Assembly: GCA_043228905.1 (NCBI GenBank)
Contig: JBHGNT010000014.1
Coordinates: forward strand, 5,394,001 to 5,458,000
DNA from: Azolla caroliniana
Lineage: Eukaryota > Plantae > Polypodiophyta
Length of the DNA stretch: 64,000 bases
Direction of reading: 5' to 3'
Shown here piece after piece: positions 1 through 64,000 of the stretch (its first letter is position 1; the number at the start of each line of letters is the position of its first letter). A program made the translations under genes and the position numbers. The notes under the pieces were generated by a model that was not told where the DNA came from, made no database searches, and was given only the letters and a program-made list of their open reading frames with translations.

Positions 1-1602
1 CTTGGCGAGGTGCATGCTGCTTATGTTGTTGTAGTAGACCAGAATCGGGGTTGGTACCTTGATCTGTAGGTCTTGCAGCAGTCGCCGAAGCCAAATGGCT
101 TCACAGGTGGCAATGGTAGCGCCCCGATACTCAACCTTAGTGCTCGACAGAGCAACTGTTGGCTGCTTTTTGCTGCTCCACGCAACAGCCGTGCTTCCTA
201 GGGAAAACATGTAACCGGAGGTTGATCGGCGATCTGATGCATCGCCGGCCCAGTTGGCATCTGTGTAACCGACCAGCTCTTCGGGTATACCACGCCGGTA
301 TAACAGGCCTCGGTCCTTCGTGCCGCCTACATAACACAGTATCCGTTGTGCGCACTGAAGGTGCTCCACAGTCGGCTTCTGCATGAATTGACTTATCATT
401 CCGACCGGATAGCTAATGTCGGGTTGCGTGATAGTCAAGTAAATAAGGCTTCTGACAATTTGTCGGAACCGTTGCTCGTTGCAGGCCGGTCCGGAGTTGG
501 GACAAAGCTTTTGGTTACAGTCCAAGGGTGTGGAGACAGGTCGGCATTCTATCATGCCAAACTTGTACAACATATTCAAGACGTAATGTCGTTGTGAGAG
601 CAATATGCCGTCGGGGGTTCAGATCACCTTGATCCGAAGAAAATAATGAAGGTCCCCCAGGTCCTTCATCTCAAATGCGTCCGACAACTGGGACTTGACG
701 CGGGTGACTTCTGGAAGACCCGGTCCGGTGATGACTAAATCTTCAACATACAGTAGGATACATACCGGACCGGCTGAGCCTTGCCAGATGAACAACGAAG
801 AGTCGGACTTAGAGGCCGCAAACCCCATCTTACGCAACCGGTGCGTGATCTTCACATTCCAAGTGCGAGGGCCTTACTTCAGGTCGTACAACGACTTCTT
901 CAGCCGGCATACTGCCGACTTGTTCATCTCCGATTGAAAACCGGGGGGTTGAGTCATAAAGACTTCTTCTTCAAGATCACCCTGAAGAAACGCATTCTTC
1001 ACATCCATCTGGCGAAGATGCCACCCCTTGGCCGCGAGCAAAACACGAACGGTCGTCATCTTCGCAACCGTCGCAAATGTCTCATCGTAGTCGATGCCGA
1101 GTTTCTGCGTGTAGCCTTTTGCCACTAACCGGGCCTTGTATTGGTTGACTGAGCTGTGGGTGTTGTACTTGACCTTGTACACCCACCTACATCCAATCGG
1201 CTTCACACCCTTCGGTGCGTCAACCAAGTCCCAGGTCTCGTTGACATCAAGTGCCCGCATTTCTTCCTCCATAGCGGCACGCCAATTGGCGTCCTTTGCC
1301 GCTTCTGCATAGCTCTCCAGCTCACGCACTTCCGCCACCTTAGTCATGTACGCATAGTGATGCGCCATGTACTCATTGTACCCGTACCGCTTGACGGGAT
1401 CCTTCTGGCGGGTGGACCGGCGTAACTCACCATTACCCGGTTTGAGGACCTTCTTGGCCGGTTCGGTCTTCCTTGCCGAAGTCAGGTGCACATCGATCCG
1501 ACTCATCGTTGCTGGTTTCGAATTCCGACATCTTCTTCTTCCCCTTCTGTTTGCGCGTGAACTGTCTCCTCGGTTCCTTGCGCGGGGAGTGCACAACGGA
1601 GT

Positions 1603-2206
1603 TGATGGAAAATCAATCGACACTTTCCAAACTTCACCTCTCGGCCACAACCAAGGAAACACACGAATCGTTGTTGCAGAAAATGGGAAATGCGAGAAAT
1701 AGAGTGGACACACGATTTAACGTGGAAAACCCTGTACGGGAAAAACCACGGGAGTACAAGACTCCGAACCAAAACTATGCACAGAGAAATATACAATGGC
1801 GAGCTGCAAGGCGACGACCTTGAGCTCGTTGTCTTCGCCACAGGCGGCGGAAATACACAGAGGCGTCGACCTCTTCCTCTCTCACGCTCTATCTCTCTCG
1901 CGGCTGCTCTCTCTTCACTCCTCTTGAGTGGAAAAACAGAAAAAATGATAAGCAACATAAAACTGTTTGCCCTAAGTCATATTTATACACATATGACTTT
2001 GGGGCTATTTACAACTATAGCCTCAAGGGCCCTTGGCAAACATATTCACAGATATGTCCCCGCATCCGGATCTCGCTCCGGGTACATTCGTCATCCGGCT
2101 CCGAAGCCGGGGTCTTCATCATCTGGTTCCGAAACCGAAACCGGGCTTGTCGGCATTCATCTCCGATATCCGACCATCCCATCCGAAAGGGACAGTAATC
2201 CCAACA
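1603..2206 (-). repeat. 3' LTR of Copia A
   Basis: Near-identical to 6320-6923; adjacent to PPT GTGAAGGGGGAGTT on the minus strand. Confidence 0.97.
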
Positions 2207-2216
2207 AACTCCCCCT

Positions 2217-5200
2217 TCACTTCGGCATGGGATGTATCTCCAATCCGATCCTCTTCCGGCATGCTTCCAGCTTGTCGGGTGTGAGCACCTTGGTCAGCAT
2301 ATCCGACCCGTTCTCGTCCGTGTGGACCTTCGTCAGCACGAACTCCTTGTCTTCTATCCTTTCCCGGATCCAGTGATATCTTCGCTGGATGTGCTTCGTC
2401 CGGGAGTGATAGGCCGCGTTCTTCGCAAGGTGGATTGCACTCTGACTATCGCAGTAGAGTCGGTACTCCTCCTGTCGGATACCGAGCTCTCTAATGAAGT
2501 CCTTCATCCATATTATTTCCTTGCCGGCTTCAACAACCGCCATGTACTCCGCCTCCGTGGTTGACAACGCAACCGTCTTCTGCAGCCTCGACTGCCATGA
2601 AACAGCTCCCCCTGCATACGTCATCACATACCCTGATGTGGACCGGCTGGTATCTGCATCAGCCGACATATCTGAATCGGTGAAGCCGTCGAGTTCGGGC
2701 TTACCGGAGCCGAATAGGAGGCACACGTTTGCCGTGCCCTTCAGGTATCGGAGTATCCACTTGGCCGCATTCCAATGCTCTTTGCCGGGATTGCTCATGT
2801 ACCGGCTCACCACTCTGACTGCATATCCTATGTCCGGTCTCGTACACACCATGGCGTACATCAAGCTCCCGACGGCTGAGGCATACGGCACTTTCATCAT
2901 ATCCTCCTTTTCAGCCTTTGTCTTGGGACTTTGCTTGTTGGACAGCTTGCAGTTTGCCGGGAGGGTCGATCCGACCGGCCTTGCTTCCGACATGTTGAAC
3001 CGTTTAAGCACCTTTGTCACGTACTTCTCCTGTGACAGCCACAACTGCTTCTTGCTCCGGTCCCGGATGATGTGCATCCCTAGTATTTGTCTCGCCAGAC
3101 CCAAGTCCTTCATTGAGAAGGTTCGGTGAAGAGCCTTCTTCAGCATCCGTATCTTGACCTGGTCCCGTCCGACGATCAACATGTCGTCCACGTACAGGAG
3201 GAGTATTAGAAAGTCTCCTCCTTCGAACTTCTTCACAAACACGCAGTGGTCAGACTGCGTTTTGAGGTACCCTTCGTCGGTCATGAAGGAGTCGAACTTC
3301 CGGTACCATTGCCGGGGAGCCTGCTTCAGTCCGTAGAGGCTCTTCTTCAACCAGCATACCAAGTGCTCCTTCCCTTTCTTCTCGAATCCTTCCGGTTGCT
3401 GCATGTAGATCTCTTCTTCGAGGTCACCGTGAAGGAATGCCGTCTTCACGTCCATCTGTTCTACCTCGAGGTCCATGCTTGCCGCTATTCTCAGCACCGT
3501 CAGAATGGAGGTCATCTTCACTACCGGGGCAAATATCTCGTCGAAGTCGACGCCCTTCTTCTGCTGAAACCCCTTCACCACGATCCTGGCTTTGTATCTC
3601 GGGGGGTTTCCGGCATCTCCCGGTTTCAGCTTGAACACCCACTTGTTTCGAAGTGCCCGCTTTCCTTTCGGCAACTCCACAAGTTCATATGTGTGGTTCT
3701 CATGCAGGGAATCCATCTCGTCCTGCATGCACTCAACCACCTGCGGCTCTGGGTGTCATGCTTTGCTTCTTCAAAGCTCTCTGGCTCCCCTTCGTCGGTT
3801 AGCAGCACGTGCTCTGGTTCCGGAAATCTCCGGGGGGCCCTTCTCTCTCTTAGAGGATATCTCCGTTCCGGAGCTTCGGTAACCGGTTCTTCCGATTCTT
3901 CTTCATCCGAATCCATTTCGGGATCGGGGCCGGTTCCGGTATCATTTTCATCTTCTTCGGCCGGTTCTGTTTCTTCACCGTCTTCGGCCGGATCCTCGAG
4001 TGCTAACCGGTCCCTTGCCGGTCGGGACTGCTCCTCGTAGAGTTGATCCTCACCGGTCGACTTGGAGCTCTTCATCTTCTTCTCCGACTCCCAGTCGGTG
4101 AGTGTCTTGTTCTCCATGAAGATGATATCACGACTCCGGAATATCTTCTTGTCGACCGGGTCCCATACTCGGTAGCCGAACTCGTCATTGCCGTAACCGA
4201 GGAATATGCATGGCCGGGTCTTTGGATCTAACTTTCCTCTCCGGTCCTTTGCCACATGCACGTATGCGAGACACCCGAACACCTTCAGATGCCGGTAGGA
4301 TACTTCCCTACCGGTCCACACTCTCTGCGGCGTGTCTCCGTCCAAAGGTACTGAGGGTGATCTGTTTATCACGTATGTCGCCGTCGACATCGCCTCAGCC
4401 CAAAACCCCTTGGGTAATTCCGCATGCGCCAGCATACTCCGGACCCTCTCCATTATGGTCCGGTTCATCCTCTCGGCCAGCCCGTTCAGTTCCGGTGTCT
4501 TCGGCACAGTAAACTCGAGCCGGATTCCTTTCGAGCGGCAGTACTCCGCGAACTGCCCCCGGTATTCCCCTCCGTTATCCGCTCGTATCGCTTTCAGCTT
4601 CTTGCCGGATTCCCTTTCCACTCTCGCGTGGAGTTCTTTGAAAACGCACAACACTTGGTCCTTTTTCTTCAACGGTGCCGTCCACAGCTTCCGGCTGTGG
4701 TCATCAATGAATGTCACGAAGTACTAGGCTCCGCCATGTGACTTCGTTTCTACTTGACACACGTCAGTGTGCACCAACTCCAATGGTGCGCTACGTCTCG
4801 TCGGTGGCCTTGAGTGGAAGGAGGTTCGGTTCTGCTTACCGGCCAGGCAATCGGTGCACTTCTCCAGGTGCACATGCTTCACTGGAATAAGGTTGTCTTC
4901 TGCAAGCCTCTTCATCCCCTTCTCACTCATGTGGCACAGTCTCTTGTGCCACAGCTCACCGGCAGTGTCGGCTGCCACGTTCAACTCCTCTGGACACAAC
5001 CAGGCATTCATCAGGTATAGTGTGTTGACCTTCCGGGCCTGAGCCACTATCAGGCTCCCCTTGCTGAACTTCATTACGCCGTTCCGGATGCTACCTGTGT
5101 AGCCTTCATCGTCTAGCCTCCCGGCCGAAATCAGGTTCAATCGAACCTCCGGAACGTGTCGAACATCCTTCAGCAGCATTTTGCATCCGGTCGGGGTTGT

Positions 5201-6289
5201 CAGCCACACGTCTCCTGTGCCGGCAATCCGGCACGTACCTTCATTTCCCATCCGAACACAGCCATGCTCACCGGCTGTGTAGGATGAGAAGTATCTTCTC
5301 TCCGGGGTCAGGTGGAACGATGCTCCGGAATCGACCACCCAGGTCGTCTCATCGCCGGCAATGTTTAGTTCACCTTCTTCGGTGATGAGCATGATCTCCT
5401 CTTCACTTGCCGCGAGTGCCGTCGTTCCTTTCCGGTCCTGCCCTCGCCGATCCGGACCTCTCCGGTCCGTGGCTCCCCGGTATGCACCGTTTCTCTCCGG
5501 TGACTTCTTCGAATCGGTGTCGTCGGCTCCGTTGTCCTTTCGGTAATGCCGACAATTCTTTCGGAAGTGCCCCGGCTTCCCACAGTGGAAGCATGTGGGC
5601 CTTCCTCTTGACTGCGACCGGGTCCCCGACTTCTCCCGTCTTTGCGGACTCCGGTTCCGTTGTCTTCCCCGATCCGATTCGGTAAACAACATCTTCGGAT
5701 CGGAGGCCGGTTCTTTATCTCTCCGACGCGCTTCTTCGTTCAAAATACTTGTCTTTACCGTTTGTAGGGACAAGTTATCTTCGGTGCAGGAAGTGCTGAG
5801 AGTCACCACCAAGTTCTCCCAGCTTTCCGGCAATGTACACATCAGAATGATGGCTTGCATTGCATCCTCCAGCGGGAACTTGATCGCCGCAAGCTGGTTC
5901 ACGAATCCCATGAACGTGCTTACGTGTTCCACCATACTCTCGCCGTCCCGGTACTTGAGGTTCACTATCTTCCTCATCAGGGAGGTCCGGTTCAACGCAT
6001 TCTTCCTCTCGTAGAGGCCCGACAGCTTCCGCCACATCTCATATGCGTTGGTGTCGTTCGCCACATGTTGTAGAACGCTCACGTCGACGTATTGCCGAAT
6101 GGTTGCAACGGCTTTCCGGTTCAGAAGCCTCCATTCCGACTCAAGTACCCCCTTCGGTATTTCCGACCTGTCAATCGGTTCGTACAGGTCCCGAACAATC
6201 AGAAGATCCTCCATCTTGATCTTCCAGTCGGCGTAATTCTGTGCATTCAGCACCATCATCCCCGGCTGCCCGTTGCCGCCGCCTTCCAT
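2217..6289 (-). pseudogene. gag-pol: Copia A gag-pol polyprotein with one nonsense mutation (4724-4726) and one frameshift (~3730)
   Basis: CCHC knuckle CFHCGKPGHFRKNC, protease WVVDSGAS, GAG-pre-integrase LWHKRLCH, IN ELVHTDVC/RADNGGEY, RT LLYVDD, RNase H YCDSQSAI/TKHI. The sister copy at 61479-64000 has CAG at the stop position and an extra G at the frameshift. Confidence 0.93.
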
Positions 6290-6304
6290 TTTCTGCAGCA
6301 GCCC

Positions 6305-6316
6305 GCTCTGATACCA
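6305..6316 (-). promoter_or_regulatory. Primer-binding site (tRNA-Met initiator) of Copia A
   Basis: TGGTATCAGAGC 3 nt inside the 5' LTR boundary. Confidence 0.93.
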
Positions 6317-6319
6317 AAT

Positions 6320-6923
6320 TGATGGAAAATCAATCGACACTTTCCAAACTTCACCTCTCGGCCACAACCAAGGAAACACACGAATCGTTGTTGCAGAAAA
6401 TGGGAAATGCGAGAAATAGAGTGGACACACGATTTAACGTGGAAAACCCTGTACGGGAAAAACCACGGGAGTACAAGACTCCGAACCAAAACTATGCACA
6501 GAGAAATATACAATGGCGAGCTGCAAGGCGACGACCTTGAGCTCGTTGTCTTCGCCACAGGCGGCGGAAATACACAGAGGCGTCGACCTCTTCCTCTCTC
6601 ACGCTCTATCTCTCTCGCGGCTGCTCTCTCTTCACTCCTCTTGAGTGGAAAAACAGAAAAAATGATAAGCAACATAAAACTGTTTGCCCTAAGTCATATT
6701 TATACACATATGACTTTGGGGCTATTTACAACTATAGCCTCAAGGGCCCTTGGCAAACATATTCACAGATATGTCCCCGCATCCGGATCTCGCTCCGGGT
6801 ACATTCGTCATCCGGCTCCGAAGCCGGGGTCTTCATCATCCGGTTCCGAAACCGAAACCGGGCTTGTCGGCATTCATCTCCGATATCCGACCATCCCATC
6901 CGAAAGGGACAGTAATCCCAACA
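6320..6923 (-). repeat. 5' LTR of Copia A
   Basis: 604 bp, TG..CA, followed by PBS on the minus strand. Confidence 0.97.
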
Positions 6924-9476
6924 GGAGTCTCCACTACTCACCGGTTCCTCATCGGATTGGTCAGATTGACTCAGTCTCTCGTTCGGCCCGCTCAACCGGA
7001 ACGATTCTGGACTCTCATCCTGAGTCCACGCTTCATCATCCTCTACCTGGGCCGGTTCAGGCTCACTAGCCTCATCCACTGGCATCGGGTCGGAATCGGA
7101 AGTCGGAGTCGGTAAGGAATACCATGATGGCGATTCATCGAACTCGACATCTCGACGAACTCTGACCTGCTTTGTCCAGGGGTTATAACACGTATAACCC
7201 TTTTGCTCTTGAGCATAGCCGACTAGGATGCATTTTTCCGATTTTGCATCCAGCTTCCTCCGCTTCTCATCCGGTACATGTACAAATGCAATGCTACCGA
7301 AGATCTTAAGGTGTCTCAAATTCGGCTTGCGTCCGAAATACAGCTCGTGAGCTGACACCTTGTCACCGATCCGGTTCTGGATGTAGACAGCCGTTTGGAC
7401 TGCCTCCGCCCAGTAGAATTTGGGCATGCTCTTCTCCTCCAGCATTGCCCTTGCCGCATCAATAAGCGACTGGTTCTTCCTTTCGGCAACACCATTCTAT
7501 TGCGGTGTGTATCTGCAGCTGAACTCTTGCCGAATTCCCTTTTGGTGTAGATAACTGTTGAATTGGCCGGAAAAGTATTCTTCTCCGCCATCCGACCGTA
7601 GGCATTTGATCTTCCTCTCCGATTCCCGTTCCACCATGATTTGGAGACTCCGGAAACACTCGAGGACTTCACTCTTCTGCTCAATGAGGTAGATCCAGGT
7701 GTGCCGCGTATAGTCGTCGATGAAGGAGACGAAATATCGACTCCCGCCAAGACTAACATTCTGTGCTGGTCCCCACACATCAGAATGGATAAGGTCGAGC
7801 TTATTACGGCTTCGGTTACGTTCGGTAGGGAATGGAAGCCGGTGTTGCTTCCCGAGTTGGTAGGCTTCACATACTTGGACCTTCCGGCCGTTGAACTTCG
7901 GCAAACCGAAAACAACTTGTTTCGTTTGCAGGTCTTGAAGACTCCGGTAATTGACGTGGCCTATCCGCTTGTGCCACAGGTCGAGGTCCGATTCGACCTT
8001 CTGTCCTTTTGCAAATAGAGCGGTGCCGACGTCATTGGTGTCGAGGATAAACATCCTCCCGTCTCTGCGCCCTTGCGCAATAATCTGGTCCTCTTCCTCG
8101 ATGGAGCACCCAAGGTGTGTAAACCGCACATGCATCCCCTGGTCGACGATCTGTTCGACCGACACCAGGTTCTTCGTGATTGTCGGAACGTGTAATACGT
8201 TCATAAGCTTCCCCTTCTATCCGATGTGGCTCAAAGGGACTTCTCTGACGTGCACGATTGGGTGAGGAGTGTCGTCTCCGGTTTCGACTACTCCTGGTTG
8301 ATCCGGTTTCTCCAAGAAGGAGAACCACTCTTTGTGGCTCGTCATGTGGTTCGACGCACCGGAATCAACATACCACACTTCCTCCGATTTGGAAGTGGTC
8401 TTCTTCACCGAGTTTGCCTCGTGCTTCATCACTAAGGCTGGCCCGTTACCGTTCTTGGATCCTCCCGATCCCTTCGCATAGTGCGAGCTTTGCCGACCAT
8501 CCTTGCCGGCCTTGCTGGATCCGGATTTGTCTGAATCGGTGCATTTTCTCCAGCACTCTCTTTCTCTGTGGCCCTTTTTTCCACAGTACCAGCATTCCGT
8601 TGCAGTCTTCTCCTGCCGTCTTCTGGTGCTGCCATGACTCCCCCTGCTCCCGGAGGGTCCGGAACTGCTATCGACACGTTCTCTGTGCCTTTGTTCCTGG
8701 TCTTGCTGGACGCCTCCATTGCATGCCGACCCCCCTCATCCACCACGCCCATGGGACCGATCCGCTTCCGTGTACAACATCCGGTTGTCAATGGGTGCGC
8801 TAGTTGACGCACCGACGTTGTTCTCCTCTACAAGGAGCATCGACTGTAAGTCAAAAAATGACAACGTATTCTCACTTGTACATACCGCCGTTCGGAACGC
8901 TCTGAACTTAGACGCCAGGCCCCCAAGACAGAACTGTACCATCTCTTCTTCCTCTACGGTAACGTTGATAGAGGCAAGCAAGTCACAGATCTCTTTGATC
9001 CGGGCCGTGTAATCCGCCACCGACATGTCCTTCTGTCGGACATTGCTCAACTCCTGTCAGAGTTGCAGCTTCCGAGCTGTAGTGCTCGCGGCGAAAACCT
9101 TCTTCAGGTTTCCCCAAGCCTCCTTCGGCGTCTTGGTGTCTCGGATGTGGCTCAGCAGTTGGTCTCCGACACTGGACGTGAAGCAGTACATCACTCTGCT
9201 TGCCTATTGTTCCCACACTAGGAAATCCTTATGTGTCGCATCAGGTGCTGTTTCGTTGGCTCCTTCGACGAAACTCCAGTAGCTATGCTCAAGTAGGTAC
9301 TGGTGCATCTTGTACGACCCAAATGCGTAGTTGGATCTGTCGAGTTTCTCTACAGGGAGTGAGCTAGCTGCTCCTCTATCCATCACTTCTCTGTCTGTTG
9401 TTCTTACGAGCTATTAGGGCTTGCTTTCAAGCGTTTGTCGGCTGCAGAGGTTCTCAACCCTCGCACTGTGATACCA

Positions 9477-9876
9477 TGTAAATGATTACTTGCGGAAGCA
9501 TTAGAAAACAGAGAAAAGCAAAGAATACACAAAGTACACGGGAGAGACAGAGAGAGCAGAACGTACAAGCTATATTCAAAAACGATATAAACACTCTGTA
9601 GATACAACTGTGCTCAGTAGCACTATTTATACAAGTCCTCGTGGGACTGACAAAAGTACCGCGTACTTCAATGCTCACAGGAGAATCTGACACTTAATAC
9701 AAGACTATAACAACCTAGTAGTCTAAACTAATACTAGGCTTCCAGTTACCGATTGGATCCGGCTAATTGGCTCTGTTGCTTGCCAACTCGGTTGCTCACC
9801 GGCTTACCGATCCATCTCGCTTGACGGCTCAGGCTTATCCAACCGATTCGGCTCCAGTTGAGCTTGCTGCTCAACA
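9477..9876 (-). repeat. 5' LTR of Copia B
   Basis: TG..CA termini, adjacent PBS; homologous to the LTRs at 48104 and 51736. Confidence 0.88.
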
Positions 9877-12800
9877 TCCTATCCCTAGAGGATTTGATGA
9901 TCAGAGAAGTCCTCTATAGTGCACAAGTTGCACACACGTGGCTACTAAACTCTGGTACCACATTTCACGTGACCCCGAACATTGAATGGTTTTCGAACTA
10001 TTCAGCCGACGCCAACGACACAGTCCGACTAGGAAACGGGTAGGAGTGCAAGATAGCAGGAACTTGAGAAGTTCCCATTAGATTGTCAAATGGCAACATA
10101 ATAACCTTGCACCGAGTTCGGCATGTACCCGATCTAAAGAGGAGTCTGGTATCCATCAGGATGTTAGCAGAAGACGGGTACAAAACGACTCTACACAAGT
10201 TGACATGGGTGATCAGCCGAGGAAACCTCAAAGTCGGGAGTGGGTACAAGTACAATAATCTATACCCATTGATGGCAATCAACCATGAAGGGGCCATGGA
10301 CGTAGCCGAAAAGACCGACCCAAACCTATGGCATGGTCAACTAGGCCATATGTCACAAGCCGGACTTGATCGGCTGATGTCGATTGGCTACATTCTGAAA
10401 CTCTAGGCAAAGACTGACTTTTGCAAGCATTGTCAATATGGGAAACAGACCTGAAGTCCACACTCTCTCCACTATGAGACGATACGACAACCCCTAGAGC
10501 TCGTGCACACAAACATATGTGGGCCCATGCCAAAACGATCACTAGGAGGCTCCCGGTATTTCATCACATTCGTAGATGATTGTACATGGAAAGTTTGGGC
10601 ATACTCCATCAAGTCCAAAGATGAAATGCTGGAGGTCTTCACTCGATGGATATCTGAAGTGGAGAACCAGTCGGGATACAGAGTGAAGACACTCCGATCC
10701 GACAACGGAGGTGAGTACACCTCTAGAGCCTTCAAACAGTACCTGCCAGAAAAGGGATCCGACACCAAAAGAACGTTCCTTACACACCCATGCAAAATGG
10801 AGTGGTAGAATGGATCAATAGGACGATCCAGGAGAGGGTGACGACAATGCTTCAGCAAGCCAGACTGAAGCTGAAATTCTGGGCTGAGGCATTGTAGATG
10901 GCAGTGTACCTGATAAATATGGTGCTATCAAGAGCAATCAGGCTCGAAGTGCCACAGGCACTATGGTCAGGCAAACAACTGACTTACGATAGGCTCCGTA
11001 TATTCGGATGCAAAGTCTACACGTTCATCCCCAGGGACAAAAGGACGAAGCTGGCACCTCATGCAACGACGTGCATATTTCTCAGTTATGGAACCGATGG
11101 GGACTTCAAATACCGGCTATGGGACCCTGAGAACTGGATACTGATATGGAATAGTGACGTGGTCTTCAATGAAGACTCTATCTTGTCTCAGAAGAACCAA
11201 CAGAAAAAAGTTGGTAAGAAGGTATCCTTCGAAGAAGATAGAACTGTCGTAGAAGGACTGTCCCACAGGGCCGAATCAGAGAGTCAACAGACAGTTGAAC
11301 TCCAACTAGCTGACTACTTCCCTGCCGACACTGAATCGGCAACAAGTTCCATTGTCGAACTCAAAGACAAAGTCATCAAAGGCATAGCCAAATCGACAAG
11401 GATCGATAAAGGCAGAGGCACCAAGAGGCAAGTCATAAAAGAGTCGATGACACCCACAGAGGAGAACAACCAGACACTACCGAAATCCCAAACAAGACTC
11501 CTGATACATATGGTTCAACAAATACCGATTTTCTAACATAATCGATTGAAGGATCCTAACCTAACATCTCGGAACCTAGGAGATCTAGACGAGCTCGAAG
11601 GCAAACAAACTTCTATCAACCAGGCCTCGACTACGTCAACTACACGGATGCTGGCGAACCAAGCACGTATGAAGAAGCTATGGCCGCACCGGATGCCGAA
11701 ACATGGCTACAAGCCATGAAATCCGAGATGGACTCGATTCACTAGAATCAGACATGGGAGCTAGTCGAACTACCATCAGGAAGAAAGCCACTACCTTGCA
11801 AATGGGTGTTCCGATACAAGTATGTATCCGACTCAGAGAAACCCAAGTACAAAGCTCAGCTTGTCGCAAAGGGATTCAAACAGGAATACGGGGTCGACTA
11901 CGACGAGATATTCTCACCAGTAGTCAAGATGACCACCCTCCAACTCCTATTAGGAGTTGTGGTGACAGAAGCTCTCGAGCTCAAGCAGATGGATGTAAAG
12001 ACGACATTTCGACACGGAGATCTGGAAGAAGACATATACATGTCTCAACCGACAGGCTTCATGGTGACGGGGGAGGATAGTCACCTCGTATGTCGACTAA
12101 AGAAAAGTCTATATGGCCTCAAACAAGCGACGAGGATGTGGTACCAGAAGTTTGACTCCTACATATGGCGGCTTGGATAAAACAAATCAGACTCCGACCC
12201 ATGTCTATATGTTCGACAATTGGCCGATGAGTCCAGGATCTATCTGATCCTATATGTCGATGACATGTTGATTGCAGGGAGCAATCAAGTAGAGATCGGT
12301 AAGCTCCACGCCTTCACGCAAAGTTCATGATGAAGGAACTAGGACAAGCCCGACACATATTGGGCATGAGGGTAGAGCGAAATCAGACAACCAAAACTCT
12401 CCGACTCTCCCAGTCCGAATACATCTACAAGGTGCTAAGGCGCTTCAACATGGAGAATGCGAAGCTAGCACGGACACCGCTTCCAACGTCGATTAGACTA
12501 TTAGACAGAGACTCTCCTTCAATGGACAAGGAGAGAGGGCTTAATGGAAAGATACCCTACTCATTGGCTGTATGAAGTATCATGTACGCAATGGTGGCGA
12601 CCCGACTCGACCTAGCCTATGCCGTAGGGGTGGTCAGCTGGTACCTGTCAAACCCAAGAAGGAATCATTGGGAGGCCATCAAGCACATCCTTAGGTATCT
12701 AAAAGGAACCACGATTGCACAACTGACTTTCGGACTGACAACCTCAGCTGAAGTCGAAGGCTACACTGATTCTGACTATGCTGGAAATACAGATAATCGG

Positions 12801-13220
12801 AAATCGACATCAAGCTACATCTTCAGCTATGGTGGCGGTGCAATATCATGGAGGTCAAAAATTCAAGAGTGCATGACTCTATCTACCACAAAAGCCGAGT
12901 ACATAGCAACATCGGAAGCAACTAAGGAAGCGATCTGGCTGCACCGACTGTCTGCTAACTTCGGAACTACAAGCCGAATTGATCAAACAACGCTGACCAT
13001 CTATTGTGACTCACAGAGCGCAATACACCTCATCAACAATCTCATCTACCATGCGAAGACGAAGCACATTGAGGTGCAGTATTATCATATTCGGGAGTTT
13101 GTGACCGAGAAGAAGCTCGATGTCCGGAAGATCGACACCGAGGTGAACATCGCCGATTGCGTGACAAAGCCACTCCCAGATCAACGCTTCGGAACACTAA
13201 GGATGAAGATGGGACTCTGA
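9877..13220 (+). pseudogene. pol: Degenerate Copia element C pol (PR-IN-RT-RNase H); 5' part separated by the B insertion
   Basis: WLLNSGTTFH, LRSDNGGEY, QMDVKTTF, YVDDML, GYTDSDYAG, YCDSQSAI..KTKHIEV across fragmented ORFs 9858-13220. Confidence 0.9.
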
Positions 13221-13399
13221 CAAGCGACCAAGCAGAAGAAAGCTGAACGAGGAGTAGCAGGTAAGAGCTGATCGACATTCATACTATATGTCTGCCGACT
13301 CGGCTACTTGCCGACAGACTTGTAACAAAAAACCTAGTTCAATTTTGTAACCTAGGTTTATGGGGGAGATAACCCTAAGCACTTGTATATGTATGAAAG

Positions 13400-14788
13400 A
13401 GTAGTCCTTTTACGAGGGCATGAAGTCTACTCTACCGTAATGGGAAGGTTTGTGTTCCAGATTTACCCGAGGTCAAAAAGAGGATTCTTTTTGAATGCCA
13501 TGATGCACCCTTAGCAAGGCACCCTGGAATAAATGGTACACTCGTTCTCATCTCCACTCAATTTTATTGGCCTAAGATGCGTCGTGACATACATAGCTAT
13601 GTGACTAAATGTCACCAATGTCAGGTTAACAAAGCCGAGCGACTTAAAGCCGCAAGACTTTTACATCCCTTGGACATTCCCAATAATAAGTGGGAAAGTA
13701 TATCCATGGATTTTATTGTTAGCCTTCCTCGCACCCAAAAAGGCCATGATGCCATCTGGGTTGTGGTTGATCGACTAACTAAAATGGCCAGATTTATTGC
13801 TACTAAAACCACGGTAACAACTCCTGAATTGGCTTTCCAATTCGTGGACAAGTTATTTCGTTTTTATGGGTTACCGATGGATATCGTGAGTGATCGAGAT
13901 CCAAAATTTACTAGTGACTTCTGGACGCAAGTCTTTAAGAAGTTAGAAACTATGTTGAGCATGAGCTCCACGGATCATCCTCAATCTGATGGACAAACAG
14001 AACGAGTAAATCAAATTATTGAGGACATGCTTCGAGCATATGTTGGTATAAAACCAACAAAATGGGAACGTTACCTCCCAATTTTAGAGTTTGCTTATAA
14101 CAGCTCCAAGCATACGTTGACGGGATATAGTCCTTTTATGTTGATGTATGGTTTTCAGCCACGAGCCTCGATTGATGTTAATATACATCATGATGAGTTG
14201 CGAAGTACACAAAACTTTCTTCGGGATATGCAAGATATGTTGCATATTGCACGAGATAATATAAGAACAGCTCAAGATAGAGCGCGTTTTTATGCCGATC
14301 ATCGTAGGCAACCTCGTGTATTCAACCCTGGACTGAAGGTATTTTTACGTGTAGCTCACAATTCTAAGACATTGTCTACGGGTAAGTGCGCTAAGTTAGC
14401 CCCACGGTTTTGTGGACCTTTTACAGTCCTCAAATGCATTGGGTCATCAGCCTATCGTCTCGCTCTTCCCGATGGTGTTGAAATTCATCTAGTTTTTCAT
14501 GTGAGTCGTCTAAAAGAACTTCTAGGTTCTGGCGACAATACAGTTACAACTGAAACTTTGGTTACTTCTGAAGAATTATCTTCTAAACCACATGTACCAG
14601 AAAGAATTCTCGATGTTAAAACAAAAAAATTACGTACTAAAGAAATCCGAGAACTTAAAATAAAATGGATGGATAAATCAATAAAAGATGCCACATGGGA
14701 ACGCGAAAATACTCTCAAAACTAACTTCCCTAACTTTCCATTGCAAGAGTGCAATGTTTTAAAGAGGGGGAGTATGTTACGGGCATGA
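13400..14788 (+). pseudogene. pol: Chromovirus (Ty3/Gypsy) integrase with C-terminal chromodomain, element D, 5'-truncated
   Basis: ORF 13577-14788: CHQCQ zinc finger, ISMDFI, IVSDRD, SDGQTERVNQ, GPF motif, PERILD..KIKW..DATWE chromodomain; PPT AAAGAGGGGGAG at 14761-14772. Confidence 0.92.
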
Positions 14789-15193
14789 CCATATAATATC
14801 CCGTGGTGAGAATTTACCGGAGTATTCTATACACGTGGATAAGTGTGAGGGTTAAATGAGAGTGTAAAGAAGGGGAAGATTACTTTTAATCCTTGGGATT
14901 GAGACAACCCATTAGGCCAAGTGTGAACTTGCCTGGGGGCCTTGGGTATCACTATAAATAAGAGGCCTAGCTACCCTCATTGGATCATCTTGTTGACTAT
15001 GTGGAGACTCTGTCTTGTGGTGGGTCAACTCTTGTAGGGGCGCCAACACCAGGTACGACTCGACGCCATGGCGGTGGTATGGGACGCCGATCAAGGCTCG
15101 AGTCTGTCTTGATCCCTTCGCTCGGGGGTGGTCGGGCGGATCAACACCCTTCTCTCTCTCTCTCTCTCCTTTCTATCGATTGATCTATATTCT
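14775..15193 (+). repeat. Chromovirus D 3' LTR, left part (continues at 32408-32450 after the Sola insertion)
   Basis: Starts TGTTACGGGCATGACC after the PPT; remainder ends GTCTCTAACA at 32450. Confidence 0.92.
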
Positions 15194-15563
15194 GGGTGAA
15201 AGCATGAGAGTGGAAACAATTAGCTATGTCCTTGACATAGCTAATTAGCTATGCAAAATGCTACGATTGATAAATAGTCATTTTAGTAAAAAGCGATCAT
15301 TAATAAATTAACTATGCGAAAAACTACCATTGAAAATACTAGAGTGTTTTAATTACATATGTAAATGAGTGCCATAAATGTGCAACATAAACGCACAACA
15401 TAAATTGATATGTGCACCATAAATGTGTACCATAAATTATATATCGAATTCCTAGGTCCATTATGCATGATTCTTTGCCACATCACGTAGGCCATCTCTA
15501 GTTGAGTATTGTGGGTTAGTTGCTACCACTGTTGCTAAACCCTATCGAGTCCACCTGCCGTGA

Positions 15564-15918
15564 CTCTACACTCAGGGGCCGCTACCGTGCGTTCCAAGCA
15601 TCATCAAAGAGCTGTTCAATCTGATGGGGTTCTCTTCTCTGTGCCACTCTACACTCAGGGGCCGCTACTGTGCGTTCCAAGCATCATCGGTAACTGTTCA
15701 ATCTGATGGGGTTCTCTTCTCTGTGCAACTCTACACTCAGGGGTCGCTACTGTGCGTTCCAAGCATCATCGGTAACTATTCAATCTGACGGGGTTCTCTT
15801 CTCTGTGCTACTCTACACTCAGGGGCCGCTACTGTGAGTTCCAAGCATCATCGGTAACTGTTCAATCTGACGGGGTTCTCTTCTCTGTGCCACTCTACAC
15901 TCAGGGGCCACTACTGTG
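15564..15918. repeat. 82-bp tandem repeat (4+ copies, degenerate copies to ~16240) in the left subterminal region of Sola
   Basis: Unit CTCTACACTCAGGGGCCGCTACTGTGCGTTCCAAGCATCATCGG... starts at 15564, 15647, 15729, 15811, 15893. Confidence 0.93.
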
Positions 15919-17189
15919 AAGGTCGTGTATTGCTGCCACTTTTTGACCCGACGGCGTTAACAACTCCACTGCCGCCATTCTACTCTCAGGTGCCTTCTCT
16001 GTGTGTTCCAAGCATCATCGGTAACTGTTCAATCTGATGGGGTTCTCTCCTCCATTGCCATCATTCTACACTCAGTTGCCGCTACTGTCCAGTCCTGGAT
16101 TGCTTCCACATTTCGATTTGACGGAGTTCACTCATCCAACGGCAACATTCTACACTCAGTTCTCGCCATTGGTCGGTCCTGGATCGCCTCCTCAACTGTT
16201 CGATCCAACGGAGTGAACTCCTCTACTGTTCGGTCTTGGATTGCAATAACTTTTCTGTCTATTGATTATCTTGTGTATTGTTGTGTCTAATCTTGTGTAT
16301 TGTGGAATATTTTTGTGTATTGTTGTTGCCCATAGCCATCTTAAATACTTGTTTTTTTTTCTGGAAATTTAGGGTTTTAATATGTCCAACCAAATGGAAG
16401 GGGAAGAAGGGTGTTTAGAATTACCCCTCAATGATCATAAGGATAGGGATGATGCTATCAAGACACAACAAGCCATACGAAACTATTGGGTAGAAAAAAA
16501 AGGAAACATCGTCAATTGTTGAAGGATACGAAAGCCACACTCAATAAAGGTAAGGATAGTTTAGATGAGAATGTAAGTAATGCGACTACCATCATAGAGA
16601 GAAAGGTTGTAGACTATTTCAATGTTCAAACCAAGCACATCAGCAATGAAGAAAAGAAGGTAGTACTTTATGGAATATGTAATGATCCATCGATAAAGGA
16701 CTTAGTTGATTGTGATGGTCTTAATGCAAACATATCATCTATTTTAGTAAATAATCTTCGTAATAGTTTCGTATCCATGAGCAGGTCAGAAGATGATATT
16801 GTCTTAAAAAGGTCTAGTCTAATGATGTTACTTAATAGTGATGTTGACGATATAAACATCAGTGAGCTATCTAAGGTAATTGGTGTTAGTAGAAAAACAG
16901 TGTACAATACAATGAACCGTATAATTTCCTCGGGTGAAGGAACTAGTCTACTAAAGCTAACTACAAGATGTAAGCCAATGACAGCCATAACATTTGAAAT
17001 CAAGGATGTAATCACAATGTTTTGGACTAATGAGAGTAGGGTTTCACACAATAAAAAGGATTTATGCAGGAAACGTGTTGGAAGAAATCAATACGAGGAG
17101 CATCCCATTCATCTTCTTGATGTACCTCAGGTATTTACATTTATCTCAACATTTGTTTTGACTCTACACGGAAAGTTAATTAGCTCAGT

Positions 17190-17778
17190 TAGCATAAAAG
17201 CTAATTAGCTTATCAGTTACATTTACCTCAGTTAGCTACTAGGATAGCTACTACATAGGTAACTGGCTACTCTCAATAGCTACTCCCATGATAGCTAATT
17301 AGCTATTCTCAATAGCTAATTTAGTTACTACCAGATAATTAGCTACCAAAATAGCTAACTAGCTACCATGATAGCTAATTAGCTATTCTCAATAGCTAAT
17401 TTAGTTATTACCAGATAATTAGCTACCAGAATAGCTAATTAGCTTTTAGGACAGCTAATTAGCTATTAGAATAGGGTTTTACCTACCATGATAGCTAAAT
17501 AGCTATTGGAATAGGTAATTAGAATAGGTAATTAGAATAGGTAATTAGAATAGGTAATTAGAATAGGTAATCAGAATAGGTAATTAGCTAATTAGCTATT
17601 AGAATAGGTAATTAGCTACCATGATAGCTAATTAGATACTATGATAGTTAGCTACTCTAGTTATTACCAACTAATTAGCTACTAGGAAAGCTAATTAGCT
17701 ACCATGATAGCTAATTAGGTACTAGGACAACTACTATGATACCATGATAGGTAATTAGCTACTAGAACAACTAATTAG
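17190..17778. repeat. Array of the palindrome TAGCTAATTAGCTA (transposase intron, left part)
   Basis: Many copies of (T)AGCTAATTAGCT(A) with short spacers, plus a 13-bp AGAATAGGTAATT sub-repeat. Confidence 0.95.
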
Positions 17779-18222
17779 TGTTAGGAAACAGGTCCCTCCG
17801 GATGGGAAGGGAGAAGAACAGTGCTGATGAGCAAACTCGGCCGAGGCCGAAACCGGATGAGGAGTACCCGGATACGGAGAGCCGGATGGTGCAGACCCGG
17901 TGAGAGCCGGATGAGGAGTACCCGGATACGGAGAGCCGGATGGTGCAGACCCGGTGAGAACCGAATGAGGAGTACCCGGAAATGGAAGACCCGGTGAGAA
18001 CCGGATGGCAAGTACCCGGCAAGCGCTGGATGATGCAGGCCCGGTGAGGAGTGCTCACCGGATGAAGAGGCATATTCGTAAATATGTTTCTGAGAGTCTA
18101 TTGAGGCTATATTTGTAAATAGTCGAAAAGTCATATTAGTATAAATATGACTTAGGGCAAACTTATTGTAGTAGTGGTTGTCATTCTTGTTGGTGCAAGA
18201 AGAGAGAGCGCGTAACAGTGTA

Positions 18223-18263
<41 letters not shown>

Positions 18264-18564
18264 AGAGTTCGCATCTCTATTGTAACCGCCGACTGTGGCG
18301 AAGATAGCAAGCTCGAGGTTGTTGCCTTGGTGCTCCACCATTGTACATTCTTATATAGTGATAGTTTGGAGTCTGTGGACTCCCGTGGTTTTTCCCTCTC
18401 AGGGTTTTCCACGTTAAACATCCTGTGTACTCCTCTCTCCTTTAAGTCGTGTGTTTCATTTCCCGTTTTTTGTGTATGAGTCTAAGCTCGGCTGTGGCCG
18501 AGCGTTGCGCATAGGGAGCATGTAGTTCCCGTCAAATTGGTATCAGAGCGAAACGACACAGAAA

Positions 18565-21500
18565 ATGGACGAATCGTTGGGCGGCATGTTCAAGCTCACC
18601 GGCTCCAACTATTCAGTGTGGAAGTCGAAGATGAGGGACATGCTCGTGGTTAAAGATCTTTGGTTGTTGGTTCAGTTTGGGGACAAGAAACCGGACAAAA
18701 TCGACGCCACGATATGGGAGGTGATGCACATGAAGATAACGGTGTACATACGGTGCTTCATCGACATGAGCCTATACAACAACTTCAATGAAGAGAGCAA
18801 GGCTCATGAGCTCTAGGAGAAGATCGGCATTATGTTTCAGAACAAAAATGTTGTTAATCAGGTTTCGGTATTCCGGAATCTAGTAAGACTCCGGTACCAA
18901 GATGGCTCCAACATGGCGGAGCACATGAATGCCTTCCAGGGGCTGATACACCAGGCAACATCATTGGAAGTACCTCTCGCCGATGACGTACTAGCACTAC
19001 TCCTGATCGGTTCCCTCCCGGATCGCTGGGAGACGTTGGTTGTCACTTTGGGCAACGCCGGGTCGGAAGGAAAACGGTTATCCCTAGCAAGAGTGAAGTC
19101 GAGCTTCCTAGATGAGAAGACGCGTCGGAAAGATAAGAATACAAGCTCCGACTCCAAAGCGCCCCTTACCGAATTGGAATGCGGAAGACATAGAAACCGT
19201 AGTCCCCAGAACCGGGAAAAGTCGGGGACACGGTCAAAGTCAAGGGGGAGGCCTACTTGCTTCTATTGTGGCAAGCTGGGACACTTCCAGAAGAACTGTC
19301 GGCATTTCCGAAAAGACAAGGAAACCAACGGTACCAATTCGAAGCGGACACCAGACCGGAACGGTAAAGACCGGAGGGGGCCAGATCGGAAGGGAACGAC
19401 GGCAATCGCGGCAAGTGAAGAAGAGTTGATGCTCATCACCGAGGAGAGTGAGATAAACCTTGCCGATGACGAGATGACCTGGGTGGTCGACTCCGGAGCG
19501 TCGTTCCACCTTACCCCGGACCGTAAATACTTCTCATCCTACACAACCAGTGATCATGGTTGTGTCCGGATGGGGAATGAAGGTACATGCCGAAAGTCAA
19601 GGGGGAGGCCTACCTGCTTCTATTGTGGCAAGCCGGGACACTTCCAGAAGAATTGTCGGCACTTCCGAAAAGACAAGGAAACCGATGGTACCGATTCGAA
19701 GCGGACACCGGACCGGAACGGTAAAGACCGGAGGGGGCTGGACCGGAAGGGAATGACGGCAATCGCGGTAAGTGAAGAAGAGTTGATGCTCATCACCGAG
19801 GAGAGTGAGCTAAACCTAGCCAGCAACGAGATGACCTAGGTGGTTGACTCCGGAGTGTCATTCCACCTTACCCCGGACTGGAAATGCTTCTCATTCTACT
19901 CAGCCGGTGATCACGACTGTGTTCGGATGGGGAATGAAGGCACATGCCGAATTGTCAGCAGAGGAGACGTGTGGTTGACAACACCAACCAGATGCAAGTT
20001 GCTGCTAAAGGATGTCCGACACGTTCCGGAGGTTCGCCTGAACCTGATATCAGCCGATGGGCTAGATGAAGAGGGCTACACGGGTAGCATCCGGAATGGA
20101 GTCATGAAGTTCAGCAAAGGGAGCCTGATCGTGGCTCGGGCCCAGAAGGTCAATACGTTGTACCTGATGAATGCCTAGTTATGTCCGGAGGAAGTGAACG
20201 TGGCATTCGACACTGCCGGTGAGCTGTGGCAGAAGAGGCTGTGTCACATGAGCGAGAAGGGGATGAAGAGGCTTGCTGACGACAACCTCATTCCAGTGAA
20301 GAATGTGCACTTGGAGAAGTGCAATGATTTTCTAGCCGGTAAACAAAACCGAACCTCCTTCCGATCAAGGCCACCAATGAGACGTAATGCGCCACTGGAG
20401 TTGGTGCATACAGATGTATGTCAAGTGGATACGAAGTCACATGCCGGATCACAGTACTTCGTGACGTTCATAGGTGACCACAACCGGAAGCTGTGGGCCA
20501 CACCGTTGAAGACGAAGGATCAGGTGCTATCTGTTTTCAAAGAGCTCCACGCGAGAGTGGAAAGAAAACCGATTGGAAGCTGAAGGCGGTTCGAGCAGAT
20601 AACGGAGGTGAATACTGTGGGCAGTTCAAGGAGTACTGTCGCTCGAAGGGAATCCGGCTCGAATTTACCATGCCGAAGATGCCGGAACTAAACGGGCTGG
20701 CCGAGAGGATGAACCGGACCATAATGGAGAGGGTCCAGAGTATGCTGGCACATGCAAAACTACCCAAGAAGTTTTGGGCTGAGGTGCTGTCGACGGCGAC
20801 ATATGTGATAAACAGATCACCTTCAGTACCCTTGGATGGAGACACGCCACAGAGAGTCTGGACCGGTAAGGAAGTGTCCTACCGGCATCTGAAAGTATTT
20901 GGGTGTCTTGCGTATGTGCATGTAGCTAAGGGCCGGAGAGGAAAACTAGATCCGAAGACCCGACCATGCATATTCCTCGGTTACGGCGACGATGAGTTCG
21001 GCTACCGAGTGTTGGACTTGGTCGACAAGAAGGTATTCCGGAGTCGAGATATTATCTTCATGGAGGACAAGACGCTCGCCGACTGGGAGTCAGAGAAGAA
21101 GATAATGAACTCCGAGTTGACCGGTAAGGATCGACTCTATGATGAGCAGACCCAACCGGCAAGAGACAGGTTAGCACTCGAGGGACCAACTGGTTACGGT
21201 GAGGATACCGAACAGGCTGAAGAAGAAGTAGAGGAAGCTGAAACCGGAATCGGCCAAGACCCCGAATCGGATTCGGATGAAGAGCAAATGGAGGAGCCGG
21301 TTACCGAAGCCCGAAGATGGAGATATCCTCTCAGAGAGAGAAGGCCCCCCCCGGAGATTTCCGGATGGAGAGCATGTTTTGTTGACCGATGAGGGGGAGC
21401 CGGAAAGCTTCGAAGAAGCGAAGGATGACACCCACATCCGCAAATGGTGGATTCCCTGCATGAGAACCATACGTACGAATTGGTGGAGTTGCCGAAAGGA

Positions 21501-22940
21501 AAGCGGGCACTCCGAAACAAGTGGATGTACAAGTTGAAATCGGGAGATGCTGGCAACCCCCCGAGATACAAAGCCAGGATTGTGGTGAAGGGGTTCTAGC
21601 AGAAGAAGGGAGTGGACTTTGACGAGATATTTGGCCCGGTAGTAAAGATGACCTCCATCCGAACGGTGCTGAGTATAGCGGCAAGCATGGACCTCGAGGT
21701 AGAGCAGCTGGACGTGAAGACGACATTCCTTTACGGTGACCTCGAAGAGGAGATCTACATGCAACAACCGGAAGGATTCGTTGAGAAAGGGAAGGAGCAC
21801 TTGGTTTGCCGGTTGAAGAAGAGCCTGTACGGACTGAAGCAGGCTCCCCGACAATGGTACCGGAAGTTCAACTCCTTCATGACCAATCAAGGGTACCACA
21901 AGACGCAGGCCGATCACTGTGTGTTTGTGAAGAAGTTCGAGGGAGGTGACTTCCTGATATTCCTTCTGTACGTGGACGACATGTTGATCGTCGGACGGGA
22001 CCAAGCTAGAATCCGGATGTTGAAGAAGGCTCTCAACCAGACCTTCTCAATGAAAGACTTGGGTCCGTCAAGACAGATGTTGGGGATGCATATCATCCGG
22101 AACCGGACAATGAAGCAATTGTGGTTGTCACAGGAGAAATACGTGACAAAGGTGCTTCAGCGGTTCAACATATCAGATGCGAAACCGGTCGGATCGACAC
22201 TTCCGGCAAACTGTAGGTTATCCGGTAAACAAAGACCGAAGACGAAAGCAGAGAAGGCGGATATGATGAAGATTCCATATGCCTCTGCCGTCGAGAGCTT
22301 AATGTACGCAATGGTGTGTACCCAACCGGATATAGGATACGTAGTCGGAGTGGTGAGCCGGTTCATGAGCAATCCCGGCAAGGAGCATTGGAACGCGGTC
22401 AAATGGATACTCCGGTACTTGAAGGGCACTTCGCATATGTGTCTCCGATTCGGCTCCGGAAAACCTCAACTTGACGGTTTTACGGATTTGGATATGTCGG
22501 CTGATGTGGATACCAGCCGGTTGTGGGTATGTAATGACATATGCAGGGTGAGTTGTTTCATGGCAGTCGAGGCTGCAGAAGACGATTGCGTTGTCAACCA
22601 CGGAGGCGGAGTACATGGCGGCTGTGGAAGTCGGCAAGGAAATATTATGGATGAAGGACTTTATCGGAGAGCTCGGTATCCGGCAAGATGAATACCGACT
22701 CTATTGCGACAGTCAAAGTGCCATCCACCTTGCTAAGAATGCGGCCTACCATTCCCGGACGAAGCATATTCAGTGAAGGTATCACTAGATCCGGGAAATA
22801 GTAGATGACTAGGAGTTCGCGCTGACGAAGATCCACACGGTCGAGAATGGGTTAGATATGCTGACCAAAGTACTGATACCTGACAAGCTGGATGCATGCC
22901 GGAAGCGAGTCGGACTAGTAAGACATCCCATGCCAGAGTG
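18565..22940 (+). pseudogene. gag-pol: Copia E gag-pol (multiple stops and frameshifts, internal 357-bp duplication)
   Basis: Two CCHC knuckles, WVVDSG, ELVHTDVC, RADNGGEY, LYVDDM, YCDSQSAIHL. Confidence 0.92.
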
Positions 22941-23100
22941 AAGGGGGAGTTTGTTAGGAAATAGGTCCCTCCGGATGGGAAGGGAGAAGAACAGTGCTGA
23001 TGAGCAAACTCGGCCGAGGCCGAAACCGGATGAGGAGTACCCGGCTACGGAGAGATGGATGGTGCAGACCCGGTGAGACCCGGTGAGACCCGGTGAGACC

Positions 23101-23460
23101 AATGATAGCTAATTAGCTATTCTCAATAGCTAATTTAGTTATTACCAGATAATTAGCTACAAGAATAGCTAATTAGCTTTTAGGACAGCTAATTAGCTAT
23201 TAGAATAGGGTTTTACCTACCATGATAGCTAAATAGCTACTAGAATAGGTAATTAGAATAGGTAATTAGCTAATTAGCTATTAGAATAGGTAATTAGCTA
23301 CCATGATAGCTAATTAGATACTATGATAGTTAGCTACTCGAGTTATTACCAACTAATTAGCTACTAGAAAAGCTAATTAGCTACCATGATAGCTAATTAG
23401 GTACTAGGACAACTACTATGATACCATGATAGGTAATTAGATACTAGAACAACTAATTAG
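23101..23460. repeat. Duplicated copy of the palindrome-array flank (copy of ~17368-17778)
   Basis: Colinear with 17368-17778 and ends in the same junction CAACTAATTAG|TGTTAGGAAAC. Confidence 0.9.
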
Positions 23461-23956
23461 TGTTAGGAAACAGGTCCCTCCGGATGGGAAGGGAGAAGAA
23501 CAGTGCTGATGAGCAAACTCGGCCGAGGCCGAAACCGGATGAGGAGTACCCGGATACGGAGAGCCGGATGGTGCAGACCCGGTGAGAGCCGGATGAGGAG
23601 TACCCGGTTACGGAGAGCCGGATGGTGCAGACCCGGTGAGAACCGGATGAGGAGTACCCGGATATGGAGAGCCGGATGGTGCAGACCCGGTGAGAACCGG
23701 ATGAGGAGTACCCGGAAATGGAAGACCCGGTGAGAACCGGATGGCAAGTACCCGGCAAGTGCCGGATGATGCAGGCCCGGTGAGGAGTGCTCACCAGATG
23801 AAGAGACATATTCGTAAATATGTTTCTGAGAGTCCATCGAGGCTATATTTGTAAATAGCCGAAAAGTCATATTAGTATAAATATGACTTAGGGCAAACTT
23901 ATTGTAGTAGTGGTTGTCATTCTTGTTGGTGCAAGAAGAGAGAGCGTGTAACAGTG

Positions 23957-23998
<42 letters not shown>

Positions 23999-24270
23999 CG
24001 AAGAGTTCGCATCTCTATTGTAACCGCCGACTGTGGCGAAGATAGCAAGCTCGAGGTTGTTGCCTCGGTGCTCCACCATTGTACATTCTTATATAGTGAT
24101 AGTTTGGAGTCTGTGGACTCTCGTGGTTTTTCCCTCTCAGAGTTTTCCACGTTAAACATCCTATGTACTCCTCTCTCCTTTGAGTCGTGTGTTTCATTTC
24201 CCGTTTTGTGTATGAGTCTAAGCTCGGTTGTGGCCGAGCGTTGCGCATAGGGAGTGTGTAGTTCCCGTCA

Positions 24271-24670
24271 ATTAGCTACGAGGACAACTAATTAGCTACT
24301 AGGATAGCTAATTTCGTTATTACCAACTAATTAGCTACTAGGAAAGCTAATTAGCTATCATGATAGCTAATTAGCTACTAGGACAACTAATTTGCCACCA
24401 TGATAGCTAATTAGCTACTAGACCAGCTAATTAGCTACCATGATAGCTAATTAGCTACTAGGAAAGCTATTTAGCTACCATGATAGCTAATTAGCTTAGG
24501 ATAGCTAATTAGCTACCATAATAGCTAATTAGCTACTAGGACAACTAATTAGCTACTAGACCAGCTAATAAGCTAGTAGAACAGCTAATTAGCTACTAGA
24601 ATAGCTAATTAGCTACTAGAATAGCTAATTAGCTACTAGGATAGTTAGCTAGTTACGAGAATAACTAATT
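24271..24670. repeat. TAGCTAATTAGCTA palindrome array (transposase intron, right part)
   Basis: About 20-bp periodic units such as CCATGATAGCTAATTAGCTACTAGGA, running up to the splice acceptor. Confidence 0.95.
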
Positions 24671-26876
24671 CCCCTTTATTACGCAGGTCGATTTATTTAT
24701 TAGAATCAAACGAATGCATCCAAATATCAAAGTTCAACTACGAACATTCGAGTCTCTTAAGCCACACTTTGTGAGATGCCTAAAGGATCGATACACATGT
24801 TGTTGCATTTACCATGTACATATGGGTTTTCTAAAGGACTCTGTTAATCTACTACGTCACCATAGCGCATCCCTAACTATTACAGTTTGCACATGTGGGT
24901 GCCCAATCTGTCGATCAAGCCCGCAAGAGGAGTGTAAATCATTTGAGCACGTTATCTCTTCCATGAGTTATTTATTAGATTCAATATTGTGTCCGAGAGA
25001 AACTGACGCTATCTTCCATAGTCATAAATGTGTCATGGGTTTATGTCAAGATTGTGGCCCTACTAGATTTAGGTGGTGTCCAAATGAATTGAGTAGTGAA
25101 ATATTGATCTCTGTGAAGTTATTTGAGTCAATGAACACCAATTTCGAAGGAAAGGTGTGTAAAAGAAAGGATCTAGTTCGGAAGATGCTTAAACCAAGGG
25201 ATTTGGTGTGTCAGTTTGTAATATCTCTAGGAAAGTTCATTAAACACAACTTCATTTATTCATGGCAGGCTCATCAGTTTAAGACTTGCATATCTGATTT
25301 CCCAAATGATGTAGTAGGCTCAGTAGTAGATTTCGCAGAGAATTATACTTTCAAGCAGCAGAATGAAATTCAATCTATGCATTGGTGTTCAGTTCAGGTA
25401 ACCATTTTTGTGCACATAACATATTTTCGAGTTTCAGGTGATGTTAAAAAAGTAATTCATTTCTTTATTTCTGATGATAAGAAGCATGATACCTTGTTCG
25501 TCCAACACTGTTTTAAGTTACATTGGTAGTGGTTATTAGCTTAACATTTGGAGCTTACTCAACATTGGGTCTGGTCTGACGGAGCTGCGTCACAATTCAA
25601 GGCTCGACGTCCATTTTATTTTGTGGGGAGGTATCTTGCTATAACAGGTTTGGAGATGAGATGGAAATTTTTTGGGTCTGGCCATGGTAAAGGTGAACAT
25701 GATTGTGCAGGGGCTATTATAAAGCGGGCACTTACCCATGAACAACTAAAGACAGATAGTGTGCACATGAATTGTGCATCATATGTAGTTGAATTTTTAA
25801 GAACAAATATGTCAACGAGTGCAACAGGTGTTTATTCCTCGCAAGTCCGAGATATCAAACGTGAATTTTGGGAAGTGAAGATAGATGAAGTAAATAGGGA
25901 GAAGACCTGGGAGTGCCAAGGAATTCCCGAATTGTGATCTCTACATGCTGTTCGCGGTTATTCCAGGTTGGATGGTCATTGTATTGCGGTTAGAGAATTG
26001 ACTTGTTTTTGCTTCCATTGTGTGCAGGGAAATTGGAGATATTGTCTAAACAAAGCATACATTCAGAATTGGGAGTATCACACTCTGAATGATAAGGAAG
26101 CAGTTGATGGAGAAACATGGCAGAATGCTGACTTCACATATGAGGGACTTGGAGATACTTTGAGTGATGTCCTGAACGTTGGGGATAACTTCGCTGTAAA
26201 TGTTGAAGAAGGCAATTCAGAGGGTGTTGATTTCTATATATTGAAGTGCACGGTTAGTAAACAGTGTGCAAGGCAGAATATTGTAGATTCATGGGGAAAT
26301 TTTGTATCTGCCGGGACATTCTACATCGAAGGCATTTTTTATGCAAAACTAGATGACTACGAATATGTGTACAGGCTGTTAGAAGACAAACTAGTGGCGT
26401 ACATGTACTCTCATTTGGTTAGGTGCATCAATGTCCCAATGTCAGAATACAATAGCTGCTCAGGTTTATACACTGTTGGTGCTAATGTGTATGAATGTAT
26501 TTACAATAGTATGCCATGGAATTTGTAGCTACAAGTAGCAATTACCATGTTCTCTTGTAAAACAAACATGTATTTCACGAAAATAGTTAAATAAATTCCT
26601 TTGAGAATCAATTTCTTGTATACAGTCTGCTTTCTATGCTTCTTTCTCAATAAAATCATGTCTTTTTTGTTAAGTTTTAAGTTATAAGTTATAGCGAAAT
26701 AGCCATCAGTAGCTAATTAGCTGTACAAATGCAGCTAATTAGCTGTCAATAGCTAAATAGTCATCAATAGCATGAAATCAACAATCTGCAACATATTCCT
26801 CAAATTACACAGTAGATAAGTATAGTGGGAACAAGTAATTAAATTCTTCATTGAATAATGTCATCTCTTTACATAT

Positions 26877-29800
26877 TTATAAATTACCATTGGAAATGTC
26901 TACAAATCTCCTATAAACAGCTAAGCTCTTGCTAGTCAGTGGAACGAGTCTACATATATTATCCGCATATCGAGCTCGGTATGGAGTCCACAACCATGCA
27001 CCAACCCTAAACCCTAAACCCTGTTCAGGCATTTCCTCGGGTAGAATGAGACAACATCTCCGAATATTGAAGTAGTGCCGGAAATTTTCTATATCCAAAA
27101 TCAATGTGTTGTCGGCATTATATTCAGGCCAAGTAGCCCAAAAATCAGAAAGTCTCTTGAATCTTGCAGCTTCCATTTGCTCACAATTTTCTCGTGCCCA
27201 TTGACCTTTAAAATGACTTCGCCAGTTTGGGAAGAATCTTGCTAAATACTTCCACACATCTGATTTTGGTTTTTCACTCCAAATAAACAAATCAAAGTAT
27301 TGCACAACCCACTCTAGAAACTAATTCGCGTCCCTCCTTGGCTGCATATATCTCACACTCATCAAGACTTTATCAAGCTCCAAGATCAAGGCTCTTCTTT
27401 TGACTTCTAGTGGTTTAGGTTTCCATTCCTGAAACTGAGCCGATGTTACACCATTTTCTGGTAGGACACGATCAATCTCAATCAGCTTAGGTTCGGCCAA
27501 CACAACTGGCGTCCTTTTCCTCTTCAAACCCCTAGTCGACTGTGTTGGGCCTGGCTTCACATTTTGGTGCTCTTGTTTTGTGAACTTAGTTATCAATCCT
27601 TGGATTACCTCGGTGCATGTAGCTACTGATCTGCTCGATATTAGTCCACTGGTATCACATGCTGCATCTACTTGCAACATCAAGTCATCCGTGCAACATG
27701 CTGCATCTACCTACAACATCAAGTCATCCGTGCAACATGCTTGATCAACTTGTGTGACCAGATCACTTGTGTCAGTTGCTACATCTACTTTCAAGATGGG
27801 GCCCTTTAAACACGCCGCAACATCAACAGTATCTACACTGCCATTGGCCTTACGGGCAATAGAATCAAACCCTTTAGACTCTGCAACATAAGAAAACACC
27901 AACATATTCACACTCACAAAGGAACTAATAGTCTCACAAAACAACATCCTGAACATCAAAGAGTTTCAGTCATAGAACAACACTCTTCAAATTATCTTGG
28001 AAAAACATCATAGAGTTCCATTACATAATGTGGATCAAGCAACAACCAATCTGAGGTTTTACTTGTCCAACAGGATGGTAAAACTTCATAAAATCCTAGC
28101 AAAATCCCTAAGCTAAGAATCATATCCAACTAAATAGTATTTCGCTCCACTACATCTGGGCCCCTTGACCGAGTAACTGGTCTTGTTCTCGCTCGTGGCC
28201 CCTTCTTCAGCCTTTTTCTGGTCGGTTGCCCATTTAGCCTTGCTTCTTTCACCCAATGCGCAAGTGTGTCCTCCTCTGACAACCTTCCCATCGCCTCAAT
28301 AGCTAATTGCACATCGGCCGTTTCTTGCGCTAGCTTTTCAAGCACAGAGGGATCTGTTTGGACATTTTCAGTAGTTGGGCTCGGTTTAGTGCAATCAAGG
28401 TCTTGAGATTCGAAGAAATGTTGCATCAAGTGTTCATAAACACTGTTGTTGTGAACCTCAGTTTTACATGTTGTTTCCACTATTTCATGGCATTTCACAT
28501 CGTTGCCTAATTTAGTACACTATTCCAAAAGAATAGGGTGGAGCTGATCTAAAGGAGATGTGATAGCGGGACTCTTACTTTCAGCCACGTTGGCAGCAAT
28601 ATCCTCATCTGTTGCAGCGTCATCAGCATCAGACACATCATGTGCCGTCCTTAATCCACAAGATTCTACAATAACATGGCAACTATTTAGGATAGCTAAT
28701 TAGCTACTTTACTAAACTATGGTAGTAGCTAGGATAGCTAATTAGCTACTTTACTAAGTATGGTAGTAGCTAGGATAGCTAATTAGCTACTATGGTAGCT
28801 AATTAGCTACTTTACTCAACTATGGTAGTAGCTAGGATAGCTAATTAGCTACTTTACTCAACTATGGTAGTAGCTAGGATAGCTAATTAGCTACTTTACT
28901 CAACTATGGTAGTAGCTAGGATAGCTAATTAGCTACTTTTCTCAACTATGGTAATAGCTAGGATAGCTAATTAGCTACTTTACACAACTATGGCAGTAGC
29001 TAATTAGCTAGTAGGATAGCTAATTAGCTACAATGATAGCTAATTAGCTACTTTCTCAACTATGTAGTAGCTAGGATAGCTTATTAGCTACTAGGATAGC
29101 TAATTAGCTGCCAGTAGCTAATTAGCTACTAGGATAGCTTATTAGCTACTTTACACAACTATGGCAGTAGCTAATTAGCTACTAGGATAGCTAATTAGCT
29201 AGTAGGATAGCTAATTAGCTTTTTCACACAACTATGGTACTAGCTAATTAGCTAGTACCATAGCTAATTAGCTGCTACTTTACACAACTATGGTACTAGC
29301 TAATTAGCTATGAGTAGCTAATTAGCTGCTAGTAGGATAGCTAATTAGCTAGTAGCTAACTAGCTGCCACTTAACTAATTAACTACTGTAGTAAACTATG
29401 GCAGTAGCTAATTAGCTAATAGGATAACTATTAGCTGCTTTAATCAACTATGGTAGTAGCTAATTAGCTACAACGATAGCAACAAAATAGTTTCCATACT
29501 TTTTACGGCTTAACTAATTAGAAAAGACTAAGCTTATTAGCTACAATATGGTATACCTGTTAGTTTTCTCCACTCATTTGGTAGAGCTGTACTACAATCT
29601 CCCAAACAGAATGCAACAATTTGACAGGCATGTTGAAAACAAAGCAGATGGTATGTGTGGTTGCATGGTTGTAGGTGAACCAACAAAGATGTAGTTTTGT
29701 CCTCCACACCTAACGCAACAGAGAAATTTACCGATTAATTATTCCTGTCTGAGAAAGATACACCAACTTTGCTCAGGAATCGTTAACTTACTTGAAGCTT

Positions 29801-31490
29801 TTCCAAATTCTAATCTGCAATAGTATTTACACCTAGAAGGTCCAGGTTCATTGAAAGAACTTGGATCTCTATTTGCAGTTGTATTTTACGCTGGGGATCC
29901 AGTGGCCCCTCTAATTCAAGCTCCTATTGCGCAACCTATTCCAGATAATGCTTGATTAGCACATTTTACCCTTAAAGTTATTTATAACACAATCACATAC
30001 CAACAAAACAATAGTTACCTGAATCTTATTTATAATCGTTGTAACAACGGAAGTAACTTTGCTCTCCATTGCAGAAGCCATTGTGGCTTTCTCTAAATTA
30101 GTCTTAAAAAAGGCCAATGTCTCATAGGCTTCATGGACATTTTTTAGCATATAGCTAACCAATGTCTCACCTGTATCATCAACATTGGCTTTCCTTGGGT
30201 GTCGGTGTGGTGTATGCCCCCGGTGTCGTAGTGTATTTCGTACACTACGTGAAAAAGTAAAAATAATATAACCGATTTAATTACATATAAATAAATAAAA
30301 TAAGAATATCAAGATATTTATCACGTGCATAGGGCAAGATTTGAACCCTGTACCTCCACGTAGCCAAACCTCAACTTTACCATTATACTACCTTATCTTT
30401 AGTGTTCTATAAATAGATTTAATAACTATAAGTGCTTTATTTGCGCCTACCTTTATTAAAAGGTAAATCGTGCATTTTTAGAGTGTGTGAATATTTTATA
30501 GAAAAAACGCAAGCAACTAAAAAGTGACTCGTGCACATCTAGTGTGCATGAGCACTATATTTAGCAAATAAAAGCAAGGATTAGAAAAGCATCACATGCA
30601 TATTTAGTGTGCATGAACATATTAGAAAAAAAGCATGTAGCTATGCTTAGTCTCTCCCATCACTACATAAGGATGGGGAGCACAATGTAATAGGGTGTGA
30701 AATATTTGGAAATTGGATATATTTCCGAAAACACCAACCGATTAATATAATCGTGGGATTCACGAAAATAATATAATCTATACTTGTGGGATTCACAAGT
30801 TTCTTATATCTTTCTTTCAATCTAAATACATATTCTTATCTAAATATTGATTAATCGAATACAATACACTCGTGGGATTCACGAAATTTCTATCTCTCTT
30901 TCTAATAATCTATTCATTACTAGCCTCATCTCATATTCTTCTTTCTCCTAGTCCAAAACCTCGGCGGTTCCCACCCGACTCACGCAACGATCCGGAGCCG
31001 AAAGGCACGACACCGGTTTTGCTGGGAGTCGGCAGTTGCATCAACAACTGCCATGCTCCAAAATCTGTCTATTTTTTGTGCCAAGGTCCCCATCTTTTGG
31101 CATCTTTTTACCGATGCCTCACCATAGACTGCCCAAGCTACCCTATACATTTCAGGGTCTCTGGATTCCTTCACTATTTTGCAGTACTCATATGCAAATG
31201 CTCTAGCAAATGAAACTGACAACTCATTGTTGACTGGGATCTCTTGATGAACTTTCTGGTGCAGCCTCATGCAGTCATCGTACAAGTCAGCTCGTACATG
31301 CTTCAGCTTAACCTTGCCTTTGACTCTAGCCACTGCATATACTGTCATCCAGTTTACATCACTGATCAATTTATCACTTAGGTCAGCAGGGTCAACACCC
31401 TCGAGTGATAGACCATAGGTGTTGTGGAAGTCCTCCTTTGTCTCGCAAAATTTTGCGAAGTTTAGCACTCTCGGATACGGAGGAACGAGC
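26877..31490 (-). pseudogene. Multi-exon accessory gene of the Sola element with a C-terminal FCP1/SCP (NIF, HAD-like) phosphatase-homology domain
   Basis: ORF pieces 30980-31468, 29956-30162, 28130-28665 and 26877-27880 (one frame, TAG stops at 27711 and 27321). Minus-strand donors GTGAGT ~30983, GTAAC ~30019, GTATAC 29556; acceptors TTGTAG 28666 and TTGCAG 27881. Motifs KRRALILELDKVL, FLEWVVQYFDLFIWS, YNADNTLILD. Confidence 0.62.
28680..29545. repeat. Second TAGCTAATTAGCTA array (42-bp higher-order unit) inside predicted intron 28666-29556 of the accessory gene
   Basis: AATTAGCTACTTTACTCAACTATGGTAGTAGCTAGGATAGCT repeats at 28801, 28843, 28885 and onward. Confidence 0.95.
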
Positions 31491-31544
31491 CATTTGAAAT
31501 ATCATTTATGAAATAAGAAATAGTGCAAAATCAGAATATGTCAG

Positions 31545-32020
31545 AATCAGAAACCCCAATCAACAACAGAAATAGTGCAAAATCTTTAACTTAGCAAATC
31601 AAAAACCCTAATCATAATTTGTATTCAGAAATTTGAAATTAGAAACCCTAATCAAAATCTGTAATCAGAAGTTTGAAATTAGAAACCCTAATCAAAATCT
31701 GTAATCAGAAGTTTGTAACTAGAAACCCTATACAGAAATTCTAATCAGAAATTTCAATCACAAACCCTAATCAGAAATTCTAAACAGAAATTTATAAACA
31801 AAAACCCTATTCAGAAATTCTAATAAGAAATTCTAATCAGAAATTCTAATCTGTAATCAAAATTTGTAACCAGAAACCGTATTCAAAAATTCTAATCAGA
31901 AATTTATAATCAAAAACCCTAATCAGAAATTTCAATCACAAACCCTAATCAGAAATTCTAACAAAAAATTTATAAACAAAAACCCTAATCAGAAATTTCA
32001 ATCAGAAACCCCAATCATCA
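31545..32020. repeat. AT-rich tandem array containing repeated telo-boxes (AAACCCTAATCAGAAATT)
   Basis: About 10 AAACCCTA-like motifs interleaved with TCAGAAATT units. Confidence 0.85.
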
Positions 32021-32450
32021 CTAAAGACAAGATTAAACACAAAAAAAGTAATATAAACACACCTGCTGCTACTCCCCGATCTGCGAGACATCCTTGTATG
32101 GGACTCTAAGGACTTCGCCCTATTCAATTTTGGGGAAATATGAATCGGCACCAAAGTTCAGACAATAGTCAAAATGAATCGGCACCAAAGTTTGATGACA
32201 TTGAAGTCGACCTTAGATGATGATGCTATTCCCCAAGTTCCACTACGTCTGAAATAGAAGTTCAAATATTTGAGTTTTTTCATAAATTGGTTTTTCAAAT
32301 ATTTGATTTTCCCACAAAAAAGACAAGCTAAACAAATAGCTAATTAGCTATGGCCATTTTAGTAGCTAATTAGCTATAATAGTGTTTCCACTCACATGCT
32401 TTTACCCTTCTATCCTTATCTAATGCTTACATTAGTCTATGTCTCTAACA

Positions 32451-32680
32451 ACATAACTAATGAGTTCCATATTCCCCAAGACTATGAGTCTTCACATTCC
32501 CCAAGAGAGAGTAGTTGTTGTAGTAAGTTAATGGAAGAGAGAGGGCGACCTTATATAAAGCACCCTTCTCCTACTTTATAGTGTGTCGGTTGTGTCTCCT
32601 TCTAATGCTACATTTTGTAATTGGTATTCTCCTTGTGAATATACACCTTCTTCTTGAGTACTTCATTTTTCTCTTGCTTA
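32451..32680 (+). repeat. Fragment of an H-like Copia LTR (duplicated at 42153-42384)
   Basis: ACATAACT..CACATTCCCC..GAAGAGAGAGGG..TAAAGCACCCT resembles 59865-60030. Confidence 0.7.
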
Positions 32681-32693
32681 TGTAGAATAATAC

Positions 32694-33020
32694 TGTTACG
32701 GGCATGACCATATAATATCCCGTGGTGAGAATTTACCGTAGTATTCTATAAACGGGGATAAGTGTGAGGGTTAAACGAGAGTGTAAAGAAGGGGAGGATT
32801 ACTTTTTCCTCGGGATTGAGACAACCCATTAGGCCAAGTGTGAACATGGCTGGGGGCCTTGGGTCTCGCTATAAATAGAGGCCTAGCTACCCTTATTTCA
32901 TCATCTTGTTGACTACGTCGAGACTCTGTCTTGTGGTGGGTCAACTCTTGTAGGGAGCGTGCCAGCACCAGGTACGACTCGACGCCACGACGGTGGTATG
33001 GCACGCCGATCGAGGCTCGA
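32694..33020 (+). repeat. Truncated chromovirus LTR (duplicate of 42398-42724)
   Basis: Same AATAC|TGTTACGGG junction as 42398; similarity stops at ~33020. Confidence 0.88.
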
Positions 33021-35429
33021 CCGTTCGCGCGTGCCAAAAGTGTTGTTGGGGTGGCGGGTGAAACCTAGAATGGCTTCACCCCCCTCCCAAGGGGGTTACG
33101 ATAAAGAGAGAGCTAGAGAGAGAGACAAATAGAAAATGACACAAATGTGAGAGGGAAAAAGCTATTCATTACGTACCCCATAGGGGGTTTATATAATACA
33201 TTCAATGTAACGGTTACATGACTGTTATGAATAAGACCGTTAAACATTCTTGTACACATGCACATAATTGTGCATGTGTCCATACACATACTCATCGTCA
33301 CACACTCATTTACTTTACACATACACATCAACCACATCATTACACATACCCTTATGCCCTCCCGTATATTTGTTACGGGCATGACCATCTAATATCCCGT
33401 GGTCAGAATTTACCGTAGTATTCTATACACGTGGATAACTGTGAGGGTTAAATGAGAGTGTAAAGAAGGGGAGGATTACTTTTTCCTCGGGATTGAGACA
33501 ACCCATTAGGCCAAGTGTGAACATGGCTGGGGGCCTTGGGTCTCGCTATAAATAGAGGCCTAGCTACCCTCATTTCATCATTTTGTCGACTATGTCGAGA
33601 CTCTGTCTTGTGGTGGGTCACCTCTTGTAGCGAGCGCGCCAACACCAGGTAAGACTCAACGCCACGGCGGTGGTATGGGACGCCGATCGAGGCTCGAGTC
33701 CGTCTCGATCCCTTCGCTCGGGGGTGGTTGGGTGGATCGGCACCCTTCTTTCTCTCTCTCCTTTCTTTCTATCTACCTAGATTTATCCTTATCTAATGCT
33801 TACTTTAGTACATGTCTCTAATATTTGGTATCCGAGCCTATGTACTAATGTTTCTTTTTTTGGTCTTATCTTCTCGATGGATGGCGATCGATCGTTGTGC
33901 GGTTGGCCTTCATGCAGACGAGGATCAAAAGGAACTTCGGTAATCTTTTTGGTTGTTTTTTGTCTATTTTTTCTTCTCCCACCTAATCATGTGTATGGTT
34001 AATATGTAGATTATTTTCATTAATCAAATGATGTTGTCGTGGTATTTAATTGGTTATCTAAAATTCTTACATATGTGCACGAGGTCAATACCTCGTTTGA
34101 CATGTAAATAATATGTGATGAGTGTCGTATGCGTACGAGGTTAATAACTCAATTACGTATTACGTTCACGAACATATGTTACGTTTGCGTATGAGGTCAA
34201 CACCTCGATTTTGTTATAACTGATGGCGTTTGGTCTCGTATGCGTAAGAGGTCAATACCTCAATTGCATATTACGTTGAACCCTTATTTTTGGATGTCTC
34301 GTGTGCGTAGAGGTATATGCCTCGATTACGTATCTCGATTACGTCATTTTTGGCTATTAAATATAACGATTTCTTTAATATAGGCATATATGGTCACATG
34401 TATACGTAGTTGATCGTATATATGTGATAATATACATATGTGTATATAAGTTATTACGTGATTTTAAATCGAATGTTTTCCTTTTGGGGGAAAGGTTCTT
34501 GGTGGCCGTCCTCACATTTTTGTGAGAATCGTGTTGTCACCATCCCTTTTTTCAACAATTTTTTATTTTTGAAATCCCCGTTGGTGACTTCGATATTTCG
34601 TTACGTAAAGAAACGCCAATATCCATAATGATGTTGAGTACATAGGGTTTGACCCACTTCATGTGAGGTCGCTCTTATGACACACGTATCCCACATCCCT
34701 CCCTCATTACATGGATACGATGCCACCATGAGATCATTCTTACGAGAGGCATTCGTAATGACATGACCATGTGATGGGCCACGTGGGCCTACTACGAAAA
34801 GAGGGCTCATTTGGCTTGACCATTAGGTTGCACTTTGGTGTATGCCATCGTAATTACGAGACTTGAGGTTAGGTAACGTACCAACATAGTTGTAGTAAAT
34901 GAGGGCGAAATAAGGACTCTTGACATATATGGGCAAATGCCTCGCATATCTCTTATACGCATGAAACATTAAACATTCAAGAGGAGCAACCTACTTGGTT
35001 GGCTCAAGTTTTTAATGCATTTGTTCTCGAGGTCTCGAGTTCAAATATGACCAAGACCATACAACATCGTTGATACATATGATTATAACACATGTTTAGA
35101 CTTGGGGTCTAAGTGCACTTCGGGGTCCTCGTAATAGGACTTAAAGAGCCAAAACCACATATGTGGGACCGAAACATAGTTTATTGTTAACATTTTTTTC
35201 GTGTATAAACTATTCATGACGCGAACATACATGGTTGAGTCTCGGGGAGCCACCATGAAAAAATCGATATAGAGGTGAGGGAAAGACATTTATTTGTCAC
35301 CCCCATGGTTTTTAAAACACCTTTGTGTAACCATAGTAACTTGATCTTGAACCTCATCTCATACGTCTAGAGGGGTATTGACGTAAGATAATGATATCGA
35401 TTAATGCTCGCCCATGATTGGTTTACATC

Positions 35430-36474
35430 ACGACATGATGTTGTGACTATCTCTCTGGCCGTATCCTATTTCTTTTCTAGAAATAATCATTTAATGGCTC
35501 AAAATAACGACCCGATGTCATCCACTCAAGCGGAAGGAACTCAAGGGAATCCTCCTGGACAAATGTCCATTGAGATGTATTTTTCGCAAATAACCCAATA
35601 CCTTAGTTTCACCGCTCAATAGATGACCGAACTTCGGCAATCTCAAAGTGCTCTCGAGGCACGTGTCATTAGTCTACAACGTGAGACTAATAGACCTGAT
35701 GAGCGATAGGGTGAACCATCGTTTGTCGTTAAGCCATTTACAGGAGACAAAAAGGAAAGAACTGAAGAAGCAATCTGCACGTGGCTGGGCCGATGGGAGT
35801 CACATTTTGAGCTCTATTCCACGCCAAATAGTACGAAGATTGCATATGTCGGCCAAGAACTAGGGGGTAAGGCCGCCGCCTGGTGGCGTGGGCTCTGTAC
35901 TTTGGGGAAATTGCCCGATACCTGGACAGATTTTGTCACAAATTTCAAGGGCCAATTTCTACAACCTCCCTCTCGAACCGAGGCAACACAAGCTTTAATG
36001 AACCTCTCTAGTAGGAAGTTTTCCTCGCTAGAAGATTATGTCCACCATGCTAGAACCCAAATCCAAAAATCGGGTCTAGAAGGGGACAATTGGTTAATAG
36101 CTTGTTTTGTCAATGGCATCCCCAATTCGGACTATCACTGGATAGTGCACGATAAGGATCCAAAATCCTTCGAAGAGGCCATTGAAATAATTCTTCGCTA
36201 TCAACGCACTTCGAAGAAGAACCACAATAAAACCAACGAAGCGCCCGGGACTAAGCAGTCGCAATTCGTTGGGAAACGCAAGACACCCAACGAATTCATG
36301 GATCGCGATTGTAAGCGACAACATCCTTTTTGCGTATTCTGCAAAAAGAAGGGTCATACAAAAGAGCAATGTCGAAAGCTCCAACGGAAAGAGCACAACA
36401 ACAAAGCTAAAACTGTAGACCATAAAGGTCAGATTCCTAAGGTCAGATTCCATTGCAAGAGTGCAATGTTTTAA
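35430..36474 (+). pseudogene. gag: Gypsy gag (capsid plus CCHC knuckle)
   Basis: AAAWW...TWTDFVTNFKGQF, SFEEAIE, CVFCKKKGHTKEQC. Confidence 0.85.
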
Positions 36475-37128
36475 AGAGGGGGAGTATGTTACGGGCATGA
36501 CCATATAATATCCCGTGGTGAGAATTTACCGGAGTTTTCTATACACGTGGATAAGTGTGAGGGTTAAATGAAAGTGAAAAGAAGGGGAAGATTACTTTTA
36601 ATCCTTGGGATTGAGACAACCCATTAGGCGAAGTGTGAATTTGCCTGGGGGCCTTGGGTATCACTATAAATAAGAGGCCTAGCTACCCTCATTGGATCAT
36701 CTTGTTGACTACGTGGAGACTCTGTCTTGTGGTGGGTCAACTCTTGTAGGGAGCACGCCAGCACCAGGTACGACTTGATGCCATAGCGGTGGTATGGGAC
36801 GCCGATCAAGGCTTGAGTCTGTCTCGATCCCTTCGCTCGGGGGTGGTCGGGTGCATCGACACCCTTCTTGTTAGGAAACAGGTCTCTCTGGATGGGAAGT
36901 GAGAAGAACATTGTTGATGAGCAACTCGGATTTGGAGTACCTGGCAACGGAAGACCTGGTGAGAACCAGATGTGAAGTACTCGGCAATGGAAGACTCGGT
37001 GAGAACCGGATGACGAGATTTCGTCCGTGTTTTTGATTGTCATCAAGTGATCTACGCTTCGGTTGTGGCCGGAGATTAATCCACGTATTTCACGTCAAAC
37101 TGGTATCAGAGCAAAACGACATAGAAAA

Positions 37129-40100
37129 ATGGATGATTCGTTGGGAGGTATGTTCAAGCTCACTGGCTCCAACTATTCAGTGTGGAAGTTGAAGATGAGG
37201 GACATGCTCGTGGTTAAAGATCTTTGGTTGCCAGTCCAGTTCAGGGATAAGAGACCGGACAAAATCGATGCCACGATATGGGAGGTGATGCACATGAAGA
37301 CAATGATGTACATACGGTGCTATATCGACATGAGTGTATACAACAACTTCAATGAAGAGAGCAAGGCTCATGAGCTCTGGGAGAAGATCGACATTATGTT
37401 TCAGAACAAAAATGTTGTTAATCAGGTTTCGGTATTTCGGAAGCTAGTAAGACTCCGGTACTAAGATGGCTCCAGCATGGTGGAGCACATGAATGCCTTC
37501 CAGGGGCTGATCAACCAGGCAACATCATTAGAAGTACCTCTCGCCGATGAGGTACTAGCACTACTCCTGCTCGGTTCCCTCCCAGATAGCTGGGAGACGT
37601 TGGTTGTCACTTTGGGTAACGCCGGGCCGGAAGGGAAATGGTTAACCCTGGCAAGAGTGAAGTCGAGCTTGCTAGATGAGGAGGCGCGTCGGAAAGACAA
37701 GGATACGAACTCCGACTCCAAAGCACTCATTACCAAATCGGAACGCGTAAGACAAAGGAACCGTAGTCCCCAGAACCGGGAGAAGTTGGGGACACGGTCA
37801 AAGTCAAGGGGGAGGCCTACCTGCTTCTATTGTGGCAAGCCGGGACACTTCCAGAAGAATTGTCGGCACTTCCGAGAAGACAAGGAAACCGATGGTACCG
37901 ATTTGAAGCGGACACCGGACCGGAACGGTAAAGACCGGAGGGGGCTGGACCGGAAGGGAATGACGGCAATCGCGGCAAGTGAAGAAGAGTTGATGCTCAT
38001 CACCGAGGAGAGTGAGCTAAACCTTGCCAGCAACGAGATGACCTGGGTGGTTGACTCCGGAGTGTCGTTCCACCTTACCCCGGACTGCAAATGCTTCTCA
38101 TTCTACTCAGCCGGTGATCACGGCTGTGTTCGGATGGGGAATGAAGGTACATGCCGAATTGTCGGCATAGGAGACGTGTGGTTGACAACACCAACCGGAT
38201 GCAAGCTGCTGTTGAAGGATGTCCGACACGTTCCGGAGGTTCGACTGAACCTGATATCAGCCGATTGGCTAGATGATGAGGGATACACGGGTAGCATCCG
38301 GAACGGTGTTATGAAGTTCAGCAAAGGGAGCCTGATCGTGACTCGGGCCCGGAAGGTCAACACGTTGTACCTGATGAATGCCCGGTTATGCCCGGAAGAA
38401 GTGAACGTGGCTTTCGACACTGCCGGTGAGCTGTGGCACAAGAGGCTGTGTCACATGAGCGAGAAGGGGATGAAGAGGCTTGTAGACGACAACCTCATTC
38501 TAGTGAAGAACGTGCACCTGGAGAAGTGCACTGATTGTCTGGCCGGTAAACAAAACCGGACCTCCTTTCGATCGAGGCCACTGATGAGACGTAATGCACC
38601 ACTGGAGTTGGTGCATACTGATGTATGTCAAGTGGACACGAAGTCACATTCCGGATCGCAGTACTTCGTGACTTTCATAGATGACCACAACCGAAAGCTG
38701 TGGGCCACACCGTTGAAGACGAAGGATTAGGTGCTATCCGTCGTCAAAGAGCTCCATGCGAGAGTGGAAAGAGAAACCGGCCGGAAGCTGAAGGCGGTTC
38801 GAGCAGATAATAGAGGTGAATACCGGGGGATCGTTCGAGGAGTACTATCGCTCGAAGGGAATCCGGCTCGAATTTACTGTGCCGAGGACGCTGGAATTAA
38901 ACGGGTTGGCTGAGAGGATGAACCAGACCATAATGGAGAGGGTCCAGAGTATGTTAGTGCATGCAAAACTACCCAAGACGTTTTGGGCTGAGGCGCTGTC
39001 GACAATGACGTATGTGATAAACAGATCACCCTCAGTGCCCTTGGATGGAGACACACCGCAGAAGGTGTGGACCAGTAAGGAAGTGTCTTACCGGCATCTG
39101 AAGGTGTTCGGGTGTCTCATGTACGTGCATGTTGCTAAAGACCGGAGAGGAAATTTGGATCCAAAGACCCGGCCATGCATATTCCTCGGATACGGCGATG
39201 ATGAGTTCGGCTACCGAGTGTGGGATCCAGTTGACAAGAAGGCTTTCCGGAGCCGAGATATTATCTTCATGGAGGACAAGACTCTTGCCGACTGGGATTC
39301 AGAGAAGAAGATAATGAACTCCGATGAGATTCGGACACACCCGGCTAAGAGCCGGTTGACACTCGAGGAACTAGCCAGTTATGGTGAGGATACCGAACTG
39401 GCAGAAGAAGAAGTAGAGGAAGCTGAAATCGGAACCGACCAAGACCCCGAATCGGATTCGGATGAAGAACAAATAGTGGAGCCGGTTGCCGAAGGCAAAA
39501 GACGGAGATATCCTCTTAGAGAGAGAAGGGCCTCCCAGAGATTTCCGGACGCAGAGCATGTGCTGCTGATCGATGAGGGAGAGCCGGAAAGCTTCGAAGA
39601 AGCAAAGGATCACACCCACAACCGCAAATGGTTAAGTGCCATGCAGGATGAGATGGATTCCCTGCATGAGAACCATATGTACAAATTGGTGGAGTTGCCG
39701 AAAGAAAAGTGGGCACTCCGAAATAAGTGGGTGTACAAGTTGAAATCGGGAGATGCCGGCAAACCTCTGAGATACAAAGCTAGGATTGTGGTGAAGGGGT
39801 TCCAACAGAAGAAGGGCGTGGACGTCGACGAGATATTTGCCCCGGTAGTAACGATGACTTCCATCCGAACAATTCTGAGCATAGCGGCAAGCATGGACCT
39901 CGCAGTAGAGTAGCTGGACGTGAAGACGACATTCCTTCACGATGACCTTGAAGAGGAGATCTACAGGCAGCAACCGGAAGGATTCATGGAGAAAGGGAAG
40001 GAGCACCTGGTTTGCTGGTTGTGAGTAGAGCCTGTACGGACTGAAGCACGCTCCCCGACAATGGTACCGGAAGTTTGACTCCTTCATGACCGACCAAGGG

Positions 40101-40837
40101 TATCACAAAACGCAAACCGATCATTGCGTGTTTGTAAAGAAGTTCGAAGGAGGAGGCGACTTCCTGATACTCCTTGTGTACGTGGACGACATGTTGATCG
40201 TCGGACGAGACCAAGCCAAACTACGGATGTTGAAGAAGGCTCTCAACCGAACTTTCTCAATGAAAGACTTGGGCCCGACAAGACAAATACTGGGGATGCA
40301 CATCATCCGGGACTGGTCAAAGAAGCAATTGTGGTTGTCACAGGAGAAATACGTGACAAAAGGTGCTTCAACGTTTCAACATGTTAGAAGCCAAACCGGT
40401 CGGATCGACACTCCCGACAAACTGTAGACTATGCGGTAAGCAAAGCCCGAAGACGAAAGTAGAGAAGGTGGATATGGTGCAGGTTCCATATGCCTCTGCC
40501 GTCGGGAGCTTGATGTACGCAATGGTGTGTACTCAACCGAATATTGGATACGCAGTCGGAGTGGTGAGCCGGTTTATGAGCAATCTCGGCAAGGAGCACT
40601 AGAACGCGGTCAAATGGATACTCCGGTACTTGAGGGGCACTTCGAATATGTGTCTCCGATTCGGCTCCGGTAAACCTCAACTTGACGGTTTTACCGATTT
40701 GGATATGTCGGCTGATGTGGATACCAACCGGTTGTGGGTATGTAATGACATATGCAGGGGGAGCTGTTTCATGGCTGTCGAGGTTGCAGAAGATGGTTGC
40801 GTTGTCAACCACGAAGGCGGAGTACATGGCGGCTGTT
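37129..40837 (+). pseudogene. gag-pol: Copia F gag-pol
   Basis: ORFs 37063-37464, 37477-38730, 38816-39913 and 40086-40602 carry gag, CCHC, PR, IN and RT motifs. Confidence 0.92.
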
Positions 40838-40876
40838 GAAGAACAGTGTTGATGAGCAACTCGGCCTCGGCCGAAT

Positions 40877-41198
40877 CAGGATGTGGAGTACCCGGCAATG
40901 GAAGACCTAGTGAGAACCGGATGTGGAGTACTCGGCAACGGAAGACCCAGTGAGAACCGGATGTGGAGTACCCGACAACGGAAGACCTGGTGAGAACCAG
41001 ATGTGGAGTACCCGGCAACGGAAGACCCGGTGAGAACCGGATGTGGAGTACCCGGTAACGGAAGACTCGGTGAGAACCAGATGTGGAGTACTCGGCAACA
41101 GAAGACCCGGTGATAACCGGATGACGAGTACCCGGCAACGGAAGACCCGGTGAGAACCGGATGACGAGTACTCGGCATGGAAGACCCGGTGAGAACCG
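40877..41198 (+). repeat. 40-bp tandem repeat x8 in U3 of the F 3' LTR
   Basis: ATGTGGAGTACCCGGCAACGGAAGACCCGGTGAGAACCGG units at 40881, 40921 ... 41161. Confidence 0.93.
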
Positions 41199-41244
41199 GA
41201 TGTTGTAGGCCCGGTGAGAACCTCTCATCGGATGGAAGGGACAT

Positions 41245-41633
41245 TGTTGAGAGACAAGCTCAACATCGGCCGGTTCGGCTGAAGAAGCCGAGGACCGGAT
41301 CAGTTGGGACCGATCGGTTAGGCCGAGTGCATAAACCGGGAGGTCGTTAGGAAAGATATTCCGTGAGGAATATATTTGGGAGTTAGTGTAGGAGCTCTTG
41401 ATGAGCATTGAAGTACTGTCAGTACTTTGGTCAGTCCTTCTAGGACATGTATAAAAGTGCTCACTGAGCACGTTTTATGTACACAGATTGAGTATTATTG
41501 TTAAATATAGTTTTTGGTGTTTTCTCTCTCTGTCTCTCCCGCGTATACCGTGTAAGCTTAAGCTCTCCATTGAACCTGAGTTTCCTTCCTTCTATTCTGT
41601 CTTCATACTTGCTTCCGCACGCTACTTTCTACA
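41245..41633 (+). mobile_element. Solo LTR (B/I/K-related Copia family) inside the F 3' LTR
   Basis: TGTTGAGAGACAAGCTCAAC...CTTTCTACA; TSD GACAT on both sides. Confidence 0.92.
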
Positions 41634-42384
41634 GACATATATGTAAATATGTTCCAAACAGCCCACTGGGGCTATATTTGTAAATAGCCCGAAAGTCATA
41701 TTTATATAAATATGACCTAGGGCAAACTTAATAGTGATGATGATAGAGTAATTTTGGTGTAACGACTGTATAGAGAGAGAGATAGAGAGAGCGATACAGA
41801 GCATGTCTCTGTTGCAACCGCCGTTAGGAGAAGATTGTGAGCAAGAGGTCGTTGCCTCTGTGCTCCCTGTTGTATTACTTTATAGAGTGATAGTTTGGAG
41901 TCTGTGGACTCCCGTGGTTTTTCCCTCTCAGGGTTTTCCAAGTTAATATCCCGTGTATTCTCTTTCTGTTTTGTCGACTTACCTCCATTCCCATTTCATC
42001 TGTGTTTTTTATTGTTTTCAAGTTATCTACGCTTCGGTTGTGGTCCGAGATTAATCCACGTATTTCACGTCACTTCTTTCTCTCTCTCCTTTCTATCGAT
42101 TTATCTATATTCTATCCTTATCTAATGCTTACATTAGTCTATGTCTCTAACAACATAACTAATGAGTTCCATATTCCCCATGACTATGAGTCCTGACATT
42201 CCCCAAGAGAGAGTAGTTGTTGTAGTAAGTTAATGGAAGAGAGAAACTGTGAACTTATATAAAGCACCCTTCTCCTGCTTCATAGTGTGTCGGTTGTGTC
42301 TCCTTCTAATGCTACATTTTGTAATTGGTATTCTCCTTGTGAATATACACCTTCTTCTTGAGTACTTCATTTTTCTCTTGCTTA

Positions 42385-45300
42385 TGTAGAATAATACTGT
42401 TACGGGCATGACCATATAATATCCCGTGGTGAGAATTTACCGTAGTATTCTATAAACGTGGATAAGTGTGAGGGTTAAACGAGAGTGTAAAGAAGGGGAG
42501 GATTACTTTTTCCTCGGGATTGAGACAACCCATTAGGCCAAGTGTGAACATGGCTGGGGGCCTTGGGTCTCGCTATAAATAGAGGCCTAGCTACCCTTAT
42601 TTCATCATCTTGTTGACTACGTCGAGACTTTGTCTTGTGGTGGGTCAACTCTTGTAGGGAGCGTGCCAGCACCAGGTACGAGTCGACGCCACGACGGTGG
42701 TATGGCACGCCGATCGAGGCTCGAGTCCATCTCGTTCCCTTCGCTCAGGGGTGGTCGGGTGGATCGACACCCTTCTTTCTCTGTCTCCTTTCGTTCTATC
42801 TACCGAGATCTATCCTTATCTAATGCTTACTTTAGTACATGTCTCTAATAAATACGATGTGCGGAAGCGTGCGTAAAAGACACAGAGTATACAGTTGATG
42901 TTCGGAAACACAACGGTTCGGTAAATGCAGAAAACACATAGAATGAGAGGGAGAGAGAGAGAGAGAGCAGACACAAAAACTTAATTCGAACAATACAATG
43001 CGTTGTGTACATAGGATGTGCTTAGAGAGCACTTTTATACAAGTTCATACGGACTGACAGAAGTACTGACTCATATTTCAATGCTCATCAATGAGCCCCT
43101 ACAATAAATCCCAAAGTATATTTCTCCGCGGAATATCTATCCAATGGCCTCCTGGTTTACGCACCGATATAACCTTTAGTTATGCACTCAGCCTACGCAG
43201 TGGTTTACACACCGGTTTATGCACCCAATGTTGAGCTTGTATCTCAACAATCCCCCTCAAGCTCAACTTGAGGTTTCGCCTGCTCTTTCGATTCTTTGCT
43301 CCGGCTTCTCCTACCTCCACGCCTTCGTCGTGCTCCTCGACCCGTTCAATTTCGTGCACCTCAACCCTTTTGGTCGGCTTGTCTGCTCATGCGACCTTTC
43401 CCAGCTCCCTTGATGTCGTGGTGTTGGCGCCACTTTCATTGTTCTTTCTTCCGCTTGGCCTTTAGTTGATTCGGCATCTCCGAATTGAATTTTCGAACCG
43501 AATCAGTTGTGTTCAATTCGTCTCCGGTCTTCAAGCTGTTGACTACATCAGACCATGTCATGTTCTTGGTTTTCTTGCCCTTCTTGGCTTCGTCTCCCCC
43601 TCGTTCGGCTGACTTCGTCTCTTCCCTTCGATTGCTACCCCTGTTTCCGCCTTTGGCTTCTTCAACCGGCCCGAAATCGAATTCTTCATCCGACTTGGCT
43701 TCGCGGTCACTTCCGCTCCCTTCCTGTTCCCTTTCCTGGTCTTTTCTCCCCCTCAAGTTCAACACATTGAGGTGCCGCAAACCAAGCGCACCCGAGAATT
43801 GCCGCAACTTGTTGAGACCAAGGGGCTTGGTGAAGATGTCGGTAGTTTGTTGATCCGTCGGAACATATACTAGTTCGACTTCATCGGAGAGGACACGCTC
43901 GCGGACAAAATGATAGTGCACCTCGATGTGCTTAGTCCGGGTGTGGAAGACGGGGTTCTTCTCTAATTGGATACTATTGAGGTTCTCGCAATAGATTATG
44001 GTTGGCTCAGACACGTCCACATGTAGATCCCGTAAAAGCTTTTTTAGCCAAATGATTTCGCACATAAGGATAGCTAGCCCTCAATACTTGGCCTCCGTTC
44101 TCGACAGTGCCACTGTCGGTTGCTTTTTACTGCTCCATGCGATCGTCGGACTTCCCCATAAAAATGCATATCCAAATGTTGATCTATGATCGCCGACATT
44201 TCCGGCCCAATCGGCATCCATGTAGCTGACGAACTGTTCGGCAATACCGGTCCGATATAGTAGCGCCCTATCCTTAGTGCCGCAGACATAGCGCAATATC
44301 CTTTGCATGCACTGAAGGTGTTTGACCGTGGGTTGCGACATAAATTGATTGATCGGGTCGACCGGGTAACTAAGGTCGAACCCAATAGTGATAGTCAAGT
44401 AAATGAGGCTTCCGAAAATCTGTCGGAACCATGTCAGGTCACATGCCTTTCCTAAATCTCGGTGAAGCTTCACATTTCTGTACAGAGGTGTCGAGAAGGA
44501 TTTACAATCCTCCATCTCGAACTTGAAGAGCATATTCAGCACATAGTGGCGTTGGCTGATCAATATGCCTTTGAGGGCATGGCTCACTTTGATCCCAAGG
44601 AAGTAATGAAGGTCTCCAAGATCCTTCATTTCGAACGATGTCGCAAGTTGAGACTTTACATGACGGATTTCTCCAAGGCCGGCTCCGGTGATGATTAAAT
44701 CATCGACATAAAGTAGTATGCTTATCAGGTCAGTCTGACTTGGCTGAATGAACAATGAAGAGTCTAACTTTGATGGACCAAACCCCATCCTACGCAACCG
44801 CTACGTGATTTTCGTGTTCTAGGCACGCGGAGCTTGCTTAAGTTCGTATAATGACTTCTTCAATCGGCAAATTGCCGAGGTGTTCCATTCTGATAGAAAT
44901 CTGGGGGTTTGTATCATGTACACTTGCTCTTCAAGATCGTCTTGCAGGAATGCATTCTTTACATCCATTTGATGTAAGTGCCACCCCTTCGCCGCTGCTA
45001 CGGCCAGTAGTACACGGACAGTTGTCACCTTCGCGACCGACACAAGGGTCTCATCGTAGTCGATGCCGTGTTGTTGTGCATATCCCTTCGCCACTAACTA
45101 GACCTTGTAGCGGTTGACAGAGCTGTCAATGTTGTACTTGACCTTGTACACCCACTTGCATCCAATCGACTTTACACCCTTCAAGTGTCAACCAGGTCCC
45201 AGGTTTCATTTTCCGCTAATGCGTGCATCTCTTCCTCCATTGCGGCACACCAATTTGCGTCCTTCGTCACTTCTGCATAGCTCTCTGGGTCATGCACTTC

Positions 45301-47310
45301 CACCACTCACGTCATGTACGCATAATGATGTGCCATGTACTTGTTGTATCCAAACCGCACCACGGGGTTCTTCTAGCGGGTGGATCAACGTAGTTCTTGA
45401 TTCACAGATTTCACGTCCTTCTCGGCTGATTTCGACCTCTTCCTCAGAGGTTCCTCTTCGATTGGTTCGGAGTAAGATTCATTACCATATGACTCAGCAC
45501 GGCTGGTATCGTACTCCGACATCTTCTTCTTTCCCTTCTCCTTACACGTAAACCGTCTCCTCGATTCCTTGCGGGGGACTGCACGGTTGTGTCTTCACTA
45601 CTCGCTGGCTCTTCACTCAGCTGACCATCTCGGCTTAGCCCCTCATTCGTCCCACTTGGCCGAAATGAGATCAGACTCTCTCTCAGAGCTCCAATTTCAT
45701 CACTACGCGGAGGAATTTCGGCCTCACTGGCGTCATGCTTAGAATTCGGAATGGAGTGCATGGCGGTAGGTGGTGAAGGCAAGTACCACGAAGCCAACTC
45801 GTCGAACACGACATCTCGGCTCACTCAGGATTCTTTTGTTTGGGGGTTATAACATTTATACCCTTTTTGCTCATCCGAGTAGCTGACCAGGATACACTTT
45901 TCGGCTTTCGCGTCTAACTTCCTTGGTTTCTCCTTCGGCACGTGTAATTACACTATGCAGCTGAAAACCCTTAAGTGTGCCAAGTTCGGCTTGTTCCCGA
46001 AGTAGGACTCATGTGGCGACACTTCTCCATTTGTAGTAAACAACCTTCTTCACGGCTTCGACCCAATAAAATTTTGGCATATGCTTCTCTTCAAGCATTG
46101 TCATGACCGCTTCTTCGATCGTCCGATTCTTCCGCTCGGCCACGCTGTTCTACTACGGCGTGTATGTGCAAGAGAATTCACCCCGAATTCCTTCCTTTTG
46201 CAGATAACTCGAGAATTGGTCGAAGAAGTACTCCTTTCCTCCATCGGTCCTAAGAAATTTGATTTTACGGCCTATCTCCCGTTCGGCAAGGCACCTCACC
46301 TTTAAGAAATAGGAGAAGAATTTGCTTTTCTTCTCTATTGTGCATGCCCAAGTATGCCGAGTGAAATCGTCGATGAAAGTCATGAAATATCGGCTCCCAT
46401 CGAGATTCACGTTCTGTGCCAGTTCCCATACATCTGAATGGATTAAATTGAGCTTGTTTCGGCTCCGATTTCTTACATTTGGGAACGGAAGTTGGTGATG
46501 CTTCCCTAATTGACAAGCTTCATAGACTTGGCCCTTTCAGCCACTGAATTTCGGCAAGCCGAAAACAATGTTTTTCGTCTGCATCTCTCGAAGCCGTGAG
46601 AAGTTGACTTGGCCGACCCACTTGTGCCATAGGTCGATATCCGATTCGACCTTTTGCCCTTTCACAAACATAGTGGTGCCTACATCATTGGTCTCAAGGA
46701 TGAACGTCCTCCCTTCTCGATGCCCATGCGTGATTACCTTGCCTTCCTCTTCTATGAAGCACCCAAGATGAGTAAATCAAACTTGCATGCCTTGGTTGAC
46801 TATCTATCCGACCAACACCAAATTTTTGGTGATTGTAGGCACATGCAAGACATTTCTCATGATTCCCTTCTAGCCGACATGGCTAAGAGGGACATCTCCA
46901 ATGTGTTCAATGGGGTGAAGGGTGTCATCACTAGTTTCGACGACCCCTAGTTGCTCCGACTTTTCTAGATTTGAGAACCACTTCTGGTGATTCGTAATGT
47001 GGTTCGATGCTCCCGAATCCATATACCATACCTCATTCAACCTCAAGGTATTCATTGCCATCGAGTTGGCTTTGTGCTCCATGACAAAGGCGGGGCCTGT
47101 GCCGACTCGCCTTGAGCCTTCTGCGTAGTGTGATCTCTGACACCTATCTGCGTATCCTCGGCTCGATCCGGCCTTGTTCAAATCAGCTCGTTTCTTCCAA
47201 CACTCGCTCTCTGTGTGGCCCTTTTTGCGACAGTACCAGCAGTCCGGTGCAGCTTTCCCTTGCTGGCTCCTGGCGTTGCCTTGGCTCCCCCTATGTGCAG
47301 AGAATCTATA
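42385..47310 (-). mobile_element. Degenerate Copia element I, 5'-truncated
   Basis: 3' LTR 42385-42397 plus 42856-43249; PPT 43250-43260; RNase H/RT 43436-45200; IN 45800-46800; PR WYMDSGASNH; CCHC CWYCRKKGHTESEC. Confidence 0.88.
42398..42850 (+). mobile_element. Chromovirus solo LTR inserted in the 3' LTR of element I
   Basis: TGTTACGGG...GTCTCTAATA; TSD AATAC (42393-42397, 42851-42855). Confidence 0.93.
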
Positions 47311-48442
47311 CTGCAAACCCTCGCCACAAGCGCCGGAGAATCGGGAGCATTTTCCACCTTTGAGTCGGAATCGGACAACAAGCACAATGTTCCATCTAAC
47401 TATCAAAGCAGTCATGACACTCCGGACGACCTAGAGGAAGATGGTTCAGAGCATGAACCGACACCAGAATCGGAAACAACATTACCAACACCACCGGCCC
47501 ACGAGATAAACCAAGGCTAACAATTGGAGAAAATGGCCGAGCGTGAACTAACACCACCACCGGACCGACAATCAGAGGAAACGGATGATCGGAATACTAA
47601 CACCACCCCTGGAACAACCTTTTGATGACGACAGAATGCCGTACCCATACCCAAAGTACCGGGACAACCCAAACGTAGAGCCACACATCTATGCCTTCCT
47701 ACAGACATGGGATGCGAACCACATCTCGCAACGACTGATAAAAGCAGAGGTAGGGCATTCAAATATTTTGGAGTTCGGAATGACATTGGAAGGGCCAGCA
47801 GCCAAGTGGCACAAAAAGCACCTTCCGGGTAGCTTCGCCATGTTTAAGGCCTTGCGGGATAAATTCTCGTGGCTCCTTCAACGAGAGGTGGAAGAAAGGG
47901 AACTCGTCGGCCAGTTCTATACGGTCTATCAGGAACCTAACGAGAGAGTGCCCCAATTCATTATCCGATTCCAAACACTGCACAATGAGCTGACAAGGGC
48001 ACCTCCAGAGGATGAGGTAAGATTAGTCTTTTTGGCCGCGCTTCGGGAGCCTCTCTGCACAATGTTATCCGTATTCAACTTCCGGACCAAAACCATTGAT
48101 CAATGTTGAGCGGCAAGCTCAACCGAATCTAGATTGGCTGAATAAGCTTGAGCCGGATCGGCATCCGGAAGGATGAAGCCGGATCGGTGAGCAATTGAGC
48201 CAGTGAGCTGGGGAGCTGGTTAGCCGGATTCAGCAGTAACCGGAAGCTTAGTAACAACCTAGGCTACTGGGTAGTTAATGTCTCATAGTTAGTGTCAGAC
48301 GCTCGTGTGAGCATTGAAGTACACCGTACTTCTGTCAGTCCATATGGACTTGTATAAAAGTGTTCACTGAAGACATACGATGTACAGATTGAGTAATATT
48401 TTGAATTGAGTTTCTGTGTGCTCTCTCTCTCTCTCTCTCTCT

Positions 48443-50403
48443 AGGGTCGTGAAGGTCATAAAGAAATTACAACATAGGAAGTCCATGAACCACACAGGAT
48501 TGTGAGCAGAACACATTATATATGCGAGAGAGTGCTTAGCTCCCTTGCTAACTCTAATCTTCAATCGTGCCCTTGCGGAGGGTTTTCCACCACAGTGGAC
48601 TATGAATACAGTGGCCCCCATACATAAAGGGGGGGACCCCATGGACCCAAATACATATAGAACCATTATGATAGGCCATACCCTTGCTAAGTTATATGGT
48701 GCAGTAATGGAAGCAGAGCTTAGTGACTATATGGAGACCCTAAACTTTCGTGCACCTAGCCTTCTCCACTATTGATCATATCTTCACACTTATATGCCTA
48801 ATTGACCAAACTAAGGCTCGCAAGAAGAAATTATATTGTTGTTTTGTGAACTTCCGCAAAGCCTTTGACACAGTCCCTAGAGAGCGGTTGTTTGATAGAC
48901 TTAAAAGCTGGAGGATACCAGATGATATGGTATGGGCCATCTACGCACTATATGAACAAGTGTTCGGGTGTGTTCGATGCCTAGGTGGCCTATCTAATCG
49001 TTTCAATAGCACTATTGGTGTAAAACAAGGTTTCCCCCTATCACCGACGCTTTTTGGGATCTACATTGATGAGATCACAGATTTTATTGCTCGTGAGGGA
49101 GGCACCGGAGTGGTCCTCGAGGATACGCAGGTTCATATCTTGCTCTATGCGGATGACATAGTTTTGCTCTCTGAATCCGAACACGACCTACAAAGGCACC
49201 TTAATGCCTTAGATGACTTTTGTGTACAACGAGGATTGGTAGTGAATCTAGGGAAAACGAAAGTCCTTATCTTCCACACATTGGCCCAAGTTAGAGCTAA
49301 GTGTCACCTAACTATCTCCCATAGCCCATCTAAAATGTTGTACTATAAGAAACACTTCATGCACTTCTCTGAGTTAGGTTTTATCACGCGGCCAAAATAT
49401 TGTACTATAAAATGTTGTACTATAAGAAACACTTCATGCACTTCTCTGAGTTAGGTTTTATCACGCGGCCAAAATATTGTACTATAAAATGTTGTACTAT
49501 AAGAAACACTTCATGCACTTCTCTGAGTTAGGTTTTATCACGCAGCCAAAATATCTAGACGTATTCTTACCACATGCACTAAGGGTTGCCATTGGACAAC
49601 TTAGAATATCATCTCACCAACTTGAGATTGAGAATGGCCGTACTAGTGGAGTCCCTAGGGAGGAAAGGATATGTAGGTTATGTCACATAGAGATAGAGGA
49701 TGAGTACCACTTTACATGCAAGTGTCCAACCTATGCCGAGATAAGGGCAAAATACCAAGACATACTTGGTTTGTCTCCCACCCTCCCCAAACTATTAGAT
49801 ACTCTAGATATAAAGAAATTAGGCAAATACATTCTAGAGCTAAAATAACACAGAGAGAATAAGTTACAAAATGTTGACAATAATGTTGCTAATGATCACG
49901 AACATGTAACAAATGAAGTTTTTCAGGAACAGGGGGAGACAACGAATGTTGACACACTTGCACCACTTGGCCTTTCCATTGATGAGGCAGAAAACTAGAG
50001 AAGAACCAAACGTCCTCGGGTGCCAGGTTTCAAAGCAATTCGACGTGATGTGGAAGCAATATTGAAAATAAGGGAACGTGAACTACACCGCCTAGAAGCC
50101 ATGGCTAGGGCACTCTCTACATTGGAACCACGGGTCACACCCACATCAAGACCCTTTGACCCCCCACTTCTTTTCGAGAGGCTTGGGTGGAAATAAAATT
50201 AGACTTAGTGTATAGTCACTTTCGAGTATACTACGTATTGTACACTGCTAGAACTCTTTAAGTTTAAGTTCTATTTTTTACTTAATTTTATTTTAGTTAT
50301 GATGACTGGATAAATACTCTTTTGTTGTAAACCAATTGTCTCATGGGCCAAATTTGGCCTTAGAAGACGTTAATATATCTTTCTTTCTTTCTTTCTTTCT
50401 TTC
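48443..50403 (+). mobile_element. 5'-truncated non-LTR retrotransposon (LINE, RTEX-like) inserted in the (CT)n tract of the K 5' LTR
   Basis: YRTIMIGHTLAKLY, FVNFRKAFDTVPR, GVKQGFPLSPTLF, LLYADDIVL; C-terminal RISSHQLEIENGR..ERICRLC..IEDEYHF..C zinc finger; (TCTT)n tail 50378-50403. Confidence 0.88.
49331..49553. repeat. 77-bp tandem triplication within the LINE ORF
   Basis: TAAAATGTTGTACTATAAGAAACAC... at 49331, 49408, 49485. Confidence 0.92.
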
Positions 50404-50520
50404 TCTCTGTCTCTCTCGCATACTGTGTATATTCTAAGCTCTCCATTAAACCTGTGTTTTGGTGTTCGGTTTTCTATTGCTTATGCACACTATTCTTTTA
50501 CATGGTATCAGAGCCAATAT

Positions 50521-51741
50521 ATGCAGAAGCCGATCATGGAGCACCTTCTTTGCGTGCATCGAATTTTGCGATATGTGGGCATCACGAAGGAACGGGGACT
50601 ATTATACCGGCATGGTATAACCGAAGAGCTAGTTGGCTACACCGATGCCGAGTGGGCCGGTGATGCATCGGATTGTCGATCCACCTCCGACTATATGTTT
50701 TCCCTTGGTAGCGCGGCTGTTGCGTGGAGCAGCAAAAAGCAGCCAATAGTGGCCCTTTCAAGCACTAAGGCTGAATACCGGGGCGCTACCGTTGCCACTT
50801 GTGAAGCCATTTGGCTTCGGCAACTGTTGCAAGACCTGCGGATCGAGGTGCCGACCCCGATCCTGATCTACTGTGACAACATAAGCAGCATGTAGCTCGC
50901 CAAGAACTCCGTATTCCATGCTCGCACAAAGCACATAGAAGTGCACTACCACTTCGTGCGTGAGCATGTTCTGAGCGGTGAAGTCGAACTCCGGTATGTT
51001 CATATGGATCGGCAAGTTGCTGACATCTTCACCAAACCGCCTGGATCGGACAAGTTGCAGTACTTCACCAAAATGCTTGGTGTTCAGCATCTAGACGTGT
51101 CACACTTGAGGGGGAGAACGGGCAAAGACCTTGGAACGGGCAAAGGAAAAGAGACTGTCGATTGTGCCGATAAGGGAAGAACCGACAAGGGGAGAGACAA
51201 GAAGAAGAAAGGAGTCGAGTTGACAAAGGAAGTTGACACATCCGAACAAGTTGGAACAAGCGGTAGCAGAGCCAAGAAGGGCAGAGTTGACTGGAAGAAG
51301 AAGGCCAAGACCCGGACATGGTCCAATGTGGTGAAGGGCATGGAACCGGAGAACAAATCGGGAGTGATCGATTCGGACAAGGTCTGGAATGAGTCGGAGA
51401 CAGCCGATTCGGTTCAACAGACGGATTTGGAAGAACCGGATCAATTCAAGGCCGAGAGGAAGAGAAGGCAGCGAAAGTCGACGCCAACACGAAGGAATTG
51501 GCGAATCGGCAAGCGCCGAAGTCACAATAGTGAGGGAGCTGAAGTGGGCATGTTGAGTAGACAAGCTGACCGAGGAGGTCAAGGCATGCAGAACCAGAGG
51601 GGTCGCGGCAAACGGGACCGGACCAGACGAGGAGCGCGAGCAAGGCGGAGTGACGCCAGAAGGAGCCGGGTGGAAGGACCAACTACCATGGGGACTGACA
51701 CTACGATCCGACCTCAAGTTGAGCTTGAGGGGGAGTGTTGA
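50521..51741 (+). pseudogene. pol: Copia K RNase H plus long charged C-terminal extension
   Basis: GYTDAEWAG, WSSKKQ, YCDNISS, HYHFVRE, ADIFTKP, then ~200 aa K/R/E-rich tail. Confidence 0.85.
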
Positions 51742-54700
51742 GCGGCAAGCTCAACTGGATCCGGATCGGCTGAATAAGCCTGAGCCGGATAGGCGTCTGG
51801 AAGGATGAAGCCGGATCGGTGAGCAATTGAGCTGGTGAGCTGGGGAGCCGGTTAGCCGGATTCAGCAGTAACCGAAAGCTTAGTAACAGCCTAGGCTACT
51901 CGGTAGTTAATGTCTCGTAGTTAGTGCAGACGCTCGTGTGAGCATTGAAGTACACCGTACTTCTGTTAGTTCGTATGGACTTGTATAAAAGTGTTCACTG
52001 AACACATACGATGTACAGATTGAGTAATATTTTGAATTGAGTTTTTGTGTGCTCTCTCTCTCTCTCTCTCCCGCGTACTGTGTATATTCTAAGCTCTCCA
52101 TTAAACCTGCGTTTCTGTGTTTAGTTTTCTATTGCTTCCACACGCTATTGTTTTACAATCAAGTTATCGACCGGGTCATGGAAATGGATAGGGCCCAGAA
52201 TAGTAATTACATGGCGATGGGAGCCCTACAATGAGTGCTACCTCGAGAGGAAGAATTACGGTTTTGGGAAGCAGTCCAATGCACGACATGCGTCAACCCC
52301 GGGCATTCCACATTAGAAAGCACGATGCGAACTCAGTGCATGCTATGCCACTCCCGGTCATACACTATGGAACAGTGTGAGTATAATCCATTAAATGGAC
52401 AAGCGGCATCAGTCCGACATATTGAGCTCCGGGGCGAGCAACAACCAGAAGAGGAACGGTTTTGGAGAGAGGAATGATATCGATCGCAACGCAGTGAACA
52501 ATATAACGACAGAAGACGTGAGGACTACAACTGAGACCGCAACGATAGGTGAGGAGAAGACTACAATCGAGATTGTTACAGTCACGACTACTCCCCAGAT
52601 TATGACCGAAGGAGAGAGGGTGGAAGGTACCCAAACGATGGGCATACCCAGATCAGGGTAGACGGTACCCTGAACGTTAGGGGTATCGGAAACACTGACG
52701 CAACAACCGAAGGGGAATTTTTTGCCAAGAGGAGCGTCAGGAACTGGCCCTAGCCGGATACAAATACGGCCGTTGGGCAACTAGAGCAAAGGAGGACATA
52801 AGAGACCAACCAGATGAATTCCGATATTAAGCCGCGAATCATACAAAAAGGAGAATCAAGTAATATCTAGAGGGTTTACTACTACTATTGATAGAAGGAA
52901 GGTCATTATAGTAGGCAGTGCCCGGTCAAGTCCAATGAGAAGCAGCCGACGGTAAACATGGTGACTGCCGAAGTTACCGATGTTCAACAAGTCACCACAA
53001 AGATCCAAAGGAAAAACTACCGAGTGGGAGGCCCAAGAGGCCATCAAGAAGTAAGCCACCGAATGGATACAAAAAGCAAACGAACGGAACGTGGGTGAAG
53101 TATAGGAACATATGAAGCCTCCAGAAGAACCAGTAGGGGCTACGGAAAACGACCCCACCTGACACACGCTACAACAATGTCAGATCATGTTGCCTCTAGG
53201 CCGCTTGTTGCAGTTAGTTCCCCGATTTACGGAAGGACTTAAATCAGCATTCTCATCACAAAAACCGGAGCCAACACCAACAGTCTTCTCCAATCCGGAG
53301 GAGGGGCCGGCAATAGTAGACACCAACAGTCCGGCGATTACGATTATCATGAAAGGAAGGGAGATACCTAGAACAATTGTGGATGGAGGTTCCGGTGTGA
53401 ACGTGATCAACCAACGAACATGTGATACCGTGGGGATCAGAGAATGGGAACCATGCCCATTCTGGCGGAGAATGGCGGATACCAGTTCGGTTCGGCCAAT
53501 CGGACTCATTCGAGACTTAGAGATTACAATTAGAGACCATGCGTTCCAGATATCCGGAGTGGTCCTGCATCTCAACGCACAAGGGCTTACCCCCTGTTGT
53601 TAAGAAGGCCATGGATGCAACAATCCGAGAACTGCGGCATGCGCAAGAAGCACTAGAGCGAGAAATGGCCATGTCTCAACGGGTAAAAGCATCCAGCTAG
53701 AAGAGGTGGTTCTTGGGACTGGTGAAGCACCAAAACCAGTAAGCGTTGCAAAGGAAATGCCCCCGGACAAGAAAAAGGCAACAATTGAACTACTTAGAGA
53801 ATTTTGAGATGTCTTCGCCTAGTCATACAAAGATATGCAAGGGTTGGATCCCCAACTATACCAGCATCAGATCCACCTTAGCAAGGACATGAAGTCGGTA
53901 GCGCAACGACGTTACCGAATGAATCCCAATTATGTAGCAAAGGTCAAGGAAGAAATTGATAAACTTCTAAGAGTCGGTTTTATCCAACTAGTAAAACAAG
54001 CAACATGGCTTAGTCCAATCGTAGTTGTGTCGAAGTAAAACGGAAAGATCCGGGTCTGTGTCGACTACCGAAAGCTGAATGCTGCCATGGTGACAAACAC
54101 GTTCCTACTACCATTCACGGATGGGGTGTTAGATGTGGTAGCCGGTCATGAGGTATATAGTTTCTTGGATGGGTTTAGCGGTTACAACCAACTTCGGATG
54201 GACCCGGTGGATTAGTAAAAGACGACATTCATCACGGAATGGGGAGTGTTCGTCGCGGTAGTTATGATGTTTGGACTGAAGATGGCACTAACAACTTTCC
54301 AGAGCATTATCATGGAAATATTCGGGAAATACATTCCGACATTTATGTAGGTCTTTTTGGAAGATTTTGCGGTTTACAACCGAAAGGAAGAACATTTGGA
54401 CCACCTCTGAATGTGTTTGGAGAAGTGTCAGAGATCTCGAGTGAGCCTGAATTCGGCAAAATGTGTTTTCGGGGTAACAAGTGGCACGCTACTCGGGCAC
54501 ATTGTTAGTAAAGACAGAATCATTGTGGATCCGGACAAGGTGACCACCATCTTAAAAGCACTGGCACCGACAAATGCCAAGGCATTAAGTCGGTTCTTGG
54601 GTTCGATACGGGGGCACAGCCGGATACTACGTTACCTAGCAGTCGTGCACCGCGCTTTTTCAATGGACGGAGCAAGAATAAACGACGTATAAAGCGTTAA

Positions 54701-56001
54701 ATGTGATGCTGTCACAAGCTCCAATGGTGCAACCTCCAGATTGGACAAAGGATTTTCATGTGTTCGTGGACGTGTCAGATATAACAATCGGAAGTGTTCT
54801 AATGCAGCTTTACCGTTCGGTCTACTATGCAAGCTGAAAACTCTCTAAAGCCAAACGAAATTACTCGACAACAGAAAGAGAAGCACTAGGAATTTTCTAC
54901 ATCGTCACCAAGTACCGCCACTATTAACTAGGACACAATTTTCGTTCCATGTTGACCACTCCACACTAATTTATTTGGTGTCCAAGGCGCCATTAACCGG
55001 CAAATTAGCAAGGTGGACACTACTATTGCAGGAGTTCGAGTTCGAAATATACCACCGATTGGGAATGTAGCACACAATGGCAAATTACTTGAGCCCGCTG
55101 GAATCCGGAGAAGCCGGGGATGGAGTCTGAGATGAGTTCCTGTATGCTGAGCTATTCAAGACTACCTCGAAAACGGCGGTAGATGAGACAATGGCCGGGG
55201 AGGACAAATGGCTCAACGACATGTATCAATTCCTAGGTACTGGACTGCCTCTGGAAGAGCTAAGTTGGGACGAATGAAAATGATTGGCAGTCCAAGGTCA
55301 CCATTTCTGTTTGATACAGGACACATTGTACCACAAAGGAGCAGTGCGTGGTAAGGAGTGATGAAAAGGAAGCAATTCTACGAGAAGCTCATTGTGGAGT
55401 TGCTGGTTGCCACCATGCCGAAGACGCTACCGCCCGGAAGATTTAGAGAAGTGGGTTATGGTGGTTGACAACTCTCAAAGACACTATCCGATTATGCAAA
55501 GAATGTGATCTCTGCCAGCCGTTGGGCTAAACCACAGAGCAAGCTCAAATGTCCCATCAACCCGTATTGCAACTAGAACCGTTTCAAAATGGGGATTAGA
55601 TTTCGTGGGGCCATTTAAGCCACTAGCAATGCGCATAGGGAACTGGTACATTATTGTAGCCACTGACTATTGTACGAAATGGGTGGAAGCAAAAGCGCTC
55701 TGGGACAACACGGCGGCATCAACGATAACATTTCTTTATGAATATATATGGTGCCGATACGGATGTCCGATCGAGTTGATCAACGATCAGGGAGGACACT
55801 TCCTTGGTCATGTGGTGGAAAGCCTGACAACATTCTATACAGTAGTTCATAAACACAGTATGCCATACTACCCGTAGGCGAACGGATTGGCGGAATCAAT
55901 GAACAAGTCGCTCCAGAACATTCTTTGGAAAATTGTAAATGAAAACTAGACAGACTAGGATACCAAACTACACAGCGCATTATGGGCTTATTGGACGGCG
56001 T

Positions 56002-56855
56002 TGTCGTGAAATCCGCCAATAAGCGCGGATCGTGAGGCGGAACCGCCGGGGTTCTGGATGGGAAGGATTTAGGGCTTAACACTTAATGTATTTTAGGCTT
56101 AAAGACGAGTGATTTATCTTTAATAAGAGTAAATTGGTAGTATAAGAGATCGAATAATAGTTAATTACATTTATGCATAAGCAAATCTTCGAGTAGGAGA
56201 TTATGCGAGATTGAATAATACTTAATAATGCTAATAAGTAGGAAAAGCTTAGATTACGGGAGTATGAATGACACTTAATTATTTTTATACATAAGCAATG
56301 TTTAAAATAAGAGAGCATAAGAGAAGAAATATGGAAAGTTTTTATTACTAAATCATCAATATAATGGACTTGTTTTGATACATGATTTCTTTTTTTCTAT
56401 CTCCCCTTTTGGGGTATAAGAGTCTGAGAGAGGAAATATAAATCTTTTCTTATTCAACCCCCTCTATCCCTTCTTCTTATTTATAGGTTTACTATGATTT
56501 GCTTTATTTTTCTCCTAAAAAAAAGCTGGTCTATATGAGTTGCATTTTATTTCTATCACTATTTTTGGAAAGCCCTTTGAGTTAGCTTTCTTATGAATGT
56601 TTTTTTGTCTAATTTGGACACCGGATGAGGAAATTATGAGCTTTTTTCTCTACCTTGCTCCTCAATTCCACGCCTTGCATTTTTTTTTTGCGTTATTATT
56701 ATTATTTTACTTTTTCTATTTTTTTCTACTTTTGAAAATTCGCTTCTACCTACCTTCTTATCTTTTCATCATTTTCACAATATTAGTTTATTTCAACTAC
56801 TACATTCTTTTTTTTTGGTGGTGGTTTCACACTATGTGTTGAAAACATCACGACA
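56002..56855. mobile_element. AT-rich ~0.85-kb insertion in J integrase (solo LTR or TIR element)
   Basis: Ends TGTCGTGA...TCACGACA; the integrase motif LWAY.TA / K.SIRTTPF resumes after it; TSD imperfect. Confidence 0.7.
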
Positions 56856-57719
56856 ACGCATAAAATGAGTATCCGGACGACACCGTTCCGATTCACATTC
56901 GAATTGGAGGTAGTGATGGTCATGGAGTTCCAAATTCCCAGTTTATAGATACAGGTCCGAGAGCGGTTAAGCGAGAAGGAGTCCGAAAAAATCCGATTGG
57001 CAACATTATGCGAACTAGAGGAACACCGGATAGCTAGCGTGTTGCAGCTAGAGCTCGAACAACGTAGACAAAAAGCTTTTGCGGACTAGCGTAGGCTCTA
57101 CATTGGCAAGCCGATGTGAGTGTTCCAGACCTGGATGGGCAGCATGCCGGGAAACCTGTGGTTCCGGTGGACCAGACCGTTCTGGATTACAAGAGAATTC
57201 AAGGGATCTTACCAACTGGGCATGCTAGTCGGCGAGGTATTGGACAAATGGATAAATGGTTTCTGAATAAAACCATACAAAGCCCCGATGCCGGAGAACC
57301 CATTCAAACAATCGGAGGAACAACAGGTTCCGGAAACAGAAGAGGAAACCGGTGAACATCTGTCTACAACGGAGCCGGTGCAGTCGAGCACGCAAGACGA
57401 ACTTAATGGCCAGGTATTTCAGGCCGCACGAGAATTCAAAAAAAAGATAAAAGAAAAAAAAGAAACTATTTGATAGGATGAACGGCCACCATGAAAAGGC
57501 GTGACGACAACTATTTAAAGTGCACCACATGGTGCAATCATACTATTATGGTACACGACGTGCATGCATGGTATTCAAGAAGTGGCGGCTGACAGAAATG
57601 GGGATACAAAACTTCCGAAAAAATGAAGGATTGTCTTTTCACGAGAGAAGGCTTTTGATAGCACAAAAGAGCACATAGGTTTCCGAACAAGCACACGCAA
57701 TCACCCAAGCATTAGTAGG

Positions 57720-59720
57720 CAACTATAGCGCACTCGACGAAGAAGACATAGGCCCTATGGCACTCTTGATCGCTACCAGAGACTGGTTCAGCAAACATGG
57801 TTTGGAAGGATTTCTCCAGGTAGTGGATGTGCAGCCACACGAAGAACCAGAGAAGATCGCAACAAAGATTGACCTCGACGAGATCTCCGAAGGCACCGTC
57901 CAAGCCCTCATTGGGTTACCTGCCGAGGGACTATATTCCATCGAGAACCCCTCTACAGAAATCTTGACCAAATACTTCAGGGAGTACTCCATTGCCAATA
58001 AAGTGTACTGAACACAAGGCGGCAAGAATCCCTTGTTCAGGGAGGTGGCTCGTGTTTTATTAGAATACGGATTTGTGCATCCTCGACCACCTGCCATGCC
58101 AAAGAATCAGGCCAGATTTATCATAGCAACATTCAAAGGCCTCAAGGTGGATTGGCCGGTAATTATAGCCGACTCTCTACGAGCAAGCATCGCATCCGTA
58201 GTGGGCGGGAAGAAGGCATGGTGCAGGTTAGCCCAGTGGCTAACATTATTGGTACCCCCAACACATGCCGTCAAGACGAAGAAGCGAACCCCGCCGGAAA
58301 CCACACCGAATAAGGCATCCAAACGACAGTAGCTCCTGTCAAAGCACAACCCCGGATGGACGGTAGGGGAATCGTCTCAGCAAGAAGAAGTACGGATGAC
58401 CTAGGGACAGGAGCCGGGAAAGCAAGTTCCAGAGAAAACGGCCAAACCAATCAAAATCAAGCTGCGTTGGTAGGACAGGGACACATACGACCTGGTCCGG
58501 AGGGTGAACCAAGAAACCGCAGAGGAAGAGGTTGAAGAGGAACTAGTTGAAGCCCTTCAATGTCGCCCAAGGAAGTGCAACACGAAATAGTAGGGGGAAG
58601 GATCGGGTCCGAAGCAGGACAATACCTCGAAGACTTTCTCAATGGTGGTAGAACCCAGGATGGAGGAAGAACTGGTAATAAGACCAAAAGCGGTGACAAC
58701 GGTTCAACAGGAACCGGTTATAGAGAGACTTACCTCACCGGGTCTTCAAGCGGCGCCACATTACGAACGCCGTCTGGAGCGGACACTGGAACCACTGACC
58801 CAATGGCTCAAGAAGGAGCACGAACCAAGACCGGAGACAATACAACAGTTTACTACCCTAACACAACATGGAACATGCTGCCAATGGTTGAAGTGGCTCA
58901 GAGAGCAACTATCTGGTGTGGCTAACCAGATGGAGGACGAACAACAACAAGTCGGAAGTCTGGCGGAATGGTTGCTAGCCACAACCGAAGAATTAGAGAA
59001 GGCTCGGGCACAGATCCAGAGCCTAGAGGAAGAATTGAAAAAGGCCATGTAATAAGCGGCCATCATGGCCAACATGGGCCAAACTACAACTGCAACAACA
59101 AAGCCGGTGCCACTAGCTAATCTACAGCACGAAGCTCTGGAAACGGATGCACAACCGAAGGATAGTACAGCCCCGGAAAAAGACACTGAGTGGGAGAAGG
59201 AAATGATAACACTGAAAGAAGAATTAACTGCTCAGGAAGCACTACGAGGAAGAGAAAGGGATCAGATGAGGAAAAATGGAGACGGGAAGAAAATGTCTGG
59301 AAAAGTCAGGCTAATAATAACTAGCTGAAGGAAGAGTGAGAAAAGCTACTGCAAGAAAAGGATAAGCTCCGGAGAATGGCGGAAACGGAAATAGAGCGGT
59401 TGAAAGAAGAAATCCGGCAATAGAAGGACAAAGACAATCGAGTGCGCTCCTAGATAAATCGCTAGCTAAAGCAGAATCTAGAAGATTTGGAAAAGCTACA
59501 TCGGGACCACAACCAACTAGATGCCGAACATAAGAACCTTGGGTCGGAATTTGACCGACATCAAGAAAAGATGAAAGAAATCCGGATGGAGACGCTGGTG
59601 GATGAACAACCAAGGGGGTAGCAACGGCGAAGGCACTCGAAGAAGTGGCAAAGGACAAAATGGAGCTGAGCAAGAAGCACTATGAAGAAGTAGAACGGGC
59701 AAAAATGGCTTTGGATAGGG
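57720..59720 (+). pseudogene. Extra ORF of Gypsy J (env-like/PMD-like N-terminal part plus coiled coil)
   Basis: Fragments 57757-58011, 58033-58332 (GLKVDWPVIIADSL), 58642-59052 and 59065-59328, with heptad-like E/K/Q-rich segments downstream of IN. Confidence 0.55.
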
Positions 59721-59723
59721 TCC

Positions 59724-60817
59724 TGTTGAGAATCAAGCTCAACTTGGTCTAGTGTGTGAACTCACCTTGAGAGTGAAGAGACACTCCAACGGTCAAGAGT
59801 CACCATTATGTCACCACTTTGTATTCTAGCATTTAGTATGAGTCATAGAATCATATTCTATGACACATAACTTATGAGCTTTCACATTCCCCATGCTCCA
59901 TGAGGCTTGTAGTTAATGAAGAGAGAGGGTGACTACATAAAGCACCCTCCTCCCACCTTGTATCATGTTGAGTCTTTGTCCTTTGCTAATATATATTTTT
60001 ACCTTGCGTATTCTCTGTGTATTACTCCTTGTCTCTCTCACACACACTCTCTCTCTCATACACACACAGTTCACACCTATTCCGCTTCACAAGAATCCAT
60101 CTCTTGATTCTTTACATGGTATCAGAGCGATTTGATAGCTCGATCTAGCCCATTCGCCTCATCGTGATTGTGTGTTGTGCTCCACGCCGACGACCAAGAA
60201 CCGGCTCATCGCTATTGTAGCTTCGCTACATAGCTCACATTCGAAGAGAGAAGAAGAAGAAGAACAATCAACATAATGAATACTCAAATGGGGAGCGCTC
60301 TCCCTACCGAGAAGTTGGATCGAAACAACTTCGCATCTTGGGTGTACAAGATGCACCAATACCTTGTCGGACAAGGCTATTGGAGCTACATCAAAGGAGC
60401 GCATGAAGACCGACCCGCCAAAGCGGCTCCCGGATACGCAACATGGGAGCAAGCTGCAAACCGCGTGATATATTGTTTGGTGACATGTGTTCACGACCAC
60501 ATGCTCGGTTACATTCGAGAAGCCAAGACGCCGAAGGAAGCATGGGAAAATCTACGAAAGATTTTCGCCGCCAACACGACCGCGAGGAAGCTTCAACTCC
60601 GCCAAGAGTTGAACAACATTCAACAAAGGGATATGTCCATCACGACATACACCTTGAAGATCAAGGAGCTTTGCGACTCGCTCGGCTCAATAAGTGTAAG
60701 TATAGATGATGATGAGGTGGTGCAAATATGCCTCGGCAGCCTCGCACCACGGTTCGGCGCGATGCGAACTGCCATTCTAGCGCGGGAGAAATCTCCCTCC
60801 TTCTTCGAGCTTCAATC
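59724..60817 (+). mobile_element. Copia element H: 5' LTR 59724-60116, PBS 60117-60128, gag from 60276, interrupted by A2
   Basis: TGTTGAGAATCAAGCTCAAC..TTTACA then TGGTATCAGAGC; gag EKLDRNNFASW...AKTPKEAWENL. Confidence 0.9.
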
Positions 60818-63800
60818 TGATGGAAATAATCGTCCCTTTCCAACCTTCACCACTCGGCCACAACCAAGGAAACACACGAATCGTTGTTGCAGAAAATGGG
60901 AAATGCGAAAAATAGAGTGGACACACGATTTAACGTGGAAAACCCTGTACGGGAAAAACCACGGGAGTACAAGACTCCGAACCAAAACTATGCACAGAGA
61001 AATATACAATGGCGAGCTGCAAGGCGACGACCTTGAGCTCGCTGTCCTCGCCACAAGCGGCGGAATTACACAGAGGCGTCGACCTCTTCCTCTCTCACGC
61101 TCTATCTCTCTCACGGCTGCTCTCTCTTCACTCCTCTTAAGTGGAAAAACAGAAAAATGAGTAGCAACATAAAAACTGTTTGCCCTAAGTCATATTTATA
61201 CACATATGACTTTCGGGCTATTTACAAATATAGCCTCAAGGGCCCTTGGCAAACATATTCACAAATATGTCCCCGCATCCGGATCTCTCTCCGGGTACAT
61301 ACGTCATCCGGCTCCGTAACCGGGGTCTTCATCATCCGGATCCGTATCCGGGTACTCTTCATCCGGCTTCATGCCGGGTACTCTTCATCATCCGGTTCCG
61401 TAACCGCAACCGGGCTTGCCGTCATTCATCTCCGGACATCCCATCCGGAGGGACCGAAAATCCCAACAAACTCCCCCTTCACTTCGGCATGGGATGTCTC
61501 TCCAATCCGATCCTCTTCCGGCATGCTTCCAGCTTGTCGGGTGAGAGCACCTTGGTCAGCATATCCGACCCGTTCTCGTCCGTGTGGATCTTCGTCAGCA
61601 CGAACTCCTTGTCTTCTATCCTTTCCCAGATCCAGTGATATCTTCGCTGGATGTGCTTCGTCCGAGAATGGTAGGCCGCGTTCTTCGCAAGGTGGATGGC
61701 ACTCTGACTATCGCAGTAGAGTCGGTACTCCTCCTGACGGATACCGAGCTCTCTAATGAAGTCCTTCATCCATATTATTTCCTTGCCGGCTTCAACAGCC
61801 GCCATGTACTCCGCCTCCGTGGTTGATAGCGCAACCGTCTTCTGCAGCTTCGACTGCCATGAAACAGCTCCCCCTGCATACGTCATCACATACCCTGATG
61901 TGGACCGGCTGGTATCTGCATCAGCCGACATATCCGAATCGGTAAAGCCATCGAGTTCGGGCTTACCGGAGCCGAATCGGAGGCACACGTTTGCCGTGCC
62001 CTTCAGGTATCGGAGTATCCACTTGACCGCGTTCCAGTGCTCCTTGCCGGGATTGCTCATGTACCGGCTCACCACTCCGACTGCGTATCCTATGTCCGGT
62101 CTTGTACACACCATTGCGTACATCAAGCTTTCGACGGCAGAGGCATATGGTACTTTCATCATGTCCTCCTTCTCAGCCTTTGTCTTGGGGCTTTGCTTGC
62201 TGGACAACTTGCAGTTTGCCGGGAGGGTTGACCCGACCGGTCTTGCTTCCGACATGTTGAACCGTTTAAGCACCTTTGTCACGTACTTTTCCTGTGACAG
62301 CCACAACTGCTTCTTGCTCCGGTCCCGGATGATGTGCATCCCTAGTATTTGTCTTGCCGGACCCAGGTCCTTCATTGAGAAGGTTCGGTGAAGAGCCTTC
62401 TTCAGCATCCGTATCTTGACCTGGTCCCGTCCGACGATCAACATGTCGTCCACGTACAGGAGGAGTATTAGAAAGTCTCCTCCTTCGAACTTCTTCACAA
62501 ACACGCAGTGATCGGACTGCGTTTTGTGGTACCCTTCATCTGTCATGAAGGAGTCGAACTTCCGGTACCATTGCCGGGGAGCCTGCTTCAGACCGTAAAG
62601 GCTCTTCTTCAACCGGCATACCAGGTGCTCCTTCCCTTTCTTCTCGAATCCTTCCGGTTGCTGCATGTAGATCTCTTCTTCGAGGTCACCGTGAAGGAAT
62701 GCCGTCTTCACGTCCATCTGTTCTACCTCGAGGTCCATGCTTGCCGCTATGCTCAGCACCGTCCGGATGGAGGTCATCTTCACTACCGGGGCAAATATCT
62801 CGTCGAAGTCGACGCCCTTCTTCTGCTGGAACCCCTTCACCACGATCCTGGCTTTGTATCTCGGAGGGTTTCCGGCATCTCCCGGTTTCAGCTTGAACAC
62901 CCACTTGTTTCGAAGTGCCCGTTTTCCTTTCGGCAACTCCACAAGTTCATATGTGTGGTTCTCATGCAGGGAATCCATCTCGTCCTGCATGGCACTCAAC
63001 CACCTGCGGCTCTGGGTGTCATGCTTTGCTTCTTCAAAGCTCTCCGGCTCCCCTTCGTCGGTTAGCAGCACGTGCTCTGGTTCCGGAAATCTCCGGGGGG
63101 CCCTTCTCTCTCTTAGAGGATATCTCCGTTCCGGAGCTTCGGTAGCCGGTTCTTCCGATTCTTCTTCATCCGAATCCATTTCGGGATCGGGGCCGGTTCC
63201 GGTATCATTTTCATCTTCTTCGGCCGGTTCTGTTTCTTCACCGTCTTCGGCCGGATCCTCGAGTGCTAACCGGTCCCTTGCCGGTCGGGACTGATCCTCG
63301 TAGAGTTGATCCTCACCGGTCGACTTGGAGCTCTTCATCTTCTTCTCCGACTCCCAGTCGGCGAGTGTCTTGTCCTCCATGAAGATGATGTCTCGACTCC
63401 TGAATATCTTCTTGTCGACCGGGTCCCATACTCGGTAGCCGAACTCGTCGTCGCCGTAACCGAGGAATATGCATGGCCGGGTCTTTGGATCTAGCTTTCC
63501 TCTCCGGTCCTTTGCCACATGCACGTATGCGAGACACCCGAACACCTTCAGATGCCGGTAAGATACTTCCCTACCGGTCCACACTCTCTGCGGCGTGTCT
63601 CCGTCCAAAGGTACTGAGGGTGATCTGTTTATCACGTATGTCGCCGTCGACATCGCCTCAGCCCAAAACCCCTTGGGTAATTCAGCATGCGCCAGCATAC
63701 TCCGGACCCTCTCCATTATGGTCCGGTTCATCCTCTCGGCCAGCCCGTTCAGTTCCGGCGTCTTCGGCACAGTAAACTCGAGCCGGATTCCCTTCGAGCG

Positions 63801-64000
63801 ACAGTACTCCGCGAACTGCCCCCGGTATTCCCCTCCGTTATCCGCTCGTATCGCTTTCAGCTTCTTGCCGGATTCTCTTTCCACTCTCCCGTGGAGTTCT
63901 TTGAAGACGGACAACACTTGGTCCTTTGTCTTCAACGGTGCCATCCACAGCTTCCGGCTGTGATCATCAATGAAAGTTACGAAGTACTGGGCTCCGCCAT
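60818..64000 (-). mobile_element. Copia element A2 (A family); 3' LTR 60818-61468, continues beyond the window
   Basis: LTR homologous to the A LTR; PPT 61469-61482; pol nearly identical to A. Confidence 0.95.
61479..64000 (-). CDS. pol: Uninterrupted Copia pol (IN-RT-RNase H), partial; N-terminus outside the window
   Basis: 821-aa open ORF 61479-63944, frame open to the window edge; RADNGGEY, LLYVDD, FTDSD, YCDSQSAI. Confidence 0.93.
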   Translation of the reverse strand, partial: GGAQYFVTFIDDHSRKLWMAPLKTKDQVLSVFKELHGRVERESGKKLKAIRADNGGEYRGQFAEYCRSKGIRLEFTVPKTPELNGLAERMNRTIMERVRSMLAHAELPKGFWAEAMSTATYVINRSPSVPLDGDTPQRVWTGREVSYRHLKVFGCLAYVHVAKDRRGKLDPKTRPCIFLGYGDDEFGYRVWDPVDKKIFRSRDIIFMEDKTLADWESEKKMKSSKSTGEDQLYEDQSRPARDRLALEDPAEDGEETEPAEEDENDTGTGPDPEMDSDEEESEEPATEAPERRYPLRERRAPRRFPEPEHVLLTDEGEPESFEEAKHDTQSRRWLSAMQDEMDSLHENHTYELVELPKGKRALRNKWVFKLKPGDAGNPPRYKARIVVKGFQQKKGVDFDEIFAPVVKMTSIRTVLSIAASMDLEVEQMDVKTAFLHGDLEEEIYMQQPEGFEKKGKEHLVCRLKKSLYGLKQAPRQWYRKFDSFMTDEGYHKTQSDHCVFVKKFEGGDFLILLLYVDDMLIVGRDQVKIRMLKKALHRTFSMKDLGPARQILGMHIIRDRSKKQLWLSQEKYVTKVLKRFNMSEARPVGSTLPANCKLSSKQSPKTKAEKEDMMKVPYASAVESLMYAMVCTRPDIGYAVGVVSRYMSNPGKEHWNAVKWILRYLKGTANVCLRFGSGKPELDGFTDSDMSADADTSRSTSGYVMTYAGGAVSWQSKLQKTVALSTTEAEYMAAVEAGKEIIWMKDFIRELGIRQEEYRLYCDSQSAIHLAKNAAYHSRTKHIQRRYHWIWERIEDKEFVLTKIHTDENGSDMLTKVLSPDKLEACRKRIGLERHPMPK

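Follow-up and report, generated by a model that had tools for sequence, protein, structure and literature searches.

A dead Sola2-type transposon of Azolla caroliniana with a recurrent convergent second gene and non-coding palindrome arrays

Sola2 DNA transposons were reportedly described by Bao et al. in 2009. Sola elements move by cut-and-paste with a 4-bp duplication, and Sola2 elements have GRG ends. Sola elements have been reported from moss and ferns, and two-gene units are known: Sola2-Fanzor1 of Dictyostelium fasciculatum and Polysphondylium carries a Sola2 transposase and a second gene in its 3' half (PMC3627910, file S11), and Sola1-1_Ec32 of Ectocarpus has an accessory gene on the other strand, with a proposed effect on the element's own chromatin (PMC12477816). 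These reports softened the view of an earlier note on this DNA, that Sola2 is mainly a single-ORF group outside land plants. Accessory genes are also carried by the Arabidopsis Mutator-like elements with VANC (VANDAL) or KIU-type VANC (PMC5735166, PMC13317346). Among the papers listed by literature searches, none dealt with an accessory gene of plant Sola2 elements; Repbase lay outside this scope, as did the supplementary files of PMC12973397 (Sola clusters, accessory-domain table) and of PMC5751038, and these files may bear on novelty.

The window, a 64-kb stretch of A. caroliniana DNA, contained a Sola2 element at 15194-32407 (17.2 kb including nested inserts). The 25-bp left TIR (15194-15218, + strand) began with GGG and was identical at 23 of 25 positions to the right TIR (32383-32407, - strand), which ended in CCC. 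TTCT was present on both sides (15190-15193 and 32408-32411), and an empty site near 42075-42140 of the same window showed uninterrupted host sequence with one TTCT (near 42110); therefore, the 4-bp TSD was considered real. The exact ends given in the earlier note were thus confirmed, but its unit size was not. A Ty1/copia retrotransposon of 6.5 kb (17779-24270, + strand, TSD ATTAG) sat within a palindrome array, with a duplication in the copia region (17368-18534 equal to 23102-24270, a piece of array plus LTR), and a 789-bp TG...CA element (30224-31012, TSD CCGG) interrupted exon 2 of the second gene (gene 2). As both were nested, the real unit was about 9.9 kb. The related locus L001 did not carry the copia element, and the 789-bp insert was bypassed in DNA contigs from three runs. 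With its transposase gene and gene 2 both broken, the window element is a dead member of a cut-and-paste Sola2 family that exists in many copies.

The transposase gene on the + strand consisted of two predicted exons. Exon 1 (16382-17130) had a weak HTH match and a frameshift near its start, the L001 version being open. It was preceded by an 82-bp tandem array in the 5' leader (15563-16088, + strand), from which the palindrome was absent. Exon 2 (24687-26528) encoded a Cys-rich region and a DDD core, with Asp codons at 25329 (DFAENY), 25578 (SDG), and 25701 (HGKGEHD), and contained three in-frame stops. The spliced DDD transposase proposed earlier stood as a two-exon DDD gene, its splicing being a prediction and its window copy disrupted; contigs of runs X20 and X21 (RNA by guess) contained no splice joints, which has no bearing on expression. 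Compared by eye, the transposase motifs agreed with the Sola2 alignment of PMC3627910 (file S10). Together with the TIRs, the 4-bp TSD, and the GRG-type ends (GGG...CCC), these motifs support the assignment of the element to the Sola2 type, as had been supposed. The probable left end of locus L002 also began with GGG.

Gene 2 was on the - strand, as the earlier note had it, with predicted exons between 32091 and 26877. Its product ran from an unnamed N-domain through a coiled coil, a RING-like finger, and a linker to an FCP1/NIF domain. Predicted exon 1 was 29 nt (32063-32091); predicted exon 2 (30019-31493), split by the 789-bp insert, encoded the N-domain of about 140 aa and the coiled coil; the exon 3 region (29557-29935), possibly two exons, encoded the end of the coiled coil and the RING-like finger; the linker exon (28130-28665) had an uncertain 3' boundary; and the predicted last exon (26877-27880) encoded the end of the linker and the FCP1/NIF HAD-like domain. 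The N-domain was not basic (21 K+R vs. 20 D+E). The window copy had the second half of the RING-like finger only (CxHxxHxxC, 29698-29564, where the exon structure is uncertain), with E-values of 1e-9 and 7e-9 against profiles made without this copy; the first Cys pair was missing in the window family, and the eight-ligand RING appeared complete in several relatives. The last exon matched Pfam NIF (PF03031) with 24.4 bits (cut-off 21.8). Motif I of this domain was ELDKV at 27380, not the phosphatase DxDx(T/V), so that the catalytic Asp nucleophile was absent. ELDKV was retained in P0102-P0105, and ELDK was present in all six family members covering motif I. The lesions of gene 2 in the window copy comprised stops and a mutated splice acceptor of exon 2; in the DNA runs, these stop and splice lesions were minority alleles.

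Of 26 distinct transposase lineages, 17 had a convergent gene related to gene 2, at transposase identities as low as about 30%. Each of these 26 clusters had 4 kb or more of sequence downstream, and the 17 were the union of those with the N-domain, the RING-like finger, or NIF; no second gene was detected in the other nine. The N-domain was found in 11 of the 26 clusters, always on the opposite strand and 4.1-8.4 kb downstream of the transposase, with leave-one-out E-values of 1e-5 to 6e-30. It was never found upstream, though 15 clusters had at least 7.5 kb of upstream DNA. Profile-profile comparison matched the N-domain of the relatives to the window type at 97.6%. The RING-like finger was the most widely detected module (15 of 26 clusters, plus L011), and all 23 rows were downstream on the minus strand. 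NIF was convergent with the transposase in L003 and L077. Adiantum proteins had the same domain order as gene 2, with NIF in 3 of the 61 scanned; their motif I, like that of L003, was DLNG or DMNG. The NIF exon stayed open in subfamilies about 70% identical, which occurred in 0 of 400 neutral simulations.

These results bear on the possibility that gene 2 is a host fragment captured once and decaying neutrally. Such an origin would agree with the broken gene 2 of the window copy and its degenerate catalytic motifs, but position and strand were identical in the 17 distant clusters, open frames persisted across subfamilies, and the lesions were minority alleles. One-off capture is thereby largely ruled out and is considered very improbable; the data support gene 2 as a regular part of the Sola2 lineage, and its recurrence was upheld.

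In the DNA runs, the exons of gene 2 were covered together with the transposase in all bins (depth is not equal to copy number). No contig in the runs examined spanned both genes, so the linkage within the window family rests on the window and on P0150 and P0169, whose equal longest contig (10576) hints at linkage and is suggestive only. In a FastTree tree of 45 loci representing 57 clusters (database matches only, with no reference Sola1/2/3 proteins), loci labelled with the N-domain did not group together (7 changes vs. a shuffled mean of 7.5), in line with a wide spread and truncated loci. Transposase and N-domain distances were correlated (r 0.49, p 0.0004, 12 pairs), but more weakly when a single locus represented each close group (r 0.40, p 0.08, 7 pairs). 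GRG ends with a 4-bp TSD were found in none of 79 loci, and no convincing ends emerged when 18 long loci were searched under relaxed criteria. The two-gene units of distant relatives are therefore known from gene order, not as TIR-bounded elements. No relatives were found in viral contigs.

With at most one mismatch, the 14-bp palindrome had 63 matches in the window against 0.02 expected, all within 15238-32376; 53 were left once matches in the nested copia span, where part of an array is duplicated, had been discounted. With at most two mismatches, all 79 matches were inside the element and none in predicted exons. One full copy of TAGCTAATTAGCTA, with a partial copy directly before it, was subterminal on the left (15238-15251), and two were subterminal on the right (32337-32376). 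The transposase intron held an array in its first half (17173-17761, spacing mostly 20 or 40 bp) and another in its second half (24285-24635, with all 15 gaps close to 20 or 40 bp). A further array was located in a gene-2 intron (28693-29524), and degenerate palindromes were located between the convergent genes (26692-26763); an AT-rich tandem array in gene-2 intron 1 (31597-32008) did not contain the palindrome. The occurrence of one palindrome in an intron of each gene and beside both TIRs, as first noted, was thus confirmed.

The best reading of this arrangement, held tentatively and at somewhat less than an even chance, is that the gene-2 protein binds the non-coding motif arrays of its own element and keeps the element transcribed against host silencing, a VANC-like role assigned by analogy. 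The palindromes may instead be transposase sites for cutting that spread inward for self-activation, with gene 2 as a MURB-like cofactor acting through transposase or chromatin and not as an array reader; this is judged rather unlikely. A palindrome lay within about 70 bp of both element ends and near the left end of L002, transposase exon 1 had the HTH match, and in MuDR MURA binds MURB (PMC12973397). A transposase can bind its own copies and activate them unaided, as a sequence-specific activator (bioRxiv 10.64898/2026.08.24.746577), and this, with the motif beside both TIRs, counts against the array-binding role of gene 2. However, only 3 of the 53 palindromes were terminal, and nearly all were distant from the ends, in two introns of which one lies within gene 2. 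In addition, the array intron was absent from an intron-poor group (L017, L018, L020, L028, and L034), and the L034 cluster, a single case, had no gene 2 within 5 kb.

Across families, the transposase intron carried family-specific tandem arrays in 18 of 25 cases, in agreement with the claim that the arrays are non-coding and family-specific. One motif common to several non-coding regions was found in the close clade only; among more distant loci, 12 that had repeats in the intron did not have the intron motif top-ranked downstream, and 4 of these had no repeated 9-mer. This lack of a common motif, the variable array units and spacing, and the wide detection of the RING-H2-like finger would fit neutral minisatellites that arose by slippage from a terminal motif, with gene 2 as a selected counter-defence protein acting off the element, e.g., a ubiquitin ligase against host silencing factors. 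That explanation is thought improbable: the 14-bp core was pure while the spacers of the two introns were unlike (20-bp vs. 42-bp units), and repeats were enriched about six-fold in one intron, that of the transposase, across families. Of the accessory-gene and cis-array system proposed earlier, the recurrent gene 2 and the arrays stood; a motif common to several regions was confined to the close clade, and neither the N-domain nor its relatives had a Pfam match to DUF1985 or PMD. In model-based comparison, the structural likeness of the N-domain to VANC21 appeared to be at noise level, and with a second model it was outside the top 50 of 126 rows.

If gene 2 does read the arrays, the following mechanism can be proposed. 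The transposase HTH would bind the ends, and the DDD core would cut and paste the element with a 4-bp duplication. The compact N-domain would recognise the motif of its family, probably as a dimer held together by the coiled coil, and a dimer would suit a palindrome that recurs every 20 bp (roughly two turns of the helix). At the bound element, the tail modules would engage host proteins: ubiquitin transfer may be recruited by the RING-H2-like finger, and the FCP1-like domain, because its catalytic Asp is absent, is proposed as a binding or decoy module, e.g., toward the RNA polymerase II tail. The arrays would expand by slippage because self-recognition is stronger with more sites, and the motif would drift along with the protein from family to family, as described for VANC.

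To our knowledge, demonstrations of sequence-specific counter-silencing by transposons are limited to a few angiosperm families. An accessory gene that is conserved across Sola2 transposases as little as 30% identical and has named fern relatives would carry this arms race into a further superfamily and into seed-free plants whose genomes are very large. With many families, differing motifs, and a common domain, motif-protein co-evolution is directly testable. A broader and doubtful possibility is that land-plant Sola2 elements carry an ancient and hitherto undescribed self-recognition system, in which a new DNA-reading domain (perhaps a remote VANC/PMD cousin or a new fold) co-evolves with intronic arrays and brings exchangeable effectors, a RING ligase or an FCP1-like decoy, to the element that encodes it. 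If true, this system would counter silencing separately from both Mutator VANC and Spm TnpA, and it would provide a natural collection of DNA binders that can be re-targeted. The results also suggest that a group of Adiantum genes labelled 'hypothetical', which have N-domain, RING, and NIF parts, probably belong to transposons and have been annotated as if they were host genes.

Compared with known systems, the present clade shares with Sola2 the short TIRs, the AT-rich 4-bp TSD, and the motifs DFxENY, Q.EIQS.HW, SD...HD, SDG.A.Q.K, and HGK..CDG.G (PMC3627910, file S10); it differs in its land-plant hosts, conserved intron, intronic arrays, and convergent N-domain/RING/NIF gene. The cargo of Sola2-Fanzor1 is the TnpB-like Fanzor1, unrelated to gene 2, and arrays are not mentioned in the available part of PMC3627910. 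Sola1-1_Ec32 is a Sola1 element whose cargo is a ParB-like protein and a DNA methyltransferase (PMC12477816). Gene 2 matched NIF of the FCP1/SCP phosphatases above the cut-off, but motif I was ELDK in the window family and DLNG or DMNG in Adiantum and L003. MAIN/MAIL1 offer a further comparison, their PMD being a transposon-borne helical domain tied to DNA motifs and anti-silencing and reported to be structurally similar to DUF1985 (bioRxiv 10.1101/2024.09.27.615353); gene 2 had no PMD match by sequence. PP7L, the partner of MAIN/MAIL1, is an inactive phosphatase. VANC resembles gene 2 in two further respects: its short-motif tandem arrays are intronic, intergenic, and terminal and differ between families (PMC5735166, PMC13317346), as was clear here in the close clade only, and its core domain is fused to a captured enzyme domain (Ulp1 in VANC, NIF/RING in gene 2). 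In contrast to VANC, gene 2 is carried by a Sola2 and not a Mutator-like element, has no DUF1985 or DUF287 by sequence, and is accompanied by a palindromic motif, its function being a prediction.

The element at 15194..32407 was genuine: an ordinary, dead copy from an unusual two-gene Sola2 lineage. Its ends (15194 and 32407) were identical at 23 of 25 bases, started with GGG and had TTCT on both flanks. Both flanks also aligned to an uninterrupted empty site with a single TTCT at about 42075-42140; this proved the 4-bp target-site duplication, and the exact boundaries claimed in an earlier note were confirmed. The surroundings (1-15193 and 32408-64000) held nested LTR retrotransposons, several akin to the copia element nested in the Sola2 element.

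This Ty1/copia element (17779-24270, ATTAG duplication) interrupted the transposase-intron array; in L001, a metagenome locus whose transposase gene is closely related, the array was present and the copia absent. Within the copia, an array piece together with an LTR was duplicated (17368-18534 and 23102-24270), likely through repair or unequal crossover. After a truncated LTR at 22952, the upstream array piece recurred as a 97-98% copy with a full LTR behind it, and a second duplication, of 357 bp, lay at 19236-19951. Exon 2 of gene 2 was interrupted by a 789-bp TG...CA element (30224-31012) with a CCGG duplication and short inverted ends, possibly a solo LTR or a small DNA element. Contigs from three DNA runs skipped this insert. 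In runs X1 and X2, its summed depth was several times the Sola2 exon depth. Without nested inserts, the bare element was about 9.9 kb (10717 less 793).

The transposase exons were predicted on the + strand at 16382-17130 and 24687-26528 (about 860 residues together); exon 1 matched an HTH domain weakly. The Asp codons lay within DFAENY, SDG and HGKGEHD and agreed, by eye, with the Sola2 alignment in file S10 of PMC3627910; the DDD motifs of the claimed spliced transposase were present, its splicing being a prediction. The copy was broken by one frameshift and three stops, and an open-frame relative with 93% identity headed a cluster of 34 members. Named matches included Calypogeia, Taxus, Cryptomeria and Adiantum, with more distant thrips and rotifer proteins.

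The palindrome TAGCTAATTAGCTA had 63 copies at no more than one mismatch in the 64-kb window (0.02 expected), all within the element. At two mismatches, 79/79 were within the element and none in predicted exons. Gaps were near 20 or 40 bp in 13/16, 15/15 and 18/27 cases in three arrays. Palindrome-free arrays lay near the 5' ends of the transposase gene (15563-16088, 82-bp unit) and gene 2 (31597-32008, AT-rich 13/40-bp unit).

Gene 2 was predicted to encode an N-domain of 140 residues and a coiled coil, then a RING-like finger and, after an acidic linker, an FCP1/NIF domain. The NIF match was above the Pfam cut-off. Its motif I was ELDKV throughout the element's family, so the domain is likely inactive as a phosphatase; Adiantum proteins and locus L003 had DLNG or DMNG. 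The N-domain had no Pfam match, a confident structure model (pLDDT 90.6) and 131 relatives among cluster representatives. NIF was also present in 3/61 relatives scanned, a RING profile matched 10/124, and all source species named for gene-2 relatives were Adiantum (11/11), which makes a fern the likely host.

Thousands of contigs from DNA runs, which carried four coded organism labels, covered every bin of the stretches compared (transposase and gene-2 3' half in X1 and X14; gene-2 5' half in X1, X2 and X15), and the window's listed stop and splice lesions were minority alleles. In the metagenome scan, 79 loci fell into 57 transposase clusters, of which 26 had 4 kb or more of downstream sequence. 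Of these 26, 11 contained the N-domain, 15 a RING-H2-like finger and 1 NIF (union 17); shorter loci added NIF in L003 and RING in L011. All module matches were downstream of the transposase on the opposite strand, which served as the control because the iterated RING profile gives circular E-values. A related convergent gene, whose co-occurrence the note proposed to check in independent copies, was found in 17/26 distant clusters; no module was detected in 9/26. N-domain matches survived leave-one-out tests, and the distant type matched the window type at 97.6% in a profile-profile comparison. The NIF exon stayed open at 70% identity in 0/400 neutral simulations; the open-frame argument is weak for the shorter N-domain, which the neutral model kept open in 5-12% of runs, and protein search itself favours open frames. 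Transposase and N-domain distances correlated (r 0.49, p 0.0004; close relatives removed, r 0.40, p 0.08).

Many relatives had a similar transposase intron position. Tandem repeats occurred in 18/25 introns longer than 300 bp and covered 21% of transposase introns versus 3.7% of the remainder of the loci, with motifs varying from family to family. In the window, L002 and L005, the intron motif was found again downstream, at rank 1 of 19, and direct motif search gave the same for L003, but it was not top-ranked downstream in 12 more distant loci. One motif arrayed across several non-coding regions, as proposed, is therefore a close-clade trait. In five transposases (L017, L018, L020, L028, L034) the gap where the intron would lie was just 10-16 bp, and these may form a lineage that lacks both arrays and accessory gene; in the tree, L017, L018 and L034 grouped with proteins from Taxus and Cryptomeria.

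In L077, an ORF that looked ParB-like by eye lay 6.4 kb downstream of the Sola2 transposase, and a NIF exon lay closer to it (16378-17049 and 12464-12862, both -); the ORF had no Pfam match, and the locus possibly carries ParB plus NIF cargo. In L066, a B3 DNA-binding domain match below cut-off (11895-12293, -; E 6e-6) lay downstream of the transposase, farther out than the RING exon.

The two-gene architecture was well supported and the lineage is apparently undescribed so far: no published description of the accessory gene was found in the searchable literature, Repbase and subscription papers lying outside it. Sola elements are reported as repeat classes from moss and ferns; among active plant TIR clusters they are rare (PMC12973397), and the second genes known in Sola are Fanzor1 (PMC3627910) and ParB-methyltransferase (PMC12477816). 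The VANC-like analogy stood for the presence of an accessory gene and motif arrays, with a VANC-like regulatory mechanism as a candidate, but gene 2 did not belong to VANC by sequence; the claimed Sola2 type was borne out on every Sola2 feature examined.
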